DNA of 64,000 nt, taken from Candidatus Campbellbacteria bacterium RIFOXYC2_FULL_35_25. GTDB taxonomy: Bacteria > Patescibacteriota > Minisyncoccia > Phycocordibacterales > UBA12079. Made by a program: the position numbers and the translations under genes. How positions within the stretch are numbered: position 1 is the first letter of the stretch; each line of letters starts with the position of its first letter. Positions 1 to 64,000 of the stretch are shown here, piece after piece. The stretch lies in contig MFAE01000005.1 of assembly GCA_001774495.1 (NCBI GenBank), positions 26,583 through 90,582 on the forward strand. The letters are read 5' to 3'. Under the pieces are notes generated by a model that was given only the letters and a program-made list of their open reading frames with translations, did no database searches and was not told the DNA's origin.

Positions 1-2785
1 AGGACTTGTTTGTATTTCTCCTCACTTTAGTGGAGAAATTTCTCAAGCACTAAAAATGAACAATTTTGCTAAAGCAGAAGAAATTGCGATTTGGTATAAA
101 GAAAAATTTGGGGAAAACTTTTATCTTGAACTTACCCACCATCCAGAAATAAACGGGCAGATAGAATTAAAAGAAAAAATTATTGCATTTGGAAAAAAAA
201 TGAATATCCCGCTTGTCGCTGCTCACGATGTTTATTATCTGAAACCTGATGACAAAAGAGCTAGGGATATTTTAATGTCTATTCAGTCTTCCCAGGGAGG
301 TTCTTTTGGTGGAGAAAAAGATGACTTTTCTTTTATAAGCCAAAAACAAGCTCAAACATATTTTAAGAACACTCCTGAAGCTTTGGTAAACACTGAAAAA
401 ATAGCCAACCTATGTAATCTTGAGTTAGATTTAGACAGTTGGATTTTCCCTGATATTGATATTCCTGCAGGAGAAACCTACGACAGCCAACTTAAAAAAC
501 TAAGTTACGCGGGAATAGAAAAAAGAGGGCTTGAAAGAACAAAAGAAATTGAGGACCGAATAGAATACGAACTAGAAATCATAAAAAACAAAGGTTACTC
601 TTCTTACTTCTTGATAGTGGCGGACTTATTAAAATATGCAAAAGGAGCTGGAATATATACAAATACAAGAGGTTCCGCTGCTGGAAGCCTTGTTTCTTAC
701 TTAAACTTTATTACAAAAGTAAATCCAATAGAGCTAAAGCTACCCTTTGAGAGGTTTATGAATCCTCAAAGACCCGGCATCCCCGATATAGATATTGACA
801 TCGCAGACATCCGAAGAGATGATGTTATTGATTATGCGAGGAAAAAATATGGGAAAAAAGCAGTGGCTCAAATCGGGACATTTGGAACAATGGCCGCTCG
901 TGGTTCTGTTAGAGATGTAACTAGAGCTTTGGGGCTTCCCTATTCTCTTGGTGACCAAGTAGCAAAGTTAATCCCCATGGGGTCACAAGGATTCCCGATG
1001 ACAATTGAAAGGGCTTTGGAAATGGAAGAAGACCTGAGAAAACTTCACAAACAAAATAAAGATGTTCAAGAAATAATAAAATATGCAAAAAAAATTGAAG
1101 GTTGTGCAAGACACATTTCCACCCACGCAGCAGGAGTTTTAATTTCCCCTACTCGTATTGATGACTATTCCCCTGTGCAATTTGATAAGGAAGAAAAAAT
1201 TATTACTCAATATGACATGTACACTGGTGACCGTGATGGCGTGGTCAATTTACCCAAATTTGATATCTTGGGAATTAAAAACTTATCAATTCTTTCAAAT
1301 GCAGTTAACCTAGCGAAAGAATTAGAAGGGGTAGAGGTTGACTTAGATAATATTGATCTCGAAGACAAAAAAACTTATGACATGCTCTCCCGAGGAGAAA
1401 CACTGGGGACCTTCCAACTAAATGGGCAAGGAATGACACAATACTTAAAAGAACTAAAACCAGAAGATATTTGGGACATAATGGCTATGGTAGCTTTATA
1501 CCGTCCTGGACCAATGGCTTTTATTCCTGATTACATTAAAAGAAAAAACAATCCAGAACTAGTAACCTACCTTCACCCCGAATTAAAAGCTATTCTTGAG
1601 CCAACCTACGGAGTTATTATGTACCAAGATGACGTCATGCTTATTGCTGTTAATTTAGCGGGTTATACTTGGGGAGAAGCTGACAAATTTCGTAAAGCAA
1701 TGGGGAAGAAAATTCCAAAGATGATGCAAGAACAAAAAGAAAAATTTTATAAAGGTTGTCTTGAACACGGGCTTAAAGAAAAAATAGTGAAAGAACTTTG
1801 GGAATCTATCGAAACCTTCGCGGCCTATGGATTTAACAAAGCCCACTCAGCTAGTTACGGAAGAATCGCTTACGAAACTTCTTATATGAAGGCTAACTTC
1901 CCTATCGAATATTTAACCGCCTTACTTATGGCGGACTCTGGTGACACAGAAAAAGTCTCCGAAATAATTTCGGAATGTAAGAGGATGGAAATTCCTGTTC
2001 TTCCTCCAGATATTAATGAAAGTTTTACAGACTTCACAATTGTTGATTATGAAGGGGGGAAAGCTATTCGTTTTGGATTACAAACTATAAAAAACTTCGG
2101 CGAAGGTATCGCTAATATAATTATTGAAGAAAGAGCCAAAAATGGAAAATTCAAATCTCTGGAAGATTTTCTTGAAAGAATCCAGGATAGAAATTTAAAT
2201 AAAAAATCATTAGAGGCGCTGACTATGTGTGGGGCCATGGATAAATTGGAAGAAAGAGGTCAGATCTTGGGAAATATACCTGACTTACTTAATTACAATA
2301 AAGAAAACGCGAACAAACCAAAAGAGCAAGATTCTTTGTTTGGTCTTTTATCAAGCGACTCTAATATTCCTAAGCTAAAACTAAAAGAATTTCCGCCAGC
2401 AGAAACAAAAGACATGTTGTCTTGGGAAAAAGAATTGCTTGGTTTATATATATCAGGACATCCTCTCGATAAATACAAGGAACTCCTAAAAAAAGAGGGT
2501 AAGAATATAAAAAGCATCAAAGAAAAAACTCTCGATGGAGTAGAAACGGTTATTGCAGGAATTATCGAGGAAGTAAAACTAATTTTAACAAAAAAAGAGG
2601 CCAAAATGGCTTTTGTTAAGGTCTCTGATTTTAGTGATAGCATGGAAGTAGTGGTCTTCCCAAAAGTATTTGATGAGTACAGAGATCTTTTGGAAGCCAA
2701 CAAATGTGTTATTCTTCAAGGGAAAATATCAAGTCGCAATGGAGAAAAAGGTTTCCTTGTAAATACAGTTAAGGAGTTATTATAA
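1..2785 (+). CDS. dnaE: DNA polymerase III alpha subunit (DnaE), C-terminal ~925 aa; 5' end upstream of window (frame open from nt 2)
   Basis: 909-aa ORF plus open upstream frame; PHP-to-polymerase-core motifs (GYSSYFLIVAD, PDIDIDI, AAGVLIS), OB-fold tail; stop TAA 2783-2785. Confidence 0.9.
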   Translation, partial: GLVCISPHFSGEISQALKMNNFAKAEEIAIWYKEKFGENFYLELTHHPEINGQIELKEKIIAFGKKMNIPLVAAHDVYYLKPDDKRARDILMSIQSSQGGSFGGEKDDFSFISQKQAQTYFKNTPEALVNTEKIANLCNLELDLDSWIFPDIDIPAGETYDSQLKKLSYAGIEKRGLERTKEIEDRIEYELEIIKNKGYSSYFLIVADLLKYAKGAGIYTNTRGSAAGSLVSYLNFITKVNPIELKLPFERFMNPQRPGIPDIDIDIADIRRDDVIDYARKKYGKKAVAQIGTFGTMAARGSVRDVTRALGLPYSLGDQVAKLIPMGSQGFPMTIERALEMEEDLRKLHKQNKDVQEIIKYAKKIEGCARHISTHAAGVLISPTRIDDYSPVQFDKEEKIITQYDMYTGDRDGVVNLPKFDILGIKNLSILSNAVNLAKELEGVEVDLDNIDLEDKKTYDMLSRGETLGTFQLNGQGMTQYLKELKPEDIWDIMAMVALYRPGPMAFIPDYIKRKNNPELVTYLHPELKAILEPTYGVIMYQDDVMLIAVNLAGYTWGEADKFRKAMGKKIPKMMQEQKEKFYKGCLEHGLKEKIVKELWESIETFAAYGFNKAHSASYGRIAYETSYMKANFPIEYLTALLMADSGDTEKVSEIISECKRMEIPVLPPDINESFTDFTIVDYEGGKAIRFGLQTIKNFGEGIANIIIEERAKNGKFKSLEDFLERIQDRNLNKKSLEALTMCGAMDKLEERGQILGNIPDLLNYNKENANKPKEQDSLFGLLSSDSNIPKLKLKEFPPAETKDMLSWEKELLGLYISGHPLDKYKELLKKEGKNIKSIKEKTLDGVETVIAGIIEEVKLILTKKEAKMAFVKVSDFSDSMEVVVFPKVFDEYRDLLEANKCVILQGKISSRNGEKGFLVNTVKELL

Positions 2786-2813
2786 TTTGAAAGAGAGCCC
2801 CAAAGGGCTCTCT

Positions 2814-3116
2814 TTAGCATCGGCAAAGAGTGTTTTCTTCTGGCAAAGGAATCCATGTATCCTCCGCGTAACATTTTAATATTTGAGCCAAACCCATTTT
2901 TAAATCTAAAGATTCGTCACCTGTCTGAAAATCTTTATCAATTAACATCAGGAAAAGGTCTTCTGCGATAGAAAAAACTTCGTCTGAGTTTCCTGAAAAA
3001 TGTTCTCCTCTGAGGATTAATTTGAATCCTTCTCTCCCAGCACCATTCACAATCTTTTTATAGATTTTTAAACTGATTGGGTTTCTTTCATTGTCCATAA
3101 GACCTCCCTGACTCAT
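2814..3116 (-). CDS. hypothetical small protein (likely start at internal ATG 3098 preceded by AGGGAGG)
   Basis: 100-aa ORF, SD-like AGGGAGG before second Met; shares bidirectional hairpin terminator 2792-2813 with dnaE. Confidence 0.35.
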   Translation of the reverse strand: MSQGGLMDNERNPISLKIYKKIVNGAGREGFKLILRGEHFSGNSDEVFSIAEDLFLMLIDKDFQTGDESLDLKMGLAQILKCYAEDTWIPLPEENTLCRC

Positions 3117-3203
3117 TATTAAAATAACTTTTCTCTACATACAATTAAATTATATACAGGGGTGAAAGTCAAACAGGATTTTTGTGGATTACACTAAAAA
3201 AAT

Positions 3204-3491
3204 TTGACAAATTGCTTCTCACAAGGTAATCTATCCCGAGGTTATTTTTTATTAATATTTTTTGAGGTAAGAGTTTTGAAGAAAAAGAATGTTTGCGAAA
3301 CCTGCGGAGAAAAATTGAAGAAAAAATCTTGCGGGCTCTTTCTTTCAAAAGAAACCGGTTCCACTAACGAAGAAATTTTTGCCTGCGGAAATGAGAACTG
3401 TGGAATGTTACATGATACTTCGGGAAAATTGATTATCTTAAAAGGAAAAGGTTACACCGAAAAAGACTTGGTAAAACCACCTAAAAAATAA
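3204..3491 (+). CDS. hypothetical small CxxC...CxxC zinc-ribbon-like protein (possible TTG start at 3276 after GAGGT)
   Basis: ORF with CETCGEK...ACGNENCG; followed by hairpin+T-run terminator 3517-3546. Confidence 0.4.
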   Translation: MTNCFSQGNLSRGYFLLIFFEVRVLKKKNVCETCGEKLKKKSCGLFLSKETGSTNEEIFACGNENCGMLHDTSGKLIILKGKGYTEKDLVKPPKK

Positions 3492-3687
3492 AAAAGGTAA
3501 AAAGACCGAGGATACAAGGAGGGGCGCAAGTTCCTCCTTTTTTATTCTAAAATCTGTCAAAATCCCCATAATCTGAGCCATTTTTCACAAAATTTGACTT
3601 CTTATCTTTTTTATTTTATACTCCAGCTAGAAGCAGTCCTTTAACTTTCGTTTATTTTAGTTCAAAAAGAATGATAGAGGTGTTCGT

Positions 3688-4467
3688 ATGAACAAAGCAA
3701 AAAAGATTTTTTTTGTACTTATTGGAGCGGTTCTTTTAATAACCGCAGGAGACAGAGCCTTGTCACATCTCAATCGTGAGAACATTTCATCAGCTTTCGC
3801 TCGCGGAAAAATTCTAGCACTCTTCGTGAGCGAAGAGGTCTTGCCTTTTTTCACCCACAGTGAAACTTTTGAGTTTTCCTCCCGTGGAAAAACTCAAGCA
3901 TTCTTCTCCCTCGGAGATTTATTGCCTCTTTTTACCCAATATGGGTATGGGAACTTTTCATCCCGAACATCTGCGTGGTTCGCCTTCCGCAAAGCTCATC
4001 CAAGGAGATCGCTTCAGGAAATTCTGCACAGTAGGGCTTATCCCAAAAGATCAAACCGGGAAGTTCAATACTCTAAGAATTACCCAGCAGAAGTAGAAGA
4101 GGAAGCTTGGGACGACAACCCCTCTGACGAGAATGTCATCAACCCAGCGGAGCTCAAGAAGAGACCTCATGAAGTGGCTTCTTGGTATGGCCCAGGATTT
4201 TATTGGAAACAAACTGCCAGTGGGAAATGGTACAACCCAAAGGATAGCTTCGCCGCCCACAGGACTGCTCCGTTGGGCTCAAAAGTTAAGGTCACCAATA
4301 AGTTAAACGGGGAAAGTGTCGTTGTCGAAATTCTTGACAGGGGACCTTTCACCACAGATGGCAAAGGGCGCTACACACGAGACATTGATTTGACTCGGGC
4401 AGCAGCTCTGAAAATCGACATGATTCCAGAAGGCATTGTGCCAGTGGAAATAACTTTTTTGAACTAA
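3688..4467 (+). CDS. rlpA: RlpA-like lipoprotein, double-psi beta-barrel domain, N-terminal signal/TM
   Basis: C-terminal ASWYGPGFYWKQTASG...AAHRTAPLGSKVKVTNKLNGESVVVEILDRGPF matches RlpA/DPBB consensus; terminator 4485-4515. Confidence 0.75.
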   Translation: MNKAKKIFFVLIGAVLLITAGDRALSHLNRENISSAFARGKILALFVSEEVLPFFTHSETFEFSSRGKTQAFFSLGDLLPLFTQYGYGNFSSRTSAWFAFRKAHPRRSLQEILHSRAYPKRSNREVQYSKNYPAEVEEEAWDDNPSDENVINPAELKKRPHEVASWYGPGFYWKQTASGKWYNPKDSFAAHRTAPLGSKVKVTNKLNGESVVVEILDRGPFTTDGKGRYTRDIDLTRAAALKIDMIPEGIVPVEITFLN

Positions 4468-4613
4468 AATAAAAACGAAAGAAGCAGGGTCGATTTATCG
4501 GCCCTGTTTTTCTTTTTAATTAAAAAATTGATTTTTGAAAGAGAATAATGTACATTAGCAGAAGGAAAAGAAACATTTTAATTTTTAATAAACTTGGCTA
4601 GGGAGAAAATACT

Positions 4614-4880
4614 ATGAAAGTATTGCTGCCGCTAGACATCCCTTACGGGAGAACTTGCAAATTTGAAGGAGGAGAAGTTTGCCGACTATTCCTTTGGGGT
4701 CACGAAAATAGTCATTCTTCTTGCCGAGGGTGGAATGGAAGCCAAATTATTGAAAATTTTTTCAAACACCCAGCGTGTTTTGCCTTGCAAGAAAGAGAAA
4801 CGCATTGTTCCTCAGAACACCTGCATTTAGCAACAGGGTCCTGCCCTAGTTGCGATTATGGCAAACCACCCACTCCTTAA
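4614..4880 (+). CDS. hypothetical Cys/His-rich small protein, GC-rich islet
   Basis: 88-aa ORF, AGGGAG SD 8 nt before ATG, elevated GC, followed by GC-rich two-level hairpin element 4881-4930. Confidence 0.35.
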   Translation: MKVLLPLDIPYGRTCKFEGGEVCRLFLWGHENSHSSCRGWNGSQIIENFFKHPACFALQERETHCSSEHLHLATGSCPSCDYGKPPTP

Positions 4881-5000
4881 ATCCGCCCGACGAGAATTCC
4901 CGCTCTCGCTTGGCGGGTTTTCTCATTTTTGGTCAACCCAAAAAAAAAGAAACCCGCTTTGCGTAAACGCAAAGCGGGAGTTCTAGGTAATAAGGACGGC

Positions 5001-5279
5001 TCATCCCGAAGTCAATCCTGTTGCGTCGTAAAGATTCTGAAGGCTTTTTTGGGTTTCTCTCCCGACGACACCGTCAGCCTGCAAATCCGGAGAGGCAAAA
5101 CCCATACCAATGAGTGCATACTGGAAAAGGATTTTACTGTTGCGATGAGGCACATTGTAACGATAGTGCAAGAATATCTCCGCCACAGTGGCCTTGTTGG
5201 GAAGATGCCCCGCTCCTATGCACAAAATTCTCCAACGCTTCTTGATTTCTTCTTGGGACAACTGCTTTTTCTCACACAT
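5001..5279 (-). CDS. hypothetical protein with peptidoglycan-binding-like (PG_binding_1-type) motif DLQADGVVGRETQKSLQNLY
   Basis: 92-aa ORF in GC-rich islet; TGA stop; own hairpin+U-run terminator 4939-4978; overlapping + strand ORF 4929..5306 judged spurious. Confidence 0.4.
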   Translation of the reverse strand: MCEKKQLSQEEIKKRWRILCIGAGHLPNKATVAEIFLHYRYNVPHRNSKILFQYALIGMGFASPDLQADGVVGRETQKSLQNLYDATGLTSG

Positions 5280-5452
5280 CTGAATCCTCCTCTTGGGTTA
5301 AATTGACATCTTTAGTATACGGGCTTTTCTAAAAGTAATAATACTTATTCTGAAAATATAAGCAAGGATCACCAAAAAAACACCAAAAAATAAACGGCTA
5401 AGCTTTAAAAAGCTTAGCCGTTTATTTTTTGATGAATCACATATCTGGTTAT

Positions 5453-5716
5453 CTATTTTAAATCTGCAGCTTGAATAGGACTTTGTATTAAAGGAGGCGT
5501 CATATCGATTTCACCAAACTGTTTTTCATATTCGGCTACTTGTTTATTTATCCAGATGGCAATACTTTTCATAATCTGAGGTGTTGTCGCAAAAGAATCA
5601 AGATTATTACCGGATGTGATAGCAAAGGAAAATAAATCCTTTGCATAACCGCCAATGGCTCCATCACAGAATTTTTTTGGTAATTCGTTTAAATTTATTT
5701 TTGTTGGATCTATCAT
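5453..5716 (-). CDS. hypothetical protein
   Basis: 87-aa ORF, AT-rich native composition, bidirectional terminator 5382-5413 downstream. Confidence 0.4.
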   Translation of the reverse strand: MIDPTKINLNELPKKFCDGAIGGYAKDLFSFAITSGNNLDSFATTPQIMKSIAIWINKQVAEYEKQFGEIDMTPPLIQSPIQAADLK

Positions 5717-5906
5717 ATTTTTTAATTATTATAAGTAATACTCATATGCTATCATAAAAACATCTTTTTTTACTTTGAAATCAAAAAACTTGATTTTGAA
5801 TTTATGTTTGGTATCATCAATGGAATATTAACTCTATTTTAAAATAGTTGTTAAAAAGGAAATGCCTGTATAAAAATAGTGAATATTACAGTATAATATC
5901 CAAATT

Positions 5907-5928
5907 GGCCCTATCGTCTAACGGTTAT
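5907..5928 (+). pseudogene. tRNA-Glu 5' fragment (first ~21 nt) with duplicated promoter; part of 43-bp direct repeat
   Basis: attacagtataatatccaaattggccctatcgtctaacggtta occurs at 5886-5928 and again at 6074-6116 where it continues into the intact tRNA. Confidence 0.7.
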
Positions 5929-6094
5929 TGGAATAAAAAAACAAACTGCTTTGTTTTTTATCCAGTTCTGAGTGTAACGAAGAAATTTCCTTTATCGAAC
6001 GAAGTGAGATAGGAAATAGGGTAAGCCTTCGTTGAAGGCGATGTCTGCTTAAGACATATAAAAATAATCAAGATTACAGTATAATATCCAAATT

Positions 6095-6166
6095 GGCCCT
6101 ATCGTCTAACGGTTAGGACATCGCCTTCTCAAGGCGGAAATTCGGGTTCGATTCCCGGTAGGGTCA
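6095..6166 (+). tRNA. tRNA-Glu (anticodon CUC)
   Basis: GGCCCTA acceptor pairs with TAGGGTC (one G-U); Glu-type short D arm TCGTCTAACGGTTAGGACA; anticodon stem TCGCC/GGCGG, loop TTCTCAA (U33, A37); T-loop TTCGATT; close to E. coli tRNA-Glu. Confidence 0.85.
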
Positions 6167-6217
6167 CACCAAAAGTAAATCCGCCTGAATAAGGCAGATT
6201 TACTTTTGGTGTGACCC
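6161..6217. repeat. 57-bp inverted repeat (25-bp arms) that embeds the tRNA-Glu 3' end; likely terminator/processing hairpin
   Basis: gggtcacaccaaaagtaaatccgcc / ggcagatttacttttggtgtgaccc, one G-U-compatible mismatch. Confidence 0.8.
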
Positions 6218-6267
6218 TAAGAAAGCAAACTTCTTTGCTTTCGTCAGGAATCGAACGGCGGAGTATG

Positions 6268-6381
6268 TCGAGCGAAGCGAGACAGCGAGCCGCGTCCAGC
6301 GATACTTAGGATTTTTTAAAACACGAAGTGACTTAAAAAAGACTTAGTGATCGCGGGACGATTCCCTCCTGTAGGGTCACA
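6268..6381. repeat. tRNA-associated repeat modules: GC-rich cgagcgaagcgagacagcgagccgcg module, inverted copy of GTCCCGCGAT(T/C)ACTAAGTCTTTT, and degenerate tRNA 3'-end copy gggacgattccctcctgtagggtcaca (6355-6381)
   Basis: matches 24841-24863 (inverted) and tRNA-Glu 3' end cgattcccggtagggtcaca. Confidence 0.6.
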
Positions 6382-6431
6382 AACAAAAACCTCCCCACAC
6401 TTACGTGTGAGGAGGTTTTTGTTTAAATACC

Positions 6432-7901
6432 CTAAACCAAAGGTCTCATTATCGGAAAGAAAACCGTGTCTCTTAGATTACTTTGTTCTGTCAAAATTGC
6501 AACCAGTCTATCAATTCCCATACCAAAACCTGTCATTGGTGGCATCCCGTGTTCCATGGCATCAATAAATTCTGAATTAAATTCCATAGCTTCTGCATCT
6601 CCCTGTTCTTTCATCTTCATTTGTTTTTCCAAAAGATCTCTTTGAACAATAGGGTCAACTAACTCTGCATATTGATTGGTTACTTCAGCGCCATTGATAA
6701 CAAGTTGTGCTACTTCGGCTGTCCCGTCTTCGTTTTGGATAGCTAAGGGCTTTAAGGAACCAGGGTAATGAGTAACAAAAGTTGGATTAATAATTTTTCC
6801 TCGAGAACTTTTTTTGAAAACAAAATCAATCAAGTTACCGTCTGAAATTTTAGAAATTTCTTTTCCGTCAAAACCCAATTTCAAAGCATTTTTTTCTATT
6901 TCTTCTCGGCTAGCCCCTTGCGGATTCCAACCAGTGTTTTTCTCTACCAAATCATTAAAGCGAACTCTTTCCCATTTTTTATCTAAATCAATTTCAACCT
7001 CTTTCCCTTTCTCGTCAAAATTTTTAAATTGCATTTTACCTACTACATTTTTAGCAATATTCTTTATCATCTCTTCTGTCAGTTTAATATTATACTCAAG
7101 GTCTTTATAAGCTCTATACCATTCAATCATAGTAAACTCTTGAATGTGAGAAGGGTCTGAGCCTTCATTTCTAAAATTCTTACCGATTTCGTAAACAGCC
7201 GTGTAACCCCCAACCATAATCATTTTCAATTCTGCTTCCAAAGAAATTCTTAAAACCATATCAATATCATAATCATTGTGGTGAGTTTTAAATGTTTCAG
7301 CAATAGCCCCGGAAGCCTGATTTTGAAGAATAGGAGTTTCCACTTCCAAAAAACCTTCACCATCCAGTATTTTTCTTATTTCTGAAATAACTTTGGCTCT
7401 GATTATAAAACGATTTTGAGCATCTTTATCCATCAAAACATCTAAATATCTTTTTCGGTATTTTTGTTCAATATCTTGAAGACCGTGCCATTTCTCTGGC
7501 AAAGGTCTCAAACTCTTACTTATTATATCCCAACTGGAAACAACCACGGACTGCTGTCCCCTTTTGGTTGTAAATAATTTTCCTTCAACTTGAATAAAAT
7601 CTCCAATATCCATCACTTCTTCAAAAAAATTAAAAGATTCTTCAGTTACATCTTCTTTTTTTAAGATTCCTTGAAAAACAGCTGTTCCGTCATCAAAATT
7701 GAAAAAGGTTAAACCACCTTGAGGTCTTAAGGACATAATTCGCCCTACCAACTTTACATCTTTATCTTCTTTAAAACCCTCTGTTACCTCTTTTAAAGTA
7801 AGATCAAAATCCACCTTGGATGGATAAGGATTAATTTTATTTTTTTCTATTTTCTCCTTTTTTTCAATACGAACTTTGCGTATTTCATCTAGTGATGACA
7901 T
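6432..7901 (-). CDS. lysS: lysyl-tRNA synthetase, class II
   Basis: 489 aa; N-terminal OB anticodon-binding, class II motifs (FLEVETPIL, YEIGKNFRNEG, GFGMGIDRL). Confidence 0.95.
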   Translation of the reverse strand: MSSLDEIRKVRIEKKEKIEKNKINPYPSKVDFDLTLKEVTEGFKEDKDVKLVGRIMSLRPQGGLTFFNFDDGTAVFQGILKKEDVTEESFNFFEEVMDIGDFIQVEGKLFTTKRGQQSVVVSSWDIISKSLRPLPEKWHGLQDIEQKYRKRYLDVLMDKDAQNRFIIRAKVISEIRKILDGEGFLEVETPILQNQASGAIAETFKTHHNDYDIDMVLRISLEAELKMIMVGGYTAVYEIGKNFRNEGSDPSHIQEFTMIEWYRAYKDLEYNIKLTEEMIKNIAKNVVGKMQFKNFDEKGKEVEIDLDKKWERVRFNDLVEKNTGWNPQGASREEIEKNALKLGFDGKEISKISDGNLIDFVFKKSSRGKIINPTFVTHYPGSLKPLAIQNEDGTAEVAQLVINGAEVTNQYAELVDPIVQRDLLEKQMKMKEQGDAEAMEFNSEFIDAMEHGMPPMTGFGMGIDRLVAILTEQSNLRDTVFFPIMRPLV

Positions 7902-7905
7902 AAGA

Positions 7906-8370
7906 TTACTCTATATTTATAATTTTATAATCTACTTGCCCTGCGGGTGCCTTAAATGAAAATGTTTCCCCTTTCTTCTTTCCAAGCATTGCGCTAACCA
8001 AAGGAGACTTGGTGGAAATCTTGTTCTGGGCACTATCGGACTCTTCTGCCCCAACAATCTTGTAAGTCACACAATCTTCATTTCCTCTTTTACAAATAGT
8101 AACCGAACGCCCAATACCAACAACGTCTTTGCTCCCTTCTGTAATAATTTCAGCAGTCTTCAAAACATTTTCTACTATCATAATTCGATGTTCCAACTCT
8201 GCCTGAGCTTCTCGTGCTTGATGATATTCTGCATTTTCTTTTAAATCACCCATAGAACTAGTTTGGCCGAGCTCGGCGGCGATTTCTTTTCTCTTTGTTC
8301 CTTTCAAGAATTTTAATTCCTCTTCCAGTTCTTTAAATTTTTCTTTTGTTATATATTCTTTCTGTTCCAT
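7906..8370 (-). CDS. greA: transcription elongation factor GreA
   Basis: 154 aa, N-terminal coiled coil with GDLKENAEY motif, C-terminal FKBP-like domain. Confidence 0.9.
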   Translation of the reverse strand: MEQKEYITKEKFKELEEELKFLKGTKRKEIAAELGQTSSMGDLKENAEYHQAREAQAELEHRIMIVENVLKTAEIITEGSKDVVGIGRSVTICKRGNEDCVTYKIVGAEESDSAQNKISTKSPLVSAMLGKKKGETFSFKAPAGQVDYKIINIE

Positions 8371-8478
8371 AAGTCATAATAATAACACAAACTTAGACAA
8401 AATAAAAAATCCTCGGGGAAAACCCTGAGGCATTTAAACTCTTTATTTCACCAAAGGACCAAGGTCCACTGTTTTGAT

Positions 8479-8673
8479 TTATTTGCTTGGAATAATAAGC
8501 CAACCAACAGCATAAACAGCTACTGCTGGGATTATTGATGTCACCAAAGCAAGAAAAATACATACCATTCTAACAATAGTAGAATCAACACCAAAAGCCT
8601 CGCCGATTCCTCCGCAGATTCCCACAATTTTTTTGTCCTTTTTTGAAAGATGTAATTTTTTTATATTACTCAT
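8479..8673 (-). CDS. PspC-domain membrane protein
   Basis: 64 aa, KLHLSKKDKKIVGICGGIGEAFGVDSTIVRMV matches PspC domain consensus plus one TM. Confidence 0.7.
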   Translation of the reverse strand: MSNIKKLHLSKKDKKIVGICGGIGEAFGVDSTIVRMVCIFLALVTSIIPAVAVYAVGWLIIPSK

Positions 8674-8878
8674 GTTATTTAGATATTAAATGATACAATA
8701 CAATACTCGCAAAAGTCAATGGGACGTTATGGTTCAATAGCTATGCAACACTTTAATCAGGTAAGCTTAAATCTGGATGTATTTGAGGAAGTGAGAAAAA
8801 AATTTTTGAGCCTTATAAACATAAGGTGAAAAAACTTTTTTTGAAACTGACGAAAAAATACGCCAAATTTAAGCTTAC

Positions 8879-9247
8879 CTAAATACCTTTACAATTTGCG
8901 GCTGGCGTATACCCCTTATTTTCTGCCTCTTCTTTTGTCTCAAACCAAATTTTATTTGTCTCGCTAATTCTTTGGGCTCCAGAACACCAAGGTAAATGGT
9001 ATTTTGAGCCGTTTTTTGATACCACATAATTCCCTTTTACCTCATTTGATTCAATTACTTCAGATACTGAGGCAATATTATTTATTTGTAGAGGAAAATC
9101 ATTCTCTGTTATTTTTGACAATCTCCCTAAACCGAAAGAAGCGCTAGCAACTAAAATTATGGTAAAAACAAGAAAAACGTCCTGACTGTTGAAAAAATCA
9201 CTTACTAACTTGATTTTATTAGTTAAATATCTTATACTTTCTCGCAT
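8879..9247 (-). CDS. hypothetical membrane-anchored protein with C-terminal YHxPxC...GY.P...C motif
   Basis: 122-aa ORF, N-terminal TM, C-terminal SKYHLPWCSGAQRI...EEAENKGYTPAANC. Confidence 0.5.
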   Translation of the reverse strand: MRESIRYLTNKIKLVSDFFNSQDVFLVFTIILVASASFGLGRLSKITENDFPLQINNIASVSEVIESNEVKGNYVVSKNGSKYHLPWCSGAQRISETNKIWFETKEEAENKGYTPAANCKGI

Positions 9248-9345
9248 ACGTTTAATTATATATTAATTAGTAAGTGGGTGGTAGGAATAAATTAAAAAAG
9301 GTTTTAACTAAAAACTATCAACTATAAACTATAAACTAAACAAAT

Positions 9346-9618
9346 ATGGCACATAGAAAAGCTGGGGGATCAGCAAAAAACCTAAGAGATTCAAATCCTA
9401 AATATTTAGGAACTAAATTATATGACGGACAAACTGCAAAAGTTGGTTCTATTTTGGTACGCCAAAGAGGGACTAAAATTTTACCAGGAACTAATGTAGC
9501 AGTAGGAAAAGACCATACTCTATTCGCAATGAAAGAAGGGACGGTAAAATTTGGCAAAAAAAGAAAAGCCAATTTTGACGGGTCAGTAAAGATAAGAAAA
9601 GTTGCAAATATTGTTTAA
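9346..9618 (+). CDS. rpmA: 50S ribosomal protein L27
   Basis: [22 protein letters not shown]...; G-less ACTATAAACTA leader directly upstream, no SD. Confidence 0.9.
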
Positions 9619-9699
9619 TCTAAATATAAAAAAATAAAATAAAAACCACAGGAATTGATTTCTGTGGTTTTTATTTTTTATATGTTTTTTAAAACTCAC

Positions 9700-10149
9700 C
9701 TATTCTTTTTCTGCAGTAATCTTTAAAGTGAAACTAAACTCTTTACTTCCTACTTTTAGTTTTATTACATGCTCGGAAGCCTCTTTTATCGGTTTTTCTA
9801 ATACAATAAAATCTTCACCAATATCCAAAGCTTTTTGGTCTTTTATCACATCAACAATTGCTTTCTTGTCTATCCCAGCAAATAAATGTCCTTCTTTATT
9901 TACTTTAGTTGTTATATTTATAACAGAATCTTTTAATTTTAGGATATCTTCCATCAATTCAGCTTCCTCTTTAACCTGTTTCAGTTGTTGTTTTTCTTTC
10001 AAAATTTCTATCTCTTTTTTAGCGTCTTTAGTCGCTAGTTTTGCTAATTTTTTAGGAATCAAAAAATTCAAAGCATAACCATCAGCTATGTTTTTTAAAT
10101 CATATTTTTTTCCAACCTTTGGAACATTTTGTAGTAAAATAATTTTCAT
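9700..10149 (-). CDS. rplI: 50S ribosomal protein L9
   Basis: MKIILLQNVPKVGKKYDLKNIADGYALNFLIPKKLA typical L9 N-domain. Confidence 0.9.
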   Translation of the reverse strand: MKIILLQNVPKVGKKYDLKNIADGYALNFLIPKKLAKLATKDAKKEIEILKEKQQLKQVKEEAELMEDILKLKDSVINITTKVNKEGHLFAGIDKKAIVDVIKDQKALDIGEDFIVLEKPIKEASEHVIKLKVGSKEFSFTLKITAEKE

Positions 10150-10201
10150 AATATCTTTTCTTTAATTTAATAATTAATCAAACTTCTCTAAAAACTAGAA
10201 A

Positions 10202-11428
10202 CTATTTATTTAGTATCTCAATAGCTTTTTCAAATTGAGGATCAAGACCTGCTTTAAAATCTTCTAGGGTGAATTCAACCTCTGTGTCAGGGGTTAACCC
10301 CTCTTTAGAAATTGAAACTCCATTTGGTGTTAGCCACCTTGCGATAGTTACTTTCAAAGAAGTTTCTGGGGTTATTTCAACTAACTCTTGGACCGAACCT
10401 TTCCCAAAAGTTTGTTCCCCGACAAGTGTGGCAATACCGTGCTCTTGCAAGGCTCCGGCTAATATTTCAGAAGCCGAGGCCGAACCGCCGTCAACCAGTA
10501 TAACAAACTTTAAGTCTTTGTTAAAGATATCGTAGCCTTTACTTCGATGTATTTTGTTTTCCTGGGTTCCTCCAAAATCTTCGATAACCACGGTCTTTCC
10601 TGCTGGCAAAAACCAACTAGCCATATCAACTGCCGCCTCCATATAACCACCGGGGTTTCCTCGAAGGTCTAAAATTAATTTATCTACCTTTCCAGACTGA
10701 TTTCCTTCTTTAAATTCTCTCAAAGCTTCTCTGAAAAGATCTGGGGAAGTAGCAGTAAAGCTATATAAATAAATAATAAAAACTTTCCCCTTTGACTCAG
10801 TCTTTATTGTGGGAATGTTTATGATATCTCTAACGACTGTTATTTCTAAGGGCTTATCTTCTTCATCTCTCATCAAAGAAAATTTAACTGGGGTTCCTTT
10901 TTCTCCTCTTATTAATTTTACGGCTTTATCTGTACTGAAATCGGAAGATAAAACGTCATCTATTTTTAATATTTTATCACCAGACTTGATTCCAGCTCTA
11001 TCAGCCGGGGTATCTTTCAAAGGAGCAATAACTGTTAAAATTCCATCCCTGATTCCTATCTCCATACCCACACCAGTAAAATTCCCAGCGATATCGCTCG
11101 CAAAAAGTTCATTCTCTTCTGGGGGTAAGAAAACTGTGTAAGGGTCACCAAAGGAACTGGCCAAGCCCTGTATAGCACCCCAGACTCTAGCTTGGTCATC
11201 TGTCCCATCAAAATCTACATATTTTTCATTTAAAAGGTTCCATGTTTTCCAAAAAGGCCCAAAATCAACCTTATTGCCTAAATCATCGGTTTTGTTAATT
11301 AAAGAATCAATTTTATTCTGACTAGCTTCACGACTTTGCCCAAAGCGAAAACCTACAAGAAACACGCCTGTAATTAGTGTAATAGCGAGGAGAGGGAAAA
11401 TTATTTTTTCAATTAATTTTTTTTGCAT
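10202..11428 (-). CDS. ctpA: carboxyl-terminal processing protease (S41 family) with PDZ domain
   Basis: 408 aa, N-terminal TM, PDZ (GIKSGDKILKIDD), S41 motifs LDLRGNPGG, TFGKGSVQ. Confidence 0.9.
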   Translation of the reverse strand: MQKKLIEKIIFPLLAITLITGVFLVGFRFGQSREASQNKIDSLINKTDDLGNKVDFGPFWKTWNLLNEKYVDFDGTDDQARVWGAIQGLASSFGDPYTVFLPPEENELFASDIAGNFTGVGMEIGIRDGILTVIAPLKDTPADRAGIKSGDKILKIDDVLSSDFSTDKAVKLIRGEKGTPVKFSLMRDEEDKPLEITVVRDIINIPTIKTESKGKVFIIYLYSFTATSPDLFREALREFKEGNQSGKVDKLILDLRGNPGGYMEAAVDMASWFLPAGKTVVIEDFGGTQENKIHRSKGYDIFNKDLKFVILVDGGSASASEILAGALQEHGIATLVGEQTFGKGSVQELVEITPETSLKVTIARWLTPNGVSISKEGLTPDTEVEFTLEDFKAGLDPQFEKAIEILNK

Positions 11429-11495
11429 TATTTATAAATAAAAAATAAATATGGAGATATTATATCATAAGTTTTTTTGTAGAGAAATTAAAAAA

Positions 11496-11546
11496 GGCGG
11501 AACAGTATAAAACTGCCCGCCTTTCGGGAATCCCTAAGGGATTCTC
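11496..11546 (-). terminator. tandem hairpins (ggcgg...cgcc; palindrome GAATCCCTAAGGGATTC) followed by U-run on minus strand
   Basis: directly downstream of stop of 11553..11888 gene. Confidence 0.6.
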
Positions 11547-11552
11547 AAAAAA

Positions 11553-11888
11553 TCAGAAAGAAAGAGATTTTTGAATGAGGGATTCATTTGCCCCCATGCA
11601 ATCATAGACAAAAGTCTCCTTCTCCCCCGAGACACTTTCGGTTGCGTAAGAAACACAACCATCGGAATCTCTGGACACAAAGATTCGATCCCCCTGGATT
11701 CCCATGCCCAAGTATTTCCACTCGGAGACCTCAGGAGCCTCAGAAACGACAACTTCCTCGGCCACCGGCTTTGCTGGAGGAGTAACTTCTTCCTCTCCAA
11801 GAAAAAAGGCAGCCCCCATTAAAAAAATAAACAATGCCAATGAAACAATTACTGTGGGACGGGTTCCTACTAGGTTGTTCTTCGCCAT
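11553..11888 (-). CDS. hypothetical secreted/membrane-anchored protein, GC-rich islet (start at Met27 of ORF-track model, SD GGGAG)
   Basis: 111 aa from MAKNNLVG...; signal/TM then acidic Pro-rich linker; many overlapping ORFs in other frames typical of locally high GC. Confidence 0.4.
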   Translation of the reverse strand: MAKNNLVGTRPTVIVSLALFIFLMGAAFFLGEEEVTPPAKPVAEEVVVSEAPEVSEWKYLGMGIQGDRIFVSRDSDGCVSYATESVSGEKETFVYDCMGANESLIQKSLSF

Positions 11889-12162
11889 GATTATTTCTCC
11901 CAAAATATTATGAACTTCTTTCCTCCCCTTGTCCTCTGTTGTTAATAGTAGCACATAACTATGCATTATGTCAATGGTTTGTTATATTTCAACAGCTATA
12001 CAGCACCTTAAACCAAAAAAGAGTCCCCAACTATTGTATTTCTAATATCAAAAACATACAGTATAATAAAATAGAAGTTGTGATATAAAAAGAAACAAAA
12101 AATTTACAGAATAAATTTTTTTAACTTATTACTTGCTACTTATTCACTTACTACTATTTTTT

Positions 12163-13077
12163 ATGATAAAAAAACATACTTACAAAAAGTTAACTTGGAT
12201 TGATTTGTTCAAACCAACAAAAGAAGAGGTTTTGGGTTTAATGGAAGAATATGATATTAACCCCAGCATTGCCAATGACCTTTTGTCTCCATCATTTAGA
12301 CAAACAGTAGATGCCCATGAAAATTTTATTTATTTAATCCTTCACTTTCCTGCCCTCAAACATACACACAGCAATGAGCCCAATCAGGAAATTGATTTTC
12401 TTATTGGAAAAGATTTTATCATTACCTCAAGATATGACGATATTGATTCTATCCACAAATTCTCAAAAGTTTTTGATGTCAATTCAGTTCTAGAAAAAGA
12501 AGATATGGAAAGAGATGGAGGTTATATATTTCTTCTACTGATGAAAAAACTTTATGCATCGATTGATTATGAGATTGAATATATTCAAGATGCTTTAGAA
12601 AAGGCGGAGGATAGTATTTTCAAAGGCGAAGAAAAAAGAATGGTCCAAGAACTGTCAAAAATCGGGCGTGATTTACTCAACTTAAAGCAAGCCACAAACA
12701 ACCATCAATCAGGGCTTGAATCATTACAAGTGGCTGGATTAAGCTTTTTGGGAGATGAATTCTCAAAAAATATAAATAAAATTATAAACGAGTACCACAA
12801 AATAAGACACAACATTGCTATCAATGTTGAATCATTAAACGAGCTCAGATATACAAACAATTCGCTTTTAAGCACAAAACAAAACGAAACAATGACAATT
12901 TTGACTATTATGGCGTTCGTTACATTCCCATTGTCTTTATTGGCCTCAATTTTTGGGATGAATACACAACACATGCCTATCATTGGCTCTGATTATGATT
13001 TTTGGAAAGTTCTTGGAATAATGCTTCTTTTAACAACTACATTTTCCCTATTCTTTAAATACAAAAAATGGCTCTAA
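12163..13077 (+). CDS. corA: CorA-family Mg2+/Co2+ transporter (ORF-track start 12133 is inside low-complexity leader; ATG 12163 preferred)
   Basis: two C-terminal TMs with FGMN signature; stop overlaps cysS start. Confidence 0.85.
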   Translation: MIKKHTYKKLTWIDLFKPTKEEVLGLMEEYDINPSIANDLLSPSFRQTVDAHENFIYLILHFPALKHTHSNEPNQEIDFLIGKDFIITSRYDDIDSIHKFSKVFDVNSVLEKEDMERDGGYIFLLLMKKLYASIDYEIEYIQDALEKAEDSIFKGEEKRMVQELSKIGRDLLNLKQATNNHQSGLESLQVAGLSFLGDEFSKNINKIINEYHKIRHNIAINVESLNELRYTNNSLLSTKQNETMTILTIMAFVTFPLSLLASIFGMNTQHMPIIGSDYDFWKVLGIMLLLTTTFSLFFKYKKWL

Positions 13078-14501
13078 AAATCTACAACACCCTTTCTAAG
13101 ACTAAAGAAGAATTTAAACCTCTTGAAGATAACAAAGTGAGGTTTTATTATTGTGGGCCAACTGTCTACAAAACCCAACATATTGGTGGGTTAAGGGGTA
13201 ATTTTAATGCTGATTCCATCCGACGCTCTTTAACATACTTAAATTATAAAGTTAACTTTGTATCAAATTATACCGATGTAGGACACTTAACCGGAGATAA
13301 TATTGGTGATGCTGATACAGGAGAAGATAGAATGGAAATAAGTGCGCGGTTAGAAATGAAAACCCCGAAAGAAATCGCAGATGTTGCTATTGAAGATTAC
13401 GAAAGGGACACAAAAGAATTAAATTTATTATTTCCAACGACAAGATGCCGGGCTACCGACTACATCCAAGAAATGGTTGATATGATTCAAATTTTATTGG
13501 ACAAAAATTTTGCTTACCAAACAAACTTGGCAATTTATTTTGATGTATCAAAAGCAAAAGATTACACAAGACTTTCTGGCCAAAAAATGGAGGAACAAAT
13601 TGGGGGAGCAGGAACTGGCGATACCACCGACACAGAAAAAAGAAACCCAGCTGATTTTGCTTTATGGTTTTTTAAAAAAGGTAAACATGAAAATGCCCTT
13701 CAAACATGGAGTTCTCCTTGGGGCGAAGGTTTCCCTGGATGGCATATTGAATGTTCTGCAATGAGCAAGAAACATTTAGGCGACACCATGGATATTCATA
13801 TGGGAGGAAAAGAACATATTTCTATCCACCATACAAACGAAATCGCGCAAAGTGAATCTGCTAACGGGGTAAATTTTGTTAATTACTGGGTCCACAATGA
13901 GCACCTCGTAGTTGATAATAAAAAAATGTCAAAATCTATCGGGAACGTTGTAATGTTAAAAGACATAAAAGAAAAAGGTTTTGACCCATTGGCTCTTCGT
14001 TATTTTTTCTTACAAGCACATTACCGCTCTGGACAAAATTTTACTTGGGAAGCTTTGGATTCTGCACAGAAAGGCTTAATAAATCTGTATGAGCAGGTAG
14101 CTTCATTAGGAAATAAGGTTGGAGAAACAAACAAGGAATACAAAAATAAATTTACAGAAAAAATTGAGGATGATTTTAACACACCCCAAGCATTAGCTGT
14201 TGTTTCAGAATTATTAAAATCAGATTTGCCTAACGAGAATAAACTAGCGACTATTTTAGATTTTGATAAAGTGCTAGGCCTAAATTTAAGTAAGGCAAAA
14301 GAAAAAATTCCACAAGAAATTTCAATTGAGGAACTTTCTCCAGAAATTCAAAATTTAATTAAAGAAAGACAAACAGCTCGTGACAATAAAGATTATCAAA
14401 AATCTGATGAATTAAGGGCTTCAATCATTGATAAAGGTTATGAAGTAAAAGATACTCCTGAGGGGCAGAAAGTTTTTAAAAAGCTAACAGCAGACAGCTA
14501 A
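13068..14501 (+). CDS. cysS: cysteinyl-tRNA synthetase
   Basis: 477 aa, class I HIGG/KMSKS motifs, CGPTVY zinc-binding start. Confidence 0.95.
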   Translation: MALKIYNTLSKTKEEFKPLEDNKVRFYYCGPTVYKTQHIGGLRGNFNADSIRRSLTYLNYKVNFVSNYTDVGHLTGDNIGDADTGEDRMEISARLEMKTPKEIADVAIEDYERDTKELNLLFPTTRCRATDYIQEMVDMIQILLDKNFAYQTNLAIYFDVSKAKDYTRLSGQKMEEQIGGAGTGDTTDTEKRNPADFALWFFKKGKHENALQTWSSPWGEGFPGWHIECSAMSKKHLGDTMDIHMGGKEHISIHHTNEIAQSESANGVNFVNYWVHNEHLVVDNKKMSKSIGNVVMLKDIKEKGFDPLALRYFFLQAHYRSGQNFTWEALDSAQKGLINLYEQVASLGNKVGETNKEYKNKFTEKIEDDFNTPQALAVVSELLKSDLPNENKLATILDFDKVLGLNLSKAKEKIPQEISIEELSPEIQNLIKERQTARDNKDYQKSDELRASIIDKGYEVKDTPEGQKVFKKLTADS

Positions 14502-14532
14502 CGGCTCACAGCAACGGACAAAAAAAGAAAAA

Positions 14533-14565
14533 GGTTCCGTCGCGAGCGACGAAACCTTTTTGTAT
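14533..14565. terminator. hairpin ggttccgtcgcgagcgacgaaacc + T-run, A-run before (bidirectional)
   Basis: between convergent cysS and 14581..15315. Confidence 0.6.
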
Positions 14566-14580
14566 TTTGGCGGAAAAATG

Positions 14581-15315
14581 TCATTCGTCGACAATTTCTG
14601 TATTGCGACAAAAACCACCTGGTTTTTTGGAAGAGAGCCAATCCTTTGCTACGGCCCATTTTTCTTGTGTTTTTTTATCACTAAGAAAAATAATCAAAAA
14701 AATAAAGAAACAAAGAAACAAACAAGTTAAAAGAAAGGGTATCAAACCATTAGTAGCAACCACTTTGGTGGCATACGCACTTGCTTGAAAAAAAGAACTG
14801 ACTGTTCCAAAAAGCCACAAAACACTTGCGATGATTTCTTCCCAAAAAGAAGCCACCAAATAACCCATCCCTAAAGGAAGCAGAAATTTCCAAGGGGCAA
14901 TGAATTTTTTCTCATTTTCTTTGCCGTATGTTTGGTACGGTTTAAAACAGGTTTGAGCATCTCTTGAAATCAAAGGAATGAAACCACAAACTAGACCAAC
15001 TGTTCCCGCAATCCCTATAATGATTCCAAAAACAAACATGATTGCAATGTTAACTGGTATCCCCCAAAAAAATCCCCGGATTACTTGGCAGTCATTTCTT
15101 GGACATACTACTTTCCTGTTAATTGTAACCCAGAAATTGTTACGAAAAAGATATTTAATGACAAAACTGTTTTTATTGATTCTCAATTCTCCTGCTTCAT
15201 TTCTATTGGGAGTTCCCAATGCAAACTCTGAGATAAGCCCAACCAACAAAACATAAAAAAAGAAAGTTTCAATGACTAAACAAAACGGGCTAATCCAAAA
15301 AATCCAGTTCCACAT
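14581..15315 (-). CDS. hypothetical polytopic membrane protein
   Basis: 244-aa ORF with ~6 hydrophobic segments. Confidence 0.5.
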   Translation of the reverse strand: MWNWIFWISPFCLVIETFFFYVLLVGLISEFALGTPNRNEAGELRINKNSFVIKYLFRNNFWVTINRKVVCPRNDCQVIRGFFWGIPVNIAIMFVFGIIIGIAGTVGLVCGFIPLISRDAQTCFKPYQTYGKENEKKFIAPWKFLLPLGMGYLVASFWEEIIASVLWLFGTVSSFFQASAYATKVVATNGLIPFLLTCLFLCFFIFLIIFLSDKKTQEKWAVAKDWLSSKKPGGFCRNTEIVDE

Positions 15316-15600
15316 AACAACTCCTCCTTATACTCAATATTTGACTAAGATGAACATCTCAAAAAATCTATAGATATAGTAATACTAATTGACTCATTTG
15401 TAAATAGTAAGAAAAAATTTTGAGAAGGCTATAACAACGAAAAACAAGGCGAATTTTGACTCCGTCAAAATTCGCCTTGTTACTTAATACTTATTACTTA
15501 ATACTGGGGATAAAAATCTTCGATTTTTATCCCCACTTCCTCCCCACTTTAATATCTTTTAAAGGTTTGGGCATTTTTTTCATTGTGCTAGAATACTTCA

Positions 15601-16995
15601 ATGGCTGAAAAAATAAATAAAAATTTAAGAATCCCCCCTCAAGATATTGATTCGGAAAAGGCTCTTTTGGGTTCGGTTATGCTTAAAGCAGATTCCTTGT
15701 ATGACATTTTGGACTTCATCTCAAAAGATTGTTTTTACTCCGAAAAACATAGAATAATTTTTGAAGCCATGGTGGATCTTTTTTCAAAAAGAGAACCAAT
15801 TGACTTACTGACGCTTTCAACAAAATTAAAAGAAAGAAAAGCTTTGGAACAAGCCGGTGGAAATACTTACTTAACAGAACTAGTTAATTTTGTTCCTTCT
15901 TCTTCAAACATTGAATACTATGGAAAAACAGTCCACAAAAAATATATGATGAGACGTCTTATCGAGTCGTCCGAAGAAATCGCCGGGATTGGGTATAACG
16001 AAGAACACAATTTAGAAGAATCTTTGGACCGAGCGGAAAAAAGTGTGTTTGGAATTTCAGCTTCAATTGTTGCCAACAACTACATAAAAATAAAAGATGC
16101 TTTAGGAGAAGCCTTTGAAAGATTGAGTCGTCTCCATGAATCAAAAGACGAACTACGTGGAGTCCCTTCTGGATTTAAAGATTTGGATGATAAACTTTCT
16201 GGCTTTCAAAAATCAGACCTTATTATCTTAGCCGCTCGTCCTTCCATGGGTAAGACTGCTTTTGCATTGGACATCGCCAGAAAAGTTGCAGTTAACCATA
16301 ACATGGCTGTGGCAATTTTTTCTTTAGAGATGAGCTCCCAACAATTAGTAGATAGAATGTTAGCCGCTGATTCTAAAGTTGATGCTTGGAAACTAAGAAC
16401 GGGAAGACTGAACCAAGAAAGTGAGTTTGATTTGATAAGAGAATCTTTGGACACCCTTTCAAAGGCTCCTATTTTTATAGATGACCAGCCTGCTAACAAC
16501 ATCTTAAAAATGCGATCAATCGCAAGAAAATTGAAAAGACAGCATGATTTGAAACTGATTATTGTTGATTACCTCCAGCTTATGGCTCCTACTCAAACAA
16601 GGGCATCTGATAACATGGTTCAACAAGTAACAGAAATTTCTAGGTCTCTTAAGCACCTAGCCAGAGAATTAGATGTTCCTGTCATTGCTCTTTCACAGCT
16701 AAGCCGTGCCATTGAACAAAGAGGTGGACGCCCCAAACTTTCAGACTTGAGAGACTCTGGTTCTATTGAGCAAGACGCCGATGTTGTTATGTTTATTCAC
16801 AGAGAAAAAAATGAGGCTGGTGAAAAATCAAACATCACGGAAATATTAATCGAAAAACACAGAAACGGTCCGACTGGAAGAATTACATTAAATTTTGATG
16901 ATAAAAAAGCAACCTTCCAAAGTATTGATAAAAACTCCTTCGAAGATTTTACTGTCTCTCAAACAGGAGGTGATGAGGATACTGATGATTTCTAA
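15601..16995 (+). CDS. dnaB: replicative DNA helicase DnaB
   Basis: 464 aa, N-terminal DnaB domain, Walker A ARPSMGKTAF, RecA-like core. Confidence 0.95.
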   Translation: MAEKINKNLRIPPQDIDSEKALLGSVMLKADSLYDILDFISKDCFYSEKHRIIFEAMVDLFSKREPIDLLTLSTKLKERKALEQAGGNTYLTELVNFVPSSSNIEYYGKTVHKKYMMRRLIESSEEIAGIGYNEEHNLEESLDRAEKSVFGISASIVANNYIKIKDALGEAFERLSRLHESKDELRGVPSGFKDLDDKLSGFQKSDLIILAARPSMGKTAFALDIARKVAVNHNMAVAIFSLEMSSQQLVDRMLAADSKVDAWKLRTGRLNQESEFDLIRESLDTLSKAPIFIDDQPANNILKMRSIARKLKRQHDLKLIIVDYLQLMAPTQTRASDNMVQQVTEISRSLKHLARELDVPVIALSQLSRAIEQRGGRPKLSDLRDSGSIEQDADVVMFIHREKNEAGEKSNITEILIEKHRNGPTGRITLNFDDKKATFQSIDKNSFEDFTVSQTGGDEDTDDF

Positions 16996-17010
16996 TGATT
17001 CTCAAACAAT

Positions 17011-17628
17011 ATGAATAGAATAGATAAATTAACTGAATATTTTTCCAAATTTCCAGGAATTGGCCCAAGGCAAGCTAAAAGATTTGTTTATTTTTTGTTA
17101 GCTAAGGATAATAATTTTTTAAAAGAATTGGCCGAAAATATTTTAAATCTTAAAGACGAAGTAAAAATTTGTAATTTCTGCTATCGCTACTACCCTGACC
17201 AAGGAGGAAAACAATCTGTGTGTGATATTTGTTCTGACAACAACAGAGATGACTCTGTTTTAATGGTAATTGGCAAAGACGCGGATATGGAAAATATTGA
17301 AAAAAATCACATCTTCAATGGAAAATATTTTATTCTTGGTGGGTATTTACCCATTATGAGTGACAACGCTCCTTGGGTTCGCTCCAGAGAACTGATGCAA
17401 TTAATTGAGAAAAGAAGCAAAGGCAAAGAACTAAAAGAAATTATTTTAGCCCTCAGCCTAAGCCCCGAAGGAGAAAACACAATTCACTACATTATGCAGG
17501 TTTTAGAGCCACTAAGAGCCAAATTCGGCTTTAATATCACTACTCTGGGTAAAGGTTTGTCTACAGGAACAGAGCTGGAATACTCTGATGACGATACACT
17601 TAAAAACGCATTAAAAAACAGAAGCTAA
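17011..17628 (+). CDS. recR: recombination protein RecR
   Basis: HhH (FPGIGPRQAKRF), C4 zinc finger CNFC...CDIC, Toprim domain. Confidence 0.9.
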   Translation: MNRIDKLTEYFSKFPGIGPRQAKRFVYFLLAKDNNFLKELAENILNLKDEVKICNFCYRYYPDQGGKQSVCDICSDNNRDDSVLMVIGKDADMENIEKNHIFNGKYFILGGYLPIMSDNAPWVRSRELMQLIEKRSKGKELKEIILALSLSPEGENTIHYIMQVLEPLRAKFGFNITTLGKGLSTGTELEYSDDDTLKNALKNRS

Positions 17629-17722
17629 GCTTCTGTTTTTTCTTTACTTATTTTTTGTTTGAGGTAACATAAGATTTAGAAATGTTGTTTTTTGGTAAAA
17701 CCAAGAGCAAGGAGGATTGATT

Positions 17723-18097
17723 ATGTTGTTTCTACAAAATTTGCCAAAGAGTGTACAACTTTTTTTAGTCATTCTCACTTTCTTTTCTTTTTTAGCCTTT
17801 CTTTTTTTTATGATTCGTCTTTTTTTTAGACGAGATAAAAAGGAGATTCTGAAAAAACTAAACAGAAACGGAAGCCCGAGAACGGTTGGTCTAGTCTATA
17901 TAGACCAAAAATCAAGAGGAAAAGAAGCTGGTAGAACATATTTCAAACAAGCCATCACGGGAGATCTTTGTTTTGTTGACGAAGTAGTTAACGAAAGTAT
18001 TCTTATGAGCCAGTTTATGCCACATATAGCCGAGGAATACAGACTCGTCAAAGGAGGTAAAGATTTCGAAATCAAAATGGTTGCTTACATACACTGA
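17723..18097 (+). CDS. hypothetical membrane protein (ATG 17723 after AAGGAGG; ORF-track start 17717 is TTG)
   Basis: ~124 aa, N-terminal TM; TGA stop; hairpin terminator 18116-18150. Confidence 0.4.
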   Translation: MLFLQNLPKSVQLFLVILTFFSFLAFLFFMIRLFFRRDKKEILKKLNRNGSPRTVGLVYIDQKSRGKEAGRTYFKQAITGDLCFVDEVVNESILMSQFMPHIAEEYRLVKGGKDFEIKMVAYIH

Positions 18098-18183
18098 TTT
18101 TTTTCACTAAGTATGGGAATCAAAAGCAGGGGCCCTCCTAGGCCCCTGCTTTTTTAAAACCAGAGATAACTCTTGCTTTGTGA

Positions 18184-18489
18184 CTAGTACGAAGAAATAA
18201 ATTGATAGGAAAAAAACACTGATGTAAGTAAATAAACAATTATTATTGACACTATCAACGTAATAAAAAAATGAAGTGCCCTCCTATTTTTTACAAAAAT
18301 AATAACAAACAAAGCAGAAATAATAGACAAGACGAAAGGAGCATAAATAGATAACAGAGCAAAAATCATTCGTACTATTTGTCCTCCAAAAGACAAAGCT
18401 ACCCAAAACATCAACATAAAAATTACCCAAACAACTACTGGCACCAATAATATCTTTTTCCACTGAATATTTTTATTTTCTGTAATCAT
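18184..18489 (-). CDS. hypothetical small membrane protein
   Basis: 101 aa, 3 hydrophobic helices. Confidence 0.35.
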   Translation of the reverse strand: MITENKNIQWKKILLVPVVVWVIFMLMFWVALSFGGQIVRMIFALLSIYAPFVLSIISALFVIIFVKNRRALHFFITLIVSIIIVYLLTSVFFSYQFISSY

Positions 18490-18509
18490 GAAATAAATTA
18501 ATTAAATTT

Positions 18510-18743
18510 TTAATCTTTAGAAAGAATCATTTTGAGTTTAAATTTTTTGTCAGAACTTAAAATCCAATACAAAACCAAACCAAGGAGTATCATTACCTGC
18601 CAGCCAATGTATTTATAAACTTGGCCAAAAATCAAAAAATTTCCGATAGCTATAGTAAAAAAAAGAAACACGGGGCAAGAAAACAACTTAAACATAGCTT
18701 TCTGAAAAGTTGATTCTTTTTTCTTCTTATTGTTATTTTTCAT
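18510..18743 (-). CDS. hypothetical small membrane protein
   Basis: 77 aa, 2 TM; start abuts rmuC stop via AGTAGTAAGTATTAAGTA motif. Confidence 0.35.
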   Translation of the reverse strand: MKNNNKKKKESTFQKAMFKLFSCPVFLFFTIAIGNFLIFGQVYKYIGWQVMILLGLVLYWILSSDKKFKLKMILSKD

Positions 18744-18756
18744 TACTTAATACTTA

Positions 18757-19842
18757 CTACTCATTATTAGGTTTATCAATCACCAATTCCTCAACCTCTG
18801 AAGATTCTCCTGTGATTCTCAAAACATCCTTGTCTATCTTTTTGAATTCTTTTCTAGAGGTGTTGTAATGATTAACCGTTGTGGCCAAAGAATTTCCTAG
18901 TTTTGCATGATAATTATCATAAGCTTTAATATGCCCCTGCAGTTTTTCAACGTTTTTTATAATTTCTTTGGCTGATTCTTCTATCTGAAAAGCCTTAAAT
19001 CCTTGCAAAATTGTACTTAAATAGGCCACAAAAGTAGTAGGCGACACTATTATCACCTTTCTATCTCTATAAGCATATTCAATCAAACTCTTTGTGTTTA
19101 CCTTTACTGAGCCAACCTCATTTACCAACAAATCATAATAAATCGCTTCGGCGGGAATATACATAATAGCAAAAGGAAGTGTCCCCTCTTTGGGTTTTAT
19201 ATACTTTGAAGTTTCGTCAATCCTCTTTTTTAAATCATTTTTAAAATCTTTCTCAAGCTCTATCTTTCTGTTTTCGTTTTCTTCATTTGTAATTCTATTA
19301 TAATTATCTAGAGAAAATTTTGCATCGACTGGAATTATTCCATCTTTAGTAAAAATTACTGCATCAACTATATCTCCATCTTTGAAACTATATTGCATTT
19401 GAAAAGCTGTCGGAGGCAAAATATTATTTAAAATCAATTCCAGACCAGATTCCCCCAGGTTCCCTCTTTGTTTTTGATTCTTCAAAACTTTTTCAAGATT
19501 TTGAAGTTGTTCTGTCATGCTAAAAACTTGTTTGTTGGTTTCTTTTATTTCAGTCATTTGCCCAATCATCTCTTTTATAAGTTTTTGAGACTCTTGGGAC
19601 TGGTTTCGGGAGGATTCGTTCATCATCTTTGAAGACTCCCCTATTTTCATGTCCAATGTTTTTGTTAAATCCCGATTAGTCCTCATCAATTCATTTAACT
19701 GATTTTGGATAAGTAAAAAACTATTATCGTCCTTTTTTTCTTCACCATTGTTTTGAGTTTTTAGTAATTTAAACAAAAAATAGGTCATTGTGCCCACAGC
19801 AATCACTAAAAAAACAATTAAAACGATCAAAAGATTTTCCAT
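18757..19842 (-). CDS. rmuC: DNA recombination protein RmuC
   Basis: N-terminal TM, long coiled coil, C-terminal RmuC nuclease-like domain (MYIPAEAIYYDLL). Confidence 0.8.
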   Translation of the reverse strand: MENLLIVLIVFLVIAVGTMTYFLFKLLKTQNNGEEKKDDNSFLLIQNQLNELMRTNRDLTKTLDMKIGESSKMMNESSRNQSQESQKLIKEMIGQMTEIKETNKQVFSMTEQLQNLEKVLKNQKQRGNLGESGLELILNNILPPTAFQMQYSFKDGDIVDAVIFTKDGIIPVDAKFSLDNYNRITNEENENRKIELEKDFKNDLKKRIDETSKYIKPKEGTLPFAIMYIPAEAIYYDLLVNEVGSVKVNTKSLIEYAYRDRKVIIVSPTTFVAYLSTILQGFKAFQIEESAKEIIKNVEKLQGHIKAYDNYHAKLGNSLATTVNHYNTSRKEFKKIDKDVLRITGESSEVEELVIDKPNNE

Positions 19843-19973
19843 TGATTAAATAATAACATTTTGTTTTTAATAAAACAAAAACACCTTAAGTATTGTTTTC
19901 TTTTTTAGTTTGTGTTACTGTCTGAGACAGAAAAGTTTCCTTCGCAACCTAACCCTTACTTGGGAGAAAGAAC

Positions 19974-20246
19974 ATGCCACAAGACACTCTTTGTTCCTTT
20001 GGTGACTTTCTGAGGGAACAGCTAAGCTTGATCACAGGGTTTTGTCTTAAAGATTTTGGAAGCCATACAATATCAACCGCAACTATTGATGGCGACATAG
20101 TGACCCTCTCTGTAAAAGGCGATACGAAAATTCTCGACCGGGTAATAATTTCTCTTAAAGAAATGACTTTCGTCGTAGCAAAAGGTGAGATGGTTTCTCA
20201 AAACCCCCTCCCGATAGGAGAAGGAAATTTCCAACTCAGGATTTAA
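19974..20246 (+). CDS. hypothetical protein
   Basis: 90-aa ORF; shared hairpin terminator 20268-20295 with ATPase gene. Confidence 0.4.
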   Translation: MPQDTLCSFGDFLREQLSLITGFCLKDFGSHTISTATIDGDIVTLSVKGDTKILDRVIISLKEMTFVVAKGEMVSQNPLPIGEGNFQLRI

Positions 20247-20320
20247 CCCCTGTTGTACAAGCAAAAAAAGGCACGTTGCAAGGCGTGCCTTTTCCTTATT
20301 TATTTTTATACCAGTCTCTG

Positions 20321-23053
20321 TTATTTTAATTCTTTTTCAAAAACGAAATATTTGGTAACCTCTATCAAAATCAGATTAAACACTCCAATCCCCAGCAAAA
20401 ACAATAGCTCTTTCCCGGAAAGGATCGTTAAAGAGAGCATGTTTCTTATTGGGTCAAAAAATAGTGCGGCGAGCAAGAACAAAATACTTATCACCCAAGA
20501 GATTAACAAAAACTTATTTGAAAGAAAATTTTCTTTCCACAAGGGTGTCCTTAGTGATTTAAATGAAAAGGCAAAGAAAATTGAATCTAGGGAAACAACA
20601 GCGAACATAATAGTTCTAACCTCTTCTATCCTCAAATCAAATTGCATAAGTACCCAATAAAGTCCAACTAAAAACAGACCTGTAACAATGGAAACTATTG
20701 CTATTAAACGTTTTAACTGAGAGGAAACAATATTTGTATTATCTGATGAACGAGGATTTCTTTTCATCAAGTCTTTTTCTCCTGGCTCAAAAACAAAAGC
20801 AAAATTCATTAAACCCTCTTCGATAATATTCGCCCAAAGAATTTGAGCCGGCAAAATAGGCAAAGGAAGTCCAATAATAAGAGAACCCCCAATCAAGAAC
20901 ACTTCACTGAAACTAGTCGATAACAGATAACCAACTATTTTTTTTAAATTATCAACGATCCTTCTCCCTTCCTCAATGGCAAATGTAATTACAGAAAAAT
21001 CTCCATCTAACAAAATAATATCTGAGGCTTCTTTAGAAACGTCTGTCCCATTACCCATAGCTATCCCGATATCAGCCCCTTGAAGAGCCGGGGCATCATT
21101 TACTCCGTCTCCTGTCATAGCCACCACCTCCCCATCTTTTTGGAAGATTCTTGATATCCTTAATTTTTGAGATGGTTCCATTCTAGCCAAGACTTTTGTA
21201 TGTTTTAAAGCCTCCAACAACTCTTCATCATTCATTTTATCTATTTCTACCCCTGTCAAAACGCGGTCTCCCTTCTTCATAATTCCAACTTCTTGAGCAA
21301 TTTTTCCAGCCGTATTAGGATTATCTCCTGTTATCATAATAACCCTCGCTCCGGCCTCTGTAGCTATCTTTATGGCATCCTTTGCATTAGCCCTAACAGG
21401 ATCACTGAAGCCAAAAAATCCCACAAAAACTAAATCTGTGACTATCTCCCCAGCGTTCTTTTCTTCTGCGGGGATTTTTTCCCAGTCAACGTCCTTGTAG
21501 ACCAAAGCAGTAAAGCGTATCCCCTCGCTACTTTTCTCAGCTTGAACTTTCTGAAACGACTCTAATAAAGCCCCTGTCATTTCTTCTTTCTTTCCATTTA
21601 TAAAAATAAATTTTGAATTTTCTAAAAGAAGTTCCGGTTTGCCACTCACAAATAATCTATTAATTTTATGACTTCCGTTTTTATTTAGAGAAGCACTAAA
21701 ACCATTTTTAGATTCAAATCCTAGCATATCAATCCTTTTGTGATCAATAGAGAAATCATTTTGGCTTACCCCGTATTCCAAACCAGCCATAACCATCGCT
21801 TTCTCTAACGGACGTCCCCTCACTATTAATTTACCAGGGGAGTTTTCGTCTTCTTCAACAAAAGCGTCTGAAGAAATGACTGCCATCTTTAATAAATCCC
21901 TATTATCTCCTTCGTCAATTTTCAGATTTTTATTATGCAAAGACTCTGCTGTAAAAATTTCTGCCAAGTGTAGCTTTGCTTCAGTTATTGTCCCTGTTTT
22001 ATCTGTTAAAATTATAGTAGTACTCCCTAATGTTTCTGCTGCTAATAAATTCCTAACTAAACCACCCTTTTTTAATATGGCAGACATTCCAACGGCCAAA
22101 ACAGAGGTAACAGCAACAGGAAGCCCTGAAGGCATAACAGCGACTGCAACAGCGATGGCAACTAAAATCATTTCAAGAAGAGGTTCCTCTCTTAAAAGAC
22201 CTAAGACTAAAATTATAAGTAAAGAAATTACAACAGCAATGCTTAAAAATTTTGATAATTTTTCTATACTCTCCTTTATAGGAGTCTTCTCTTCTTCTAT
22301 ATCACCTAAACTTTTGGCTATTTTTCCTATTTGAGTTCTATTTCCTGTTTCGACAACGATACCCTTACAGTAACCAGCGGCAATGAGAGTTCCCATCCAA
22401 ACCATATTAGTTCTTTCAATAATTGAAACCTCTTTTCCTAAAGTTTCAATACTTTTTGAAACGTTAGCCCATTCTCCTGTCAAAACAGATTCGTTAATGG
22501 AAATATTTTTTTCTTTAATTAATCTTATGTCCGCGGGAATATACATACCAGCATCAAGAATGACAATATCTCCTGGAACTAGTTCCTTGGCTAGAATTAA
22601 ACTTTTCTTTCCTTCTCTTACAACCGTTGCATATTTTTGCTGAGATTTATTTAATTCATCAAAAGCTTTTGAAGCTTTATTCTCTTGTAAAGTTCCTATG
22701 ATTGTATTAATAGCAAGGGCGATAAAAATAACAGTAGCATCAGCGAATTCATTTAAAAGTAAGGTTAATATCCCAGCTAACAATAATATAAAAACCAAAG
22801 GACTCTTAAATTGAGTCAAAATTTTCCCCCAAATTCCTAACCCATCCTTTTTTCCAAAAGAGTTTTCTCCGTGTTTTTCACGCAACTTTAACACTTCTGA
22901 GTTACTAAGCCCCTCCACCAGGTGGGTTTTCAATTTTTCCGCAATTTCCTCTGTATTTAATAGGTACCAATCTATTTTTTTAATCATAACCAATATTATA
23001 ACAGAAGAATATAAAAACATACAAAACGAAAGAACAAAGATACTAAAAAACAT
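20321..23053 (-). CDS. cation-transporting P-type ATPase (Ca2+/Mg2+ type IIA/IIB-like)
   Basis: 910 aa; DKTGTITE phosphorylation site, TGDN, GDGVNDAPAL, 10 TM. Confidence 0.9.
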   Translation of the reverse strand: MFFSIFVLSFCMFLYSSVIILVMIKKIDWYLLNTEEIAEKLKTHLVEGLSNSEVLKLREKHGENSFGKKDGLGIWGKILTQFKSPLVFILLLAGILTLLLNEFADATVIFIALAINTIIGTLQENKASKAFDELNKSQQKYATVVREGKKSLILAKELVPGDIVILDAGMYIPADIRLIKEKNISINESVLTGEWANVSKSIETLGKEVSIIERTNMVWMGTLIAAGYCKGIVVETGNRTQIGKIAKSLGDIEEEKTPIKESIEKLSKFLSIAVVISLLIILVLGLLREEPLLEMILVAIAVAVAVMPSGLPVAVTSVLAVGMSAILKKGGLVRNLLAAETLGSTTIILTDKTGTITEAKLHLAEIFTAESLHNKNLKIDEGDNRDLLKMAVISSDAFVEEDENSPGKLIVRGRPLEKAMVMAGLEYGVSQNDFSIDHKRIDMLGFESKNGFSASLNKNGSHKINRLFVSGKPELLLENSKFIFINGKKEEMTGALLESFQKVQAEKSSEGIRFTALVYKDVDWEKIPAEEKNAGEIVTDLVFVGFFGFSDPVRANAKDAIKIATEAGARVIMITGDNPNTAGKIAQEVGIMKKGDRVLTGVEIDKMNDEELLEALKHTKVLARMEPSQKLRISRIFQKDGEVVAMTGDGVNDAPALQGADIGIAMGNGTDVSKEASDIILLDGDFSVITFAIEEGRRIVDNLKKIVGYLLSTSFSEVFLIGGSLIIGLPLPILPAQILWANIIEEGLMNFAFVFEPGEKDLMKRNPRSSDNTNIVSSQLKRLIAIVSIVTGLFLVGLYWVLMQFDLRIEEVRTIMFAVVSLDSIFFAFSFKSLRTPLWKENFLSNKFLLISWVISILFLLAALFFDPIRNMLSLTILSGKELLFLLGIGVFNLILIEVTKYFVFEKELK

Positions 23054-23364
23054 AAAAAAGTTTTCAACATTTTTAACTTATCAAAAAATAGTGTAGTATT
23101 CGCTGATGTTCCCAGAAAATAAAAACCGTAATATAAAAAATGAATATGATATCCTCTTAATTTTTATGTTAATGGGAACAGTAATCACCGGTGTTTTTTT
23201 ATTTAAAGTGTCATCTTTTGTTGCGGTAAAAAGCTTTGATTTATTGATGTTAGCAACGGTCAGTAGTTTTTAATTTTTTTATAGAGTAAAATATAAATAT
23301 CTTTTAAAAAAATATTTTATAAATTAATTCTATAAACTATCAACTATAGACTACAAACTTAAAT

Positions 23365-23817
23365 ATGTTACAACAACAAATCAGAGAACAATTAACAGAA
23401 TCAATGAAAGCTCGAAACGAAGTGAGGACATTGGTCTTAAAAAGTCTTTTATCTGCTTTCACAAACGAATTAGTGGCTCAAAGAAAAAAACCCTCCGAGG
23501 CATTGTCTGATGGAGATGTTCTTAATGTTATTAAAAAAGCCGTTAAACAAAGAAAAGATTCAGTTGAACAGTTCTCGAAAGGAGGCCGAGAAGATTTGGT
23601 GCAGAAAGAACAAGCTGAATTAGAAATTTTAAGCGCCTACGTTCCAGAAACAATGAACAAAGAAGAAATTTTGAAAATTGCTCAAGCAAAAAAGGACCAG
23701 CTTGGAATTGAAGATAAATCAAAAATGGGAATATTAATGGGAGCGTTGATGAAAGAATTGGGGGGAAAGGCTGATGGCGGGGATGTAAAAGAGGTTGTTG
23801 ATGGATTGTTTGAATAA
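23365..23817 (+). CDS. GatB/YqeY domain protein
   Basis: 150 aa, YqeY-family N- and C-terminal helices; G-less CTATAAACTATCAACTATAGACTA leader. Confidence 0.85.
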   Translation: MLQQQIREQLTESMKARNEVRTLVLKSLLSAFTNELVAQRKKPSEALSDGDVLNVIKKAVKQRKDSVEQFSKGGREDLVQKEQAELEILSAYVPETMNKEEILKIAQAKKDQLGIEDKSKMGILMGALMKELGGKADGGDVKEVVDGLFE

Positions 23818-24005
23818 GGAAAACTTAAGAAAAATTTAGGTCAATAAGGTCTCGAATTTTTAATTTATAATTTATAATTTTTAAAAACAATACGAATAAA
23901 ACTGATAAATAGAGTTTTGTATAAATAATGAGAAAATATAAAATTGCCAGCGAGATGCTGACAATTTTTGGTTCAAATCTTTAACAAGAAGTTGCTTCGA
24001 AAAAA

Positions 24006-24251
24006 TTACTTTCTTCCTAACCGTTCAGAAAGATCTCTCCAATAGTTATTTTTTTCCAAGGAAGATTTCCAACTAAATAACTGAACTAAAATGAAACTAG
24101 GGTGAACTCTCATTTCTAATAATTCACCAAGAGAGTGTTCATTAAAACCCGCCTCCTTATTCTTTCTTATCCGCTCCAATTTTTCTCCAGAACCAGGAAC
24201 AGCATTTTTGCATTGAGAGACGAAATCACTCCATTTTTTCTCAGTATCCAT
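24006..24251 (-). CDS. hypothetical protein
   Basis: 81-aa ORF. Confidence 0.35.
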   Translation of the reverse strand: MDTEKKWSDFVSQCKNAVPGSGEKLERIRKNKEAGFNEHSLGELLEMRVHPSFILVQLFSWKSSLEKNNYWRDLSERLGRK

Positions 24252-24355
24252 AATCTTTGCCCTCTTTAGATTTTAGTTTCAAGTAGCAAACAAAGGTTAA
24301 CAAATCTCAGTTTAATATACATAAATATTAAAGAAAAATCAATAAAAATGATTAA

Positions 24356-24384
24356 ACCGCGCCTTTTGAGGGGCGCGGTTTTTG
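24356..24384. terminator. hairpin accgcgcc ttttgagg ggcgcggt + T-run
   Basis: immediately downstream of 24409..24648 on minus strand. Confidence 0.6.
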
Positions 24385-24408
24385 CCACTGATGGTAGCGG
24401 CGAAACTG

Positions 24409-24648
24409 TTATTGGGAATGTCCCCTTCGTCCGATACTCCTGAAAAAAGAAAACGCCTGAGCGAGGATTCCTGGCCGATGAATAATAGTCTCGGTGACAA
24501 CCTGAGTGGCCCGAGGAACCACAGTACGATGAACTTGCCGTCGTGACGGCCGATGTTTTCTCCGAGATGATTTTTGGGGGATTCCCCACGAAGGAAATCT
24601 CCGTCCATTTCTCTGCTCAGAACTCATTGTTTTCCGACTCGCAACCAT
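24409..24648 (-). CDS. hypothetical very basic (Arg/Lys/His-rich) 79-aa protein, GC ~53%, cargo of tRNA-Phe-associated island
   Basis: strong SD cGGAGGaatatcATG; three overlapping minus-frame ORFs typical of high GC; terminator 24356-24384. Confidence 0.4.
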   Translation of the reverse strand: MVASRKTMSSEQRNGRRFPSWGIPQKSSRRKHRPSRRQVHRTVVPRATQVVTETIIHRPGILAQAFSFFRSIGRRGHSQ

Positions 24649-24749
24649 GATATTCCTCCGTGTCTGAATGGATAAAATGATACTTCCTGCGATATTTATA
24701 CACTATTAGTGGTTATTTGTCAAGGAGTTTTAAATGGCTCTTTTATACG

Positions 24750-24930
24750 GGCTCGTCTCGCGGTTACTAATTTAAAACGGGCTTCGGTCACAAATCACTA
24801 AGTATATTTTTCGCGCTTCGCAACTGCTTAGGGGCGGGTCGTCCCGCGATTACTAAGTCTTTTATTTATTCAAGACTAGTAAAAAGGACTCGGTCACGAA
24901 TCACTAACTTTTTTATTCGTCCTCCGGACT
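24750..24930. repeat. cluster of short direct repeats (T/C)ACTAA units: CGCGGTTACTAA, GGTCACAAATCACTAAG, CCCGCGATTACTAAGTC, CGGTCACGAATCACTAAC; shared with tRNA-Gly and tRNA-Glu loci
   Basis: 24891-24927 ~85% identical to 26425-26460; 24841-24863 matches 6339-6360 inverted. Confidence 0.7.
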
Positions 24931-25040
24931 CCAAAAAACTAAGTGTTCGCGACCCCGCCTCACTCGTCGTGCTCGCTATCGCTCCGCGCGACATCGTTCC
25001 GGCTTCCGAGCCCGCACACAAAGTCCTCAAGGACTTTGCT

Positions 25041-25104
25041 CCCTCGACACAGCAAAAGAAAAAAGACGAATAAATTCGTCTTTTTTCTTTTGCTGTGTCG
25101 AGGG
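25041..25104. repeat. 64-bp perfect palindrome (30-bp arms, loop taaa) whose right arm continues into the partial tRNA-Phe 3' copy
   Basis: ccctcgacacagcaaaagaaaaaagacgaa taaa ttcgtcttttttcttttgctgtgtcgaggg. Confidence 0.85.
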
Positions 25105-25148
25105 GCGGGCTCGGACCGCCGACCCTTCGCTCTTCAGGCGAATGCTCT
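25095..25148 (-). pseudogene. partial tRNA-Phe copy (3' 54 nt: acceptor 3' strand, T arm, anticodon arm, D-stem 3' strand), att-like direct repeat of intact gene
   Basis: 54/54 identity with 25289-25342 then divergence. Confidence 0.8.
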
Positions 25149-25290
25149 CCCTCCTATTGCCTGCTCGCCCTTCGGGACTCGCTTCGGCAATTTTTTGCTT
25201 CGCAAAAACCAGATAAAAAGCTTAAACGCTTTTTATCCAACTGAGCAACGCTCAGTTGCTAGAGCATTAATAAATTTAGTTTATACAGTG

Positions 25291-25363
25291 TGTCGAGGGG
25301 CGGGCTCGGACCGCCGACCCTTCGCTCTTCAGGCGAATGCTCTACCAACTGAGCTACCTCGAC
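25291..25363 (-). tRNA. tRNA-Phe (anticodon GAA)
   Basis: GTCGAGG/CCTCGAC acceptor, D arm TAGCTCAGTTGGTAGAGC, anticodon stem TTCGC/GCGAA loop CTGAAGA, T stem GGCGG/CCGCC with unusual T-loop TCCGAGC. Confidence 0.85.
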
Positions 25364-25494
25364 ATATATTTTATATTTTATGAGAAAACTACCTTTAACA
25401 TCAATTCATTATTAAAGATGCCCCATATTAACATTTTATAAGAAATTACGCATCAAAAAGGACATTTTATAATCTTAAAACTACTAAGAAAAAA

Positions 25495-25794
25495 CTATCG
25501 AGGCAATTCGCCAGTTTTATCCAATAAGCTTGGGAGAATACCGGTCACCTTTTTTATATTTTCAACTAATGCACCAATCCCCTTCCCAACACTACCATAC
25601 CCCTGAGAAAAACCTTCTATTATTGGTTGAACATAGTAATAAGCGCCTAGAGCTAAGCCAATTATAATTAACCAATAAATAAATTTAGTAATTCTCTTCC
25701 ACTTTACGTCTGACCAAATCTTTGAGAGAATTTCATTGTTCTCCTTAGAGACTTCTAAATTTTCTTCTAGTAACTCTTTCAATTCCTCATCCAT
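25495..25794 (-). CDS. hypothetical membrane protein
   Basis: 99 aa, acidic N-terminus, one TM. Confidence 0.45.
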   Translation of the reverse strand: MDEELKELLEENLEVSKENNEILSKIWSDVKWKRITKFIYWLIIIGLALGAYYYVQPIIEGFSQGYGSVGKGIGALVENIKKVTGILPSLLDKTGELPR

Positions 25795-25935
25795 AAGAAA
25801 AATTATAGCAAAAATATCAACAAAGTAAATATAATTAATTGAATTTAAGTCCTAATAATGATATCTTTAAATTTGTTGCCATTACAAAATGTCTGCCTAG
25901 GCAGATTAAGTAGGCTTTAAATTTTTTATATTTGT

Positions 25936-26007
25936 GCCCCCGTAGTTCAATGGATAGAACAGTCCCGTCCTAAGGGATAGATGTGGGTTCGATTCTTGCC
26001 GGGGGCA
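25936..26007 (+). tRNA. tRNA-Arg (anticodon CCU)
   Basis: GCCCCCG/CGGGGGC acceptor, D arm TAGTTCAATGGATAGAAC, anticodon stem GTCCC/GGGAT loop GTCCTAA, T-loop TTCGATT (T stem has 3 G-U pairs); hairpin terminator 26035-26053. Confidence 0.7.
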
Positions 26008-26091
26008 CATGTATAAGAAATTTAAAAAACAAAAAAATCCCCTCTAGGGATTTTTTTGTTTTACTATAATCTATAAACTATCTACTACCAA

Positions 26092-26325
26092 CTATTTCAA
26101 CAATTCTTCAATTCCATTTTTATCAAAACCAAAAACAACTGTTCCATCAATAACAATAACAGGAACTCCCATTTGCCCATCTGTTAGTTTTAACAATTCT
26201 TCTCTCTTTTCTTCACTTCCTGATACATCAATTTCTTCAAACTCAACTCCTTTTTCTCTAAAAAAATCTTTGGCCATTAAACAATAAGTACAAGTTGGTG
26301 TTGAATAAATAATTACTTTTTTCAT
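26092..26325 (-). CDS. glutaredoxin-like protein (CxxC thioredoxin fold)
   Basis: 77 aa, MKKVIIYSTPTCTYCLMAK..., cis-Pro VPVIVIDG. Confidence 0.85.
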   Translation of the reverse strand: MKKVIIYSTPTCTYCLMAKDFFREKGVEFEEIDVSGSEEKREELLKLTDGQMGVPVIVIDGTVVFGFDKNGIEELLK

Positions 26326-26404
26326 AATAAATTAAAGATTAAATTTAATAACGAATTTTATTATAACATAATAAATGGGAACGCAAAATTTTCTTGTATC
26401 TTAT

Positions 26405-26631
26405 TCATGGGTAGGGAGGAGAATCGGTCACGAATCACTAAGCCTTTTGTTCGTCCTCCGCTCGATCATTAGTTTATTGTAGGGAGAATCGCCTTCCAGT
26501 TCTAAGTTCAGCCTTCGCCCTTCGGGACTCGTCTTCACTAAGAACTCGCAGGCCCGTCGCTCGTATTTTTCTTTCGCTTCACTACAGAAAAATATACTTC
26601 GCTCTTTCCGATTCTCCCTACCCGCTACAAA
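26405..26631. repeat. tRNA-Gly-associated mosaic: two direct partial copies of the tRNA-Gly 3' end (26409-26427, 26478-26493), one inverted copy (26607-26625), CGGTCACGAATCACTAAG module (26425-26460) and TCGCCCTTCGGGACTCG module (26515-26531, also at 25165-25181)
   Basis: direct sequence comparison with tRNA-Gly 26675-26745 and tRNA-Phe locus. Confidence 0.75.
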
Positions 26632-26674
26632 AATAAACAAAAACAGAGCTATTCGCTCTGATTTTGTATTTTTG

Positions 26675-26745
26675 TGCGGGTAGGGAGAATCGGACTCCCG
26701 TCTCATCCTTGGGAAGGACGTGTCATACCACTAAACTATACCCGC
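26675..26745 (-). tRNA. tRNA-Gly (anticodon CCC)
   Basis: GCGGGTA/TACCCGC acceptor, anticodon stem CGTCC/GGATG loop TTCCCAA, T stem GGGAG/CTCCC with T-loop TCCGATT. Confidence 0.8.
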
Positions 26746-26809
26746 ATAGATGAATTTTTAATTTCAAATTTCAATTCATTACTACAAACTACTCACTACT
26801 CACTACCAA

Positions 26810-27187
26810 CTAATCAAACCATCCTAAAAACTTGCTCCAAATTCCATCACCTTTACCATCATCTTCTTTTTGCTTGGTGTCTTTGGGATCAATTATCAAA
26901 ACCATTTTTTCTCCACTTTTTGCCACACCAAATTTGCTTCTTATCTCTCCCTCCTCTCCTTCTTTCGTTTTCAAAATTTCAATTTCAGACGATAGATTCT
27001 CTCCTCTTTCTTTTAACTCTTCTAATTCCCGTTGAGCAAGCTCTTTATTAATTCTTGTAATTTTTGATTCCCTGTAAGCGGTCCAAACTCCTTTTAAAAT
27101 AAAAAGGGTCACCAAGGCAAGCAAAAAAATAGTAACCTTTGAATAAATAATTCTTCTGACTACTTGTTTTTCTTCAAAATCAAACAT
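26810..27187 (-). CDS. FtsB/DivIC-like septum formation initiator
   Basis: 125 aa, N-terminal TM, coiled coil, IRSKFGVAKSGEKMVLI matching FtsB C-terminal motif. Confidence 0.6.
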   Translation of the reverse strand: MFDFEEKQVVRRIIYSKVTIFLLALVTLFILKGVWTAYRESKITRINKELAQRELEELKERGENLSSEIEILKTKEGEEGEIRSKFGVAKSGEKMVLIIDPKDTKQKEDDGKGDGIWSKFLGWFD

Positions 27188-27519
27188 TGGAGTAATTATA
27201 AAATTAATATTTCCTAAAGTCTATAAAACATTAGAAATAACTTTTGACTTTATAAGCTTTTAACATTAAACTGTGTGTATGTTATTTAATCCAAAACATA
27301 AAAAGAAAATTAAAGTATTTTGGGGAGTTATGGGGGCTCTACTTATCGTAAGTATGATACTTCTTTACATGCCTATTCTTTTTTAATTCTTTAGAAGTCA
27401 AAAAGACAAAAATGGTCGTTTCTAAGGATTCGGCTTTTTTTATTGCATATCCTTTGGTTTATATGTAAGATACTAAATAGATTTGTTCTAGTAAAAACAC
27501 TCACATATGGAGGCGAAAG

Positions 27520-27963
27520 ATGAGCACAATAAAGATTTTTTTTAACCAAGACTGTTTTCCTGCGGAACTCTGTCAACAAACCAGCGAGGTCAAGCAATTG
27601 CTCTCCAAAGCGGAAGGACTCTTGAGGGAGATCCAAATCAAAACCAACAAAATTCAGGAGGAATGCACTCACGAGCCAGGCAATTTCAAAAAAATCTGTG
27701 TTGATTCCAGCGACAACCTGGAAATCATGGAAGATCTTTTTTTAAGAAAAAATGGTTGGGTCTGGGTTGGAACCCAGTGCCCGAAATGCAAAAAAATCTC
27801 CTCGAGACCATCTTATGACCCCAAGGTTGAGTGTGAAAAATGTGGCGGAAAAATGAAGGATCGATGCCTTGGTTTGCGGGCAAACGTCCTAGCTCATGTC
27901 TTCCAGTGCGAAGTCTGCGACCATGAATTCGTCGAGGATTTAATGAAAAAGAGACTTCTTTAA
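27520..27963 (+). CDS. hypothetical Cys-rich protein with two zinc-ribbon knuckle pairs (CPKC...CEKC; C...CEVC)
   Basis: 147 aa, SD GGAGGCGAAAGATG, elevated GC; operon with next ORF. Confidence 0.5.
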   Translation: MSTIKIFFNQDCFPAELCQQTSEVKQLLSKAEGLLREIQIKTNKIQEECTHEPGNFKKICVDSSDNLEIMEDLFLRKNGWVWVGTQCPKCKKISSRPSYDPKVECEKCGGKMKDRCLGLRANVLAHVFQCEVCDHEFVEDLMKKRLL

Positions 27964-27998
27964 CCGACAGGACTCATCCAAAAAAGGAGGCTAATAAG

Positions 27999-28223
27999 AT
28001 GAAAGATTGTGTCGTTGAAAATAGCAAGACTATTCACAAATGTGGAGAGCCGAGAATCCATACATTTGATAATCTTGTGCAATCCCACCCTAGTATCGTG
28101 GGGAAAACTGTCCCAATTAAGGCCGAAATATATCCTTGCCAGGAGGTAGGTTTTGTTAAGGCGGGGCACGCCGGACAAGAATCTGCCCTAAGATTTACAA
28201 ACCGAATGCGGCCTCCTCAATAA
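27999..28223 (+). CDS. hypothetical protein
   Basis: 74 aa, strong SD AAGGAGG 8 nt upstream; terminator hairpin 28261-28286. Confidence 0.4.
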   Translation: MKDCVVENSKTIHKCGEPRIHTFDNLVQSHPSIVGKTVPIKAEIYPCQEVGFVKAGHAGQESALRFTNRMRPPQ

Positions 28224-28254
28224 GGGAAGGCATAAAATCTGTCTTCCCACTTCC

Positions 28255-28293
28255 TAAAAAGGTTTAGCAACAGTTGTTGCTAAACCTTTTTTT
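28255..28293. terminator. hairpin ggtttagcaacagttgttgctaaacc + T-run
   Basis: between convergent 27999..28223 and leuS. Confidence 0.7.
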
Positions 28294-28326
28294 ACTTACT
28301 ACTTGATACTTGCTACTTATTACTTA

Positions 28327-30777
28327 CTACTCATTACTCTCTACCACAATGTTTAAAATTCTATTTTTGACGTAAATGATCTTTTTGGGTTCTTTTCCTT
28401 CAAGCCATTTTTTTATCAATTCGCTTGCAAGAGCTTTCTTGCTAACATCCTCTTCCTCAGTTCCCTCTTCTATTTCTATAGTCTCTCTAACTTTTCCATT
28501 TACCTGAACGGCTATTTTGTGGATACTGTCTTTAGACAAGCTCTCATCAAATTTTGGCCAACTTTCATCTTGAATCAAACTTTCATTTCCCAACTGGTGC
28601 CAAAGCTCTTGTGTAATATGCGGAGCAAAAGGAGAAAGTATTGTTAAAAATGTTTGATAATCTTCTTTTGAGATACTTGATTTTTTTACTGTGTTTATAA
28701 ATTTCATCATATCAGAAACAGCAGTATTATAAGCCAACTCATCTATACCTTTCGTCATTCTTTTAATTGTCTTATGCAATTCCCTAACAACATCTTCAGA
28801 ACTTTTTTCTTTTAGTTCATCTTTGGTAAACCAAACTTTTTCCAAAAATCTATAAACTCCCACTATATTATCTTCATTCCACATTACCTCGTCTTCCAAT
28901 GGTGCAGCAAAAAGCATATAAGTCCTTACGGAATCAGCCCCAAAACTTTTAACCATATCATCTGGATTAACCACATTACCCTTTGATTTGCTCATTTTCT
29001 TGCCCTGCGCGTCCAAAACCATCCCTTGGTGCCTTAGCTTCAAAAACGGCTCATCAAAGTCTAGAAGGCCTATTTTGTTCATCGCTTTTGTGAAAAAACG
29101 AGCAAATAATAAGTGCATATAAGTATGTTCGGCCCCACCAATATACAAATCAACCGGCAACCATTTCTTACGAATTTCTGAACAAAACTCAGAATCATTT
29201 AGAGCATCTGGATATCTTAAAAAGTACCAAGAAGAATCAACAAAAGTGTCCATGGTGTCATATTCGGGAGTCCAACCTTTTCCAAAAATTTTTTCAGTTC
29301 TTTCTTTAAATTCTTTTGAAGCCCCTAATGGAGAAACTCCCTTTGGTTTAAAATCAACATCGATGGGAAGAATCCAAGGAAGATGCTCTTCAGGAACCAA
29401 GGTCGCCTTACCCTCGGGAGAATAAACGATCGGAATCGGACAACCCCAATATCTCTGTCGAGAAATTGACCAATCTCTTAAACGATAATTGGTTGTCATT
29501 TCCCCACCAACAAATTCTGTAATTTTCTTCTTAGCTTCTTCGGAGTTCATTCCATTGAATTGTCCTGATTCCATAAGTAACCCAAAACCTATCGTTGCAA
29601 AACCAGACTCACGAGCACTTTTTATTTTTAATTCTGCTAATCCTGGAATAATTTCGTCAACAGATTTAACCTCAGCTATAACTGGCTTAATTTCAATATC
29701 TTTTTGTAATGCAAACTGAAGGTCTCTATCATCATGAGCCGGCACCGCCATAATCGCACCAGTTCCATAGTTAACCAACACATAATCAGCAATGAAAACT
29801 GGTATTTCTTCGCTGTTAGCTGGATTAATAGCCGAAATTCCCTCAAGCTTCACCCCTGTCTTCTCTTTACCCTCTATTCTCTCCATTTCTGTCTTATTTT
29901 GAGCTTTAATCCCGTACTCCTCAACCTCGTCCCAGTTTGTAATTTGGTCCTTCAATTCGGAAACAAGCGAATGTTCTGGGGCAAGCACCATATAAGTAGC
30001 ACCAAACAAAGTGTCAGGACGAGTAGTAAATACCTCTATTTCGTTCGCTGTTAGCTGTGATCTGTGAGCTGTCAGCTTAAACTTAATCTTTGCTCCTTCA
30101 CTCTTCCCTATCCAATTTCTCTGATTTTTTTTAGTATGTTCTGGCCAATCAACTTTGTCTAAGTCATTAATTAAATCATCGGCGAAATCTGTAATCTTGA
30201 AAAACCACCCTGGTATTTTTTTCTGTTCAATTTGGGTTCCGCATCTTTCACACTCACCATTAAGAACTTGTTCGTTCGCAATTACAGTCTGGCAAGAAGA
30301 ACACCAATTTGCTTTTTGTGTACTTTGATAAACTAAATCATTTTTATAAAATTGTTGAAAAATCCATTGAGTCCATTTGTAGTATTTTGGATCAGAGGTT
30401 ACTGCCTGTTCATCAAAATCATAATTAAGACCCAACATCTTCATTTGTTTAATATAATTGCTGATATTTTTTTCAGTAGTTTGGGCGGGGTGAACTCCTG
30501 TTTTTATTGCAAAGTTTTCAGCCGGCAAACCAAAGGCGTCAAACCCTTGAGGGTGCAAAACATTAAATCCCTGCATCTTTTTGAAACGGTAATATACATC
30601 ACTCGCGGTATAACTTTCAGTATGTCCCATATGAAGACCATCACCGGACGGATAAGGAAACATATCAAGCATGTAAAACTTATTTTTAGTATCGTCTTTG
30701 TCTATTTTAGAAACCTTATTTTCCTCCCAAATCTTTTGCCATTTCCCCTCAATATCATTGTGATTGTATTTTTCCAT
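28327..30777 (-). CDS. leuS: leucyl-tRNA synthetase
   Basis: 816 aa, HMGH and KMSKS motifs, editing (CP1) domain. Confidence 0.95.
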   Translation of the reverse strand: MEKYNHNDIEGKWQKIWEENKVSKIDKDDTKNKFYMLDMFPYPSGDGLHMGHTESYTASDVYYRFKKMQGFNVLHPQGFDAFGLPAENFAIKTGVHPAQTTEKNISNYIKQMKMLGLNYDFDEQAVTSDPKYYKWTQWIFQQFYKNDLVYQSTQKANWCSSCQTVIANEQVLNGECERCGTQIEQKKIPGWFFKITDFADDLINDLDKVDWPEHTKKNQRNWIGKSEGAKIKFKLTAHRSQLTANEIEVFTTRPDTLFGATYMVLAPEHSLVSELKDQITNWDEVEEYGIKAQNKTEMERIEGKEKTGVKLEGISAINPANSEEIPVFIADYVLVNYGTGAIMAVPAHDDRDLQFALQKDIEIKPVIAEVKSVDEIIPGLAELKIKSARESGFATIGFGLLMESGQFNGMNSEEAKKKITEFVGGEMTTNYRLRDWSISRQRYWGCPIPIVYSPEGKATLVPEEHLPWILPIDVDFKPKGVSPLGASKEFKERTEKIFGKGWTPEYDTMDTFVDSSWYFLRYPDALNDSEFCSEIRKKWLPVDLYIGGAEHTYMHLLFARFFTKAMNKIGLLDFDEPFLKLRHQGMVLDAQGKKMSKSKGNVVNPDDMVKSFGADSVRTYMLFAAPLEDEVMWNEDNIVGVYRFLEKVWFTKDELKEKSSEDVVRELHKTIKRMTKGIDELAYNTAVSDMMKFINTVKKSSISKEDYQTFLTILSPFAPHITQELWHQLGNESLIQDESWPKFDESLSKDSIHKIAVQVNGKVRETIEIEEGTEEEDVSKKALASELIKKWLEGKEPKKIIYVKNRILNIVVESNE

Positions 30778-30812
30778 ATCTAAATATATTACAACAAAAA
30801 CATGAAAAACAA

Positions 30813-30852
30813 ACTATACTAAAATTTACGCGACCGCGTAAATTTTAGTATA
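30813..30852. repeat. 40-bp sequence, copy 1 (38-bp perfect palindrome with 18-bp arms; extended to 23-bp arms 30810-30857); identical to 31529-31568
   Basis: actatactaaaatttacgcgaccgcgtaaattttagtata; 75 bp downstream of stop of 30928..31482. Confidence 0.9.
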
Positions 30853-30927
30853 GTTTGTTTTTTCCTTCATTTTATTACTTCTCTTTATTATTTCCCTTTA
30901 TTATTTATTTTTCTTTATTATAAATAA

Positions 30928-31482
30928 CTACTTAGTTAAACCAAAAACTTCTTTTAACCACTCTTCGTTTTCTATTCTATTTACTTCCATATACAAAACA
31001 TCTTCATCAGCAAAAAAATTTGTTTTAAGTAGAAAAATAAGCTCTTCACACTCATAAGGAAGAACCCATACACTATTTTGTAATTTAATAAACCCTAATC
31101 TATCTAAATTATGACGAAGTAATTCTCGAAGTCTCTTTTTTTTCTCTGGAATATCAAAAATAATAACTCTCCATTTTTTATCCCAATTCTTTGGCTTTTC
31201 TATTTCTATTTCTTCTAATTCATATTGGGAAATCATTTCCCTACCCTTTTTTGTAAGTTCTATAAATTCAACACTGCCTTTTTTTACTTTTTTTATTAAA
31301 CCTTTCTTTAATAGTGTTTTTACAGAATTATTCATATAATATTTTTCTTTCGACCAACCCTTCTTTTTTGGTAAAAACATTTTTAAAGATTGCAAAGCAT
31401 TTGGAGCTAAAACAGCCATACCAACCAAGCCGGTAATCGCTATTGTGGATAAAATTATTTTTTGATAATTTATATTTTTCAT
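30928..31482 (-). CDS. membrane-anchored wHTH + Cas2/VapD/PaaX_C-like (ferredoxin-fold) domain protein; orphan, no cas1 or CRISPR array
   Basis: N-terminal TM; LKKGLIKKVKKGSVEFIELTKKGREM wHTH-like; WRVIIFDIPEKKKRLRELLRHNLDRLGFIKLQNSVWVLP resembles Cas2 core (RVLVFFDLP...GF.MLQ.SV). Confidence 0.6.
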   Translation of the reverse strand: MKNINYQKIILSTIAITGLVGMAVLAPNALQSLKMFLPKKKGWSKEKYYMNNSVKTLLKKGLIKKVKKGSVEFIELTKKGREMISQYELEEIEIEKPKNWDKKWRVIIFDIPEKKKRLRELLRHNLDRLGFIKLQNSVWVLPYECEELIFLLKTNFFADEDVLYMEVNRIENEEWLKEVFGLTK

Positions 31483-31528
31483 TTTTTATTATCTTTTATA
31501 TAAAAATATTATATATTTATATAATATC

Positions 31529-31568
31529 ACTATACTAAAATTTACGCGACCGCGTAAATTTTAGTATA
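31529..31568. promoter_or_regulatory. 40-bp sequence, copy 2 (identical palindrome), 46 bp upstream of start codon of 30928..31482: candidate operator
   Basis: perfect identity with 30813-30852; position in promoter region; AT-rich promoter between it and ATG. Confidence 0.5.
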
Positions 31569-31610
31569 TCTTGATAAGTAAGATCGAGATTGTTAAGCAT
31601 CAAAAAAACA

Positions 31611-31633
31611 AAAACCGCCAAAGGCGGTTTTTG
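31611..31633. terminator. hairpin aaaaaccgcc aaa ggcggttttt
   Basis: downstream of 31695..32249 stop, preceded on minus strand by stop-rich TAGTAGCGAGTATTAAGTAATAAGTAG. Confidence 0.7.
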
Positions 31634-31694
31634 TTTACTTTCTACTTATTACTTAATACTCGCTACTAGAAATTTAAATAAAAATTTTCAATTT

Positions 31695-32249
31695 TTATTT
31701 AAATTTCTTTATTCCAAGCCATATCAAAACCAACAAGGCTAGCCCTAAAATTCCAACTTGCAAATATTCACTAGCAAACTGCCAATATCTAACAGATGCA
31801 ACGATGAAAGTAAGAACTCCACCAAGTGAAAATGCTACCGAAATGACTGCTTGAGTAGACATCATGAATCCGATTATAATCGAAATAACACCTAAAGCAA
31901 TCAGAGTCATAAAGACATTCCTTTCATATTTTTCTAGAGCTGACCGATATTCTTGGTTACAGGTAAAGTAAAGATCACAATACCCAGGGTTCATAACTTC
32001 TCCATTTTCTCCTCTAATAACTGGTTCAGATTCTGGAGCATTGATAGCCTTAATATTTTCATTCCATTGTCCTCCTTGTTCTAAACACATATCCTTTGTA
32101 TCAATTTTTTCAATTACCTGCTTTTCTTGGCAGAAATTGGTGTACTCGGGAGAATTGTAAGCAACCTTCATTGCATAGGCAAAGAAAAGATTAAGAACGA
32201 CGATGATTCCTAAAATTAATGCCCATTTTAATATTTTGTTATTTTCCAT
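31695..32249 (-). CDS. hypothetical membrane protein with extracytoplasmic Cys-rich domain
   Basis: 184 aa, N-terminal TM, 6 Cys in loop, 2-3 C-terminal TM; heptamer SSR 95 bp upstream. Confidence 0.5.
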   Translation of the reverse strand: MENNKILKWALILGIIVVLNLFFAYAMKVAYNSPEYTNFCQEKQVIEKIDTKDMCLEQGGQWNENIKAINAPESEPVIRGENGEVMNPGYCDLYFTCNQEYRSALEKYERNVFMTLIALGVISIIIGFMMSTQAVISVAFSLGGVLTFIVASVRYWQFASEYLQVGILGLALLVLIWLGIKKFK

Positions 32250-32343
32250 ATTATTTATATTATTGAGATTAATAAAAATTCTAATAATAAACTAGAAATT
32301 GAATAGAGAATCATGAATTAAGAATTCTGAATCATGATTCTTT

Positions 32344-32410
32344 ATTCGTGATTCGTGATTCGTGATTCGTGATTCGTGATTCGTGATTCGTGATTCGTGA
32401 TTCGTGATTC
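32344..32410. repeat. heptanucleotide tandem repeat (ATTCGTG) x 9.5, perfect
   Basis: attcgtg units 32344-32406 plus attc; intergenic between SPFH stop (32432) and start of 31695..32249. Confidence 0.95.
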
Positions 32411-32431
32411 TGTTTTGTTAATAAAAAACTA

Positions 32432-33208
32432 CTATTTTTTACTAACAAAATTAGAATATCCTTTTATAGCTTCCAAAACTTCTGTAGGAATCATCCAGAT
32501 GGTTGTATTTGATTGATCAGAGCTTAAATCGTTAATTGCTTGCAATGTTCTCAAATGCATAGCCCCAGGGGTAGCGGAAAGTTTTGCAGCCGCTAGAGCT
32601 AGGTTGTCAGCAGCAATTCGATCACCGTCAGCTTTAATAATAACAGCTCTCTTTTCTCTTTCAGCTTCAGCTTCTTTTGAAATAGTTCTCTTCAAGTCTT
32701 CTGGGATAATAACATCCTTTAGTTCAACCGATTCGATATCGATTCCCCAAGGATCGGTGAGGGAGTCAACTCTTTCTTTAATCTGCAAAGCTATTTCAGC
32801 TCTTTTCTGCAACAAATCATCCAAACTTCTTTCTCCCACAAAGTTTCTCATCGTTGTTTGAGCAACCTGTGAAGTAGCATAGTAGTAATCTTCTACTTCA
32901 AGAACAGCCTTAGAAGCCTCAACAATTTTATAATAAACAACGGCATTGATCTTTACCGGGATATTATCCTTTGTAATCACTTCTTGATCGGGAACATCTA
33001 CTGCTTTTGTTCTTATATCGACCTTTGTCATAGATTGAAAAATTGGAATAACAAGTCTCCATCCTGGTTGTTTTATTCCTGTAAATTTACCAAGGGTAAA
33101 CATAACCCCTCTTTGATACTGATTCACCTGCCTCAATATCAATACCAAAATTACAATAATAACTGGTATGTATGTTAACAGGTTTGGACCTCCTAAAAAT
33201 GTATTCAT
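32432..33208 (-). CDS. SPFH/band-7 (stomatin/prohibitin-like) domain protein
   Basis: 258 aa, N-terminal TM, SPFH core, coiled-coil tail; G-less CTATAGACTATAAACTAAA leader before ATG. Confidence 0.85.
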   Translation of the reverse strand: MNTFLGGPNLLTYIPVIIVILVLILRQVNQYQRGVMFTLGKFTGIKQPGWRLVIPIFQSMTKVDIRTKAVDVPDQEVITKDNIPVKINAVVYYKIVEASKAVLEVEDYYYATSQVAQTTMRNFVGERSLDDLLQKRAEIALQIKERVDSLTDPWGIDIESVELKDVIIPEDLKRTISKEAEAEREKRAVIIKADGDRIAADNLALAAAKLSATPGAMHLRTLQAINDLSSDQSNTTIWMIPTEVLEAIKGYSNFVSKK

Positions 33209-33372
33209 GGTTAATTTAGTTTATAGTCTATAGTTTTTAGTCTATAGAAAAATATAGTATTAATAATATAATTATAACACAGTCTAGTTTTTAGTTGATA
33301 GTTGATAGTTTTTAGGAAAAAGAAAAAGCCCGTCCCGGAAAAAATTTCATGAGTCTCTCAATTCCTTGCTTT

Positions 33373-33438
33373 TTTTAAAAGAAATTTTTCTGACAAAAAT
33401 GACGACCGTCATTTTTATCAGAAAAATTTCTTTTAAAA
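33373..33438. repeat. 66-bp near-perfect AT-rich palindrome (32-bp arms, 1 mismatch, centre gacg ac cgtc)
   Basis: tttaaaagaaatttttctgacaaaaatgacg / cgtcatttttatcagaaaaatttcttttaaaa. Confidence 0.85.
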
Positions 33439-33485
33439 AACCATGGTGATCTATCCTAACCAATTTAAATATTTTACGAGAAAAA

Positions 33486-33953
33486 AGCCCGTCCCGGAAA
33501 CCGGGGCGGGCTACAAAACAACAAAAAGATAGCTCGGGATCGCTGGGTGGCGGTTTGAAAATTTCATTGACCGTCGCCTTCAGGGCGGTTTTTTACGTCG
33601 CAGGCGTCTCTTTTTGGTGTTTTTCTATTTGGAAACCTCCCCATATAAACAGAGAAGCTCCACCCATAAGAGCAAAACAAATATAGAAAAAAAGCAGGGC
33701 AAAATGATGAAAGAAAAAATCATTTAACCAATTTCGATAAAAATCATTTAACAGAAGAATATTAAGATCTGAAAAAAACAATACTGATACCATCAAGAAA
33801 AAACCAATGGCCACAGAGCAATAAGCAATAGACTTCATAGCACTCCTCCTTTCTTTTTTATACTTTTTTATGAAAGACAAAAAATTCTAACCATAGACTA
33901 ACAACATAGACGAGGGTTGTCAATCATTTTGGCTTCTTTTACAATTATTTAGA
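33486..33953. repeat. 468-bp direct repeat, copy A (apparently 100% identical to 34461-34928); contains gene 33593..33880 and GC hairpin AGCCCGTCCCGGAAACCGGGGCGGGCT
   Basis: base-by-base comparison of the two stretches; identical 95-aa translations. Confidence 0.9.
33593..33880 (-). CDS. hypothetical small membrane protein (2-3 TM), copy A
   Basis: 95 aa; identical to 34568..34855. Confidence 0.5.
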   Translation of the reverse strand: MSFIKKYKKERRSAMKSIAYCSVAIGFFLMVSVLFFSDLNILLLNDFYRNWLNDFFFHHFALLFFYICFALMGGASLFIWGGFQIEKHQKETPAT

Positions 33954-34085
33954 AATTAAGAATTTAAAATTAATTTGATTTTAAAATTGGATGCGGAACG
34001 AAGGTTTGAGGTAGTTATTTGGAAAAAGAAAAAGCCCGTCCCGGATAACCGGAACGGGCTGCAAAACAACATTTGGTGTTTTTGT

Positions 34086-34292
34086 TTATAAAAAAAGTTT
34101 TTCACCAAAAGCGTTAATCCCTTTGCCGTCAGGGTAATGAACCCTTTTACATACCGGGCACGCCGGCATATCCTCAAATTGAGGATTTGAACATCACCCC
34201 CCTCCAGAGACCATCATACTTTTTGAAGGAGAATCTTGATCTATTGCCTCCCCACAGTCAGTACATGGAAATTGAAAAGTATCTTGTCCCAC
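34086..34292 (-). pseudogene. small zinc-ribbon ORF (CTDCG...CPVCK) with strong SD (AAGGAGG-6nt-GTG) interrupted by in-frame TGA at 34194-34196 next to a G6 tract
   Basis: translation MGQDTFQFPCTDCGEAIDQDSPSKSMMVSGGG*CSNPQFEDMPACPVCKRVHYPDGKGINAFGEKLFL*; upstream TTGACA promoter-like. Confidence 0.35.
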
Positions 34293-34460
34293 TCTTACCT
34301 CCTTATAATGGCTCTGGTTTTTTGTACCGGGTTAAATAATCTATCGTTAGATTAACAGATCAGATTATATTGTCAACAAAAAATTAATTTGATTTTAAAA
34401 TTGGATGCAGAACGAGGAGTTGAGGTAGTTTTTAGTTGATAGTTTTTAGGAAAAAGAAAA

Positions 34461-34928
34461 AGCCCGTCCCGGAAACCGGGGCGGGCTACAAAACAACAAA
34501 AAGATAGCTCGGGATCGCTGGGTGGCGGTTTGAAAATTTCATTGACCGTCGCCTTCAGGGCGGTTTTTTACGTCGCAGGCGTCTCTTTTTGGTGTTTTTC
34601 TATTTGGAAACCTCCCCATATAAACAGAGAAGCTCCACCCATAAGAGCAAAACAAATATAGAAAAAAAGCAGGGCAAAATGATGAAAGAAAAAATCATTT
34701 AACCAATTTCGATAAAAATCATTTAACAGAAGAATATTAAGATCTGAAAAAAACAATACTGATACCATCAAGAAAAAACCAATGGCCACAGAGCAATAAG
34801 CAATAGACTTCATAGCACTCCTCCTTTCTTTTTTATACTTTTTTATGAAAGACAAAAAATTCTAACCATAGACTAACAACATAGACGAGGGTTGTCAATC
34901 ATTTTGGCTTCTTTTACAATTATTTAGG
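34461..34928. repeat. 468-bp direct repeat, copy B
   Basis: identical to 33486-33953. Confidence 0.9.
34568..34855 (-). CDS. hypothetical small membrane protein, copy B (identical to 33593..33880)
   Basis: 95 aa identical protein. Confidence 0.5.
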   Translation of the reverse strand: MSFIKKYKKERRSAMKSIAYCSVAIGFFLMVSVLFFSDLNILLLNDFYRNWLNDFFFHHFALLFFYICFALMGGASLFIWGGFQIEKHQKETPAT

Positions 34929-35083
34929 CCGAAATACCCAGCCATAGCAATCAGCGGGAAACATGGGTACAGAACTTTTTTCAGTTTCCTAAACCGTGTC
35001 GGCCCAGGAGGATGAGTCAGCCCCCAAATTGATCCCACAAAACCGACAAGAAAAACAATAACGCATGCTGATTTAATATCCAT
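34895..35083 (-). CDS. hypothetical small protein (weak)
   Basis: 62-aa ORF whose 3' end overlaps the duplicated segment. Confidence 0.25.
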   Translation of the reverse strand: MDIKSACVIVFLVGFVGSIWGLTHPPGPTRFRKLKKVLYPCFPLIAMAGYFGLNNCKRSQND

Positions 35084-35293
35084 ACCTTCTCCTTTTTCGC
35101 CACTATGTTAAAAAGCTTCCCAAAATTCTTGTTCTATAATAACGTCTATTTTACTAATTGTCAATACTTGTATTAAGTTAATTTCAAAATTAAATGCAGA
35201 ACGAGGAGTAAGAGTAAAATTTTGTGAGACGTATTTTCAATACGGTGAACAAAATTTTGCGAATTACGACAAAGCTCTGCGCCAATTTTGGAA

Positions 35294-36388
35294 TTAAATC
35301 CTAAATTCGATGACATCCCCATCCTTCACAACATATTCCTTCCCTTCTATCCTCTTCAAACCCTTTTCTCGCGCGACGGCGTGAGAACCACAAGAAATCA
35401 AATCCTGCCAATTTATTACATCAGCTTTGATAAACTTGTCTTTAAAATCTGTGTGAATAGCTGTGCCTGCCATAGGAGCTGCCCAACCACGCTTTATTGT
35501 CCAAGCTCTAGATTCATCTTCCCCTGTTGTGAAATATGTAATCAAATCTAACAATTCATATCCTGTCCTGATTAAACCATCAATATCATCAGCAGAACCA
35601 CCGAGCTGTTGTTTAAATTCTTCTTTTTCATCAGGCGCAAAGTCTTGTAATTCATGTTCAATCTGAGCATCAACTTTTACATACTTAGCCCCAGTTTCTT
35701 CAAAAAACTTTATCAGTTGGTCATATCTTTCGTCTTCAATTTCATCCAAATTTTGCCCACCCGACTTTTTGTTCAAAATATAAAAAATTGGTTTCATTGT
35801 AAGCAAGTGAAGAGCTTTAACAATTTTTATTTCTTCTTCGTCCATCTCCACAGTTGAAGCAAACTTTCCATCGTCTAAAACTTTTTCTATTTTTTGTAAA
35901 ACTCCTTTTTCAATAATTGCATTTTTATCTTGCCTTCTTACATCCTTTTCAACATTATCCAATCTCTTGGTAACAGTTTGAAAGTCTGCCATTATTAATT
36001 CAAGATTAATAACTTCCACATCATCCATTGGATCAATTTTCCCTTCCACGTGAATAATTTTGTCGTCTTCAAAAATTCTCACCAATTCGGCGATAGCATC
36101 TACTTCTCTAATATTGGCCAAGAATTTATTTCCCAAACCTTCTCCAGAGTGAGCTCCGGCAACCAGACCAGCGATATCAACAAACTCAATTGCCGCTGGA
36201 ACCATTTTTTTTGATTTTGAAAATTCGTTTAATTCTTCTAACCTTTGGTCAGGAACAGAAACAACCCCGACTGATGGGTCGATAGTACAAAATGGGTAGT
36301 TTTCTGCTTCGACAGACTTTTTGGTCAAAGCGTTAAACAAAGTTGATTTTCCTACGTTGGGCAAGCCCACAATACCTATCGAAAGCAT
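35294..36388 (-). CDS. ychF: ribosome-binding ATPase YchF (Obg-family GTPase)
   Basis: 364 aa, G1 GLPNVGKST, coiled-coil insert, C-terminal TGS domain. Confidence 0.9.
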   Translation of the reverse strand: MLSIGIVGLPNVGKSTLFNALTKKSVEAENYPFCTIDPSVGVVSVPDQRLEELNEFSKSKKMVPAAIEFVDIAGLVAGAHSGEGLGNKFLANIREVDAIAELVRIFEDDKIIHVEGKIDPMDDVEVINLELIMADFQTVTKRLDNVEKDVRRQDKNAIIEKGVLQKIEKVLDDGKFASTVEMDEEEIKIVKALHLLTMKPIFYILNKKSGGQNLDEIEDERYDQLIKFFEETGAKYVKVDAQIEHELQDFAPDEKEEFKQQLGGSADDIDGLIRTGYELLDLITYFTTGEDESRAWTIKRGWAAPMAGTAIHTDFKDKFIKADVINWQDLISCGSHAVAREKGLKRIEGKEYVVKDGDVIEFRI

Positions 36389-36607
36389 AAGGTTATTAAG
36401 AGATTAATGATTAATTTGTAAATTAGTAAAAAAGGGGAGGTAAAATTTTTAATTTATAATTTTTAATTTATAAACAATTTTTAATGATAAAATTTTTAAA
36501 ATTTAAAAGTTGGGATTATGATACCTTGCAATGGAAATCGCAAAGCCAATTCCCCTCCTTAACCTCGTTATAATAGCCTTTTTTAAGCGAAAACTCAATA
36601 AATAAGA

Positions 36608-36648
36608 AAACCCGTCCAACAAGAAACAGGTTTTCTTGTTGGACGGGT
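36608..36648. terminator. hairpin cccgtccaacaagaaa acag gttttcttgttggacggg
   Basis: downstream of 36655..37086. Confidence 0.7.
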
Positions 36649-36654
36649 TGTTCG

Positions 36655-37086
36655 CTACTGGGCGAGCTCACAGAAAGTTTGCTTGTCAAAAGTTTTCCAA
36701 GTTCCTCCACGCAAAATTGTTAGAGTGGGGTTATTATCCCAGTCCCTAATTTTTTCAAAAGCATAAAAAATTTGTCTTTGAGTAATCCACCCAATAACTC
36801 GGTGGTCTTTGCGACTGAAGGCTTTTGAGGTCCCTCTTCTCCTGATCAAAACGAAATCCTGAAACCCCAGTGCGAAATCAAAGAGACAAAAGGTTTTTCC
36901 GAGTTCGTCTTCCCAGATGACGACATTTCCGTTCTCGGTAAAATAATACTGCCCTATTGTTCTTACATTTTTAGTCCTGCAAAGCTGTAAATCCTCTTCA
37001 GAGAAATTACCATCCTTCACGGGACTTCCGATTATAGGGAAACCTAGTCGTCTCTCACCTTTGAACCTTTGCATGGCTGTATTCAT
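36655..37086 (-). CDS. hypothetical protein, GC-rich islet (start at Met15 of ORF-track model after AAGGAG)
   Basis: 143 aa; elevated GC; flanked by GC hairpins 36608-36648 and 37227-37255. Confidence 0.45.
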   Translation of the reverse strand: MNTAMQRFKGERRLGFPIIGSPVKDGNFSEEDLQLCRTKNVRTIGQYYFTENGNVVIWEDELGKTFCLFDFALGFQDFVLIRRRGTSKAFSRKDHRVIGWITQRQIFYAFEKIRDWDNNPTLTILRGGTWKTFDKQTFCELAQ

Positions 37087-37226
37087 TGGTTTACTCCTTC
37101 TTTGGGTTATTACAGAGAACCGATACAAATCTTTTTCTAGATTACCTCAAAAGAAAAGCTTTTTCAAGCTTTATGTGTTCCGTCCCTACATTCTGTTAGG
37201 CAAGGCCTACTAGATTAATAAAAAGA

Positions 37227-37262
37227 AAACCGCCCAGATAAGAAACGGGCGGTTTCTTTTTT
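37227..37262. terminator. hairpin aaaccgccc agataagaaac gggcggttt + T-run
   Basis: between 36655..37086 and 37401..37841. Confidence 0.7.
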
Positions 37263-37400
37263 GGACGATTGTTGTTTACCACGGAATCCACGGAGGGATT
37301 GATGCGAATTCATGCCCCATGGCAGCCATTGTGATAACGATGGTCATCATATACGGATAAAGTGCGTTATACAAATTTGTCATGGTTCTCCACCTCTTTT

Positions 37401-37841
37401 TTAATGATTGCCGCAATTTGGGCATTTACCATCGGCGGATTGCATATGTTCGATAGAACCGTGAACTTCGCAATCAGGATTCTTGGTGGGCTGGTCTGCT
37501 GAAGTCCAGAATCCGTTTTCAGGATTAAAGCTTGCAACGAAACATTCCACTTTCGCTTTCGGATAAAGTCTTTTGATTCCCAAACCAACATTCAGTGCAA
37601 GCCGTTGCCGAACTCCTTGTGTTCTTTCTGGTTTTTCGAAGAGACCACTAATTTCGATGATGATTTCTTCACCCAGACCATAAGACATAAGGTCAGGAAC
37701 AAACAAGCAGGTCATGTCGTTTTCATCCTTCAAACCAAGTTCGTAAATACCAACAACAGCGGATACAATCGATTGATGAACCTTGTTCAGCATCTCCTCT
37801 GTCTGATTAGCAGGAAGACACCATACTTTGATTATGGGCAT
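37401..37841 (-). CDS. hypothetical protein: N-terminus MPIIKV... reminiscent of tautomerase-superfamily Pro1 start, C-terminal zinc ribbon (C..H..CPNCGNH); GC-rich islet
   Basis: 146 aa ORF, elevated GC. Confidence 0.4.
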   Translation of the reverse strand: MPIIKVWCLPANQTEEMLNKVHQSIVSAVVGIYELGLKDENDMTCLFVPDLMSYGLGEEIIIEISGLFEKPERTQGVRQRLALNVGLGIKRLYPKAKVECFVASFNPENGFWTSADQPTKNPDCEVHGSIEHMQSADGKCPNCGNH

Positions 37842-38004
37842 TAGAATATCTCCTTTAGGTGGTTTTTATACCGTGTATTGAAAATGACTCACTTTTTTCT
37901 AACAAAAATATACATCAAACTGGCTTGTTTGTAAATAGGTTTATAAAAAATGAGCTGTGAGTTGTAAGCTGTCGGCTGTTAGCTTCTCTTAGCTATCCCC
38001 TCAT

Positions 38005-38565
38005 TTAAAACAATTGCATTGTTTTAAATTTTTTTCTTATCTCTTTAAAATTAGGAAAAGTCTGAGCAACTAAGTTCCAAAAATTTTGCGAATGATTAAA
38101 TTCTCCCAAATGACACAGCTCGTGAACAATAATATAATCCCGCAACTCCTCGGGTAAAAACAAAATCTTAAAATTAAAATTTAAATTACCATTTCTTGAG
38201 CAACTTCCCCATCGAGTCTTTTGATTTTTAACAAAAATTTTATTATATTTAAAACCATAAATTTTATTAAAGTATTCTATCCTTTCAGTGGCCAACGAAA
38301 AAGCTTTTTCTTTATTTTCTAAATTAAATTTTGGAAAATAAGCATTTTTTATACTTTTAAAAAAATTGATTTTACTTAAAACCCAATCAGCTTTTTCAAT
38401 TAAAAACTTTTCGATGGCATCCTCTGTCCCTCCCCTAGGCATGGTAGCAACAACACTGCCATCACGGCGAACAAGCAAACGCAATCTTCTAGCTCTTTTA
38501 CTTTTCTTAATTGAATAAGAAATATTATTTTCTTTTAATTTTATATTTTTAGCTTCCACAAACAA
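38005..38565 (-). CDS. YgjP-like metal-dependent hydrolase (DUF45/M48-related, HExxH...NHS)
   Basis: IIVHELCHLGEFNHSQNFWNLV matches DUF45 signature. Confidence 0.75.
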   Translation of the reverse strand: MFVEAKNIKLKENNISYSIKKSKRARRLRLLVRRDGSVVATMPRGGTEDAIEKFLIEKADWVLSKINFFKSIKNAYFPKFNLENKEKAFSLATERIEYFNKIYGFKYNKIFVKNQKTRWGSCSRNGNLNFNFKILFLPEELRDYIIVHELCHLGEFNHSQNFWNLVAQTFPNFKEIRKKFKTMQLF

Positions 38566-38695
38566 ATAATATCACAGTTATTTCTATCTTTTTTCTCCCT
38601 TTGTTCTTTTTATTGACAGGGTATAGGTAATAAAGTATATTTTTAACAGAAATGTAAACCTTATCATACATTTAGAAACATAAAGGGGGGCTAAG

Positions 38696-39202
38696 ATGGT
38701 GGAAAATAAGATATACCCAAAAGATGTTGAAGCCGTTTTTTTCAAAGCTGCGGAACGGGGTTGGGCAGTTACTGGAACAGCAACAGAAACTTCCACCCTA
38801 CTTCCAGGGTACAAACTTATCCGTTTTAAATCAGGAAAATTTTCTGTTTTAGACGCCTACTGCGTCAACCCAGCAAGCGACAAGTCAGCAGGATTCACCA
38901 CCATTTGGTGCGACGACGTTCCGGTATGGACGATGCATTACAGCGGGAGGTATCAGAAACGATTGATCCCACTCCTTAAACTAGCCTTACAAGCAAACAT
39001 CATCAGCCGTACCTTTGTGGGAGGACGTGGTCCGACGACTTTTACCGATGAAGAACGGTACCCAGACCTTGTCTATATCAACAATGTTGTAAGGGGAAGG
39101 AGAACCTTCTCCAGTTTTGCAGGAAGAGAAATTATTGTTGACGTGGGAAACCTCAACCTCCCATTGGGGTATCACGACTACCGGGGAATAAGTCTCCTCT
39201 AA
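38696..39202 (+). CDS. hypothetical protein, GC-rich islet
   Basis: 168 aa; TTGACA-17-TAAAGT-like promoter and AAAGGGGGG SD upstream; followed by two-level GC hairpin element. Confidence 0.5.
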   Translation: MVENKIYPKDVEAVFFKAAERGWAVTGTATETSTLLPGYKLIRFKSGKFSVLDAYCVNPASDKSAGFTTIWCDDVPVWTMHYSGRYQKRLIPLLKLALQANIISRTFVGGRGPTTFTDEERYPDLVYINNVVRGRRTFSSFAGREIIVDVGNLNLPLGYHDYRGISLL

Positions 39203-39250
39203 ACCCGCCCAACGAGAAAACCCGCCATTCTCGTATGGCGGGTTTTCTTT
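39197..39250 (+). terminator. two-level GC hairpin element aaacccgcccaacgagaaaacccgccattctcgtatggcgggttttct; homologous to 4881-4930
   Basis: outer stem cccgcc/ggcggg, inner stem acgagaa/ttctcgt; same architecture and ~70% identity to element after 4614..4880. Confidence 0.6.
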
Positions 39251-39393
39251 ATTTTAATACTCTAGAGTCTAACTCTGCAAGTCATTAAAAAGTTATTTAT
39301 TAGCTATAATATTTTCTTGACCCCTAATTTAAACTGGTGTAGTATCAACAATAGATTGTACCCTGAGACTAAATTTATTTTAGGAGGAAAGAC

Positions 39394-39705
39394 ATGAGTA
39401 CGCCAAGAAAAATCGAATTGTCCAAAGATTTTAGTTCAAAAGGTTGTTATAAAGCTAAAGCTGAAATATTTAAGGATACAGGAGGTATGGCTTTATCAAT
39501 AAATATAAAAAATGAAACTACCGGAAATCTGGTGGCGAGCGATCATTTTGGTATTGGAAGCTTGAATTTAAACGAGGAGAGAGAAAACTGGCTTGCTAAC
39601 ATAATCGTAAGCAATATGATTCGTTTAGCGGTGGCAGTTAGAAAAGAAACTGGGAATGAGATATATACTGCTTATCAAAATTTTATTACTTCCATTTCTC
39701 CCTAA
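39394..39705 (+). CDS. hypothetical protein
   Basis: 103 aa; TTGACC/TAGTAT promoter-like, SD TAGGAGG. Confidence 0.45.
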   Translation: MSTPRKIELSKDFSSKGCYKAKAEIFKDTGGMALSINIKNETTGNLVASDHFGIGSLNLNEERENWLANIIVSNMIRLAVAVRKETGNEIYTAYQNFITSISP

Positions 39706-39776
39706 ACTTTTTCAGCACTCGTGTTTGTCTTTCATAAAATATGGCCTCCTTGGTATAAGGAGGCCATATTTAATAT

Positions 39777-40004
39777 TTATTTCATAATATCTTTCAACTC
39801 ATCTTGATGCGCCTGCATAACTTCCATAGTAGCGGCCATCTGATCTTTTCCCTCTTTCATCTTGGCTTGAACTTCAAGACCGATTTTTTGGAAAAGCTCT
39901 GGATTTTTTTCAATTAATAGTAAAATTTTTTCTTGCTCTGCCTCTGGGACTCCTTTCATTTGAGACTTGAGCATCTTCTTCATTAACATATTTTTTATTC
40001 CCAT
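39777..40004 (-). CDS. hypothetical Met/Lys/Glu-rich helical small protein
   Basis: 75 aa; G-less AAACTATAAACTAATAACTAACGACTAAACC leader before ATG. Confidence 0.4.
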   Translation of the reverse strand: MGIKNMLMKKMLKSQMKGVPEAEQEKILLLIEKNPELFQKIGLEVQAKMKEGKDQMAATMEVMQAHQDELKDIMK

Positions 40005-40252
40005 AGGTTTAGTCGTTAGTTATTAGTTTATAGTTTTTAGAAAATTTTTAAAAACAAAAACTTATTTGCAATTAATTTATAATTAATAAAATAATAACAC
40101 AGGAGGATAGAAAATAAAAATAAAAAACACTTCTAGTTTTTTTCATACTTAAATTTATATAGGCATGAAAAAAACCGCCGAAGCGATTTCTTTCATAGTA
40201 CCTATTAAGTAGCAAGCTAAATAATAAGTACTTTAATTAGTATACTAAAGTG

Positions 40253-40342
40253 AGAAAAAAAAGCAAGCTTCTTGTTGATAACTCAAATTTAATTTACAGA
40301 GTCTTAGTCTCTGTAAATTAAATTTGAGTTATCAACAAGAAG
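40253..40342 (-). terminator. exceptionally long perfect hairpin (34-bp arms, 7-nt loop) followed on minus strand by U9: probable murJ terminator
   Basis: cttcttgttgataactcaaatttaatttacagag tcttagt ctctgtaaattaaatttgagttatcaacaagaag; A-run 40253-40262 on plus. Confidence 0.65.
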
Positions 40343-40456
40343 TAATAAGTAGTAAGTAGTGAGTATTAAGTTTCTGGATTGCTTCAGGCTTCGCCTTCGC
40401 AAAGACAAAAATCGTTTGCTATAAGCTATCGGCTATTAGCTATTAGCTTTCTAATA

Positions 40457-42133
40457 TTATAGTTCTCTTTTTTCTGGGATTATTACTCTATTTTTCCAAA
40501 TTTTATTATTTAAAGCCCCGCCGATTTCCCTTAACTCCCGACTCCCTAATAACCACAAAACAAAAATTCCTGCCACTAGACCAATCAAGCCCGGGAACAA
40601 TCCCTGCAAGAAAATTCCCAAGAGAGTCTTCGTGTCTAAGAATAAAGCAAAGACATCTAAAAGCTTGTAGGCGACAAAACCCATTATCAGCGAAGAAAAC
40701 AAGCTATGCCAAAAAGTGGTTGATATGGAAAAACTAAACTTTTTAAAATCCTTTTGGAAGATAAAAATCAAAACCAACGCATTGATAATAACTCCCAACG
40801 AATAACTTAGGGCTAACATCAAAACAACGGCTCCCCCAACATTCTCTATCCTGAAAATTGACTCAATAAAATATCTGAATGCATCATATTTTGTAAAAGC
40901 CCAATTTAATAAAACAGCGAAGCCAACGATAAAAGTAGAAGAAAAAACATTTACAAAAAGAGGTTTCCTTGTATTCCCCATTGCATAATAACCCCGAACA
41001 AATAACAAAACTAAGCTCTGAGCAGTTATTGAAAAAACAAACAAAGCCAAGCAGGCTGCTGTTAACCTAGTAGCAGACCAATCAAACTCTCCTGTTCCAA
41101 GAATAGTTCTTACTATCTGGGCTCTTAATACAACAAACAGAACCATGGCGGGTAAAGACCAAAAAATTATGTGTCTTGTGGCGGAAGCCATTTGCTTAAG
41201 AAATTTTTCTTCTTCTCCACTCGAGAATAATTTTGCTAAAGTTGGGAAAGCGGCCACAGAGTAACTGACTCCTATGATACTTAGAGGGACTGACTGCAAA
41301 TTGAATGATAAATTAAAAACAGAAATCGCCCCGATTCCCATTGTGGAAGCAAATCCCACTAAGAAAAAGAAAGCTAATTGATTGGCAGACATCGTTAAAG
41401 TCCTAGGCAAAGATAATAGGACAACCTTTTTAATATCGTTGAAATTTATTTTGAGAGATACTTTAGGAAGCAAGCCTATCTTTTTCACAACAGGAATTTG
41501 AATCATAAAATGCAGTAAGGCACCGAGAACAACTCCCAAGGCTAATCCTTTTAAACCAAAAATTGGGTAGAAGAAAAATATACCGAAAATTATTCCAGCA
41601 TTATAAAGGAGCGGACTAATCGCGTAAACTAAAAATTTTTTCTTCACCTGAACGATACTAGCAAAAAGATTGGATAGCCCGAGAAAAATTGGAGACAGCA
41701 ACAAAATCCGTGTCAAAGAAATAGTTTCATTTAAAGCTTCTACGGGGAAACCAGAAAATATGTTTTTTATAAGGAAAGGAACAAAAAAGAAAACAATACC
41801 GCTAACGACTACAATAAATAAAAAGAAAGTAGTGAAAACACTATTTATAAAATTTTGAATTTCGGTCTCATTTTTTTGAGCCTTATCTGCTAAGAAAGGA
41901 ATCAAAACCGAGATGGAGACGATGGATGCCACGGTAATAAAAATAAAATCTGGGATACGGAAAGAAGCATAATATACATCCAAAGTTTCCCCCGCACCAA
42001 AAAAATGTGCTAAAGAGCGATCCCTTAACAAGGCTAAGATGTGCGAAAAAAGAGCAAAAACACCTAAAAGATAAGCGGCCTCATGAAGACCGCTTATCTC
42101 TCTATTTAAAAGTTTGAAAATCTTTTTAACCAT
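40457..42133 (-). CDS. murJ: lipid II flippase MurJ (MviN)
   Basis: 558 aa, 14 TM, N-terminal LLRDRSLAHFFGAG..DVYYASFRIP MurJ signature. Confidence 0.85.
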   Translation of the reverse strand: MVKKIFKLLNREISGLHEAAYLLGVFALFSHILALLRDRSLAHFFGAGETLDVYYASFRIPDFIFITVASIVSISVLIPFLADKAQKNETEIQNFINSVFTTFFLFIVVVSGIVFFFVPFLIKNIFSGFPVEALNETISLTRILLLSPIFLGLSNLFASIVQVKKKFLVYAISPLLYNAGIIFGIFFFYPIFGLKGLALGVVLGALLHFMIQIPVVKKIGLLPKVSLKINFNDIKKVVLLSLPRTLTMSANQLAFFFLVGFASTMGIGAISVFNLSFNLQSVPLSIIGVSYSVAAFPTLAKLFSSGEEEKFLKQMASATRHIIFWSLPAMVLFVVLRAQIVRTILGTGEFDWSATRLTAACLALFVFSITAQSLVLLFVRGYYAMGNTRKPLFVNVFSSTFIVGFAVLLNWAFTKYDAFRYFIESIFRIENVGGAVVLMLALSYSLGVIINALVLIFIFQKDFKKFSFSISTTFWHSLFSSLIMGFVAYKLLDVFALFLDTKTLLGIFLQGLFPGLIGLVAGIFVLWLLGSRELREIGGALNNKIWKNRVIIPEKREL

Positions 42134-42145
42134 TTTGCCTTGAAA

Positions 42146-44314
42146 TTAGTTTTCTACCCCTTCTTCTTCTGTGGTAGTAGGAGCAGGGGTAGGGTTACTT
42201 TCTTGCCCTAAACTCTTTATAAGATCTTTGATATCCTTGTTGTCTGGGTTCAATAGACTAACCGTCTCAAACTGAATACGAGCGTCCTCTGTTCTTCCCA
42301 AGTTATAATATGCCAAACCTAAGTAATATCTAGCGTCTGAGTAATTGGACTGAAGAATAACAGCTTTCTCTAGAGTAGCAACAGCTTCATCAAGATTTTT
42401 ATTGTTGTATTCAAGTGCCCCTAGTTTAAAAATAAGAGAAGGGTTTCTAGGATTTAAACCAACAGCTTTTTTATAAGAGCTTATTGCCCCATCATAGGCT
42501 CCCTCAACGCCAGACAATGCCATAGCCTCATATACATCACCCAGAAATACCCAATTGCTATAATTATTTTTATCAATTTCCGTCGCCTTTTCCGCACTTT
42601 GAATTATGTTGTTTAAGATAGCCTGAAATTGCTGTTTTGTTTCTTCATCAGTAAGACCCTCTTCTGGTGTATTTAATTTTAATTCATTTATTTTCGACAA
42701 AAATTTATAGTAATCTGCGTTTTCTGATAACTGTATCGCTTTTACTATGTTTTTTTCAGCCTCTTCTAAACTACTACCTCCAAGACCTCTGTTAGAATAA
42801 ACTGAGGCCATGAATTTTTGTGAAATTGTGTAAGCCCCCACCAACGAAGCCAAAATCAAGAATATCAAAACAATTGTTACAATAAAATCAAATCTTTGAT
42901 TGTTCAGGAAAGTAATTTTTTTGGTCTTCAAAACACCATTCTGAATAAGCAACGCTATCAAAGCCCCTGTAAACACAAAGGTAAGCGTCATAAGCACATT
43001 TGAAGGGACATAAACTATCGAGAATATCCACAAGAACAAAGTCGCAAAAAAAGATAATGTTAACAAATAATTTTCCGAGGAAGCAAATGCCGATTTAAAA
43101 CCTAGATAAAACAAAGCACCCAAGAAAGCAATCCATAAAATAAAACCTAAAATACCAACAGTAATCAAAGCAGAGGAAATAAAACTAAATCCTATGACGA
43201 AATCTACATTGGCAAAGGCAGTATTGTTTATTTCCAAGGGTTTATGCAAAAGCCATTGACTTAAAAACTTGTTTGGGCCAGCTCCCAACAAAGCATATTT
43301 ACTGGTCAACGTCCCCTTAGCAACACTCATAGTGCCTATTAAAGAAGGACGAACTTCCGTATCGGTTATTTTGAAAAGTGACGGCAATTTAGCTCCAACA
43401 TTGTTAGCCCCTAACACAAAGGTAAAAGACATGACTAAAACTAAAATTGAAATTACCGGGAATTTTTTACCCATAAAACCTTTTTGATCTTTTTGAAACT
43501 TATTATTTGAAATAATAAAAGCAGACGTTATGAAAGAGAATATTCCTAACACTACCCATAAAATAGTCAGATTAGTCAGAGCAACAAAAAACAGCGAGAC
43601 AAAAAAAGCAATGAAAATGAAGATCTTTAAAACCTTGCTAAGGTTTACAAATTCAATCACAAACAAGGATGAAATGGATATTAAGCCACAGAAAATTCCT
43701 AATTCATTCCATCCACCAATTAAATTTGAAGTTGGATTGGTTGATATGTTGGCAATAAAACTAATGCCAGGAATTAACCTTAATATTTGGAAAATGGCTA
43801 CAACAAAAAAAGAAACAAAAAAAGTCGCAAATAAGTAATACACTTTTCTTTTTGTGTTTAAAATACTCGAGACTAAAAACATTAGGATAAACAGGGTAAA
43901 GACCGAAGAAAATGTTCCGACTTCAAACCCCAGACCAATTAAAGAGGCAGATATTGAGCCAGAAAACAGAGAAGAGAATAGATAAACGACGGGGATAGAA
44001 ATTCCTAAAATAATAATAGGGTTTTGGGAAGCCGTAAATTCGCCATCTTTTAATCGTGCTATCACCCATAGTATAAACAAAAACGTAGTAATAAGAGAAA
44101 CTACTATACCTTTACTAAATAAAAAAGAAAATTCTGGGAGAGGTATAAAGAATATTGGGAGAAAAAAAACTAGGCACAACAACAGGAAAAAAGAAAAGTC
44201 GTGTTCCTTTTTTATATCCTGAACAACGGTACTTTTAATTTCTGATTTTTTTTCGTTAATTTCAAAAACTACTTCTTTTTCATCACTTGTCTTTACTTTA
44301 AATTTTTTAAACAT
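42146..44314 (-). CDS. O-antigen ligase/polymerase-like polytopic membrane protein with C-terminal TPR repeats
   Basis: 722 aa, ~12 TM then TPR (YYLGLAYYNLGRTEDA). Confidence 0.6.
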   Translation of the reverse strand: MFKKFKVKTSDEKEVVFEINEKKSEIKSTVVQDIKKEHDFSFFLLLCLVFFLPIFFIPLPEFSFLFSKGIVVSLITTFLFILWVIARLKDGEFTASQNPIIILGISIPVVYLFSSLFSGSISASLIGLGFEVGTFSSVFTLFILMFLVSSILNTKRKVYYLFATFFVSFFVVAIFQILRLIPGISFIANISTNPTSNLIGGWNELGIFCGLISISSLFVIEFVNLSKVLKIFIFIAFFVSLFFVALTNLTILWVVLGIFSFITSAFIISNNKFQKDQKGFMGKKFPVISILVLVMSFTFVLGANNVGAKLPSLFKITDTEVRPSLIGTMSVAKGTLTSKYALLGAGPNKFLSQWLLHKPLEINNTAFANVDFVIGFSFISSALITVGILGFILWIAFLGALFYLGFKSAFASSENYLLTLSFFATLFLWIFSIVYVPSNVLMTLTFVFTGALIALLIQNGVLKTKKITFLNNQRFDFIVTIVLIFLILASLVGAYTISQKFMASVYSNRGLGGSSLEEAEKNIVKAIQLSENADYYKFLSKINELKLNTPEEGLTDEETKQQFQAILNNIIQSAEKATEIDKNNYSNWVFLGDVYEAMALSGVEGAYDGAISSYKKAVGLNPRNPSLIFKLGALEYNNKNLDEAVATLEKAVILQSNYSDARYYLGLAYYNLGRTEDARIQFETVSLLNPDNKDIKDLIKSLGQESNPTPAPTTTEEEGVEN

Positions 44315-44670
44315 AACAAAAAATAATAATGGTAATACTATGCACTAATTATAGAATAAAAAATTTGTTTTACCAAACAAGCCCTGTTGATACAATTAAG
44401 CGAAAATTGATTCTTTTCATTTTCTTGCAAAAATAAGACAAAAAAACCAGCGCTCGAAGCACTGGGGATTTTTTGAGACGGTTGGCTATTTCCATCTATA
44501 CTCAAAACAATTTCAGTAGAGATGAAAAAGGCCATCCGAAGATGACTTTTTTCATGCACTTATCAAATAGCAAGCTATTTAATAAGTACTCGTACATAAT
44601 ACTCGAAGCCAATAACAAAGTCAAGCTTTTTATAAAGTTTTATTTACTAAAAGAGAAAATCCTTAATGTT

Positions 44671-45726
44671 TTAGGCAATTAAAGCTATTATCATGCCTAA
44701 GATAGAAAAAATAATACCTATAATCCAAAACCTCATGGTAACCTTGTAACTCGGCCAGCCTAAGGCTTCGAAGTGGTGATGAATTGGTGCTACCAAAAAA
44801 ACCTTCTTTCCATTTCTCAATTTTTTTGAAAAAACTTGAATAATAACGGAGGCTGTAGTGATAAAAAGAGGGAAAGCAATTATAGGCAAGATCAATACAT
44901 GCCCAGTTAAAAAGGCTACCACAGTAAGTGTTGTTGTTAAACCCAAGATACCTGTCTCTGACATATAAAACCTAGCTGGTGGAATATTAAACCAAAGGAA
45001 AGCCAAAATCCCTCCAACGATGACTGCACAAAAAGCAGCTAGGTTGATTTGATTTTGGAAGAAAGCAATCCCTGCATAGGCGGAAAAAATCGACGCCATA
45101 ATGCCCCCCGACAAACCATCAATTCCATCAATAACTCCGGTCGAAAAAAGAGCCAACATGACCATCATAAAAAATGGGATAAACCAAACACCTAACTCCC
45201 ATACTCCATTAAAAGGAATATCTATGGATGTCACTCCTAATTTTGAATAAAACCACCAACCCCCAATCAAACCTATCAACAAAACAACTCCGATTCTTAT
45301 TTTTAAAGGAATTCCTCCTGCAACGTAACCACCCTTCCCAAAAACAACCCAAAAATCATCAACAAGCCCCAACAAAGATGCAGAAACAAGAGTAAACAAA
45401 GGGAGCCAAGTCTGAGTTCGACTCATAAAATCGAGTTTTTGGGTTAAAGCATCCGGGAATAAGTAAGGGAGTAACCAAAAGATAAAGGTGGTAGTCAAAA
45501 CGCTCCCCCAAATTATGATTCCTCCCATCCGAGGAGTCCCTGTATCCTTTTCTTTGTGGAGTTCATTAAAGATAGGAGTTCCATTATTATCACCAAGCCC
45601 CCCAGCCTTTCCTGATTTCTTCTTCCACATTTTGTATTTGTATAAGTAATGAGTCAAAAAGGGAGTCATTACTATTCCTATAAAGAAGGCTACGGTCCAT
45701 GGGATAAAAATTTTTAGAATGTCCAT
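44671..45726 (-). CDS. mraY: phospho-N-acetylmuramoyl-pentapeptide transferase MraY
   Basis: 351 aa, PRMGG, DGIDGLSGG motifs, 10 TM. Confidence 0.9.
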   Translation of the reverse strand: MDILKIFIPWTVAFFIGIVMTPFLTHYLYKYKMWKKKSGKAGGLGDNNGTPIFNELHKEKDTGTPRMGGIIIWGSVLTTTFIFWLLPYLFPDALTQKLDFMSRTQTWLPLFTLVSASLLGLVDDFWVVFGKGGYVAGGIPLKIRIGVVLLIGLIGGWWFYSKLGVTSIDIPFNGVWELGVWFIPFFMMVMLALFSTGVIDGIDGLSGGIMASIFSAYAGIAFFQNQINLAAFCAVIVGGILAFLWFNIPPARFYMSETGILGLTTTLTVVAFLTGHVLILPIIAFPLFITTASVIIQVFSKKLRNGKKVFLVAPIHHHFEALGWPSYKVTMRFWIIGIIFSILGMIIALIA

Positions 45727-45845
45727 AGAAAATTTTTACGAAAATTTTAGTATTAAGTAATAAGTAGTAAGTATTAAGTATAAATGAAAAAGTTAAAAGT
45801 TGAAAGTTTATAATTTCTAGCGAGGACGAAAGGGAGGTATAGTCC

Positions 45846-46100
45846 ATGAAAAAAATTGATCGTGAGGCAATTATAATTATTTTTGTTGTTCTCTTGGTAT
45901 GCAGTCTTTTTAGAAGCACGCGTACCATACACTCTCTCGAGGAGAATCTATCCTCGATCGAAACTGCTGTGATGAGAGAGTGTGACTTCTCTAATGAGGA
46001 ATGCATCACCTGCAAACCAAAAGGGATTGTCGCCGTAAAACATCATCTCGACGGAAGTAATGAATTTATTTGGGGCAAGGATAAAGTTTCTAGAATCTAG
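45846..46100 (+). CDS. hypothetical protein
   Basis: 84-aa ORF with SD GGGAGG; moderately GC-rich. Confidence 0.3.
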   Translation: MKKIDREAIIIIFVVLLVCSLFRSTRTIHSLEENLSSIETAVMRECDFSNEECITCKPKGIVAVKHHLDGSNEFIWGKDKVSRI

Positions 46101-46263
46101 GCCTCCGACGAAATTCAAACTCCTTTGGAAAGTGAGCCGATTGATACATCGGTATACTAACCAGAATACACCTAGCCTAGGGGGCCTCGGAACTTGTTTG
46201 TTCCGTGGCCTCTTTTTTTGTTTGTTAAAAAGTCACAAGCCTAGCTTGTGACTTTTTAAAGAT

Positions 46264-46289
46264 TTGTTACGTAGCATGCTACGTAACAA
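46264..46289. repeat. 26-bp perfect palindrome ttgttacgtagcatgctacgtaacaa inside a 500-bp hairpin-rich intergenic region (46100-46595)
   Basis: self-complementary; neighbours: hairpins 46230-46254, 46430-46462, 46488-46530 and GC-rich CCGTCGTTTCGCTTCGCTCC module also seen at tRNA loci. Confidence 0.8.
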
Positions 46290-46594
46290 GGTTCTGAATT
46301 GCTTCGAAATTACTCCCCGAGGCCTCACCTCTCCCGTCGTTTCGCTTCGCTCCACTTCTCCTCGAGGACTTAAAATTTTTTAGGAAAAGTTTTAAGCAAC
46401 GACGGGCCTCCGTCCGTAATTTCTCGCAAAGACGACGAAAGGCAGAGCCTTTCGTCGTCTTTTAAAAATTAATTTATTAAAAATTTTTAAACCCCCACCC
46501 CTTTCTTTTCCAAAACAAAGGTGTGGGGGTTTAAAAATTAAAAATTAAAAATTTCAGATGTTTTTTCTACTCACTACTCACTACCAACTACTCA

Positions 46595-47527
46595 CTATTC
46601 CTGTGCAACTTTTTCTATACTAGCAGAAACTAATTTTCCCACGTCTTTGAAACGGCCTTCTCGGGAAGAACCTAAAACAGAAACAATGATAGGATGACCT
46701 ATGCCAATATCAAAAGCGATAACTAAATTTCCTCCAGCCAAATCTGTAAAGCCGGTTTTAGAAGCAATTATTCCGGGGATGGCTTCCGCGTATTGATTGG
46801 TATTGTAAACAGTATGAGTAAAATCTTTTGATTTTATTTCCAAACTCGAATATTTTGTAGCCTCAAGAATCTGCGGTTTCTCTTTTATGATCTGCCCCAT
46901 TAGCATAGCCACATCTTTTGCCGAACCATAGGCCCCACCAACATCCTGACTTACATCTAACCCAGATTCGTTTAAAAAATAAGTTTGGATTAATCCTAAA
47001 TTTTGAGCTTTTTGGTTCATTTCTTTAATAAACATTTCTTCCTGTGTTTGTCCCTCTCCTGTATTAATAGAACCTATGATAGAGGCAAGGGCGTGCGCTC
47101 CATCATTAGATGAAGATACTAAAGTAAAGTCCAAAACATCAGCGAGTCTCCATTTTTCACCCATCAAGAAACCACTATCCCCTTCTTCGTTGATGTCCTG
47201 ACTGTCTATGGTAACAATGATTCCTTCTGGAACTAATTCTGAAACAACTAGTGCTGTCATTAACTTTGTTAAAGATGCCAAAGGTAACTGAGCTTCCCCA
47301 TTCATTGAATAAATTATTTTATTTTCGTAAGTGTCCCAAACGAAAGCTGATTTTGCTTCCAAAACCAAGTCTTCAAATGGATCTATTTTTTCTTCCGCAA
47401 TATTGACCTCTGATTCAATTATTATTTCTTCTTTTTTACTTAAAAAATAAAAAAGAAAAACGCCCACCAAAACGACAGTGGTTGTTATTAGAACAATAAT
47501 TTTATTTTTATTTTTTGCGAAATTCAC
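46595..47527 (-). CDS. D-alanyl-D-alanine carboxypeptidase (S11, PBP5-like)
   Basis: 310 aa, SLTK, SSN, KTGFT motifs, N-terminal TM. Confidence 0.8.
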   Translation of the reverse strand: MNFAKNKNKIIVLITTTVVLVGVFLFYFLSKKEEIIIESEVNIAEEKIDPFEDLVLEAKSAFVWDTYENKIIYSMNGEAQLPLASLTKLMTALVVSELVPEGIIVTIDSQDINEEGDSGFLMGEKWRLADVLDFTLVSSSNDGAHALASIIGSINTGEGQTQEEMFIKEMNQKAQNLGLIQTYFLNESGLDVSQDVGGAYGSAKDVAMLMGQIIKEKPQILEATKYSSLEIKSKDFTHTVYNTNQYAEAIPGIIASKTGFTDLAGGNLVIAFDIGIGHPIIVSVLGSSREGRFKDVGKLVSASIEKVAQE

Positions 47528-47557
47528 TTATACCAAAATACCACAAATAAGCCGAAT

Positions 47558-48109
47558 TTAAAAGCTTTCAAAGCCTTTTTGTTGTGCTTGGATTTGATTA
47601 TCTTCAATTTCTTTTTGAGTTTGTTCATATTCAGGTAATTCTTTCAGTTCAGAAATCCCCAGATAGGACAATAATTCAAATGTTGGTAAGTAAAAAAAAC
47701 TTCTTTGATTATTTTCATCGGTTTTTCTTTCAACCAATCCTCTAACCAAAAGATTTCTCAAAATAGTTGCCGAGTTAACCCCTCTAATATAATCAATCTC
47801 TGATTTCCTCACAGGCCCGCGATACAGAACAATAGAGAGAGTTTCCAAACTGGCTTTACCTAAATCTTTTGATAATTCTTCCTTCTTTAATGACTCAATA
47901 ATTTCGTGGGCCTCAGGACCAGTGGCAAGCATTACCTTGTCATCCTTAAAAATTAATCTTATACCCCGGTCCTCTAACTTTATTTTTAATTCTTCTAAAC
48001 TAGTTTTAATATCATCTTCTTTTACATTCAAAATGCTTGCCAATTTTTTATATGACATGGCCTCCCCTTTAAAAAATAATATCGCTTCAATTTGTTTATC
48101 TAGATTCAT
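47558..48109 (-). CDS. scpB: segregation and condensation protein B
   Basis: 183 aa, tandem wHTH ScpB motifs. Confidence 0.85.
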   Translation of the reverse strand: MNLDKQIEAILFFKGEAMSYKKLASILNVKEDDIKTSLEELKIKLEDRGIRLIFKDDKVMLATGPEAHEIIESLKKEELSKDLGKASLETLSIVLYRGPVRKSEIDYIRGVNSATILRNLLVRGLVERKTDENNQRSFFYLPTFELLSYLGISELKELPEYEQTQKEIEDNQIQAQQKGFESF

Positions 48110-48217
48110 AATATTTTAGTCGATAGTTTATAGACTATAGTTTATAGTATAAAATTATATTATTAAAGTATAAATTATCTAAATTCTATAGACTATCAAC
48201 TAAAAACTATAGACTGT

Positions 48218-48967
48218 CTAATTATAACTTGGGACACTTACTTCTTGGTTTTCAATACTTATATCATCAAAATTAGTGGTTTGTTTAACCATAATAATTC
48301 CCTGTTTTACTAATTCCAACAACGCCAAAAAACTTATAACAACATTTACCTTCTCTGTTTTTCCTTTCTGAGAAAAATCATTGAAACTCATCTTTATGTT
48401 TTCCCGAACTCTTTTTGTAAGACTATCTATCATCTCCTCTAAACTAATAACAGTCTTTACGACTTTTTTAGGAACAATTTCTACTTTTGGAAGATTATTT
48501 AAAACATCCTTCATCAATAAAAAAATATTTTTTGTTGTAATCTTTTTATCGGGAGAAAAGATTGGCTCTATATTTCTAAACTCGGATTTTGCAAAAAAGA
48601 TTTCCTTTCCAAATTTATCATTTATATAAATACTCAACTCTTTTGTTCTTTTATAAATTTTTAATCTCTTTCCTAAATCATCAATACTATGTTCTTCTTC
48701 TAGGGTTAGGTTCAAAGTTGGCAAAAGAGATTTAGATTTTATCAACATTAAAATAGAAGCGACTAAAACAAAGTCTGCGGAATTTTTAATTTTTGACAAT
48801 GAAGAAAAACTAGTAAAATTTTGATCATTTCTAATATAAGCGATATAATCGTCTGTTATTTCAGCCAAAGAAACATCGTTTATATGAAGTTTTCTTTTTT
48901 CAATTAAATTTAAGAGTAGATCAAGAGGGCCTTCAAAAATCTCTGTTTTTACTTTGTAATCTTCCAT
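48218..48967 (-). CDS. scpA: segregation and condensation protein A (start at Met13 of ORF-track model)
   Basis: FEGPLDLLLNLIEKRKL..ITDDYIAYI ScpA N-terminal motif; leader ACTTGATACTTACTACTTTATACTTATTCAC before ATG. Confidence 0.85.
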   Translation of the reverse strand: MEDYKVKTEIFEGPLDLLLNLIEKRKLHINDVSLAEITDDYIAYIRNDQNFTSFSSLSKIKNSADFVLVASILMLIKSKSLLPTLNLTLEEEHSIDDLGKRLKIYKRTKELSIYINDKFGKEIFFAKSEFRNIEPIFSPDKKITTKNIFLLMKDVLNNLPKVEIVPKKVVKTVISLEEMIDSLTKRVRENIKMSFNDFSQKGKTEKVNVVISFLALLELVKQGIIMVKQTTNFDDISIENQEVSVPSYN

Positions 48968-49027
48968 GTGAATAAGTATAAAGTAGTAAGTATCAAGTAT
49001 CAAGTTTGAAACTTTTAATTAGTATTT

Positions 49028-49058
49028 TAAAAAAACAAACCCGCGCCAGAGACGCGGG
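49028..49058 (-). terminator. hairpin cccgcg ccagaga cgcggg followed by U-run on minus
   Basis: downstream of 49079..49414. Confidence 0.65.
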
Positions 49059-49078
49059 TATGTGCAAAAGATTCATTA

Positions 49079-49414
49079 CTACTGATTTCTGCACTGAGGG
49101 CAAAGGGTTTCAAAATAATTTTTCTCTACCCCTTTCTGGATACTTTCAATTGTTAGCGGGGAGCTATGCCAAGGCCCGCCCGACTGAGAGACCACGAGTT
49201 TGTGCTTCACACAAACCTTACGAAACGGTTTTTTACATTTATCGCATCCTACGATTCTTAACAAAAAACCGTGAGATTGAGGGTCCGCACAAACCGACTT
49301 ACCAGGCTTCCACTTCCCTTTGTAATAAACCCTTTGATGCTTTTGGCATGCTGGAATTTCAAGAAATTGAGACATAGGTCTTCCTCCCATGAAAGTAATA
49401 AACAAAAATAACAA
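49079..49414 (-). CDS. hypothetical Cys-rich zinc-ribbon-like protein, GC-rich islet
   Basis: 111 aa (or 98 aa from MSQFLEIPACQKH...), CDKCKK...CPQCRNQ. Confidence 0.45.
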   Translation of the reverse strand: MLFLFITFMGGRPMSQFLEIPACQKHQRVYYKGKWKPGKSVCADPQSHGFLLRIVGCDKCKKPFRKVCVKHKLVVSQSGGPWHSSPLTIESIQKGVEKNYFETLCPQCRNQ

Positions 49415-49472
49415 TTCTGTCTAAAATAATAAACTAAAACAGTCAAAAAGTCAATACTGACTGTCCCACCTG

Positions 49473-49664
49473 CTAACGAGTGAATACACTAACTAGGGAA
49501 ATAGCAAAACTAAAAAACCCAGTAATTAGAGCAATGAGGGTGGCTCTATCGCTATACCATTTATAATTAGCGGAGATGTCTGAATTTTGTACTAAATTTG
49601 GAACAGCCCCTTGAACAGCTGGGTTCTGTTGATTCTGCGCTGATTTGTTTTTATTATCTTCCAT
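49473..49664 (-). CDS. hypothetical small membrane protein
   Basis: 63 aa, Gln/Asn-rich N-terminus, one TM. Confidence 0.35.
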   Translation of the reverse strand: MEDNKNKSAQNQQNPAVQGAVPNLVQNSDISANYKWYSDRATLIALITGFFSFAISLVSVFTR

Positions 49665-49725
49665 ACGTTAAATATTATATCATTACAAAAAAATATCTAA
49701 AAAATTATTGTGTATAATGCCTAAG

Positions 49726-51558
49726 CTACTCACTTTTCATCATTTTTAAGAAAATATCTTGTGAAATATTAACCTTTCCTCGGTCTTTCATCTTCTTTTT
49801 TCCTTTCTTTTGCTTTTCTCTTAATTTCATCTTTCTCGTAATATCTCCCCCGTACATATGAGCGGTTACGTCTTTTTTCATGGCAGAAATTTTCTTTGAT
49901 GCCAGAATTCTCCCCATGGCTTTAACTTGTACTTTCATGACGAACATTTGACGAGGTAAGATTTTATATAATTTTTCAACAATTTTGTCTGCTTCTTCTT
50001 GGGCTCTTCTCCTGGAAACTACTCTTGAGAAAGCTGTGATGACTTCATCAGCGACAAGGATATCTAAACGAACGACATCAGAATCCCTATGGTCGTTCAT
50101 CTTATACGACAAAGAAGCAAAACCAGAGGAAAGACTTTTTATTTCATCAAAAAAGTTCCTCATTAATTCTCTTAAAGGCATGAGAATATCAATGGAGATT
50201 CGATTGTTTCCGAAATCTTTTGAGTCACCTATTTCGGCCTCGTGGTCAAAAAATGTTTTCATCAAAGCTCCCATATACTCTGAAGGAGTTATTATATTAA
50301 CGTTAGCCCATGGCTCTATAATTCTGGCGACCGTTCCATCATCGGGAAATAGTGATGGAGAATAAATTGTTTCCTTTTTTCCATTTTTATATTCAACCTC
50401 GTAAGTGATACTTGGATGGGTAATGACAAGATCCAAATCAAACTCTCTTTTTAATCTTTCAGTAATAATTTCTAGGTGGAGCATCCCCAAAAAACCACAA
50501 CGGAACCCTCTTCCTAGTGAATTGGATTTTTCTTCCTCATAGGAAAAAGATGAATCGGTTAGCTTTAATCTATCAAGCGATTGTTTTAACAAATCAAATT
50601 CATCAGAATCTTCAGGGAAAATTGAAGCCCAAACTACTGGCTCTGGTGTCATATAACCGCTCAAAGATTCCAACGGTTTTCGGCTCAATGTAATGGTATC
50701 CCCCACAGAAGCTACTCCTGGCTTTTTTATTCCGGTAACAATATAACCGATTTCACCAGCCCCTAAAAATTCTTTGGGCTTTTCATCAGGACAAAAAATA
50801 CCCACTTCAAGAGAATTAAATTTTTCTCCGATAGCTTTAAAAATTAAGTTTTCATTCTTGGAAACCTTTCCGTCCAGCACTCTCACATACACGATAATCC
50901 CTCGATGTGTTGAGTATTTAAAATCAAAAACAAGCGCCCGGAAACTATCCGTTTCTTCTAAAATTTCTTTGGGCGAAGGAATTTTTTCTATGATTGATTT
51001 TAAAATTTCTTCAACCCCTTCCCCTGTTTTTCCCGAGGCCTCGATGATGTCATCTTCATCACAATCGACAAGACGACTTAATTCTTTTTTTACTTCATCT
51101 ATACGAGCCAAAGGAGAATCAACTTTACTCAAAACAGGGATGATAACCATCCCTATTTTTTTTGCCATCTCTAATGTTGTTAGTGTTTGAGCCTGGACCC
51201 CCTGAGTAGCGTCAACTAGCAAAATAGACCCCTCAACGGCCCTTAAAGCCCTAGAAACCTCGTAGGAGAAGTCTATATGTCCAGGGGTGTCTATCAAGTT
51301 AAGAATATATTTTTTGCCACCCATTTCATAATCCATTCGGGCTGGTTGCATTTTTATGGTAATTCCCCGTTCCCTTTCAAGTTCCATACTATCCAAAAAC
51401 TGCTCCTTCATTTTTCTTTTTTCGACAGTATTAGTAACCTCGAGCATTCTGTCAGCAAGTGTGCTTTTTCCATGGTCAATGTGGGCTATAATTGAAAAAT
51501 TTCTTATATTAGATAAATCCATAGACATCAGTATAAGGTAGCAAGTAGCTAGTAGCAA
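49726..51558 (-). CDS. lepA: elongation factor 4 (LepA); true start probably internal (MSMDLSN...)
   Basis: IIAHIDHGKSTLADRM G1, DTPGHIDF, LepA C-terminal domain. Confidence 0.95.
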   Translation of the reverse strand: MLLATCYLILMSMDLSNIRNFSIIAHIDHGKSTLADRMLEVTNTVEKRKMKEQFLDSMELERERGITIKMQPARMDYEMGGKKYILNLIDTPGHIDFSYEVSRALRAVEGSILLVDATQGVQAQTLTTLEMAKKIGMVIIPVLSKVDSPLARIDEVKKELSRLVDCDEDDIIEASGKTGEGVEEILKSIIEKIPSPKEILEETDSFRALVFDFKYSTHRGIIVYVRVLDGKVSKNENLIFKAIGEKFNSLEVGIFCPDEKPKEFLGAGEIGYIVTGIKKPGVASVGDTITLSRKPLESLSGYMTPEPVVWASIFPEDSDEFDLLKQSLDRLKLTDSSFSYEEEKSNSLGRGFRCGFLGMLHLEIITERLKREFDLDLVITHPSITYEVEYKNGKKETIYSPSLFPDDGTVARIIEPWANVNIITPSEYMGALMKTFFDHEAEIGDSKDFGNNRISIDILMPLRELMRNFFDEIKSLSSGFASLSYKMNDHRDSDVVRLDILVADEVITAFSRVVSRRRAQEEADKIVEKLYKILPRQMFVMKVQVKAMGRILASKKISAMKKDVTAHMYGGDITRKMKLREKQKKGKKKMKDRGKVNISQDIFLKMMKSE

Positions 51559-51586
51559 GTAGCAACTGAAAATTTTTTCGAAGTTT

Positions 51587-52858
51587 CTATCTCACCAAAA
51601 GTTCGTCAGCTTTTTCCGGGTGAGCCATTACCTCTTCAACCACAAATTCCATTCTTGTGGCCCAACGAGAACCTTTTACCAAAATGAGGTCTTTTTCTTT
51701 TATTAAATTTTGTAAAAAGGCGCCGGCTTTCTGAGAATCATCAAATTCAAAAATGTTCTTCTTGTTCATCCCTGACTTATGAGCTCCTTCCGCAATATCT
51801 TTGGCACGCAAACCAACAACTAAAAGAATGTCACAGATCCCCGCTACAATTTTCCCGGCCTTTTTATGTTCTTCTGTAGCGTATTCTCCTAATTCCATCA
51901 TATCTCCCAAGACAGCTATTTTTCTTTCAGCCTCTACCTCTCCTAACATTTTCAACGCCCATTCTACAGCTAAAGGAGAAGAATTGTACGAATCATCTAT
52001 AATAATAGAATTTTTTATACCTTCGATTAATTTCATTCTTCCTGGTTGAGCTAAATGATCTTCGGATAAAGCCTGGGACATAGAAACAAGATTAAGGCCC
52101 TGCGAGATTCCCACAGCGATTGCAGCTAGTGCTGGATAAATATGTTGAACCCCAATAACCCCTGTCATATTTACAGGAACACTAGTTCCCTTGCTGTTCG
52201 CCTTAAAGACCATCCCAGTAACTTTCCCTTCTTTATAAGAAAATTGATTATTTGAACCCCAAATATCAGCCTCATCATTTTCTAATCCATACGTAATAGT
52301 TTTCTGATCATTTTCTTCTTTTATTTTTAAAACATCCTTATCGTCATAATTAAGAATGATATAACCATCTTCTTTTAAATATCTAACTAATTTCTTTTTT
52401 TCTTGGATGACGGCATCTGGGGAATCAAAGTATTCAACATGAACCGGAATTTCTGCAAAACGAGTAATAACAGCGATGTCTGGCTTTAGCCATTTTGCTA
52501 TATCCTCAATATCATTGGGATGGTCTGCCCCCACTTCTAACACAAGCCATTTTGGATAATGGTTTTTAAAAAGAATTAGTGCCAATCCTTCAAAAATATT
52601 TTTTAACCAAATAAAAATGTTGTTTCCTCCGTTGGGACAACCCAAAATACTCAGAGGAACACCAATTTCACTATTAAAACTTTTCTCACTTTTTCTAACA
52701 AAGAAAGCTGAACTTAGAACAGTAAAAATAGCATCTTTGGCAGTAGTTTTCCCTACACTACCTGTTATCGCCACAATTTTAGGTTTATATTTTTTCAAAA
52801 CAATTTTCGCCTCCAGTTGGATTATAAAAACTATTATTTTTTTAAAGGTTGATTTCAT
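51587..52858 (-). CDS. murF: UDP-MurNAc-tripeptide--D-Ala-D-Ala ligase MurF (Mur ligase family)
   Basis: 423 aa, ITGSVGKTT P-loop, Mur ligase middle/C domains; dcw context. Confidence 0.8.
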   Translation of the reverse strand: MKSTFKKIIVFIIQLEAKIVLKKYKPKIVAITGSVGKTTAKDAIFTVLSSAFFVRKSEKSFNSEIGVPLSILGCPNGGNNIFIWLKNIFEGLALILFKNHYPKWLVLEVGADHPNDIEDIAKWLKPDIAVITRFAEIPVHVEYFDSPDAVIQEKKKLVRYLKEDGYIILNYDDKDVLKIKEENDQKTITYGLENDEADIWGSNNQFSYKEGKVTGMVFKANSKGTSVPVNMTGVIGVQHIYPALAAIAVGISQGLNLVSMSQALSEDHLAQPGRMKLIEGIKNSIIIDDSYNSSPLAVEWALKMLGEVEAERKIAVLGDMMELGEYATEEHKKAGKIVAGICDILLVVGLRAKDIAEGAHKSGMNKKNIFEFDDSQKAGAFLQNLIKEKDLILVKGSRWATRMEFVVEEVMAHPEKADELLVR

Positions 52859-52943
52859 AATTTGGTTTTTAGTTGTTAGTTATTAGTATTCTTCAGAATT
52901 TTTTTAGCTGTAAGCTGTCGGCTGTGAGCTGTAAGCTTTTCTA

Positions 52944-54650
52944 TTACCGGTCGGGGGGTATCTCATAATAATTTATTAAAAATTTTGCTGTATTCATAAA
53001 AGGCTCGGTCAAAGTGCTAGATGCATATTTTACCTCTTTGGGGTTTATTATATAGAAAAATACTAGAAACTCTGGATTATAGGCAGGAAAATATCCAAAA
53101 AAACTATGCAGGTACTTATCATCATAATATCCTCTCCCGTCTTCTTTAGCCATTTGCGCAGTTCCTGTTTTCGCGGCAATGCTATAATGCTCCATCTTCA
53201 CGGTGCCCCCCATAAGAGCCTTGTCTACAACCTCTACCAACATTCTGGTGATTTCCTCGGAAGTGCTTTCTTTAAAAACTTGATCCCCGTCATCATACAA
53301 CAGTTCTCGTGCCAATCCAACCCTGTACTTAATCCCCTCAGTTAAATGGGGGGTAATTAACTTTCCTCCATTAGCCAGTGCTGATAAGGCCCGAACAGTT
53401 TCGACAGGAGTAAGAGCAATCCCTTGCCCGAATGATGCCGTAGCATATTCAAGATCCCTGGGGCTTTTTAAATTATTAACAAGGCCATAGGTTTCATTAG
53501 GTAAATCTATCCCGGTTTCTTCTCCTATTCCCAGTTTCAGCATATACTCCGCAAACTTTTCTTTGCCAGTTTCTTGCATTACAAAAACAACTCCTGTGTT
53601 AAGCGACTGATTCAAAACCTCCTGCATAGGAACAATACCCCTCGCTTTTCCGTCGTAGTTAGAAATCTTCGCCCCGTCAATAAGTAAAGAACCTTTGTCA
53701 TTATAAGTTGTCTCCGCAGTTACTGATTTTGTGTCCAATCCAATTGCCATAGTTAATGGTTTTATAATAGAGCCCATTTCGAAAACATTCTCTACAAAGG
53801 AATTAGAAAAAATAGAATTATCTTTTTCTTCTTGAAAGTTATTTAAATCAAAACCTGGATCAATCGCTAAGGCATAAATTTTACCCGTCTTTGGGTCAAG
53901 AACGACTCCGACAGCCGAATCTGTATTCCACTTTTCCCCAACTTTCTTTAGCTCAGATTCTAGAAATAATTGAACGGATGGTTCTATACTTAAAACTATT
54001 TCCCCCTTTTTCTTACCTTCAAGAAACCTGTCTTTTACATTAGAAAAAATTTCTGCAAAAAAATTTATGTACAAATCATTGCCTTCTCTTGTTAATAAGT
54101 CATCATAATATTTTTCAACCCCATAACGTCCATCTAAAACATTTTCATCAAAAGCAACAAAACCAAGAGTTCTAGAAGCAAGCTCTCCCCCTGGGTAAAA
54201 TCTCCATTTTTGTTTTTTTAGATCAACCCCATCAATATTCAAAGCTTCAATTTTCTTCGCAGTTTCTTCGTCTAACTTTTCGGCTAATTCTTCATACGTG
54301 TCATCCTTCTTATTGGCTTTATTGTAAAAAGCATCAACCTCTAAGTCGACAATCTCTGATAATTTTTTATAAGTATCCTTGGGGTCAACTATTAAACTAG
54401 GGTTAATTATTAAGATGAAACCAGTTTTTAACGTGGCAGCAGAAATTAGTTGCCCGTCTTTGTTTTTAAAATAAATAGACCCTCTATCAAAAACTCCTCC
54501 TTGAGGGGTAACGTAGTGCTTCTCGGCCTGGTCTCTATAATCGCTACCTTTTAGCACCTGTAAAGAATACAATTGCACCATTAAAATAAATGCTACAAAA
54601 GAAACCAGCCCATACAATATTTTTATCCTTAATACATTAAATGATGGCAT
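52944..54650 (-). CDS. ftsI: penicillin-binding protein 2 / FtsI transpeptidase
   Basis: 568 aa, N-terminal TM, dimerisation domain, SIIK, SLN, KTGTA motifs. Confidence 0.9.
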   Translation of the reverse strand: MPSFNVLRIKILYGLVSFVAFILMVQLYSLQVLKGSDYRDQAEKHYVTPQGGVFDRGSIYFKNKDGQLISAATLKTGFILIINPSLIVDPKDTYKKLSEIVDLEVDAFYNKANKKDDTYEELAEKLDEETAKKIEALNIDGVDLKKQKWRFYPGGELASRTLGFVAFDENVLDGRYGVEKYYDDLLTREGNDLYINFFAEIFSNVKDRFLEGKKKGEIVLSIEPSVQLFLESELKKVGEKWNTDSAVGVVLDPKTGKIYALAIDPGFDLNNFQEEKDNSIFSNSFVENVFEMGSIIKPLTMAIGLDTKSVTAETTYNDKGSLLIDGAKISNYDGKARGIVPMQEVLNQSLNTGVVFVMQETGKEKFAEYMLKLGIGEETGIDLPNETYGLVNNLKSPRDLEYATASFGQGIALTPVETVRALSALANGGKLITPHLTEGIKYRVGLARELLYDDGDQVFKESTSEEITRMLVEVVDKALMGGTVKMEHYSIAAKTGTAQMAKEDGRGYYDDKYLHSFFGYFPAYNPEFLVFFYIINPKEVKYASSTLTEPFMNTAKFLINYYEIPPDR

Positions 54651-54655
54651 AAAAA

Positions 54656-54982
54656 CTAATCAGCAGTTGCCATAGTTAGATTTTGACTAGACAACTTTCT
54701 TGAAGCAAACTTTGGATTTTTAACATCAACAAAACCTACTGAGTGAGCATAGTCTAAATTAATATCATTTTTTAAAGCAATATAATAAAATTCGTATTCA
54801 CTTATTTGGGAACTCAAATCAACAAGTTCTTCAACCATTCTATCTCTTTCAACGATATTAAAAACAGTTTGTTTTACAAAATACATGTAAGAAAAAACCG
54901 AGGCAAACAACACGAAAGCCATTAACCAAAAAACTTTTTTTTCTATACCCCTTATATTCATTTTTTCTGTAATTGTATCCAT
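54656..54982 (-). CDS. ftsL: FtsL-like cell division protein
   Basis: 108 aa, single TM, position between rsmH and ftsI. Confidence 0.5.
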   Translation of the reverse strand: MDTITEKMNIRGIEKKVFWLMAFVLFASVFSYMYFVKQTVFNIVERDRMVEELVDLSSQISEYEFYYIALKNDINLDYAHSVGFVDVKNPKFASRKLSSQNLTMATAD

Positions 54983-54991
54983 AATATTTTT

Positions 54992-55888
54992 TTAATTTTT
55001 TTCTATAACTCTTAATTTTGCGCTTCTTGATTTTGGGTTGTTTAAAACTTCTTCCCGGCTCGGCGTAATAGGTTTTTTTATGATAGGCATCCCTTCCCCC
55101 CCTTTCTTTTTATCTCTTATAAAATTCTTTACAATCCTATCTTCCAGACTATGAAATGAGACTACGGCCATCCTTCCTCCTTCATCCAAAGCGTCAAACC
55201 CTTTGCTCAAACCGTCTTTCAGTGACCCTAATTCATCATTCACCGTAATTCTTAATGCTTGAAATGTTTTTGTAGCAAAATGTGTTCTCCCTTTTCTATA
55301 TTTCACCGGGACCGCATCGCTTATAATTTTTATCAATTCAAAAGTAGTCTCTATCGATTTCTCCTGTCTTGCTTCAACAATTAATTTTGCGATTCTCCTG
55401 GAATATTTTTCCTCCCCATAACCGAATAAAACATCTGCAATATTATTCTCTTCCCAATCGTTAACGATATCTCTAGCCGTAAAATCTACTTTGTCTGAAT
55501 CACAGCTAAGAGTCATCACAAGTGGTTCGTCCTTTTGAAAAGAAAATCCTCTCCCAGAATTTTTTAACTGGTCTGAACTTAAACCTAAATCTAAAGTTAT
55601 TGCATTTACCTTTCTTATCTTTAATGTTTTTAAAACTTTATCTAAATTTCTAAAATTTTCGTTTATTAAATATTTTTTACATCCGCAATCTTTTAGTTTT
55701 TTTTCAACCATGGCTATCGCTTCCTTATCATGATCAAGGCCAATTACTGTTCCCTTCTTCCCTACCGCTTTACATAATTGTTCCGAATAGCTACCTCCTC
55801 CAAGAGTTCCGTCCAAAACAACCTCACCTAACTTTAGATTTAAATTTTTTATTACTTCATTTAAAAGAACTGGAATATGCTCTGTCAT
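54992..55888 (-). CDS. rsmH: 16S rRNA m4C1402 methyltransferase RsmH (MraW)
   Basis: HIPVLLNEV..DGTLGGGSYS SAM motif. Confidence 0.9.
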   Translation of the reverse strand: MTEHIPVLLNEVIKNLNLKLGEVVLDGTLGGGSYSEQLCKAVGKKGTVIGLDHDKEAIAMVEKKLKDCGCKKYLINENFRNLDKVLKTLKIRKVNAITLDLGLSSDQLKNSGRGFSFQKDEPLVMTLSCDSDKVDFTARDIVNDWEENNIADVLFGYGEEKYSRRIAKLIVEARQEKSIETTFELIKIISDAVPVKYRKGRTHFATKTFQALRITVNDELGSLKDGLSKGFDALDEGGRMAVVSFHSLEDRIVKNFIRDKKKGGEGMPIIKKPITPSREEVLNNPKSRSAKLRVIEKN

Positions 55889-55892
55889 AATT

Positions 55893-56330
55893 TTAAATTA
55901 CACCGATTTCTCCCAATTTTTCCGCTAATACGTCAGCCTGATTTTCAATTCTCTTTTTGTAAATTCTCCAAGCTTTTTCATCCCAAATTTCTATGTGACT
56001 ATAAACTCCGGCCAAAACAATCTTGTTTTTTAGTCTCGCAAAATCCTTCAAAAAATCTGGTATTAATATTCTTCCAATAGAATCAACATCGGTTTCGACA
56101 GCCCCTGCCAACATAAAACGATTGAATCCTCTCTGATCTGCTTGCCCTATAGAGAGTTGCGACAATTTTTCTGAAACTATTTTCTCCCACTCTATCGGAG
56201 TATATACAGAAAGACAATTATCCAGACCGTGAGTTATTATCACCTTTTTTCCAACTTCTTTACGAAATTTTGCAGGTAATGAAACCCTTTTTTTTATGTC
56301 TATTGTATGTGTGTATTCGCCTATTAACAT
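55893..56330 (-). CDS. mraZ: transcriptional regulator MraZ
   Basis: 145 aa, two DxxxR-type MraZ repeats (TIDIKKRVSLP). Confidence 0.9.
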   Translation of the reverse strand: MLIGEYTHTIDIKKRVSLPAKFRKEVGKKVIITHGLDNCLSVYTPIEWEKIVSEKLSQLSIGQADQRGFNRFMLAGAVETDVDSIGRILIPDFLKDFARLKNKIVLAGVYSHIEIWDEKAWRIYKKRIENQADVLAEKLGEIGVI

Positions 56331-56544
56331 GATTATTTCCAGTGGTTTTTATATCACCCACAATCTCCCACTTACCTACCATTATATACCACCAGATACC
56401 ACAATACAAAACAAGTTATCCACATTCAATATGCCCTTTAAAACCAAAATTTATAATAAAAAAACCCGCAGTCGCCTGAGCGGCCGCGGGGTCTACCTAA
56501 TTTGCTCCAGTGAATACATCAGCTGAAATTTCTTTCTTGTAAAA

Positions 56545-56889
56545 CTAATCATTTTTTTGCAACCACTCCGCGATCCTTTCCGTTCCTGCTTTTCTGTTTT
56601 CCTTATCTTGTTTCCAATTTTCCCTAAATAATGTAATCAAGGAAACAAAAATAGAGAGCGCGAACGAAGCCATCATTGTCGAGAAAAAAGTGTTAAAAAA
56701 CAATGCGGCGTCAATTTCATTGTAACCCGCCAAATAGCAAAAGAGGATTACAGAGACAGTGCAAAGCGATAATGATATCCCCGTTCCCCGCTTCTGTAAA
56801 ACATCCAAAAGTAAAAACGTAAAGAAAACAGCAAAACAAAACCAAAGTGCGAAAAACAAAAAGTAATTCATTGAGTTTCCTCCCTTCAC
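56545..56889 (-). CDS. hypothetical membrane protein
   Basis: 114 aa, 3 TM; terminator hairpin 56461-56500 downstream. Confidence 0.4.
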   Translation of the reverse strand: MKGGNSMNYFLFFALWFCFAVFFTFLLLDVLQKRGTGISLSLCTVSVILFCYLAGYNEIDAALFFNTFFSTMMASFALSIFVSLITLFRENWKQDKENRKAGTERIAEWLQKND

Positions 56890-57036
56890 TTGAAGTTAAA
56901 ATCCTACTTAGAAACTTTTTCTACGAAGAACTATACAACAAATTGAAAATTTAAGCAATATAATGGATGAATATATAAGTACAGAAAACCCTGGCCAATG
57001 AACAGCCAGGGCAAAATCTTCTTAACCTCTTTTTGA

Positions 57037-57375
57037 CTACTTTTTTTGAGGGGGAACCTCCCATTCGTAAATAATATCCTCTCTTTCTTCTTGTTCATTT
57101 CCCTTATATTCACCACGGAAAGCTTTAGGCAACACCGAGGTAAGCTCAAATGTTACTCCTGCAACAAAAGCAGAGGCAGCGAGAATAAAAAGGAAAACTT
57201 CACTTGAGATAGGATAAATTAAAAAATGATTTCTTTCCCAAAATAAAAACGTAGAGAAAAGAAGCCAACAGGCAAGAAACCCGAGAGAAATCTTTGCTTT
57301 AAAATTTGCTAAAAAGGAAAAACTCATTACGACAGCCAACCCAAACAAAATAACAATAGACCATGTGTTTTCCAT
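57037..57375 (-). CDS. hypothetical membrane protein
   Basis: 112 aa, 3 TM. Confidence 0.4.
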   Translation of the reverse strand: MENTWSIVILFGLAVVMSFSFLANFKAKISLGFLACWLLFSTFLFWERNHFLIYPISSEVFLFILAASAFVAGVTFELTSVLPKAFRGEYKGNEQEEREDIIYEWEVPPQKK

Positions 57376-57462
57376 CTTTCATTCCTCCAAGGCTAAGGTT
57401 AATACTATAGATTTCTAAAAAAACAGTACCATATTCGCCCTACAAATGCTATTATCTAATCT

Positions 57463-59526
57463 ATGAAAAATATAAAAATTATGAAAAATAAACATTCAGG
57501 CAAAAAACACGACTCGAAAGATTTTAACCATAACAAAAATAAGCATTCCAACACCTCTAGAAATACTAGGGGTGGAGAAACTATGGAAGGGGTTATTTTT
57601 GTAACAATGAGAGGAAACGGCTTTGTTAAGGTTGTTAATTTAAAAGATGACGTTGAAATATCAGAATTTAATCTTAATACCGCTCTCAATAAAGATATTG
57701 TAAAAATTTCTCTGGAACCAAAAAGAGGCAATCGAGCTGAAGGAAGAGTAGAAGAAATTATCGAAAGAGCTAAAACCGAATTTGTTGGAACTATCACAAA
57801 AAAAGAAGGGGCTATGTTTTTTACTCCAGATGATAAAAAAGTTTATAGAGAAATAGTGATAATCCCTAACAGAAAGTCAGAACAAGCTAAAACAAATCAG
57901 AAAGTACTTATAAAAATGGAACCTTGGACAAATCCTAAGGCTAACCCTAAAGGTGAAATTGTTAAAGTGCTCGGGGACAAGGGGGACAATAATGTTGAGA
58001 TGGAATCCATTGTTTATGAAAAAGGTTTCAGCCCTCACTTCCCTAAAAGTATAGAGGACGAGGCCCACAGAATAAAAGAAAGTGCCCCTGCTGATTTCGA
58101 AGAGGAAGTTAAAAAAAGACTTTCTGCCCCAGATGGACCACCTTCAAGTTGGGATTTTAGAAATACCACAACTTTTACCATTGACCCTTTTGACGCTAAA
58201 GATTTCGACGATGCTCTTTCCTTTAAAGAATTGCCTGACGGAAACTATGAAGTTGGTATCCATATTGCTGATGTAACTCATTATGTAAAAGAAGGAAGTA
58301 TTATTGATAAAGAAGCCGTAAAAAGAGGAACTTCTATTTATTTAGTTGACCGAACAATTCCAATGCTACCAGAAGTTTTGTCTAACGACCTTTGTTCGCT
58401 GAACCCTCATACAGATAAACTGGCTTATTCCGCTATTTTTAAAATAAATGACAAATGCGAAGTCTTGGATCGATGGTTTGGAGAAACAATAATAAATTCT
58501 AACCGAAGATTCAGCTATCTAGAAGCCCAGGAAGTTTTAGATAAACATGAGGGAGAGTTCCACAAGGAATTATTTACATTGAATGAACTGGCTTTAATCA
58601 AAAGAAAAAGAAGAACAAAAAACGGAGCAATAACTTTTGGAAGTATAGAAGTAAAATTTAAATTAGATGAAAAAGGTTTCCCTATTGAAGTTTATGAAAA
58701 AGAACTATTGGAAACCAATGAGTTAATTGAAGATTTTATGCTTTTGGCAAACAGAGAAGTTTCTGAATACATAGACCGTCTAAACAAAAAGACTGGGGTG
58801 ATTAATCCTTTTGTTTACAGAATCCACGATGTCCCTAAACAAGAAAAAATTATTGAACTACAATCTTATTTAAGAAATATTGGTTATGAATTAAACACGG
58901 ATAAAGACGGCAATGTGACAGCAAAAGATATAAATAAATTATTAAACATAATTCAAGGAATAGACGAGCAGGACCTTATTGAAAAAGCTATTTTGAAATC
59001 AATGGCAAAAGCTATCTACTCAACAACCAACATTGGACATTTCGGTTTGGCTTTTGAACATTACACTCATTTCACCTCCCCTATCCGAAGATATCCTGAC
59101 ATGATGGTACACCGTCTAATGAAAAAGTATCTAAAAGACGAAAGAATTTCTGCTCAAGAAAAAAGAACTTACGACAGACTTTGTGCTAGTTCCTCAAGAC
59201 AAGAAATTGTTGCCGTGGAAGCAGAAAGGGACTCACAAAAATACAAATACACAGAATATATGTCACAACGAATTGGGGAAGAATTTGAAGGAATAATCAC
59301 GAGCGTTGTAGAATGGGGAGTTTACGTACAGGACTCTGTAACTAAGACGGAAGGTCTAGTGAGTGTCAGAAGCCTAAAAGACGACCATTATAACATTGAC
59401 CCAAAAAACTATCGAATCAAAGGAGAAAAAACCGGGAGGACTCTCACCCTTGGTGACAAGGTTAAAGTTAAATTGACCGGAACCGATCTAGACAAGAGGA
59501 CGATAGACTTTGAGATAATAGGGTAA
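57463..59526 (+). CDS. rnr: ribonuclease R (RNB-family 3'-5' exoribonuclease) with basic His/Lys-rich N-terminus and C-terminal S1 domain
   Basis: RNB catalytic motifs (DPFDAKDFDDALS, LVDRTIPMLP), S1 domain at C-terminus. Confidence 0.9.
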   Translation: MKNIKIMKNKHSGKKHDSKDFNHNKNKHSNTSRNTRGGETMEGVIFVTMRGNGFVKVVNLKDDVEISEFNLNTALNKDIVKISLEPKRGNRAEGRVEEIIERAKTEFVGTITKKEGAMFFTPDDKKVYREIVIIPNRKSEQAKTNQKVLIKMEPWTNPKANPKGEIVKVLGDKGDNNVEMESIVYEKGFSPHFPKSIEDEAHRIKESAPADFEEEVKKRLSAPDGPPSSWDFRNTTTFTIDPFDAKDFDDALSFKELPDGNYEVGIHIADVTHYVKEGSIIDKEAVKRGTSIYLVDRTIPMLPEVLSNDLCSLNPHTDKLAYSAIFKINDKCEVLDRWFGETIINSNRRFSYLEAQEVLDKHEGEFHKELFTLNELALIKRKRRTKNGAITFGSIEVKFKLDEKGFPIEVYEKELLETNELIEDFMLLANREVSEYIDRLNKKTGVINPFVYRIHDVPKQEKIIELQSYLRNIGYELNTDKDGNVTAKDINKLLNIIQGIDEQDLIEKAILKSMAKAIYSTTNIGHFGLAFEHYTHFTSPIRRYPDMMVHRLMKKYLKDERISAQEKRTYDRLCASSSRQEIVAVEAERDSQKYKYTEYMSQRIGEEFEGIITSVVEWGVYVQDSVTKTEGLVSVRSLKDDHYNIDPKNYRIKGEKTGRTLTLGDKVKVKLTGTDLDKRTIDFEIIG

Positions 59527-59544
59527 AAAATCATTTCATTTCAA

Positions 59545-59582
59545 AACAAAAAAACAAACACAGGGAGTGTTTGTTTTTTTGT
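59545..59582. terminator. hairpin acaaacac aggga gtgtttgt + T-run (bidirectional)
   Basis: between convergent rnr and 59600..62245. Confidence 0.7.
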
Positions 59583-59599
59583 TTCCATTTAATTTCTTT

Positions 59600-62245
59600 C
59601 TAATCCCCGTAAACCTCCCCAAACACTTTTCTCGTCTTCGGCCCAAAAACTCCATAACCTGTTCCTCCTGCAGAACCAGAACAAACAATGTTGTGTTTGC
59701 ATTGGAATCTTTGAATAGCTTTGGTAGTAAGTGAACCATAGTAACCAGAAGTGAGGCCTTCGGGATAAAGGGAGGGATCCTGAGCCAAAGTTTCTTGAAG
59801 CTTTTTAACCTGTTCGTTTTCCAAACCGTAGTAAAGATTAGAGGTAAAAGAGTAACCACTGGTAGACGGTTGGCTGGTAGTAGTTGAAGAAGAAGGACTT
59901 GCAGTCTCTGTTCCTCGGAGAGCTATAGTAGCCTTGGCGAGTGTAGCTTGGTCGGCACCAAAGGATTGAATAAGGGTAAGGATTGCTTGAATCTGAGTTT
60001 CTGAGAGACTGGAAGAGTTAGTTGTTGCGATGGTGTTGGTAACGGGTACCAAGGAGGTAGAAGAAGTCCTTGGGGCAGTAAATGTTGTGGGGGTTCCTCC
60101 GCCAGTGGAAGGGGTTGTTACTGGTGGAGTATAACTGCCCCCTCCACCTCCACCTCCACCTCCTCCACTATTAACTAAGGTCACCGCAGTCTGAGTAGTA
60201 GCACTCACTACCGTAGAATAATCGCTTGTATTAGATGTAGTGTCGTAAGCACTCACTCTGAAAGTATAAGTAGTGTTGGCTGTTAATCCTGTGTTGGAGT
60301 AGGAATTACTGGTAGTGGTTGTGATTAAACTAGTTGGCGTGCAGGAAGACCCGGTACACCTGTAAATGCTGTAGCCACTTACTCCTGAGTTATCAGTGGA
60401 GGCTGTCCAAGTTAGATTGATTTGGGAAGAAGAAATAGCTGTCGCAGTTAGATTAGCAGGGGTAGTGGGGACAGAAGTATCAACTACGGGTAAAGCAATG
60501 TTGAAAGTAATAAGGGTGTCGGTAGCATTACTATTTCCCAAGACATCAATACAACGGGCATAGTAAGTATGGCTACCACTACTTAATCCACTCACTGTTG
60601 CTGTATGGTTTGTAGTAGCAGCTCCTGAGAACGTATTAGTTTTTGATGCAAAAGAAACCCCAGCCGTAATGGAATACGTACAAATAGCTGGCTCGTCAGT
60701 AGTAAGTGAAAGTGTAGCTGAGGTGGTTCCTGCCGTTAGGGTACCAGTGGGGGTAGGAGAAGAAATAACAGGGGCGGCAGTTTCAGCTACGAGAACAGTA
60801 CAAGATTGAGTTTCTGTTGTGATTGGTTTGGTCGTGGTGGTTTTACAGCTATTAGCATCGGTACAAATTCGATTGTGAGACTGAGAACTGTTGGCACATG
60901 TGCTCCAAATTGTCCAACCTGAGCAATACCAGTTTTCGACACAGACAGGAGTAATATATTTTTCCAAATATCTTTCCACTGACCAACCGTCAATAGCATT
61001 GTCATAGTTTATTTGCCACCACCAATCACTACCATTATATGTTGGGCCACCAATAACAGTGCCGAGAGAGCCGGTCGGCTCATTTCCAAGATAGGTACCA
61101 ATAAAAGACGGAGTAGCACGGACATTGAGAGTGGTTGTTGTTTTGACACGATCGTTAATAACTAGTTTGGTGGAAACTGTCTGTGAGCTGGTGCAGGATT
61201 GAGTTTGGGTTTCAATTGGTTTGGTGTTGGTGGTGCCACAACTCTTGGTGTCAGTACAAGCTCTGGTTTGGTTTTGGAAGTTATTGGTGCACGTGGACCA
61301 AGCGGACCAGTTTGTGCAGGACCAGGTTTCGGTGCAGGCAGCTGGAGGTGGAGCGACAACTTCATTCGGCATTCTATTCCAAATCTGAACATCATCCAGC
61401 CAGAACTTCCAGTTACCTGAGGTTGTGCGACCTTCTGATGTGCTTCCATTCATAGGCATCACCGGACCTTTATAATAAGCAGGGGTAACAACCGCAATTC
61501 TTTTGAAATCTTCTGATTGATGAATGCCCTCTTGATTTAATTTAGCATCTGAGACTGCATAACTGCCACTGTCATCTCGCCACATCCTAAGAGCTCCATC
61601 AGTTGCACTTGATGACGAGGGCATTTTGACTTCAATAGCGTATTCATGCCATTGATTATCCTTTAAATAAATGTTAGTACCCCACATAACTTTACCAGAA
61701 TCATACCAATAAGTTGAACCACCATGTAGCCATCCAGCACCAAATGTTGCTTCTATTGAACGATTAGTAACCCCATTTATTCTAAGATGATTTGCTCCTC
61801 CCGAGCTCGCAGGTCCGCCAGGAAGAATATAGTCTGTTGCTTCTCCCACCCAATCTACTGGAAACTTTGCGGCGTATTTTATAAAAAGAACATCGCCAAA
61901 AGTCATTGTGCTTCTTCCGAAGATGTTTGGGAAATCAGATACAAAAAAAGAGTCCGTATCATAATCATTTAAAATACGACCATTTGGATCCATGCTCCTG
62001 ACGGCAAAAGATCCTCCGAAAGGACTATCCGAATCCAAGGTAAATCTATCTTTTTTTCCAGCTATATCCTGAGTAAATCCTTTTGCTGAATAATGACTCC
62101 AAATGCTTTCATCCAAGTTATCGCTTTCTTCAAAATCAGCACAGATTTTAAGCCCTTCAGGCATTGGATTAGGGCAATTTGCTTTCGCAGTGGAAGAAAA
62201 ACCAAAACAAATAAACAACACGAACAATACAATTATTTTTTTCAT
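59600..62245 (-). CDS. large secreted surface protein: signal peptide, ConA/glucanase-like beta-sandwich N-domain, 2 TSP1-like WSxWS Cys-rich repeats, SH3b-like segment, FN3 domains, poly-Gly linker, C-terminal peptidoglycan-binding (PG_binding_1-like) domain
   Basis: 881 aa; CTNWSAWSTCTNN..RACT and CSGWTIWSTCANS..RICT repeats; NLTWTASTDNSGVSGYSIYR FN3; GGGGGGGGGGG encoded by (cctcca)n 60135-60170; GVFGPKTRKVFGEVYG at C-terminus; GC clearly above window average. Confidence 0.8.
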   Translation of the reverse strand: MKKIIVLFVLFICFGFSSTAKANCPNPMPEGLKICADFEESDNLDESIWSHYSAKGFTQDIAGKKDRFTLDSDSPFGGSFAVRSMDPNGRILNDYDTDSFFVSDFPNIFGRSTMTFGDVLFIKYAAKFPVDWVGEATDYILPGGPASSGGANHLRINGVTNRSIEATFGAGWLHGGSTYWYDSGKVMWGTNIYLKDNQWHEYAIEVKMPSSSSATDGALRMWRDDSGSYAVSDAKLNQEGIHQSEDFKRIAVVTPAYYKGPVMPMNGSTSEGRTTSGNWKFWLDDVQIWNRMPNEVVAPPPAACTETWSCTNWSAWSTCTNNFQNQTRACTDTKSCGTTNTKPIETQTQSCTSSQTVSTKLVINDRVKTTTTLNVRATPSFIGTYLGNEPTGSLGTVIGGPTYNGSDWWWQINYDNAIDGWSVERYLEKYITPVCVENWYCSGWTIWSTCANSSQSHNRICTDANSCKTTTTKPITTETQSCTVLVAETAAPVISSPTPTGTLTAGTTSATLSLTTDEPAICTYSITAGVSFASKTNTFSGAATTNHTATVSGLSSGSHTYYARCIDVLGNSNATDTLITFNIALPVVDTSVPTTPANLTATAISSSQINLTWTASTDNSGVSGYSIYRCTGSSCTPTSLITTTTSNSYSNTGLTANTTYTFRVSAYDTTSNTSDYSTVVSATTQTAVTLVNSGGGGGGGGGGSYTPPVTTPSTGGGTPTTFTAPRTSSTSLVPVTNTIATTNSSSLSETQIQAILTLIQSFGADQATLAKATIALRGTETASPSSSTTTSQPSTSGYSFTSNLYYGLENEQVKKLQETLAQDPSLYPEGLTSGYYGSLTTKAIQRFQCKHNIVCSGSAGGTGYGVFGPKTRKVFGEVYGD

Positions 62246-62413
62246 TTTATTTTTATTTTTACGAAAATACTGAATAATTAAGATACATTTAATAAATTAA
62301 TTTTTAATTATCAATGCTTTTAATGTATACTAATTTCCCCTAATTAGTAAGTGTGTTTATCCACAAACCCTCTAAAAAACGAGTTGCTATAAAAAATTGA
62401 CAAAAAAATCATT

Positions 62414-62821
62414 TTGTATTATTCTGGTGGAGGAATTAGTTTGGGAGATTTTCAATCTTTTACTTCGGGGGAAGAAAACATGATAATCACTCAGGAATTT
62501 TTGGAAAAAAACGGTGCATGTCCTGCTCTTTTGAATGCCTTTTGGAAGGAACTAGATGGTCAGGCTCCTGTAAAAAGAACTCTGCGGTGGCTACGAAGAA
62601 CGTACATGGGATGTTGGGAAGCTTGGTTTTTAACCGTAACCCTCCCCGTAACACAAGCTTTTGTGGAAGAAGGGGCTAACCCTCGTGCTTACGAGGATCG
62701 AGCCCTCAAACTGACCCACGGCAAAAAGCCGGAAATACACATCTTTCTCATTGACCAGATAAGGGAACGGGAGGAACAAGAAGAAAAGGAAAGAAAGAAT
62801 CGCCTCATAAGACGATCCTGA
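62414..62821 (+). CDS. hypothetical protein, GC-richer (likely start ATG 62480; ORF-track start is TTG)
   Basis: ~113 aa; TGA stop; hairpin terminator 62836-62866. Confidence 0.35.
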   Translation: MYYSGGGISLGDFQSFTSGEENMIITQEFLEKNGACPALLNAFWKELDGQAPVKRTLRWLRRTYMGCWEAWFLTVTLPVTQAFVEEGANPRAYEDRALKLTHGKKPEIHIFLIDQIREREEQEEKERKNRLIRRS

Positions 62822-62914
62822 TCAAGAGGAATAAGACCCGGCGAGAAATCGTCGGGTCTCACTTTTTATATATTTACTGTTTCAAAAACCTTAAAAACTT
62901 CTTTCTTGGCAAAC

Positions 62915-64000
62915 CTATTTAGCCACTTTAACCGCTTCATCCAATTCAACTGAAAGCAACCGAGAAACTCCATCACCTCCCATAGTTATCCCATAAAGCA
63001 AACCTGCTCGTGCCATTGTTTCGCGGTTGTGGGTAATAAGAATTAATTGAGAATATTTTGAAAGGTTCTCTATCATGTCTCCGTAACGACGTGAATTGGC
63101 TTCATCTAAAGCTGCATCAGTTTCATCCAAGATGATAAATGGTGGTGGATTAATTTGAGACATAGCAAAAATAAGAGCAATAGAAGTTAAAGACCTCTCC
63201 CCTCCAGAAAGCATCTGCAAGCCCTTTGTCTTTTTGTTAGGCAAAGCCACATTAATATCAATTCCATCCTGCTCTTGTTGTTCCTCCTCTTCATTATATT
63301 CCTCAGCAGAGGTAGCTACAGCAAAGTCATCAATATCCTCCGCTTTTTTTCTTTTTTGAGCCTTCACAGAAAACAATTCTGCTCTCCCCCCTCCAAACAT
63401 AGTTGCGAAAAAACTATTAAACTGAACATTTATTTTTTCAATTCCCTCTTTAAATTCAAGGTCTAATTTTTCTTTTAATTCAGCTATTAATTCATTTAAC
63501 GAAGTCGCTGATTTATCTAAATCCAAGATTTCTTTTTCTAAAAATTCGTCCCTTTCTTGAACCTCTTTATACTCTTTCATTATTTCTTCACTTGAACCAC
63601 CCCCCATATCCTCCAATTTGATTTTTATTCTTTCAATTATTCTGCGTCGCTCTTCTTGTTTATTTCGGTCTTCATTAATGACTTCTTCTAGGCTAATTTC
63701 AAAATCAAAAAACTGAATAGAATCTCTCCCCGCCAAAACAAAGGCTTCTTTTAATTCTCTTTTATAGTTTTCATCCTCGATATCTATTTTGTCCTCTAAG
63801 TTTTTTAATGAATTCAATTTTGAATTTATTTCAGATTTCTGTGCTTTGATTTCAAAAATCCTTACTTCAGCCTTTCTGCTAGTATCCTTTTCTGATTCAA
63901 TCTCACTTTTTACTTTTTCAAAATCAGCAACAACAATCTTTTCTTCTGACAAAAAGTTTTTCATTTCTTCATCTAATCCTTTTTTTTCTTCCTTTAGTTT
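62915..64000 (-). CDS. smc: chromosome partition protein Smc, C-terminal head segment (5' part of gene beyond window end)
   Basis: LSGGERSLTSIALIFAM signature motif, Walker B FIILDETDAALD, coiled coil upstream. Confidence 0.9.
   Translation of the reverse strand, partial: KLKEEKKGLDEEMKNFLSEEKIVVADFEKVKSEIESEKDTSRKAEVRIFEIKAQKSEINSKLNSLKNLEDKIDIEDENYKRELKEAFVLAGRDSIQFFDFEISLEEVINEDRNKQEERRRIIERIKIKLEDMGGGSSEEIMKEYKEVQERDEFLEKEILDLDKSATSLNELIAELKEKLDLEFKEGIEKINVQFNSFFATMFGGGRAELFSVKAQKRKKAEDIDDFAVATSAEEYNEEEEQQEQDGIDINVALPNKKTKGLQMLSGGERSLTSIALIFAMSQINPPPFIILDETDAALDEANSRRYGDMIENLSKYSQLILITHNRETMARAGLLYGITMGGDGVSRLLSVELDEAVKVAK

What the first reader, a model, noticed from the sequence alone, without database searches (positions are those of the whole stretch)
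32344..32410. Perfect heptanucleotide tandem repeat (ATTCGTG x 9.5) in a promoter region: candidate phase-variation switch
The repeat consists of 9 perfect copies plus a partial unit. The unit length of 7 is not a multiple of 3, and the tract lies 95-160 bp upstream of the start of 31695..32249. That gene encodes a membrane protein with an extracytoplasmic Cys-rich domain. The tract also lies immediately downstream of the SPFH gene. Copy-number slippage in such tracts changes promoter-element spacing or phasing in classic contingency loci. Such tracts are not something I would expect in a streamlined CPR-like genome, which makes it stand out.
Basis: seen in the sequence. Interest (0 to 1): 0.6.

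Follow-up and report, generated by a model that had tools for sequence, protein, structure and literature searches.

The report
Variable 7-base repeat between two genes
The perfect 7-base repeat is real and seems to vary in copy number between near-identical populations, but it is one of about twenty such arrays filling gaps between genes in this tiny groundwater bacterium, so it looks like an ordinary slippage-prone microsatellite rather than a proven on/off switch.

Summary
Window 32344-32410 is (ATTCGTG)x9 plus ATTC, which reads (GAATCAC)n on the gene strand. It lies 21 nt after the SPFH stop codon and 95-161 nt before the ATG of the 184-aa membrane gene.

The array is not an oddity in this genome (Candidatus Campbellbacteria, Rifle aquifer). 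Period-7 arrays pervade the intergenic DNA: 19 arrays at lag 7, against 0-1 at other lags and 0 in shuffles. Two position-specific families stand out. AACTA-type arrays abut the start codons of housekeeping genes that lack a Shine-Dalgarno site. AAGTA-type arrays sit just after stop codons.

SPFH and the membrane gene are a conserved pair, bracketed by terminators with none between them. Relatives have spacers of 21-142 nt and no GAATCAC array.

Ten contigs with identical proteins carry 9 copies (seven contigs), 8, 4, or an unresolved gap. These were the only indels within aligned stretches across about 13 kb. Assembly collapse cannot be excluded.

The array lies upstream of any plausible core promoter. 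It forms no significant RNA hairpin, has no cognate binder gene nearby and matches no Rfam family.

Verdict: a young, slippage-prone heptanucleotide microsatellite, a new member of a known kind. A switch function is unproven.

The parts
32344..32410 (-). Perfect heptanucleotide array. On the gene (minus) strand it reads (GAATCAC)x9 with a partial unit; on the plus strand it reads (ATTCGTG)x9 plus ATTC.
   Evidence: Exact string match and TRF. Copy number is 9, 8 or 4 in other contigs.
32290..32343 (-). Degenerate heptamer tail on the gene-proximal side of the perfect array: GAATAAA GAATCAT GATTCAG AATTCTT AATTCAT GATTCTC TATTCAA. It contains the palindrome GAATCATGATTC and inverted ATGATTC units.
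   Evidence: TRF rows 32308-32337 and 32324-32410, and the sequence itself. It is identical in all ten strain contigs.
32432..33208 (-). SPFH/Band_7 gene, the upstream cistron.
   Evidence: Pfam PF01145, E = 2.2e-41; ORF.
31695..32249 (-). 184-aa membrane protein with a Cys-containing extracytoplasmic segment, the downstream cistron. It has no Pfam family. It is the conserved partner of SPFH in relatives.
   Evidence: ORF; no Pfam hit. Orthologues follow SPFH directly in L017, L018, L019 and L277.
33384..33427 (-). Terminator-like hairpin upstream of the SPFH promoter region. It bounds the transcription unit on its 5' side.
   Evidence: Scan.
33271..33279 (-). TGTTATAAT, an extended -10 element and the likely promoter of the SPFH-membrane gene unit.
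   Evidence: Read from the sequence. This is an inference and was not tested.
33282..33315 (-). AACTA-type heptamer array just upstream of the SPFH -10 element.
33217..33247 (-). AACTA-type heptamer array forming the Shine-Dalgarno-less leader that abuts the SPFH ATG.
31636..31667 (-). AGTA-type heptamer array (AGTAGCG AGTATTA AGTAATA AGTAGAA AGTAAAC) between the membrane-gene stop codon and its terminator.
   Evidence: The 94%-identical relative L276 keeps it with one SNP.
31606..31636 (-). Intrinsic terminator hairpin with a T-run, ending the unit.
   Evidence: Scan.
32278..32283 (-). TAGAAT, the best candidate -10 element for an internal promoter. It is weak, has no TG extension and has a poor -35. 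If it is used, the perfect array spans about -73 to -139.
   Evidence: Read by eye. The consensus scan found no minus-strand promoter in the spacer.
9305..9343 (+). Another member of the genome-wide heptamer population: an AACTA-type array abutting the ATG of rpmA (L27).
52860..52937 (-). An 85-nt intercistronic spacer (PBP to Mur ligase) made almost entirely of two heptamer arrays, ACAGCTN x5 and AACTAAN x4. It is the closest analogue in the window of the flagged spacer.
28293..28338 (-). AAGTA-type array at and after the leuS stop codon, next to a bidirectional terminator.

Best explanation
The tract is a young, slippage-prone heptanucleotide microsatellite. It expanded inside the untranslated spacer of a two-gene unit (SPFH followed by its partner membrane protein) in a Candidatus Campbellbacteria genome.

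It is the longest and only perfect member of a genome-wide population of period-7 arrays that fill intergenic and intercistronic spacers in this lineage.

Proposed mechanism (inferred): strand misalignment during replication adds or removes 7-bp units. The rate rises with the number of perfect copies. This would explain why only this array shows length differences between strains, while the older, degenerate arrays are length-stable.

The tract is probably transcribed as about 65 nt of unstructured RNA between the two cistrons. Unit changes alter spacer length, not a reading frame or the spacing of core promoter elements. Any effect on expression of the downstream gene is therefore likely graded and small, not an on/off switch.

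Shown here: the tract, its context, the genome-wide period-7 excess, absence from sister species, and copy-number differences among assemblies.

Inferred: slippage as the cause, co-transcription, and a weak or absent regulatory effect.
For: - The tract is perfect and its coordinates are as stated.
- Period 7 is a property of the genome. Intergenic autocorrelation peaks at lag 7 (0.332, against 0.2995 at lag 6 and 0.293 at lag 8), with echoes at lags 14 and 21. Coding DNA shows no such peak.
- There are 19 lag-7 arrays, against 0-1 for lags 4-12 and 0 in shuffles.
- The pattern ACTA-N3 x3 gives 37 hits against 0.19 expected. AGTA-N3 x3 gives 31 hits against 0.20 expected.
- Arrays flank housekeeping genes: L27, YqeY, ScpB, a Mur ligase, LeuRS and LepA.
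- The unit behaves as an operon. Terminators lie at 33427-33384 and 31636-31606 and none lies between the genes. The gene pair is conserved with spacers of 85, 142, 21 and 32 nt in L017, L018, L019 and L277.
- The array is lineage-specific and young. No GAATCAC array occurs in any relative. L017 instead has AACTAAA x5 at the ATG, its close relative L277 lacks even that, and L278 has TAGTTGT/TAACTGT units.
- Ten contigs encoding identical proteins show 9, 8 or 4 copies, plus one with a 100-N gap inside the tract. Flanks are identical. The 35-nt and 7-nt gaps were the only gaps inside aligned stretches across 8-13 kb.
- The pure array is unstructured as RNA (-2.4 kcal/mol, against -5.1 for shuffles).
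- The literature describes the same kind. Heptanucleotides are the most abundant long simple-sequence-repeat class in many prokaryotes, and polymerase slippage has been proposed as the cause (Mrazek 2007, as summarised in PMC4679880, and PMC4692102).
Against: - Copy-number differences come from short-read assemblies. The 4-copy contig (a MEGAHIT assembly, L001) is nearly identical in length and content to a 9-copy JGI contig (L002). It could be a de Bruijn graph collapse. The 8-copy allele and the scaffold gap are open to the same doubt.
- Nine copies in 8 of 11 sequences also shows the tract is fairly stable.
- Unit choice is not random. (GAATCAC)x4 occurs in more than 120 metagenome contigs and 11 viral contigs, while three composition-matched permutations gave 0. 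This hints at sequence-specific selection or a mutational preference that simple slippage does not explain.
- The sister arrays are strictly placed and oriented: AACTA at start codons, AAGTA after stop codons. This argues that at least some arrays in this genome are functional, so neutrality of this one is assumed rather than shown.
- No transcript data exist to confirm co-transcription.
Confidence: 0.65

Rival explanations
1. It is a true contingency locus, a graded phase-variation 'rheostat' like the Haemophilus influenzae hmw1A (ATCTTTC)n tract. Slippage changes the number of heptamers in the transcribed leader or upstream region of the membrane gene, and expression falls or rises with length.
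For: A heptamer tract upstream of an envelope protein gene, with apparent length polymorphism among near-clonal populations. The hmw system shows that a transcribed heptamer repeat can set expression level (PMC12721329). The unit has no stop codon on the sense strand and the pure tract is unstructured.
Against: The hmw mechanism needs a long stable hairpin between the repeats and a complementary arm. Here the array plus its tail folds no better than dinucleotide shuffles (z = -0.53, centroid unpaired). The tract is not between the -35 and -10 elements and no consensus promoter was found in the spacer. Sister arrays flank housekeeping genes, so proximity to a membrane gene carries little weight. 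Nine copies is the mode in 8 of 11 sequences. The tract is absent from all relatives.
Confidence: 0.15
2. It is a functional RNA-level spacer or leader element of the same system as the AACTA and AAGTA arrays. In this view, heptamer arrays act as modular, unstructured untranslated elements, for example ribosome loading without a Shine-Dalgarno site, or insulation between cistrons. The GAATCAC array would then serve translation or stability of the downstream cistron.
For: AACTA-type arrays abut the ATG of six genes that lack a Shine-Dalgarno site, always in sense orientation. AAGTA-type arrays follow stop codons in sense orientation. Ten of 14 arrays give stop codons in all three sense frames, against 11% of control windows. 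The TAACTGA repeats of Beggiatoaceae have the same placement and a translational role was proposed for them (PMC4679880). The PBP to Mur ligase spacer is likewise built from arrays.
Against: The flagged array has a different unit, ends 95 nt from the ATG and has no sense-strand stop codons. The 95 nt next to the ATG carry no AACTA array. Relatives manage with 21-32 nt spacers. No binder or mechanism was identified.
Confidence: 0.12
3. It is an array of contiguous protein-binding heptads, an operator or centromere-like site. The model is the 7-10 contiguous WATCACW heptads bound cooperatively by the ribbon-helix-helix omega repressor of inc18 plasmids (recalled from memory). The unit AATCAC(G) nearly matches that heptad.
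For: The unit contains ATCAC at a 7-bp period, followed by inverted ATGATTC units and the palindrome GAATCATGATTC. (GAATCAC)n arrays recur in many unrelated contigs while permuted units do not.
Against: No ribbon-helix-helix, omega or ParG-like ORF was found among the ten ORFs around the array. No protein family recurs next to 131 such arrays. The variant GAATGAC, which breaks the ATCAC core, is as frequent (9 hits) as GAATCAC (11), and the omega consensus AATCACA gives only 4. The same genome has about 20 arrays with unrelated units.
Confidence: 0.04

Closest known systems
Heptanucleotide long simple sequence repeats of prokaryotes. Sources: Mrazek, Guo and Shah 2007, as summarised in PMC4679880 and PMC4692102; cyanobacterial STRR heptamers; Xanthomonas GGGAATC and Nostoc GGGGAYT arrays (PMC4692102).
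   Same: Head-to-tail 7-nt units in intergenic DNA. There are many arrays per genome, and period 7 is strongly favoured over neighbouring periods. Length and sequence vary between close relatives while position between the same genes is kept. Function is unknown and polymerase slippage has been proposed.
   Different: The host is a small-genome Patescibacteria (CPR) lineage, for which my two literature searches found no such report. The units are AT-rich rather than G-rich, so they cannot form G-quadruplexes. The flagged unit GAATCAC is none of the named families.
TAACTGA direct repeats of marine Beggiatoaceae, some Cyanobacteria and Bacteroidetes (MacGregor 2015, PMC4679880).
   Same: Heptamer arrays of 2-6 copies lie within a few nucleotides upstream of start codons, in forward orientation. 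They stand in place of a Shine-Dalgarno site and occur before housekeeping genes, including ribosomal protein genes. The AACTAWW arrays of this window show the same placement.
   Different: The unit differs: AACTAWW rather than TAACTGA. The flagged GAATCAC array does not share the placement, because it ends 95 nt from the ATG. Only its sister arrays do.
Haemophilus influenzae hmw1A/hmw2A (ATCTTTC)n phase variation (PMC12721329).
   Same: A 7-nt unit upstream of an envelope protein gene, probably transcribed, with copy number that varies.
   Different: The hmw system needs at least about 10 repeats paired to a G-rich arm in a long hairpin processed by RNase III. No significant hairpin is predicted here. 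No expression data exist. The tract here is intercistronic and sits in a genome full of similar arrays.
Omega repressor heptad operators of inc18 plasmids (WATCACW x7-10; recalled from memory, not checked in a paper).
   Same: Contiguous 7-bp units with an ATCAC core, in mixed direct and inverted orientation.
   Different: No ribbon-helix-helix gene was found nearby. The ATCAC core is not required for such arrays to be common. The location is chromosomal and intercistronic.

Membership tests
Heptanucleotide LSSR / STRR-like intergenic arrays | Head-to-tail tandem copies of a 7-nt unit, longer than chance would give. | tested here: met
   9.6 perfect copies; TRF score 139; 0 arrays in shuffles.
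Heptanucleotide LSSR / STRR-like intergenic arrays | Non-coding location. | tested here: met
   The tract lies in the 182-nt spacer between two ORFs. The only ORF through it is a 38-aa ORF with a TTG start, which is mechanical and overlaps the SPFH 3' end.
Heptanucleotide LSSR / STRR-like intergenic arrays | Period 7 over-represented genome-wide relative to other periods. | tested here: met
   19 arrays at lag 7, against 0-1 at lags 4-12. There is an autocorrelation peak at lags 7, 14 and 21 in intergenic DNA only.
Heptanucleotide LSSR / STRR-like intergenic arrays | Rapid turnover of length and sequence between close relatives. | tested here: met
   The orthologous spacer carries GAATCAC x9 (window), AACTAAA x5 (L017), nothing (L277 and L019) or TAGTTGT/TAACTGT units (L278).
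SSR contingency locus (promoter or 5'-UTR phase variation) | Tract length varies within or between clonal populations. | tested here: inconclusive
   Contigs with identical flanks carry 9 (seven contigs plus the window), 8, 4, or an N-gap inside the tract. These are assemblies and not reads, so collapse is possible.
SSR contingency locus (promoter or 5'-UTR phase variation) | Tract placed where unit changes alter expression: between -35 and -10, over a regulator site, in a structured 5'-UTR, or in an ORF. | tested here: not met
   The tract is not in an ORF. No consensus promoter was found in the spacer, and the best candidate -10 by eye lies 60 nt downstream of the tract. The hairpin is not significant (z = -0.53).
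SSR contingency locus (promoter or 5'-UTR phase variation) | Expression of the linked gene changes with copy number. | not testable with these tools
   This needs reporters, or paired metatranscriptome and metagenome data.
SSR contingency locus (promoter or 5'-UTR phase variation) | Preferential association with surface or host-interaction genes. | tested here: not met
   The downstream gene is a membrane protein. However, sister arrays flank rpmA, yqeY, scpB, a Mur ligase gene, leuS and lepA.
TAACTGA-type start-codon-proximal heptamer repeats | Unit is TAACTGA. | tested here: not met
   The unit is GAATCAC. Sister arrays are AACTAWW.
TAACTGA-type start-codon-proximal heptamer repeats | Array lies within a few nucleotides of the start codon, in forward orientation, replacing the Shine-Dalgarno site. 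| tested here: not met
   The flagged array ends 95 nt from the ATG. The feature is met by six AACTA arrays elsewhere in the window.
Omega-type heptad operator | At least 7 contiguous WATCACW heptads. | tested here: inconclusive
   The unit AATCACG matches 6 of 7 positions, in 9 contiguous copies. The consensus itself is recalled from memory.
Omega-type heptad operator | A cognate ribbon-helix-helix repressor gene in cis. | tested here: not met
   No such Pfam hit in the 10 neighbouring ORFs. No recurrent neighbour gene at 131 arrays.
Known structured RNA families (Rfam) | A match at or above a family's gathering score. | tested here: not met
   Only tRNAs reach threshold in the window. Matches over 31500-33600 are sub-threshold hairpin noise.

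The most novel reading that the evidence does not exclude
This Campbellbacteria lineage uses heptamer arrays as a modular system of untranslated elements. Sense-oriented AACTAWW arrays would serve as leaders without a Shine-Dalgarno site at housekeeping genes. Sense-oriented AAGTANN arrays would serve as all-frame stop trailers ahead of terminators. The GAATCAC tract would be a newly expanding member whose copy number tunes expression of the SPFH partner gene. That would amount to a genome-wide, slippage-evolvable layer of post-transcriptional control in a bacterium with a minimal genome.
Probability: 0.18. Interest if true: 0.6.

Novelty: new member of a known kind. Interest (0 to 1): 0.35.

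Why it matters
The flagged tract on its own is an ordinary microsatellite. Its context is what matters. A CPR/Patescibacteria genome, usually described as streamlined, devotes a visible share of its scarce intergenic DNA to period-7 arrays. Some of these are strictly placed and oriented relative to start and stop codons. If they are functional, they would bear on how genes without a Shine-Dalgarno site are translated in these organisms. They would also extend the unexplained heptamer-repeat phenomenon (cyanobacterial STRR, TAACTGA repeats of Beggiatoaceae, Xanthomonas GGGAATC) to a new phylum. If they are neutral, they are a marker of an unusual replication-slippage bias and useful strain-typing loci for Rifle Campbellbacteria populations.

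Tried and rejected
(1) An hmw-like RNA hairpin. The spacer folds at -31.2 kcal/mol (z = -2.0), but the only confident helix is an AU hairpin at the SPFH stop codon. The array plus its tail gives z = -0.53 against dinucleotide shuffles, with an unpaired centroid. My mononucleotide-shuffle z of -2.9 was therefore a composition effect. Rejected.

(2) An omega/ribbon-helix-helix heptad operator. No such gene is nearby and no neighbour gene recurs. The core-broken unit GAATGAC is as common as GAATCAC. Rejected as unsupported.

(3) A known RNA family. Rfam at gathering and E-value thresholds gave nothing.

(4) A small ORF through the array. The only one is a 38-aa ORF with a TTG start that overlaps the SPFH 3' end. 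I did not treat it as a gene.

(5) More alleles from JGI metagenomes. The scan with the flank pattern CACGAATAAAGAATCATGATTCAG found nothing, even though JGI contigs with that sequence exist (L002, L006, L007, L009). That collection is evidently not exhaustive.

(6) A closer relative. P0005 (94% identical) sits on a 1.5-kb contig where the membrane gene is fused to a ribosomal L3 fragment, so the upstream spacer could not be read.

(7) An assembly artefact as the origin of the tract itself. Rejected, because eight independent assemblies agree on 9 copies.

(8) A lineage-specific unit. Rejected, because (GAATCAC)x4 occurs in more than 120 mostly high-GC metagenome contigs.

Full report
**Observation**

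Window 32344-32410 is exactly (ATTCGTG)x9 followed by ATTC. Both flanking genes lie on the minus strand, where the tract reads (GAATCAC)n. Tandem Repeats Finder carries the period-7 register on, with degeneration, to 32324-32410 (12.6 copies, 91% matches, score 139). It also reports a GAATCAT-like array at 32308-32337. On the gene-proximal side of the perfect block there is therefore an older, decayed heptamer tail: GAATAAA GAATCAT GATTCAG AATTCTT AATTCAT GATTCTC TATTCAA.

The tract begins 21 nt after the stop codon of an SPFH/Band_7 gene (32432..33208; Pfam E = 2.2e-41). It lies 95-161 nt upstream of the ATG of a 184-aa membrane protein that has no Pfam family (31695..32249). Shuffled sequence gives no such arrays.

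**Organism**

The membrane protein is 100% identical to a hypothetical protein of Candidatus Campbellbacteria bacterium RIFOXYC2_FULL_35_25. The nearest SPFH homologues in species-representative genomes are Paceibacterota and Patescibacteria MAGs, at 89% identity or less. The window has 35.6% GC.

**The tract is not an exception in this genome**

The TRF table lists dozens of period-7 arrays. Same-base autocorrelation in intergenic DNA peaks at lag 7 (0.332, against 0.2995 at lag 6 and 0.293 at lag 8), with echoes at lags 14 and 21. Coding DNA shows only the 3-nt periodicity.

A simple detector requiring at least 17 of 21 lag matches finds 19 arrays at lag 7. It finds 0-1 at each other lag from 4 to 12, and none in shuffles. 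That is 0.30 arrays per kb. Across 589 kb of other Patescibacteria-type loci the density is 0.044 per kb, although period 7 is still the commonest there.

Two unit families dominate the window. The pattern ACTA-N3-ACTA-N3-ACTA gives 37 hits against 0.19 expected. The pattern AGTA-N3-AGTA-N3-AGTA gives 31 hits against 0.20 expected.

Their placement is strikingly regular:

- AACTAWW arrays in sense orientation run right up to the ATG of genes that lack a Shine-Dalgarno site. These genes are rpmA (L27), yqeY, the SPFH gene itself, ORF 39777, scpB and a Mur ligase gene.
- AAGTANN arrays in sense orientation follow the stop codons of leuS, the membrane gene, divIC, an S11 peptidase gene and ORF 18757. 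They usually sit just ahead of a terminator hairpin.
- Because 7 is coprime to 3, a unit containing TAA or TAG gives stop codons in all three frames. Ten of 14 arrays do so on the sense strand, against 11% of control intergenic windows.
- Minor families also occur, namely ACAGCTN, ATAGCTN and AATTTWT. One ACAGCTN array lies inside the leuS coding region.

The flagged tract shares the period with these arrays but not the unit. It is the only array with more than three perfect copies.

**Local architecture**

Terminator-like hairpins lie at 33427-33384 and 31636-31606 on the minus strand. None lies between SPFH and the membrane gene, and the consensus scan finds no minus-strand promoter in the 182-nt spacer.

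Upstream of SPFH the sequence reads: AACTA array, then TGTTATAAT (an extended -10 element), then a second AACTA array, then the ATG. After the membrane gene it reads: AGTA array, then terminator.

In the three nearest species the same two genes are adjacent, with spacers of 85, 142 and 21 nt (L017, L018 and L019). In L277 the spacer is 32 nt. The pair therefore behaves as an operon, and the tract is most likely transcribed within a bicistronic mRNA. This is an inference.

By eye, the best candidate internal promoter is TATTCA-16-TAGAAT, with its -10 element at 32283-32278. It is weak, and it would place the perfect tract at roughly -73 to -139. In neither reading does a 7-bp change alter the spacing between the -35 and -10 elements or a reading frame.

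**Comparative evidence**

Ten contigs from different samples and assemblies encode identical SPFH and membrane proteins. Their spacers are identical to the window except in the tract:

| Copies of GAATCAC | Contigs |
|---|---|
| 9 | seven contigs (plus the window) |
| 8 | L010 |
| 4 | L001 |
| unresolved (100-N scaffold gap inside the tract) | L003 |

Across 8-13 kb of alignment, the 35-nt and 7-nt gaps at the tract were the only gaps inside aligned stretches. All the degenerate arrays kept their length. This fits a slippage rate that depends on the number of perfect copies.

It is not proof, for two reasons. These are short-read assemblies. Also, the 4-copy MEGAHIT contig (57,226 nt) is almost the same contig as a 9-copy JGI contig (57,473 nt), so collapse in a de Bruijn graph is a real possibility.

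Between species the spacer turns over completely:

- L017 has AACTAAA x5 abutting the ATG and no GAATCAC array.
- Its close relative L277 lacks even that array.
- L278 has a TGGTATAAT promoter and TAGTTGT/TAACTGT units.
- L019 has a bare 21-nt spacer.
- Downstream of the membrane gene, L017 has a period-9 array where the window has the AGTA heptamers.

Arrays are thus born and lost quickly at the same positions.

**Is the unit special?**

These contigs are mostly high-GC (mean 59%), so the unit is not specific to this lineage. They hold 245 lag-7 arrays in 597 kb, against 18 or fewer at any other lag. In other words, they come from heptamer-rich genomes.

Counts of x4 arrays in viral contigs:

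| Unit | Contigs |
|---|---|
| GAATCAC | 11 |
| GAATGAC | 9 |
| AATCACA | 4 |
| GGATCAC | 3 |
| TAACTGA | 32 |
| Three composition-matched permutations | 0, 0, 0 |

Unit preference is therefore real, but it does not depend on an ATCAC core. That result, together with two others, removes support for the idea that the tract is an omega-repressor-like heptad operator. First, no ribbon-helix-helix ORF lies near the tract. Second, no neighbour gene recurs at 131 such arrays. I raised this idea from memory of the WATCACW heptads of inc18 plasmids.

**RNA structure**

The pure tract is unstructured (-2.4 kcal/mol, against -5.1 for shuffles). Inverted ATGATTC units in the tail can pair with the repeats. 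However, the resulting fold is no better than dinucleotide shuffles (z = -0.53) and its centroid is unpaired. Across the whole spacer the only confident helix is an AU hairpin at the SPFH stop codon. No Rfam family matches.

The H. influenzae hmw mechanism requires a long repeat-containing hairpin processed by RNase III (PMC12721329). It is not supported here.

**Comparison with what is known**

Heptanucleotide repeats are reported as the most abundant long simple-sequence-repeat class in many prokaryotic genomes, and polymerase slippage has been proposed as the cause. Specific families have been described in cyanobacteria (STRR; GGGGAYT), in Xanthomonas (GGGAATC), and in Beggiatoaceae, Cyanobacteria and Bacteroidetes (TAACTGA) (PMC4679880; PMC4692102).

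The TAACTGA repeats sit within a few nucleotides of start codons, replace Shine-Dalgarno sites and precede housekeeping genes. The AACTAWW arrays of this window behave the same way. I found no paper in the searchable library that links heptamer repeats with Patescibacteria.

The flagged tract passes every test for 'heptanucleotide long simple sequence repeat'. It fails, or cannot be tested for, the defining features of a contingency locus other than a suggestive length polymorphism.

**Verdict**

The tract is a real, young, probably slippage-prone heptanucleotide microsatellite in the intercistronic spacer of the SPFH-membrane gene unit. It is one of many period-7 arrays in this Campbellbacteria genome. 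It is a new member of a known kind.

The phase-variation reading is partly supported: the tract shows apparent variability, but its position does not fit and no effect on expression has been shown.

The more interesting lead lies outside the flagged coordinates. It is the ordered, orientation-specific placement of the AACTA and AAGTA arrays at start and stop codons of housekeeping genes.

Noticed in passing
window 9305-9343, 23330-23363, 33217-33247, 40009-40036, 48117-48148, 52860-52888: Sense-oriented AACTAWW heptamer arrays run right up to the ATG of genes that lack a Shine-Dalgarno site (rpmA, yqeY, SPFH, ORF 39777, scpB, a Mur ligase gene). The pattern ACTA-N3 x3 gives 37 hits against 0.19 expected. 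[quoted passage not shown]
   Followed up: partly
window 28293-28338, 31636-31667, 26781-26812, 46566-46597, 18744-18768: Sense-oriented AAGTANN (AGTA-type) heptamer arrays sit directly after stop codons, usually ahead of a terminator hairpin. They give stop codons in all three frames. The pattern AGTA-N3 x3 gives 31 hits against 0.20 expected.
   Followed up: partly
window 30043-30077 (inside leuS, minus strand): A five-unit ACAGCTN heptamer array lies inside the LeuRS coding sequence (peptide KLTAHRSQLTANE), just before the TTRPDT motif. The same unit family occurs in the intergenic array at 52906-52937, and as GGCTGTC units upstream of SPFH in L017.
   Followed up: no
window 33482-33952 and 34457-34927: These two segments are 100% identical and lie 975 bp apart, forming a tandem duplication. 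Each copy carries a 95-aa ORF (33593..33880 and 34568..34855; weak T4SS_pilin hit). Other strain contigs have one copy (L008) or a roughly 300-nt indel (L001 and others). The roughly 2 kb from 33209 to 35293 has almost no called genes and many GC-rich hairpins.
   Followed up: no
window 30853-31528: The PaaX_M/Cas2-like gene (30928..31482) is absent from contigs L008 and L009. It is flanked by near-identical palindromic hairpins (tatactaaaatttacgcgNNcgcgtaaattttagtata) at about 30805-30862 and 31529-31570. This looks like a cassette-type presence/absence polymorphism.
   Followed up: no
L097-L216 (metagenome) and L217-L227 (viral contigs): (GAATCAC)x4 or longer occurs in more than 120 mostly high-GC contigs that are themselves rich in other heptamer arrays (245 lag-7 arrays in 597 kb). 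Arrays often end within 40 nt of a start codon. Six lie directly upstream of proteins with a prepilin-type N-terminus. Three permuted units gave 0 hits in viral contigs, while GAATGAC gave 9 and TAACTGA gave 32.
   Followed up: partly
L152 4150-4260: In an unrelated 40%-GC contig, (GAATCAC)x4 begins inside the 3' end of a glycosyltransferase-like ORF. It is followed by ATTCATA/ATTCATG units in inverted register, then an ATG. This is the same 'array plus inverted degenerate tail' layout as in the window.
   Followed up: no
window 15570-15603, 25795-25815, 30778-30800: Several genes look leaderless, with a TATAAT-like -10 element 6-8 nt before the ATG: 15601+ (TAGAAT-6-ATG), 25495- (TATAAT-7-ATG) and leuS (TAATAT-8-ATG).
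   Followed up: no
window 25095-25169; about 24900 and 26428-26443: ARAGORN calls a second tRNA-Phe at 25095-25169 that Rfam does not confirm. A repeated element containing TCACGAATCACTAA (two GAATCAC-like units) occurs near both tRNA clusters.
   Followed up: no
L276 67-861: In a 94%-identical relative, the membrane gene is fused in frame to an N-terminal ribosomal protein L3 fragment on a 1.5-kb low-coverage contig. This is probably a chimeric assembly.
   Followed up: no

What the first reader, a model, noticed from the sequence alone, without database searches (positions are those of the whole stretch)
33280..35220. Mosaic repeat region with a 468-bp perfect duplication carrying two identical small membrane-protein genes
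Segments 33486-33953 and 34461-34928 are identical, offset by 975 bp. Each contains a 95-aa 2-3 TM protein gene (33593..33880 and 34568..34855) plus the GC hairpin AGCCCGTCCCGGAAACCGGGGCGGGCT. Variants of that hairpin, preceded by GGAAAAAGAAAA, occur four times (about 33326, 33486, 34033 and 34461). A second motif, AATTAATTTGATTTTAAAATTGGATGCrGAACGArG, occurs three times (about 33967, 34381 and 35176). Perfect identity implies a very recent duplication or ongoing gene conversion. The unit structure (motif, hairpin, gene) looks like a cassette being amplified.
Basis: seen in the sequence. Interest (0 to 1): 0.6.

Follow-up and report, generated by a model that had tools for sequence, protein, structure and literature searches.

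The report
Recently duplicated orphan small-gene cassette
A 471-bp stretch carrying a small orphan membrane-protein gene is present twice, letter for letter, in a strain-variable gap between two housekeeping genes of an uncultured groundwater bacterium; the second copy is a very recent recombination product, which is a real but fairly ordinary kind of genome change.

Summary
The duplication is real: 33482-33952 equals 34457-34927 exactly (471 bp, offset 975). All relevant genes lie on the minus strand. The GC hairpins are rho-independent terminators read backwards. The second motif (M) sits upstream of each cassette's promoter.

The window is from Candidatus Campbellbacteria RIFOXYC2_FULL_35_25 (a CPR bacterium). 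Between ychF and an SPFH gene lie four self-contained units, X, Y2, Z and Y1, each with a promoter-like site (Y's -10 is weak), a strong Shine-Dalgarno site, a small ORF and a terminator. The terminator-spacer-M module that separates them resembles the native 3' flank of ychF in a related genome.

At least six other assemblies of the same population match the window over 18.7 kb apart from one SNP, but carry only the last ~145 bp of copy 2. So the second full copy is a recent ectopic gene conversion. Its left junction is a 10-nt microhomology and its right junction is ordinary homology. A close strain lacks Z and has two tandem Y cassettes.

Y (81 aa, not 95) is a two-helix membrane protein with one distant homologue in 1.8 billion representatives. 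X and Z are orphans. No recombinase, phage, plasmid or Rfam match was found. The proteins' function is unknown, and a type I toxin-like role is untested speculation.

The parts
33482..33952 (-). Repeat copy 1 (R): Y promoter region, Y1 gene, 3' UTR and terminator T
   Evidence: Exactly identical to 34457-34927.
34457..34927 (-). Repeat copy 2 (R). It begins inside the last codons of gene X and carries Y2. In at least six other assemblies of the same population, 34600-34917 is replaced by TTT.
33593..33838 (-). Gene Y1: 81 aa, two predicted transmembrane helices, ATG preceded by AAAGGAGGAG (NCBI OGD67456.1/OGD67457.1)
   Evidence: One distant homologue, P0005 (43-47 % identity, E 1e-7).
34568..34813 (-). 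Gene Y2, identical to Y1. No terminator separates it from X, so it is probably co-transcribed from the X promoter.
34895..35083 (-). Gene X: 62 aa here (OGD67458.1), 56 aa (...GLNNF) in all other assemblies; SD AAAAGGAGAAGG. Only the N-terminal hydrophobic helix passes the hydropathy cut-off. The C-terminal part aligns with Y's second helix.
   Evidence: Its C-terminus plus the in-frame remnant KHQKETPVT aligns with the C-terminus of Y.
35136..35164 (-). Promoter-like site of X: TTGACA-17-TATTAT (11 of 12 matches)
34086..34292 (-). Gene Z: zinc-ribbon-like ORF (CTDC...CPVC) with SD AAGGAGGT and a GTG start, interrupted by an in-frame TGA at 34194-34196. Probably a pseudogene. Absent from the second strain.
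   Evidence: Weak PHROG hits span both CxxC motifs.
33486..33512 (-). Terminator T of Y1 (stem-loop followed by TTTTTT)
   Evidence: -20.9 kcal/mol in the minus sense.
34461..34487 (-). Terminator T of Y2 (stem-loop followed by TTTTTCTTTTT)
34033..34060 (-). Terminator T' of Z (12-bp stem, loop TTAT, T-run)
33315..33338 (-). Half terminator: 3' arm plus T-run only, followed by the same spacer as after T of copy 2
   Evidence: (family D3, 96 %).
33967..34000 (-). Motif M1, upstream of the Y1 cassette
34381..34414 (-). Motif M2, immediately upstream of the -35 TTGACA of Z
35176..35210 (-). Motif M3: a diverged copy at the native position just downstream of ychF and upstream of the X promoter
33371..33440 (.). 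AT-rich palindrome with 34-nt arms, between T of Y1 and the half terminator. Probably a second terminator or insulator ahead of the SPFH promoter.
   Evidence: (I1). The second strain carries a change that makes the stem perfect.
33569..33590 (+). Hairpin abutting the Y stop codon. It folds much better, and has its U-run, on the plus strand. Second copy at 34544-34565.
35294..36388 (-). ychF (left border of the variable gap)
32432..33208 (-). SPFH/Band 7 gene (right border of the variable gap)

Best explanation
The region is a small, strain-variable accessory islet in the otherwise conserved ychF | SPFH gap of a Campbellbacteria (CPR) chromosome.

**Layout.** Read on the minus strand it holds four self-contained transcription units, X, Y2, Z and Y1. 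Each has a sigma-70-like -35 TTGACA (Y's -10 is weak), a strong Shine-Dalgarno site, a short ORF and a rho-independent terminator. The units are separated by reiterated copies of one non-coding module: terminator hairpin, T-run, heptamer-repeat spacer and motif M. That module derives from the native 3' flank of ychF. All three cassette types also share a 3' segment that starts at AAAAACACCAAA.

**How the duplication arose.** These shared flanks act as portable homology, so the locus is reshuffled by ectopic gene conversion and unequal recombination. The window's perfect 471-bp repeat is the newest such event. A partial Y copy downstream of X (the last ~145 bp, with one SNP) was overwritten from the intact Y1 cassette. 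The right junction lay in that homology and the left junction at a 10-nt microhomology (CTAAATAATT).

**Consequences.** The event doubled the Y gene, placed Y2 behind the X promoter, and changed the C-terminus of X from ...NNF to ...NNCKRSQND.

**Shown versus inferred.**
- Shown: the sequences, junctions, strain polymorphism and terminator folds.
- Inferred: the direction of the event, promoter activity, and the recombination pathway.
- Unknown: the biochemical role of X and Y. Y is a two-pass membrane protein. X has one clear hydrophobic helix and a C-terminal part resembling Y's second helix. My best guess is dispensable, strain-specific membrane-active accessory proteins.
For: - **The repeat is exact.** 471 bp.
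- **Strand, SD sites, promoters and terminators.**
- **Source and annotation.**
- **Same population without the second full copy.** L001-L005 and L016 match the window apart from one SNP. Window 34600-34917 is replaced by TTT, X ends ...GLNNF*, and the SNP is at 34575.
- **The 62-aa X occurs only in the NCBI MAG**.
- **The L-type junction is not a clean deletion of the window form,** whereas CTAAATAATT is shared by the X 3' end and the sequence upstream of Y1.
- **Second strain.** No Z cassette and two tandem full Y cassettes. Its differences from the window pile up in the hairpins: 6/111 in the 3' UTR plus T, against 1/246 in the Y CDS and 0/199 in SPFH.
- **Older copies.** T-s1-M2 and T'-s2-M1 are 82 % identical.
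- **The X C-terminus and its in-frame remnant align with the Y C-terminus**.
- **The module resembles the ychF 3' flank** of Campbellbacteria GW2011_OD1_34_28.
- **The Y homologue on L097 is followed by the same spacer and -10 region** as window 33318-33270.
- **The gap after ychF varies among relatives.** It is 138-219 bp where empty, and about 0.6-1.4 kb where it holds a pilin pair, HicAB, RelBE-like genes or other orphans.
- **No recombinase or transposase among the 30 ORFs of the window scanned against Pfam,** nor in the L001 annotation.
- **No copy of M or T elsewhere**.
Against: - The full second copy is seen in a single assembly and I could not inspect reads.
- The direction of the event (conversion of the partial copy rather than a complex deletion of a full copy) is inferred from junction sequences only.
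- The Y promoter has a poor -10 (TAGTCT), and promoter-like sites are barely enriched over shuffles (20 found against 14.8 expected).
- Homology of M to the L020 ychF flank rests on one short alignment.
- Nothing here tests what X, Y or Z do.
- Conservation of the non-coding module could reflect a function (sRNA, operator) rather than passive homology.
Confidence: 0.7

Rival explanations
1. Type I toxin-antitoxin-like cassettes. X and Y would be small membrane-damaging peptides. The conserved non-coding module would encode a plus-strand antisense sRNA that starts in or near M, runs through the T hairpin, and ends at the hairpin plus U-run abutting the Y stop codon, overlapping the 3' UTR of the toxin mRNA (as in B. 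subtilis txpA/RatA or bsrG/SR4; those examples are from memory). Tandem reiteration and strain presence/absence would then be the usual behaviour of such loci.
For: - Small hydrophobic ORFs with polar C-termini are repeated in one intergenic region, with similarity extending beyond the CDS and strain-level presence/absence. These are the search criteria of Fozo et al. 2010 (PMC2887945).
- The R3 region folds markedly better on the plus strand: z -4.6 against -2.5, and extended hairpin -26.8 against -13.3 kcal/mol, followed by U6.
- The window's T hairpin is perfect only in the plus sense.
- Relatives carry type II TA modules (HicAB, RelBE-like) in the same slot.
Against: - Y is 81 aa with two helices, above the <60-70 aa typical of the class.
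- No convincing plus-strand promoter is conserved in all three M copies (and inspection).
- 9 of the 24 pairs of the plus-strand hairpin are G-U, and the second strain's SNP (33547) breaks a G-C pair without compensation.
- T' and the second strain's T fold better in the minus sense.
- The Z cassette has the module but encodes no membrane peptide.
- No Rfam or toxin-family match.
Confidence: 0.12
2. Assembly artefact. The true genome has only the partial second copy, and the MAG assembler wrongly threaded the full Y cassette behind X.
For: The window form is found in one assembly only, while at least six others give the partial-copy form. Repeats of this size break short-read assemblies, and several contigs end inside the repeat (L003, L004, L006).
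Against: - The window-specific junction joins X-specific sequence to cassette-specific sequence through only 10 shared bases, so a de Bruijn or overlap misjoin is implausible.
- It also converts the SNP at 34575.
- A related strain independently shows two full Y cassettes on a k=141 contig whose k-mers span cassette-specific sequence and the copy-specific SNP.
Confidence: 0.1
3. A site-specific cassette system (integron-like or serial integration at an att site). T-s-M would be a recombination site duplicated at each integration of a circular cassette, catalysed by a recombinase encoded elsewhere.
For: - Conserved flanks surround unrelated orphan ORFs (X/Y against Z).
- Z plus one module is present or absent as a precise 414-bp unit.
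- The module equals the native target, the ychF 3' flank.
- A 562-bp contig period could also come from a circle.
Against: - No integrase, transposase or relaxase among the 30 window ORFs scanned against Pfam, nor in the L001 annotation.
- By eye I saw no attC-type core sites (GTTRRRY/RYYYAAC) at the boundaries and no imperfect long hairpin; no pattern search was run.
- Cassettes carry their own promoters.
- Boundaries differ from event to event (CTAAATAATT, AAAACTA, AAAAACACC), as expected for homology or microhomology rather than one crossover point.
- Module copies are 82-100 % identical.
- M and T occur nowhere else.
Confidence: 0.05

Closest known systems
Ectopic gene conversion and segmental duplication between dispersed or tandem repeats in bacterial chromosomes, including homology-facilitated illegitimate recombination (one homologous anchor plus a microhomology join; term as used in PMC6382021, mechanism from general knowledge)
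   Same: A perfectly homogenised tract sits inside older, more diverged repeats. One junction is in ~145 bp of homology and the other at a 10-nt microhomology. The state is polymorphic between otherwise identical genomes.
   Different: No experimental evidence exists for the pathway or for DNA uptake in this organism. The event could equally be intrachromosomal template switching.
Tandemly repeated type I toxin-antitoxin loci (ldr-rdl 'long direct repeats', ibs-sib, zorO-orzO; Fozo et al. 2010, PMC2887945)
   Same: Short hydrophobic ORFs with polar C-termini are repeated in one intergenic region. Identity extends into the flanks. The intergenic region is expanded in some strains and empty in relatives.
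   Different: Y is 81 aa with two helices. No antisense RNA has been shown. There is no sequence similarity to any known toxin family. One cassette (Z) encodes a broken zinc-ribbon protein instead.
Chromosomal integron cassette arrays (e.g. Vibrio VCR arrays; from general knowledge)
   Same: Arrays of small, mostly orphan ORFs separated by a reiterated ~120-bp element, with cassette duplication and loss between strains.
   Different: No IntI, no attC architecture, cassettes with their own promoters and terminators, only 3-4 units, and a repeat derived from a gene's terminator region.
Rho-independent terminators
   Same: GC-rich 11-12-bp stems with 3-4-nt loops, followed by T5-6, placed 15-80 nt after stop codons in the gene's orientation.
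   Different: Three near-identical copies plus a half copy occur within 1.2 kb. The variants look like mosaics of each other's arms.

Membership tests
Rho-independent (intrinsic) terminator | GC-rich stem-loop immediately followed by a U-run, downstream of a stop codon on the coding strand | tested here: met
   T' is flagged by the scan (12 pairs, 9 GC, tail TTTTTCTTTTT). T folds at -20.9 and T' at -24.6 kcal/mol in the minus sense, each followed by a T-run. The window's T has one C-A mismatch in that sense.
Recent segmental duplication / ectopic gene conversion | Identity covers coding and non-coding sequence alike, and is far higher than that of neighbouring older repeats | tested here: met
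   471/471 identical, including promoter, CDS, UTR and terminator. The adjacent T-s-M modules are only 82 % identical.
Recent segmental duplication / ectopic gene conversion | Polymorphic among otherwise identical genomes | tested here: met
   L001 differs from the window over 18.7 kb only at this junction and one SNP. At least six assemblies carry the partial copy.
Recent segmental duplication / ectopic gene conversion | Spanning reads and two-fold coverage in the source sample | not testable with these tools
   No read data are available.
Type I toxin-antitoxin locus (criteria of PMC2887945) | Toxin under about 60-70 aa with a transmembrane region and a polar or aromatic C-terminus | tested here: inconclusive
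   X (56 aa) fits. Y (81 aa, two helices) exceeds the size range. Both have polar C-termini.
Type I toxin-antitoxin locus (criteria of PMC2887945) | Tandem repetition within one intergenic region, with similarity beyond the ORF | tested here: met
Type I toxin-antitoxin locus (criteria of PMC2887945) | A cis- or trans-encoded antisense sRNA that pairs with the toxin mRNA | tested here: inconclusive
   A plus-strand fold with a terminator-like end exists. No conserved promoter was found, the fold is G-U rich, and it is not conserved in the second strain.
Type I toxin-antitoxin locus (criteria of PMC2887945) | Toxicity on overexpression | not testable with these tools
   This needs an experiment.
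Integron gene-cassette array | Adjacent IntI tyrosine recombinase with attI and Pc | tested here: not met
   No integrase domain in the 30 window ORFs scanned against Pfam, nor in the L001 annotation.
Integron gene-cassette array | attC sites: imperfect inverted repeats bounded by RYYYAAC ... GTTRRRY | tested here: inconclusive
   Checked by eye only, with no pattern search. I saw no such cores at the boundaries. The hairpin is a short, near-perfect GC stem with a T-run.
MITE / IS-derived repeat | Terminal inverted repeats, target-site duplication and many dispersed genomic copies | tested here: not met
   M and T occur only in this locus within the window. They are absent from relatives and from the genome, metagenome and viral collections, apart from this same locus.
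NfeD partner of SPFH proteins | Membrane protein with an NfeD/OB-fold domain in an operon with the SPFH gene | tested here: not met
   No Pfam hit for Y. Y has its own terminator and SPFH its own promoter.
Selenoprotein (for Z, in-frame TGA) | SECIS element after the UGA and Sec machinery in the genome | tested here: inconclusive
   A 7-bp hairpin lies 7 nt after the TGA but there is no Rfam match. TGA ends 3 of 40 long ORFs. The sel genes could not be searched.

The most novel reading that the evidence does not exclude
The ychF terminator region may act as a recombinase-free 'landing pad'. SD-led orphan genes would be captured one after another by anchor-plus-microhomology recombination (possibly during natural DNA uptake), each time reiterating the terminator-M module. 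The result would be an integron-like cassette array without an integrase. Alternatively, the reiterated module is itself functional, encoding a convergent antisense sRNA that controls small membrane toxins. That would be a first type I TA-like family in CPR bacteria.
Probability: 0.15. Interest if true: 0.6.

Novelty: new member of a known kind. Interest (0 to 1): 0.3.

Why it matters
The locus is a clean natural example of how a reduced CPR genome with no mobile-element enzymes nearby still gains, duplicates and loses small genes. Reiterated terminator/promoter-flank modules supply the homology. The newest event can be dated to within one population, because the surrounding 18.7 kb differs by a single SNP.

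It also defines a tiny real protein family: Y plus one 44 %-identical homologue. And it flags the ychF-downstream gap as an accessory-gene hotspot in Campbellbacteria, which holds TA modules, pilins or orphans in relatives.

None of this overturns current understanding. Its value is as a curated case, and as a caution for MAG annotation: two identical 'hypothetical proteins', an extended X, and an unannotated broken Z.

Tried and rejected
- **Plus-strand reading of the hairpins and motif as 'motif, hairpin, gene'.** Rejected. SD sites, T-runs and ORFs all fit the minus strand.
- **The 95-aa ORF.** Rejected in favour of the 81-aa ATG start.
- **Family searches.** Pfam, PHROGs, PADLOC, NCBIfam and PDB sequence searches for X, Y and Z gave nothing usable.
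- **Homologue searches.** The k-mer-indexed search found only self hits or nothing. Exhaustive HMMER for Y gave one distant homologue.
- **Structure.** The AlphaFold model of Y is a low-confidence helical hairpin (pLDDT 68), so I ran no fold search.
- **Rfam.** At relaxed thresholds it returned only spurious miRNA-type hits on the AT-rich palindrome.
- **Phage or plasmid origin.** No blastn match and no viral contig carrying T.
- **Genome-wide dispersed repeat or MITE.** No other copies.
- **Integron.** No integrase found, and by eye the boundaries lack attC-type cores.
- **Simple deletion of a full copy to give the common form.** Rejected. The junction ...TAAATAATT-TTT-AAAAACACC cannot be produced by deleting between any repeats in the window form.
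- **The tandem contig L012 as a de Bruijn graph cycle.** Considered. Its k=141 k-mers would have to span cassette-specific sequence plus the copy-specific SNP 77 nt away, so it probably reflects a real full upstream Y.
- **TGA recoding in Z (code 25 or code 4).** Unlikely. LeuRS and the other long ORFs are intact under table 11, and TGA ends 3 of 40 long ORFs.
Full report
**1. The observation**

The two segments 33482-33952 and 34457-34927 are identical over 471 bp at an offset of 975 bp. This is the only long repeat in the 64-kb window.

The hairpin-associated string CCGGGACGGGCTTTTTCTTTTTCC occurs exactly three times, and the 27-mer core of the second motif exactly twice. Both have zero matches expected from shuffles. 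A third, diverged copy of the second motif lies near 35176-35210 (63 % over 54 nt). It shares the exact 12-mer CTCGTTCTGCAT with the second copy.

**2. Anatomy (minus strand)**

Every feature makes sense only when read on the minus strand. Going from ychF (36388..35294) to the SPFH/Band 7 gene (33208..32432; Pfam), the order is:

- **Motif M3.**
- **X promoter.** A near-consensus TTGACA-17-TATTAT (35164..35136).
- **Gene X** (35083..34895, 62 aa, SD AAAAGGAGAAGG).
- **Repeat copy 2.** It starts inside the last codons of X. It carries gene Y2 (34813..34568, 81 aa from an ATG 4 nt after AAAGGAGGAG), a small hairpin at the stop codon, and the GC hairpin T (34487..34461) followed by TTTTTCTTTTT.
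- **Spacer s1 and motif M2.** The spacer is rich in heptamer repeats.
- **Z promoter and gene Z.** A TTGACA box, then gene Z (34292..34086, SD AAGGAGGT, GTG start). Z has CTDC...CPVC zinc-ribbon-like motifs and an in-frame TGA at 34196..34194.
- **Hairpin T'** (34060..34033) plus a T-run.
- **Spacer s2 and motif M1.**
- **Repeat copy 1.** Y1 (33838..33593) and T (33512..33486).
- **A 139-bp segment** containing a palindrome with 34-nt arms (33440..33371).
- **A half terminator.** The 3' arm plus T-run (33338..33315), followed by a spacer 96 % identical to s1 (family D3).
- **The SPFH promoter region and leader.**

Two conclusions follow. The 'second motif' is the sequence that precedes each cassette's promoter.

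The 95-aa ORF is an upstream TTG extension. NCBI and JGI aa.

**3. Where it comes from and what the population shows**

Y matches 'hypothetical protein A2442_03055/03060' of Candidatus Campbellbacteria bacterium RIFOXYC2_FULL_35_25. The 62-aa X matches A2442_03065.

*The common form (L-type).*
- Exact-protein look-ups returned the same locus from several other Rifle groundwater assemblies.
- L001 matches the window over 18.7 kb, apart from the copy-2 junction and one SNP.
- In L001-L005 and L016, window 34600-34917 (318 nt) is replaced by TTT.
- X then ends ...GLNNF* (56 aa).
- Only the last ~145 bp of the repeat follow (AAAAACACC... through T), with a C-to-T difference at 34575. L015 also encodes the 56-aa X but ends about 42 nt beyond it.
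- After the X stop codon, that remnant reads KHQKETPVT* in frame. With the X C-terminus it aligns to the C-terminus of Y. So the 3' end of the X cassette is an old Y-derived piece.

*The window form.*
- The 62-aa X that marks the window form is on record only for the NCBI MAG.
- The left end of copy 2 coincides with a 10-nt string (CTAAATAATT) shared by the X 3' end and the sequence upstream of Y1.
- The common form cannot be derived from the window form by a clean deletion.
- The most economical history is that the window form is derived. The partial copy was overwritten from Y1, with one junction in the ~145-bp homology and the other at the microhomology.
- A 10-nt overlap is far too short for an assembler misjoin, so I consider an artefact unlikely. 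It is not excluded, because I could not inspect reads.

*A second, very close strain* (Y V17I; L009-L013).
- It lacks the Z cassette altogether. Its sequence runs Y 3' end, T'-type hairpin, s1, M, and then directly a full Y cassette.
- A k=141 contig (L012) reads M, full Y, hairpin, s1, M, Y, which is two full Y cassettes in tandem with a 562-bp period. Cassette-specific sequence and the copy-specific SNP lie within one k-mer.
- Differences between this strain and the window are concentrated in the hairpins and other non-coding parts: 6/111 and 8/273, against 1/246 in the Y CDS and 0/199 in SPFH.
- The hairpin variants look like mosaics of each other's arms, as expected from repeated conversion among them.

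**4. Origin of the reiterated module and nature of the slot**

*Synteny and the gap.*
- The order ychF, (gap), SPFH, 184-aa membrane protein, (PaaX_M-like gene), LeuRS is conserved in related Campbellbacteria/Paceibacteria genomes.
- The gap after ychF is variable. It is 138-219 bp and empty in three genomes.
- In three others it holds a pilin-like gene plus an 84-90-aa membrane protein.
- In single genomes it holds a HicAB-like pair, a RelBE-like pair, or other orphans. Those family names are my reading of the translated sequences; they were not scanned.

*The module resembles the native ychF flank.*
- In the complete genome of Campbellbacteria GW2011_OD1_34_28 (L020), ychF is followed by a GC hairpin, then TTTTTCTTTTGTTTCC, then TCGAACTTCATCCAATTTTTGATTAAATCA.
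- This aligns with the window's hairpin, T-run and motif M.
- It is itself followed by a promoter-like site and an SD-led orphan gene.
- The terminator-spacer-M module is therefore a reiterated copy of the native 3' flank of ychF, not a mobile repeat. It is absent elsewhere in the window, in 80 relatives' loci, and in the genome, metagenome and viral collections, apart from this same locus.

*The downstream side is also ancestral.* The only distant homologue of Y (P0005, 72 aa, E 1e-7) sits on a 990-bp contig (L097). There it is followed by a terminator, TTTTTCCTAAAAACTATCCACTAAA, a different palindrome, and AAAACTAAAAACTGCTATGTGTTATAAT. That is the same spacer and -10 region as in window 33318..33270. 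So the order Y, terminator, spacer, promoter is ancestral.

*No mobile-element enzymes.* None of the 30 ORFs of the window scanned against Pfam, and no gene in the L001 annotation, is a recombinase or transposase. There is no phage or plasmid similarity.

**5. The proteins**

- **Y.** It has two hydrophobic helices (about residues 3-29 and 42-68) and a polar C-terminus. The AlphaFold model is a low-confidence helical hairpin. Residues conserved with P0005 cluster in the inter-helix segment (FFSD.N.LLL...Y.NW.ND.F..H) and in L.IW.G, which argues for a real, selected protein.
- **X.** It has one clear hydrophobic helix at the N-terminus, followed by a basic segment. Its C-terminal part aligns with Y's second helix and tail. 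It has no homologues outside this population.
- **Z.** It has no homologues. Read through its TGA, it gives only weak zinc-ribbon-type PHROG hits that span both CxxC motifs. I regard it as a recently broken gene.
- **Family libraries.** None gives a function.
- **Translation signals.** X, Y and Z all have strong SD sequences, whereas most housekeeping genes of the window have none.

**6. Mechanism and rivals**

*Best-supported account.* The islet is an array of independently expressed small genes separated by reiterated copies of the ychF terminator/M module and a common 3' segment. These shared flanks drive ectopic conversion and unequal exchange. That produces, within one species-level population, a partial or full second Y, loss or gain of Z, and tandem Y. 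The window's perfect repeat is the latest such event. It doubles Y, fuses Y2 to the X transcription unit (no terminator lies between them), and alters the X C-terminus.

*Type I toxin-antitoxin reading.*
- It is attractive because several published search criteria fit: short hydrophobic ORFs with polar tails, tandem repetition with flank similarity, and strain presence/absence (PMC2887945).
- The 3' UTR region also folds much better on the plus strand and ends in a U-run at the Y stop codon.
- Against it: Y is too long. No plus-strand promoter is conserved. The fold is G-U rich. A strain-2 SNP breaks it.
- I give it about 12 %.

*Other rivals.* An integron-like or att-site system fails on the integrase test, and by eye its boundaries are not attC-like and differ from event to event. 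An assembly artefact is unlikely for the reason given in section 3.

**7. Verdict**

The kind of event is well known. The instance is new, involves orphan genes of unknown function, and sits in a CPR genome. Interest is modest (0.3).

Noticed in passing
window, e.g. 9306-9338, 15481-15505, 23330-23363, 26063-26095, 26781-26812, 28293-28339, 31635-31660, 32324-32410, 33217-33247, 33292-33310, 36444-36473, 40340-40371, 45749-45781, 46567-46597, 48123-48215, 52865-52937: Short tandem arrays of period 7 are common (units such as AACTATA, ACTACTA, TACTTAC, AAGTAGT, and ATTCGTG x12.6). 25 of 30 lie in the 29 % of the window that is non-coding. Many sit within 100 nt upstream of start codons, several forming the whole 5' leader (SPFH, 23365, 47558-48109, 51587-52858). 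The spacers of the finding are made of them. I have no explanation. They could be promoter-upstream or leader elements specific to this lineage.
   Followed up: partly
window, upstream regions of about 36 genes: Most housekeeping genes (LeuRS, ychF, SPFH, DnaB, LepA, MurJ and others) have AT-rich leaders with no Shine-Dalgarno motif. The orphan or accessory genes (X, Y, Z, 14581-15315, 27520-27963, 37401-37841) and the Y homologue on L097 have strong GGAGG-type sites. This suggests two classes of translation initiation signal in one genome.
   Followed up: partly
window 34086-34292 (-): The unannotated zinc-ribbon-like ORF Z has an in-frame TGA (34196..34194). A perfect 7-bp hairpin (ATCCTCA ATT TGAGGAT) follows 7 nt downstream. 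It is probably a pseudogene, but recoding was not excluded.
   Followed up: partly
L017-L028, L074 (downstream of ychF): The gap immediately after ychF is an accessory-gene hotspot across related genomes. It is empty (138-219 bp) in three. In others it holds a pilin-like gene plus an 84-90-aa membrane protein, a HicAB-like pair, a RelBE-like pair, or orphans. The family names are my reading of the sequences, not a scan.
   Followed up: partly
window 30813-30857 and 31529-31573: Two 96 %-identical 45-nt palindromes (ACTATACTAAAATTTACGCGACCGCGTAAATTTTAGTATAG) flank the membrane-anchored PaaX_M/Cas2-like-domain gene (30928..31482). They are probably bidirectional terminators, but the duplication around a single gene is notable.
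   Followed up: no
window 25095-25169 and 25290-25363; 5869-5927 and 6057-6115: Two tRNA-Phe(GAA) genes lie 195 bp apart and are 98 % identical (only the second passes the Rfam gathering score). Separately, a 59-nt stretch running from upstream into the start of tRNA-Glu(CTC) is duplicated. These are further small local duplications in the same genome.
   Followed up: no
window 33343-33481; L097 855-910: Different long AT-rich palindromes are inserted at different points of the same Y-to-next-gene spacer in two species. In the window the insert is bracketed by a 16-nt direct repeat (CCGGGACGGGCTTTTT). A strain-2 change makes the window's stem perfect, consistent with a hairpin that functions on the minus strand.
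   Followed up: partly

What the first reader, a model, noticed from the sequence alone, without database searches (positions are those of the whole stretch)
34086..34305. SD-led zinc-ribbon ORF split by an in-frame TGA beside a G6 homopolymer
After a TTGACA-type promoter comes AAGGAGG-6nt-GTG, and the frame encodes MGQDTFQFPCTDCGEAIDQDSPSKSMMVSGGG-TGA-CSNPQFEDMPACPVCKRVHYPDGKGINAFGEKLFL. Only reading through the TGA gives a textbook four-Cys zinc ribbon (CxxC...CPxC). A +1 or -1 slip in the adjacent GGGGGG tract would instead destroy the second CxxC. Several readings are possible: a recent nonsense pseudogene, programmed readthrough or selenocysteine, or a fragment acquired from a donor that reads TGA as a sense codon. 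Reading TGA as Gly extends the GGG run to GGGG, which fits code 25 as used by Gracilibacteria/Absconditabacteria. The rest of this window clearly uses TGA as a stop.
Basis: partly seen in the sequence, partly recalled or inferred. Interest (0 to 1): 0.55.

Follow-up and report, generated by a model that had tools for sequence, protein, structure and literature searches.

The report
Orphan zinc-ribbon ORF with internal TGA
A tiny strain-specific gene in a groundwater Campbellbacteria (CPR) genome would encode a four-cysteine zinc-ribbon peptide, but a genuine in-frame TGA cuts it in half; it is most likely a nonsense-interrupted young orphan gene, though a strong RNA hairpin pair just after the TGA means programmed read-through cannot be excluded.

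Summary
On the minus strand there is AAGGAGG, 5 nt, GTG (34292), 32 codons, TGA (34196-34194, directly after G6 at 34202-34197), 35 more open codons, TAA (34088-34086), then an intrinsic terminator (34060-34033). Only the zero frame across the TGA yields CxxC...CPxC.

The TGA is not a sequencing error: the sequence is identical in eight other metagenome assemblies. The host is Candidatus Campbellbacteria RIFOXYC2_FULL_35_25, which uses the standard code (0 in-frame TGA in 12,128 codons of conserved genes).

The ORF has no homologue anywhere searched. It lies in a ~2.1 kb island of orphan small ORFs between ychF and a band-7 gene. That island is absent from a related species. Nothing supports a code-25 donor or selenocysteine. 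No frameshift rescues the second CxxC.

One oddity remains. The 48 nt after the UGA form two adjacent hairpins (-17.1 kcal/mol) built from rare codons (z = -4.1 against synonymous recoding). The second hairpin loosely fits a bacterial SECIS pattern.

Best reading (about 0.45): a nonsense-interrupted orphan gene whose full-length product arises only by basal leak. Programmed recoding is about 0.13. Interest is low to moderate.

The parts
34380..34433 (-). Roughly 50-nt upstream element shared by three neighbouring small transcription units. The other copies are at 33966-34019 and, more weakly, 35169-35222.
   Evidence: Direct-repeat family D4, 91% and 63% identity; alignment of the upstream regions.
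34371..34376 (-). -35-like hexamer TTGACA.
   Evidence: Read from the sequence. The same hexamer sits at the same place upstream of the 81-aa ORF and orf62. It was not called as a full promoter by the consensus scan.
34349..34354 (-). Weak -10-like hexamer TAATCT, 16 nt after the -35.
   Evidence: Read from the sequence. The neighbouring units have TAGTCT and TATTAT at the equivalent position. This assignment is inferred, not shown.
34298..34304 (-). Shine-Dalgarno AAGGAGG, 5 nt before the GTG start.
34197..34292 (-). N-terminal half, 32 codons (GTG ... GGA GGG GGG), holding the first CxxC (C10, C13). The G6 run is 34197-34202.
   Evidence: Codon-usage log-likelihood ratio is +12.9, where real genes give 14 +/- 5.7; 1.8% of stop-free shuffles reach it.
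34194..34196 (-). In-frame TGA. It overlaps an out-of-frame AUG (UGAUG, AUG at 34194-34192) that lies 6 nt after the SD-like GGAGG at 34205-34201.
   Evidence: identical in eight other assemblies.
34172..34184 (-). Hairpin 1 (CCUCA-AUU-UGAGG), starting 10 nt after the UGA. It sequesters an SD-like GAGGA.
   Evidence: Minimum-free-energy fold.
34149..34171 (-). Hairpin 2 (AUAUGCCGG-CGUGC-CCGGUAUGU): 9 bp, -10.5 kcal/mol, loop at +32 to +36 after the UGA. It is built from the rare codons CCG, GCG, TGC, CCG. It contains the in-frame AUG at 34169-34167 and overlaps the CPVC codons.
34089..34193 (-). C-terminal half, 35 open codons (CSNPQFEDMPACPVCKRVHYPDGKGINAFGEKLFL), holding the second knuckle CPVC.
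   Evidence: Its codon log-likelihood ratio (+4.0) is not distinguishable from stop-free shuffles.
34086..34088 (-). TAA stop of the full-length frame.
34023..34060 (-). Intrinsic terminator (12-bp stem, 9 G-C, then TTTTTCTTTTT). It belongs to a family of near-identical terminators at 33479-33523 and 34454-34498.
33209..35293 (-). Island of orphan small ORFs between ychF (35294-36388) and the band-7 gene (32432-33208). Order: orf62, the 81-aa membrane ORF, the zinc-ribbon ORF, the 81-aa ORF again.
   Evidence: The island is absent from a related species, where ychF and band-7 are 506 nt apart. No homologues of its ORFs were found in 80 ychF loci of relatives.

Best explanation
This is a compact, lineage-specific transcription unit in Candidatus Campbellbacteria bacterium RIFOXYC2_FULL_35_25: a promoter-like TTGACA, a strong SD, a GTG start, and a terminator right after the second stop. 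Its ancestral reading frame was a 68-codon C4 (CxxC...CPxC) zinc-ribbon-like peptide. A single-base change created a genuine TGA at codon 33. The possible one-step ancestors are GGA, TGT/TGC, TGG, CGA, AGA, TCA and TTA. In a host that reads TGA as stop, ribosomes mostly terminate there and release a 32-residue one-knuckle peptide. The full-length peptide would arise only through the basal near-cognate leak that UGA shows in bacteria. The gene sits in a fast-changing ~2.1 kb island of orphan small ORFs assembled by local duplication of promoter/terminator cassettes. It is best seen as a young orphan gene that is decaying, or at most expressed by leak. Shown: the anatomy, the reality of the TGA, the standard code in the host, the orphan status, and the island's lineage specificity. 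Inferred: that the full frame was ancestral, that termination dominates, and that the promoter works.
For: The TGA is identical in eight other assemblies, so it is not an error. The host uses the standard code. There are 0 in-frame TGA in 12,128 codons of Pfam-supported genes. TGA ends 50 of 407 long ORFs in related Paceibacteria loci. TGA-ending ORFs in the window are followed directly by terminator-like hairpins. The full frame looks ancestral: the chance of an open tail carrying CxxC is about 0.4%, the terminator follows the TAA rather than the TGA, and weak PHROG profile matches (E = 0.006-0.008) span residues 9-53 across both knuckles. No homologue was found in the word-indexed search of 5.8 billion proteins, the exhaustive HMMER search of 1.84 billion representatives (only spurious SRCR-repeat hits), GTDB genomes, JGI metagenomes (same strain only), viral contigs, syntenic loci of 80 relatives or PDB. 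There is no paralogue in the window. The island is missing in a related species and differs by a ~300-nt indel even among assemblies of the same strain. The two flanking 81-aa ORFs carry consecutive GenBank protein accessions, so the ORF appears unannotated. No frameshift gives a sensible product.
Against: The 48 nt right after the UGA fold into two adjacent hairpins at -17.1 kcal/mol. Synonymous recodings of the same peptide with host codon usage give -5.8 +/- 2.7 (z = -4.1, p about 3e-4). In 150 control windows from real genes the lowest z was -3.4. Hairpin 2 uses four consecutive rare codons: CCG 0.10, GCG 0.11, TGC 0.29, CCG 0.10. Only 1-1.7% of the 2,151 TGA triplets in the window have such a hairpin at that distance. 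A plain pseudogene does not predict this. With no orthologue, neither the ancestral codon nor relaxed selection can be shown. All the assemblies represent one clonal population, so fixation of the TGA says little.
Confidence: 0.45

Rival explanations
1. Programmed recoding of the UGA. The two hairpins directly 3' of the UGA would act as a recoding signal. They would either stimulate read-through by a near-cognate tRNA or serve as a SECIS for selenocysteine insertion. The 68-residue peptide would then be the intended product, and termination would give a second, short product.
For: The structure after the UGA is exceptional given the peptide and host codon usage (z = -4.1, p about 3e-4). It also stands out against dinucleotide shuffles (z = -2.9). 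Hairpin 2 (9 bp, -10.5 kcal/mol, loop CGUGC starting 32 nt after the UGA, G in the first two loop positions) passes the loose bacterial SECIS pattern as I recall it from Zhang and Gladyshev 2005. Only 1-1.7% of TGAs in the window pass it. The hairpin is made of rare codons. The N-terminal half shows no such signal (z = 0.08).
Against: There are no homologues at all, hence no Cys-for-Sec alignment and no covariation. No tRNA-Sec, sel genes or UCA-anticodon tRNA were found in the 64 kb window. No paper in the library links Sec to Patescibacteria. From general knowledge, CPR genomes are minimal, and structure-stimulated read-through is not established in bacteria apart from SECIS. The base after the stop is U; UGAU is, from memory of E. 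coli data, a comparatively efficient terminator. Genuine stops in this genome are also commonly followed by strong hairpins. The synonymous-shuffle test assumes the tail is coding, and codon statistics do not show that.
Confidence: 0.13
2. The 32-codon ORF is the whole gene and the UGA is its original stop. The following 134 nt would be a structured 3' UTR (hairpins 1 and 2, then the terminator). The open frame with CPVC in it would be coincidence.
For: Codon usage of the C-terminal half (+4.0) is no better than stop-free shuffles; 27% of shuffles reach it, as do 44% of open antisense stretches. Hairpins right after stops are normal in this genome. With about 1,000 open stretches per window, one chance CxxC/CxxC pair was indeed seen elsewhere.
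Against: The joint chance of an open tail with CxxC is about 0.4%, and about 0.01% for CPxC specifically. A single CxxC knuckle in a 32-residue peptide is not a complete metal site, and the N-terminus resembles the first knuckle of two-knuckle ribbons (Zn_ribbon_8, residues 5-18). The real terminator follows the TAA closely.
Confidence: 0.12
3. The unit makes two or three coupled products by termination and re-initiation. Ribosomes ending at the UGA would restart at the overlapping AUG (UGAUG), which lies 6 nt after the internal SD-like GGAGG. They would translate a 6-codon mini-ORF (MFKSSI), melting hairpin 1 on the way. They would stop at UGA 34176-34174 and restart 4 nt later at the in-frame AUG 34169. 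That yields a separate 27-residue peptide (MPACPVCKRV...) carrying the second knuckle.
For: GGAGG (34205-34201), 6 nt, then AUG overlapping the stop is the classic coupling geometry and resembles the gene's own start spacing, which is 5 nt. The G7-frame translation shows the mini-ORF VMFKSSI*. The SD-like GAGGA and the AUG of the 27-aa ORF are both buried in hairpins 1 and 2. That is the usual arrangement when a downstream start is opened only by upstream translation. The ORF listing reports the 27-aa ATG ORF at 34086-34169.
Against: This rests on sequence inspection alone. The GAGG-to-AUG spacing for the third ORF is only 2 nt. A zinc site assembled from two separate micro-peptides has no precedent that I know of. 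There are no homologues to show the arrangement is conserved.
Confidence: 0.1
4. It is not a functional gene in any form. It would be a by-product of the cassette duplications that built the island, possibly transcribed but with no selected protein product.
For: The ORF is an orphan in every database searched. The island is absent from a related species and unstable among assemblies. The structure prediction has low confidence (pLDDT 41.8). GenBank carries no protein for it.
Against: The start has a strong SD at proper spacing. The N-half codon usage is typical of host genes (+12.9, p = 0.018 against shuffles). The two-knuckle Cys pattern is unlikely by chance.
Confidence: 0.12
5. It is a fragment acquired from a donor that reads TGA as a sense codon: code 25 Gracilibacteria or Absconditabacteria (TGA = Gly), or a code-4 organism or phage.
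For: Reading TGA as Gly would give a GGGG run. Such organisms co-occur in aquifers (general knowledge).
Against: GC3 of both halves equals the host's. The promoter, upstream element and terminator are native repeats shared with neighbouring units. No homologue was found in 1.84 billion protein representatives, GTDB genomes, JGI metagenomes or viral contigs.
Confidence: 0.03
6. A sequencing or assembly error at the TGA or in the G6 tract.
For: Homopolymers can be miscalled on some platforms.
Against: The 225 nt are identical in ten loci from eight other assemblies made with different assemblers (MEGAHIT k141, SPAdes NODE, JGI, the ANAN16 scaffold). No change in G-tract length restores the motif.
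Confidence: 0.01

Closest known systems
Small stand-alone C4 zinc-ribbon proteins (Pfam Zn_ribbon_8 / FmdB-like, PF09723)
   Same: It is a very short protein. An N-terminal aromatic-x-aromatic-x-CxxCG motif forms the first knuckle and a later CPxC forms the second. The best Pfam hit is this family, at residues 5-18.
   Different: The score is 16.1 bits against a gathering cut-off of 34.4. The knuckles are 31 residues apart, longer than I recall as usual for the family. The linker holds a stop codon. No detectable homologue exists.
Bacterial selenoprotein genes (UGA plus a SECIS hairpin read by SelB)
   Same: There is an in-frame UGA next to a Cys, in a Cys-rich metal or redox-like motif. A stable hairpin has an apical loop containing GU about 32 nt downstream.
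   Different: There is no Cys-containing homologue and no sel genes or tRNA-Sec in the window. The host clade is not known to use Sec. The hairpin criterion is permissive.
prfB (RF2) programmed +1 frameshift site
   Same: An SD-like G-rich tract (GGAGGGGGG) lies immediately 5' of an in-frame UGA.
   Different: The +1 frame runs through the terminator without a stop and loses the second CxxC. There is no CUU-type slippery codon, and the gene is unrelated to release factors.
Nonsense-interrupted or young orphan (proto-)genes in variable genomic islands
   Same: It is lineage-restricted and sits in a locally duplicated, indel-prone region. It is unannotated and has a premature stop fixed in a clonal population.
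   Different: It retains a strong SD, a dedicated terminator and an unusually structured stretch right after the stop.

Membership tests
Zn_ribbon_8 / FmdB-like zinc ribbon (PF09723) | Profile match at or above the Pfam gathering score | tested here: not met
   16.1 bits against a cut-off of 34.4, E = 0.011, residues 5-18 only.
Zn_ribbon_8 / FmdB-like zinc ribbon (PF09723) | Two CxxC/CPxC knuckles in one polypeptide | tested here: inconclusive
   Both knuckles exist in one frame (C10/C13 and C45/C48), but a TGA separates them. The structure prediction was uninformative (pLDDT 41.8).
Bacterial selenoprotein | In-frame UGA | tested here: met
Bacterial selenoprotein | SECIS-like hairpin with its apical loop 16-37 nt after the UGA and G in the first two loop positions (criteria recalled from memory) | tested here: inconclusive
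   Hairpin 2 passes, and only 1-1.7% of the window's TGAs pass. The pattern is permissive, and Rfam gave no relevant match.
Bacterial selenoprotein | Homologues with Cys or Sec aligned to the UGA | tested here: not met
   No homologue of any kind.
Bacterial selenoprotein | selA, selB, selC (tRNA-Sec) and selD in the genome | not testable with these tools
   None in the 64 kb window.
Genetic code 25 or 4 (TGA as sense codon) | TGA used in-frame throughout conserved genes | tested here: not met
   0 TGA in 12,128 in-frame codons of 24 Pfam-supported genes. No other plausible TGA-split ORF in the window.
Genetic code 25 or 4 (TGA as sense codon) | tRNA with anticodon UCA and loss of RF2 | not testable with these tools
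   The window's tRNAs are Glu(CTC), Phe(GAA) x2, Arg(CCT) and Gly(CCC). prfB is not in the window.
prfB-type programmed +1 frameshift | The shifted frame encodes the functional continuation | tested here: not met
   The +1 frame gives DVQILNLRICRRARYV... and runs through the terminator. The -1 frame stops after 7 codons.
Independent transcription unit (sigma-70-type promoter plus intrinsic terminator) | Intrinsic terminator directly after the stop | tested here: met
   12-bp stem with 9 G-C and a T-run at 34060-34033.
Independent transcription unit (sigma-70-type promoter plus intrinsic terminator) | -35 and -10 hexamers at 16-18 nt spacing | tested here: inconclusive
   The -35 TTGACA is perfect, but the -10 is only TAATCT, and the scan did not call it. 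The layout recurs upstream of the neighbouring units.

The most novel reading that the evidence does not exclude
The UGA is deliberately recoded. The rare-codon hairpin pair 10-45 nt downstream would promote read-through, or SelB-type Sec or Cys insertion. That would make this the first programmed stop-codon recoding event, or the first selenoprotein, described in a Paceibacteria/CPR bacterium, and it would be in a lineage-specific micro-protein.
Probability: 0.12. Interest if true: 0.75.

Novelty: new member of a known kind. Interest (0 to 1): 0.27.

Why it matters
As it stands, this is mainly a well-documented case of a young, strain-specific micro-gene caught with a fixed premature stop in a CPR genome. 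It is useful as a caution that in-frame TGA plus a Cys motif does not imply an alternative code or selenocysteine. It would matter more if the hairpins proved to be a recoding signal. CPR bacteria with the standard code are not known to use programmed read-through or Sec. A cis-acting read-through stimulator in bacteria other than SECIS would be new.

Tried and rejected
Homologue searches, all empty:
- Word-indexed search of 5.8 billion proteins.
- Exhaustive HMMER on 1.84 billion representatives. The four hits are SRCR-type or other long repeat proteins that accumulate weak Cys/Gly matches.
- GTDB genomes.
- JGI metagenome contigs, same strain only.
- Viral contigs.
- tblastn against 80 ychF-syntenic loci of relatives and two further relatives.
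- PDB.
- NCBIfam.
- PHROGs, only marginal Cys-motif hits.
- Paralogue search within the window.

Exact-product look-ups of the 32-aa half and the TTG-started 95-aa ORF returned nothing.

AlphaFold without an alignment gave pLDDT 41.8, too low for a fold search.

Rfam at permissive thresholds gave only generic hairpin and miRNA-type noise.

Codon-usage scoring looked supportive for the C-terminal half against off-frame coding sequence. It turned out to be uninformative against stop-free shuffles, so I do not use it as evidence for that half.

Rejected mechanisms:
- Frameshift or transcriptional slippage in the G6 run.
- T4 gene-60-style bypass, because the gap would remove the CPVC.
- An integron-cassette reading of the repeated intergenic elements, because they are ordinary terminators plus promoter regions and no integrase is nearby.

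TGA seemed rare as a stop (1 of 34 long ORFs). This is not significant against the clade's 12% (P(at most 1) is about 0.07 by my own binomial calculation).

Full report
**Observation**

The feature lies on the minus strand. Reading 5' to 3', it runs as follows:
- AAGGAGG at 34304-34298.
- A 5-nt spacer, TAAGA.
- GTG at 34292-34290.
- 31 further sense codons ending GGA GGG GGG, with the G6 run at 34202-34197.
- TGA at 34196-34194.
- TGT and 34 further open codons.
- TAA at 34088-34086.
- 25 nt later, a 12-bp (9 G-C) hairpin with a T-run at 34060-34033.

A perfect TTGACA lies at 34376-34371. The best -10 at 16-nt spacing is only TAATCT, and the consensus scan called no promoter here. The same layout, a ~50-nt upstream element then TTGACA then N16/17 then TA(A/G)TCT or TATTAT, precedes the two neighbouring small units. 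A shared promoter type is therefore plausible but not shown.

**Is it more than chance?**

Shuffles of the 105-nt tail stay stop-free in 9.3% of cases. Of those, 4.4% contain CxxC and 0.13% contain CPxC. The joint chance of an open tail with CxxC is about 0.4%.

The window has 1,014 open stretches of at least 30 codons across all six frames. Only this ORF and one antisense junk stretch combine CxxC before the stop with CxxC in an open tail. Add the strong SD and the terminator placed after the second stop rather than the first. The 68-codon frame then looks like the ancestral unit.

**Is the TGA real?**

Exact look-ups of the neighbouring YchF and band-7 proteins, plus a metagenome scan, returned ten loci from eight other assemblies. 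They were made with MEGAHIT, SPAdes and JGI pipelines, and one is the ANAN16 Rifle scaffold. In all of them the 225-nt stretch is identical, TGA and G6 included. A sequencing error is excluded. All of these represent one near-clonal population (1 mismatch in 1.5 kb), so they carry no evolutionary information.

**Host and genetic code**

The YchF, band-7 and 81-aa proteins are the GenBank proteins OGD67459.1, OGD67455.1 and OGD67456.1/OGD67457.1 of Candidatus Campbellbacteria bacterium RIFOXYC2_FULL_35_25. The nearest species representatives in GTDB are Campbellbacteria and Paceibacteria, at 82-85% YchF identity.

The two 81-aa ORFs flanking the zinc-ribbon ORF carry consecutive protein accessions. 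The ORF therefore appears to have no annotated protein. This is an inference.

Evidence on the code:
- Twenty-four Pfam-supported genes of the window hold 12,128 in-frame codons and no TGA.
- No other credible TGA-split ORF exists in the window.
- TGA ends only 1 of 34 long ORFs here.
- TGA ends 50 of 407 long ORFs in related loci, where TAA ends 260 and TAG ends 97. The local rarity is therefore unremarkable.
- TGA-ending ORFs in the window are followed at once by terminator-type hairpins.

The host reads TGA as stop. It is not a code-25 or code-4 organism.

**Homologues**

None were found. The searches were:
- The word-indexed search of 5.8 billion proteins.
- An exhaustive HMMER pass over 1.84 billion representatives. 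The four hits are long SRCR-type or other repeat proteins and are spurious.
- GTDB genomes.
- JGI metagenomes, which returned only the same strain.
- Viral contigs.
- PDB and NCBIfam.
- tblastn against 80 syntenic loci of relatives.

Pfam gives only a sub-threshold Zn_ribbon_8 match to the first knuckle (16.1 bits against 34.4). PHROGs gives two marginal profile matches (E = 0.006-0.008) that span both knuckles. There is no paralogue in the window. A single-sequence AlphaFold model was uninformative (pLDDT 41.8). 'Textbook zinc ribbon' therefore rests on the Cys pattern alone.

**Context**

The ORF sits in a ~2.1 kb island (33209-35293) between ychF and a band-7 gene. The island holds orf62, an 81-aa membrane ORF, the zinc-ribbon ORF, and the 81-aa ORF again. 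Each unit has near-identical terminators and shares the upstream element.

In a related species (L092, about 80% nucleotide identity in the flanking genes), ychF and band-7 are 506 nt apart and none of these ORFs is present. Even among assemblies of the same strain the island differs. The window carries about 300 nt (roughly 34600-34901, the second 81-aa copy) that the eight other assemblies lack.

GC3 of the two halves (0.28 and 0.34) equals the host's 0.30. These facts point to a young, locally generated orphan gene. They argue against a recently imported fragment from a donor with another code.

**Frames**

Changing the G tract to G5/G8 or to G4/G7 has two outcomes. One is a frame that runs through the terminator without a stop. 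The other is a stop after 7 codons. Neither restores a second CxxC. Slippage, phase variation and a prfB-like +1 shift are rejected, despite the SD-like GGAGGGGGG before the UGA.

**The one unexplained feature**

The 48 nt after the UGA fold into two adjacent hairpins with a minimum free energy of -17.1 kcal/mol:
- Hairpin 1: CCUCA-AUU-UGAGG at +10 to +22.
- Hairpin 2: AUAUGCCGG-CGUGC-CCGGUAUGU at +23 to +45.

Against 3,000 synonymous recodings of the same peptide drawn from host codon usage, the expectation is -5.8 +/- 2.7 (z = -4.1, p about 3e-4). In 150 control windows from real genes, z had a mean of 0 and an SD of 1, and the lowest value was -3.4. The N-terminal half gives z = 0.08. Against dinucleotide shuffles z is -2.9.

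Hairpin 2 is built from four consecutive rare codons: CCG 0.10, GCG 0.11, TGC 0.29, CCG 0.10. Its loop has G in the first two positions and starts 32 nt after the UGA. That satisfies the permissive bacterial SECIS pattern as I recall it from Zhang and Gladyshev 2005. Only 1-1.7% of the 2,151 TGAs in the window do so.

Three cautions apply:
1. The synonymous test presumes that the tail is coding. Its codon score (+4.0) is no better than stop-free shuffles or open antisense stretches.
2. True stops in this genome are routinely followed by strong hairpins.
3. Without homologues there is no covariation test.

**A further reading from inspection**

The UGA overlaps an AUG (UGAUG) placed 6 nt after GGAGG. 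That AUG opens a 6-codon ORF (MFKSSI, visible in the G7 frame). This mini-ORF traverses hairpin 1 and stops 4 nt before the in-frame AUG at 34169, which starts a 27-aa ORF with the CPVC. Both that AUG and its SD-like GAGGA are buried in the hairpins. The geometry fits termination and re-initiation coupling, but nothing beyond the sequence supports it.

**Weighing**

| Reading | Confidence |
|---|---|
| Nonsense-interrupted young orphan gene, full-length product only by basal UGA leak | about 0.45 |
| Programmed recoding (read-through, or much less likely Sec) | about 0.13 |
| 32-aa gene with a structured 3' UTR and a coincidental CPVC | about 0.12 |
| No selected product at all | about 0.12 |
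| Coupled multi-peptide unit | about 0.10 |
| Foreign-code donor | about 0.03 |
| Sequencing error | about 0.01 |

- The nonsense-interrupted orphan gene is the most economical reading.
- Programmed recoding is kept alive only by the hairpin statistics. It is held down by the orphan status, the absence of any Sec or suppressor component in the window and the lack of any literature link between Sec and Patescibacteria.

**Comparison with known systems**

The ORF resembles small FmdB-like C4 ribbons, but it fails the family threshold. It shares with selenoprotein genes an in-frame UGA and a loosely SECIS-like hairpin. It fails the homologue criterion, and the machinery criterion could not be tested. 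It shares with prfB an SD-like tract before UGA, but it fails the frame test.

It is best filed as a new and unremarkable member of the class of interrupted orphan micro-ORFs. One feature, the rare-codon hairpin pair after the stop, is worth a cheap follow-up in proteomic and transcriptomic data from the Rifle site.

Noticed in passing
window 33482-33900 and 34457-34875 (extra segment about 34600-34901): A 975-bp-period direct duplication gives two 100%-identical copies of an 81-aa membrane ORF plus its terminator and promoter. Eight other assemblies of the same strain lack about 300 nt of it and instead join the end of orf62 to a remnant of the 81-aa ORF tail. Five clustered mismatches lie at 34908-34917. 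This is either real strain heterogeneity or a repeat-induced assembly difference.
   Followed up: partly
window 33209-35293; locus L092 5495-6000: The whole block of orphan small ORFs between ychF and band-7 is missing in a related species, where the two genes are 506 nt apart. That relative carries an rve-family integrase gene about 1.2 kb upstream of ychF.
   Followed up: partly
window 33966-34019, 34380-34433, 35169-35222: A roughly 50-nt element (AACTACCTCAA.CTCCTCGTTCTGCATCCAATTTTAAAATCAAATTAATTTT on the minus strand) sits directly upstream of the TTGACA of three neighbouring small units. It may be a shared operator or UP element.
   Followed up: partly
window 32324-32410: A heptamer tandem array, (ATTCGTG) x 12.6 at 91% match, in the spacer downstream of the band-7 gene.
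   Followed up: no
window 33371-33440: A near-perfect AT-rich palindrome with 34-nt arms, 97% complementary, 2-nt loop. It lies between the island's last terminator and the band-7 promoter region. It matches only generic miRNA-hairpin models in Rfam.
   Followed up: no
window 25095-25169 and 25290-25363: Two tRNA-Phe(GAA) genes 120 nt apart on the minus strand. ARAGORN calls both, but Rfam at gathering score reports only the second, so the first may be divergent or degenerate.
   Followed up: no
window 45736-46594: An ~850-nt stretch without a convincing ORF. It contains long perfect hairpins, for example TTGTTACGTAGCATGCTACGTAACAA near 46262-46290 and another at about 46470-46550. No Rfam family matched.
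   Followed up: partly
window, whole: Stop-codon usage of long ORFs is TAA 20, TAG 13, TGA 1. None of the Pfam-supported genes examined ends in TGA, and TAG is unusually common for a 36% GC genome. Related Paceibacteria loci show the same ranking (TAA 260, TAG 97, TGA 50).
   Followed up: partly
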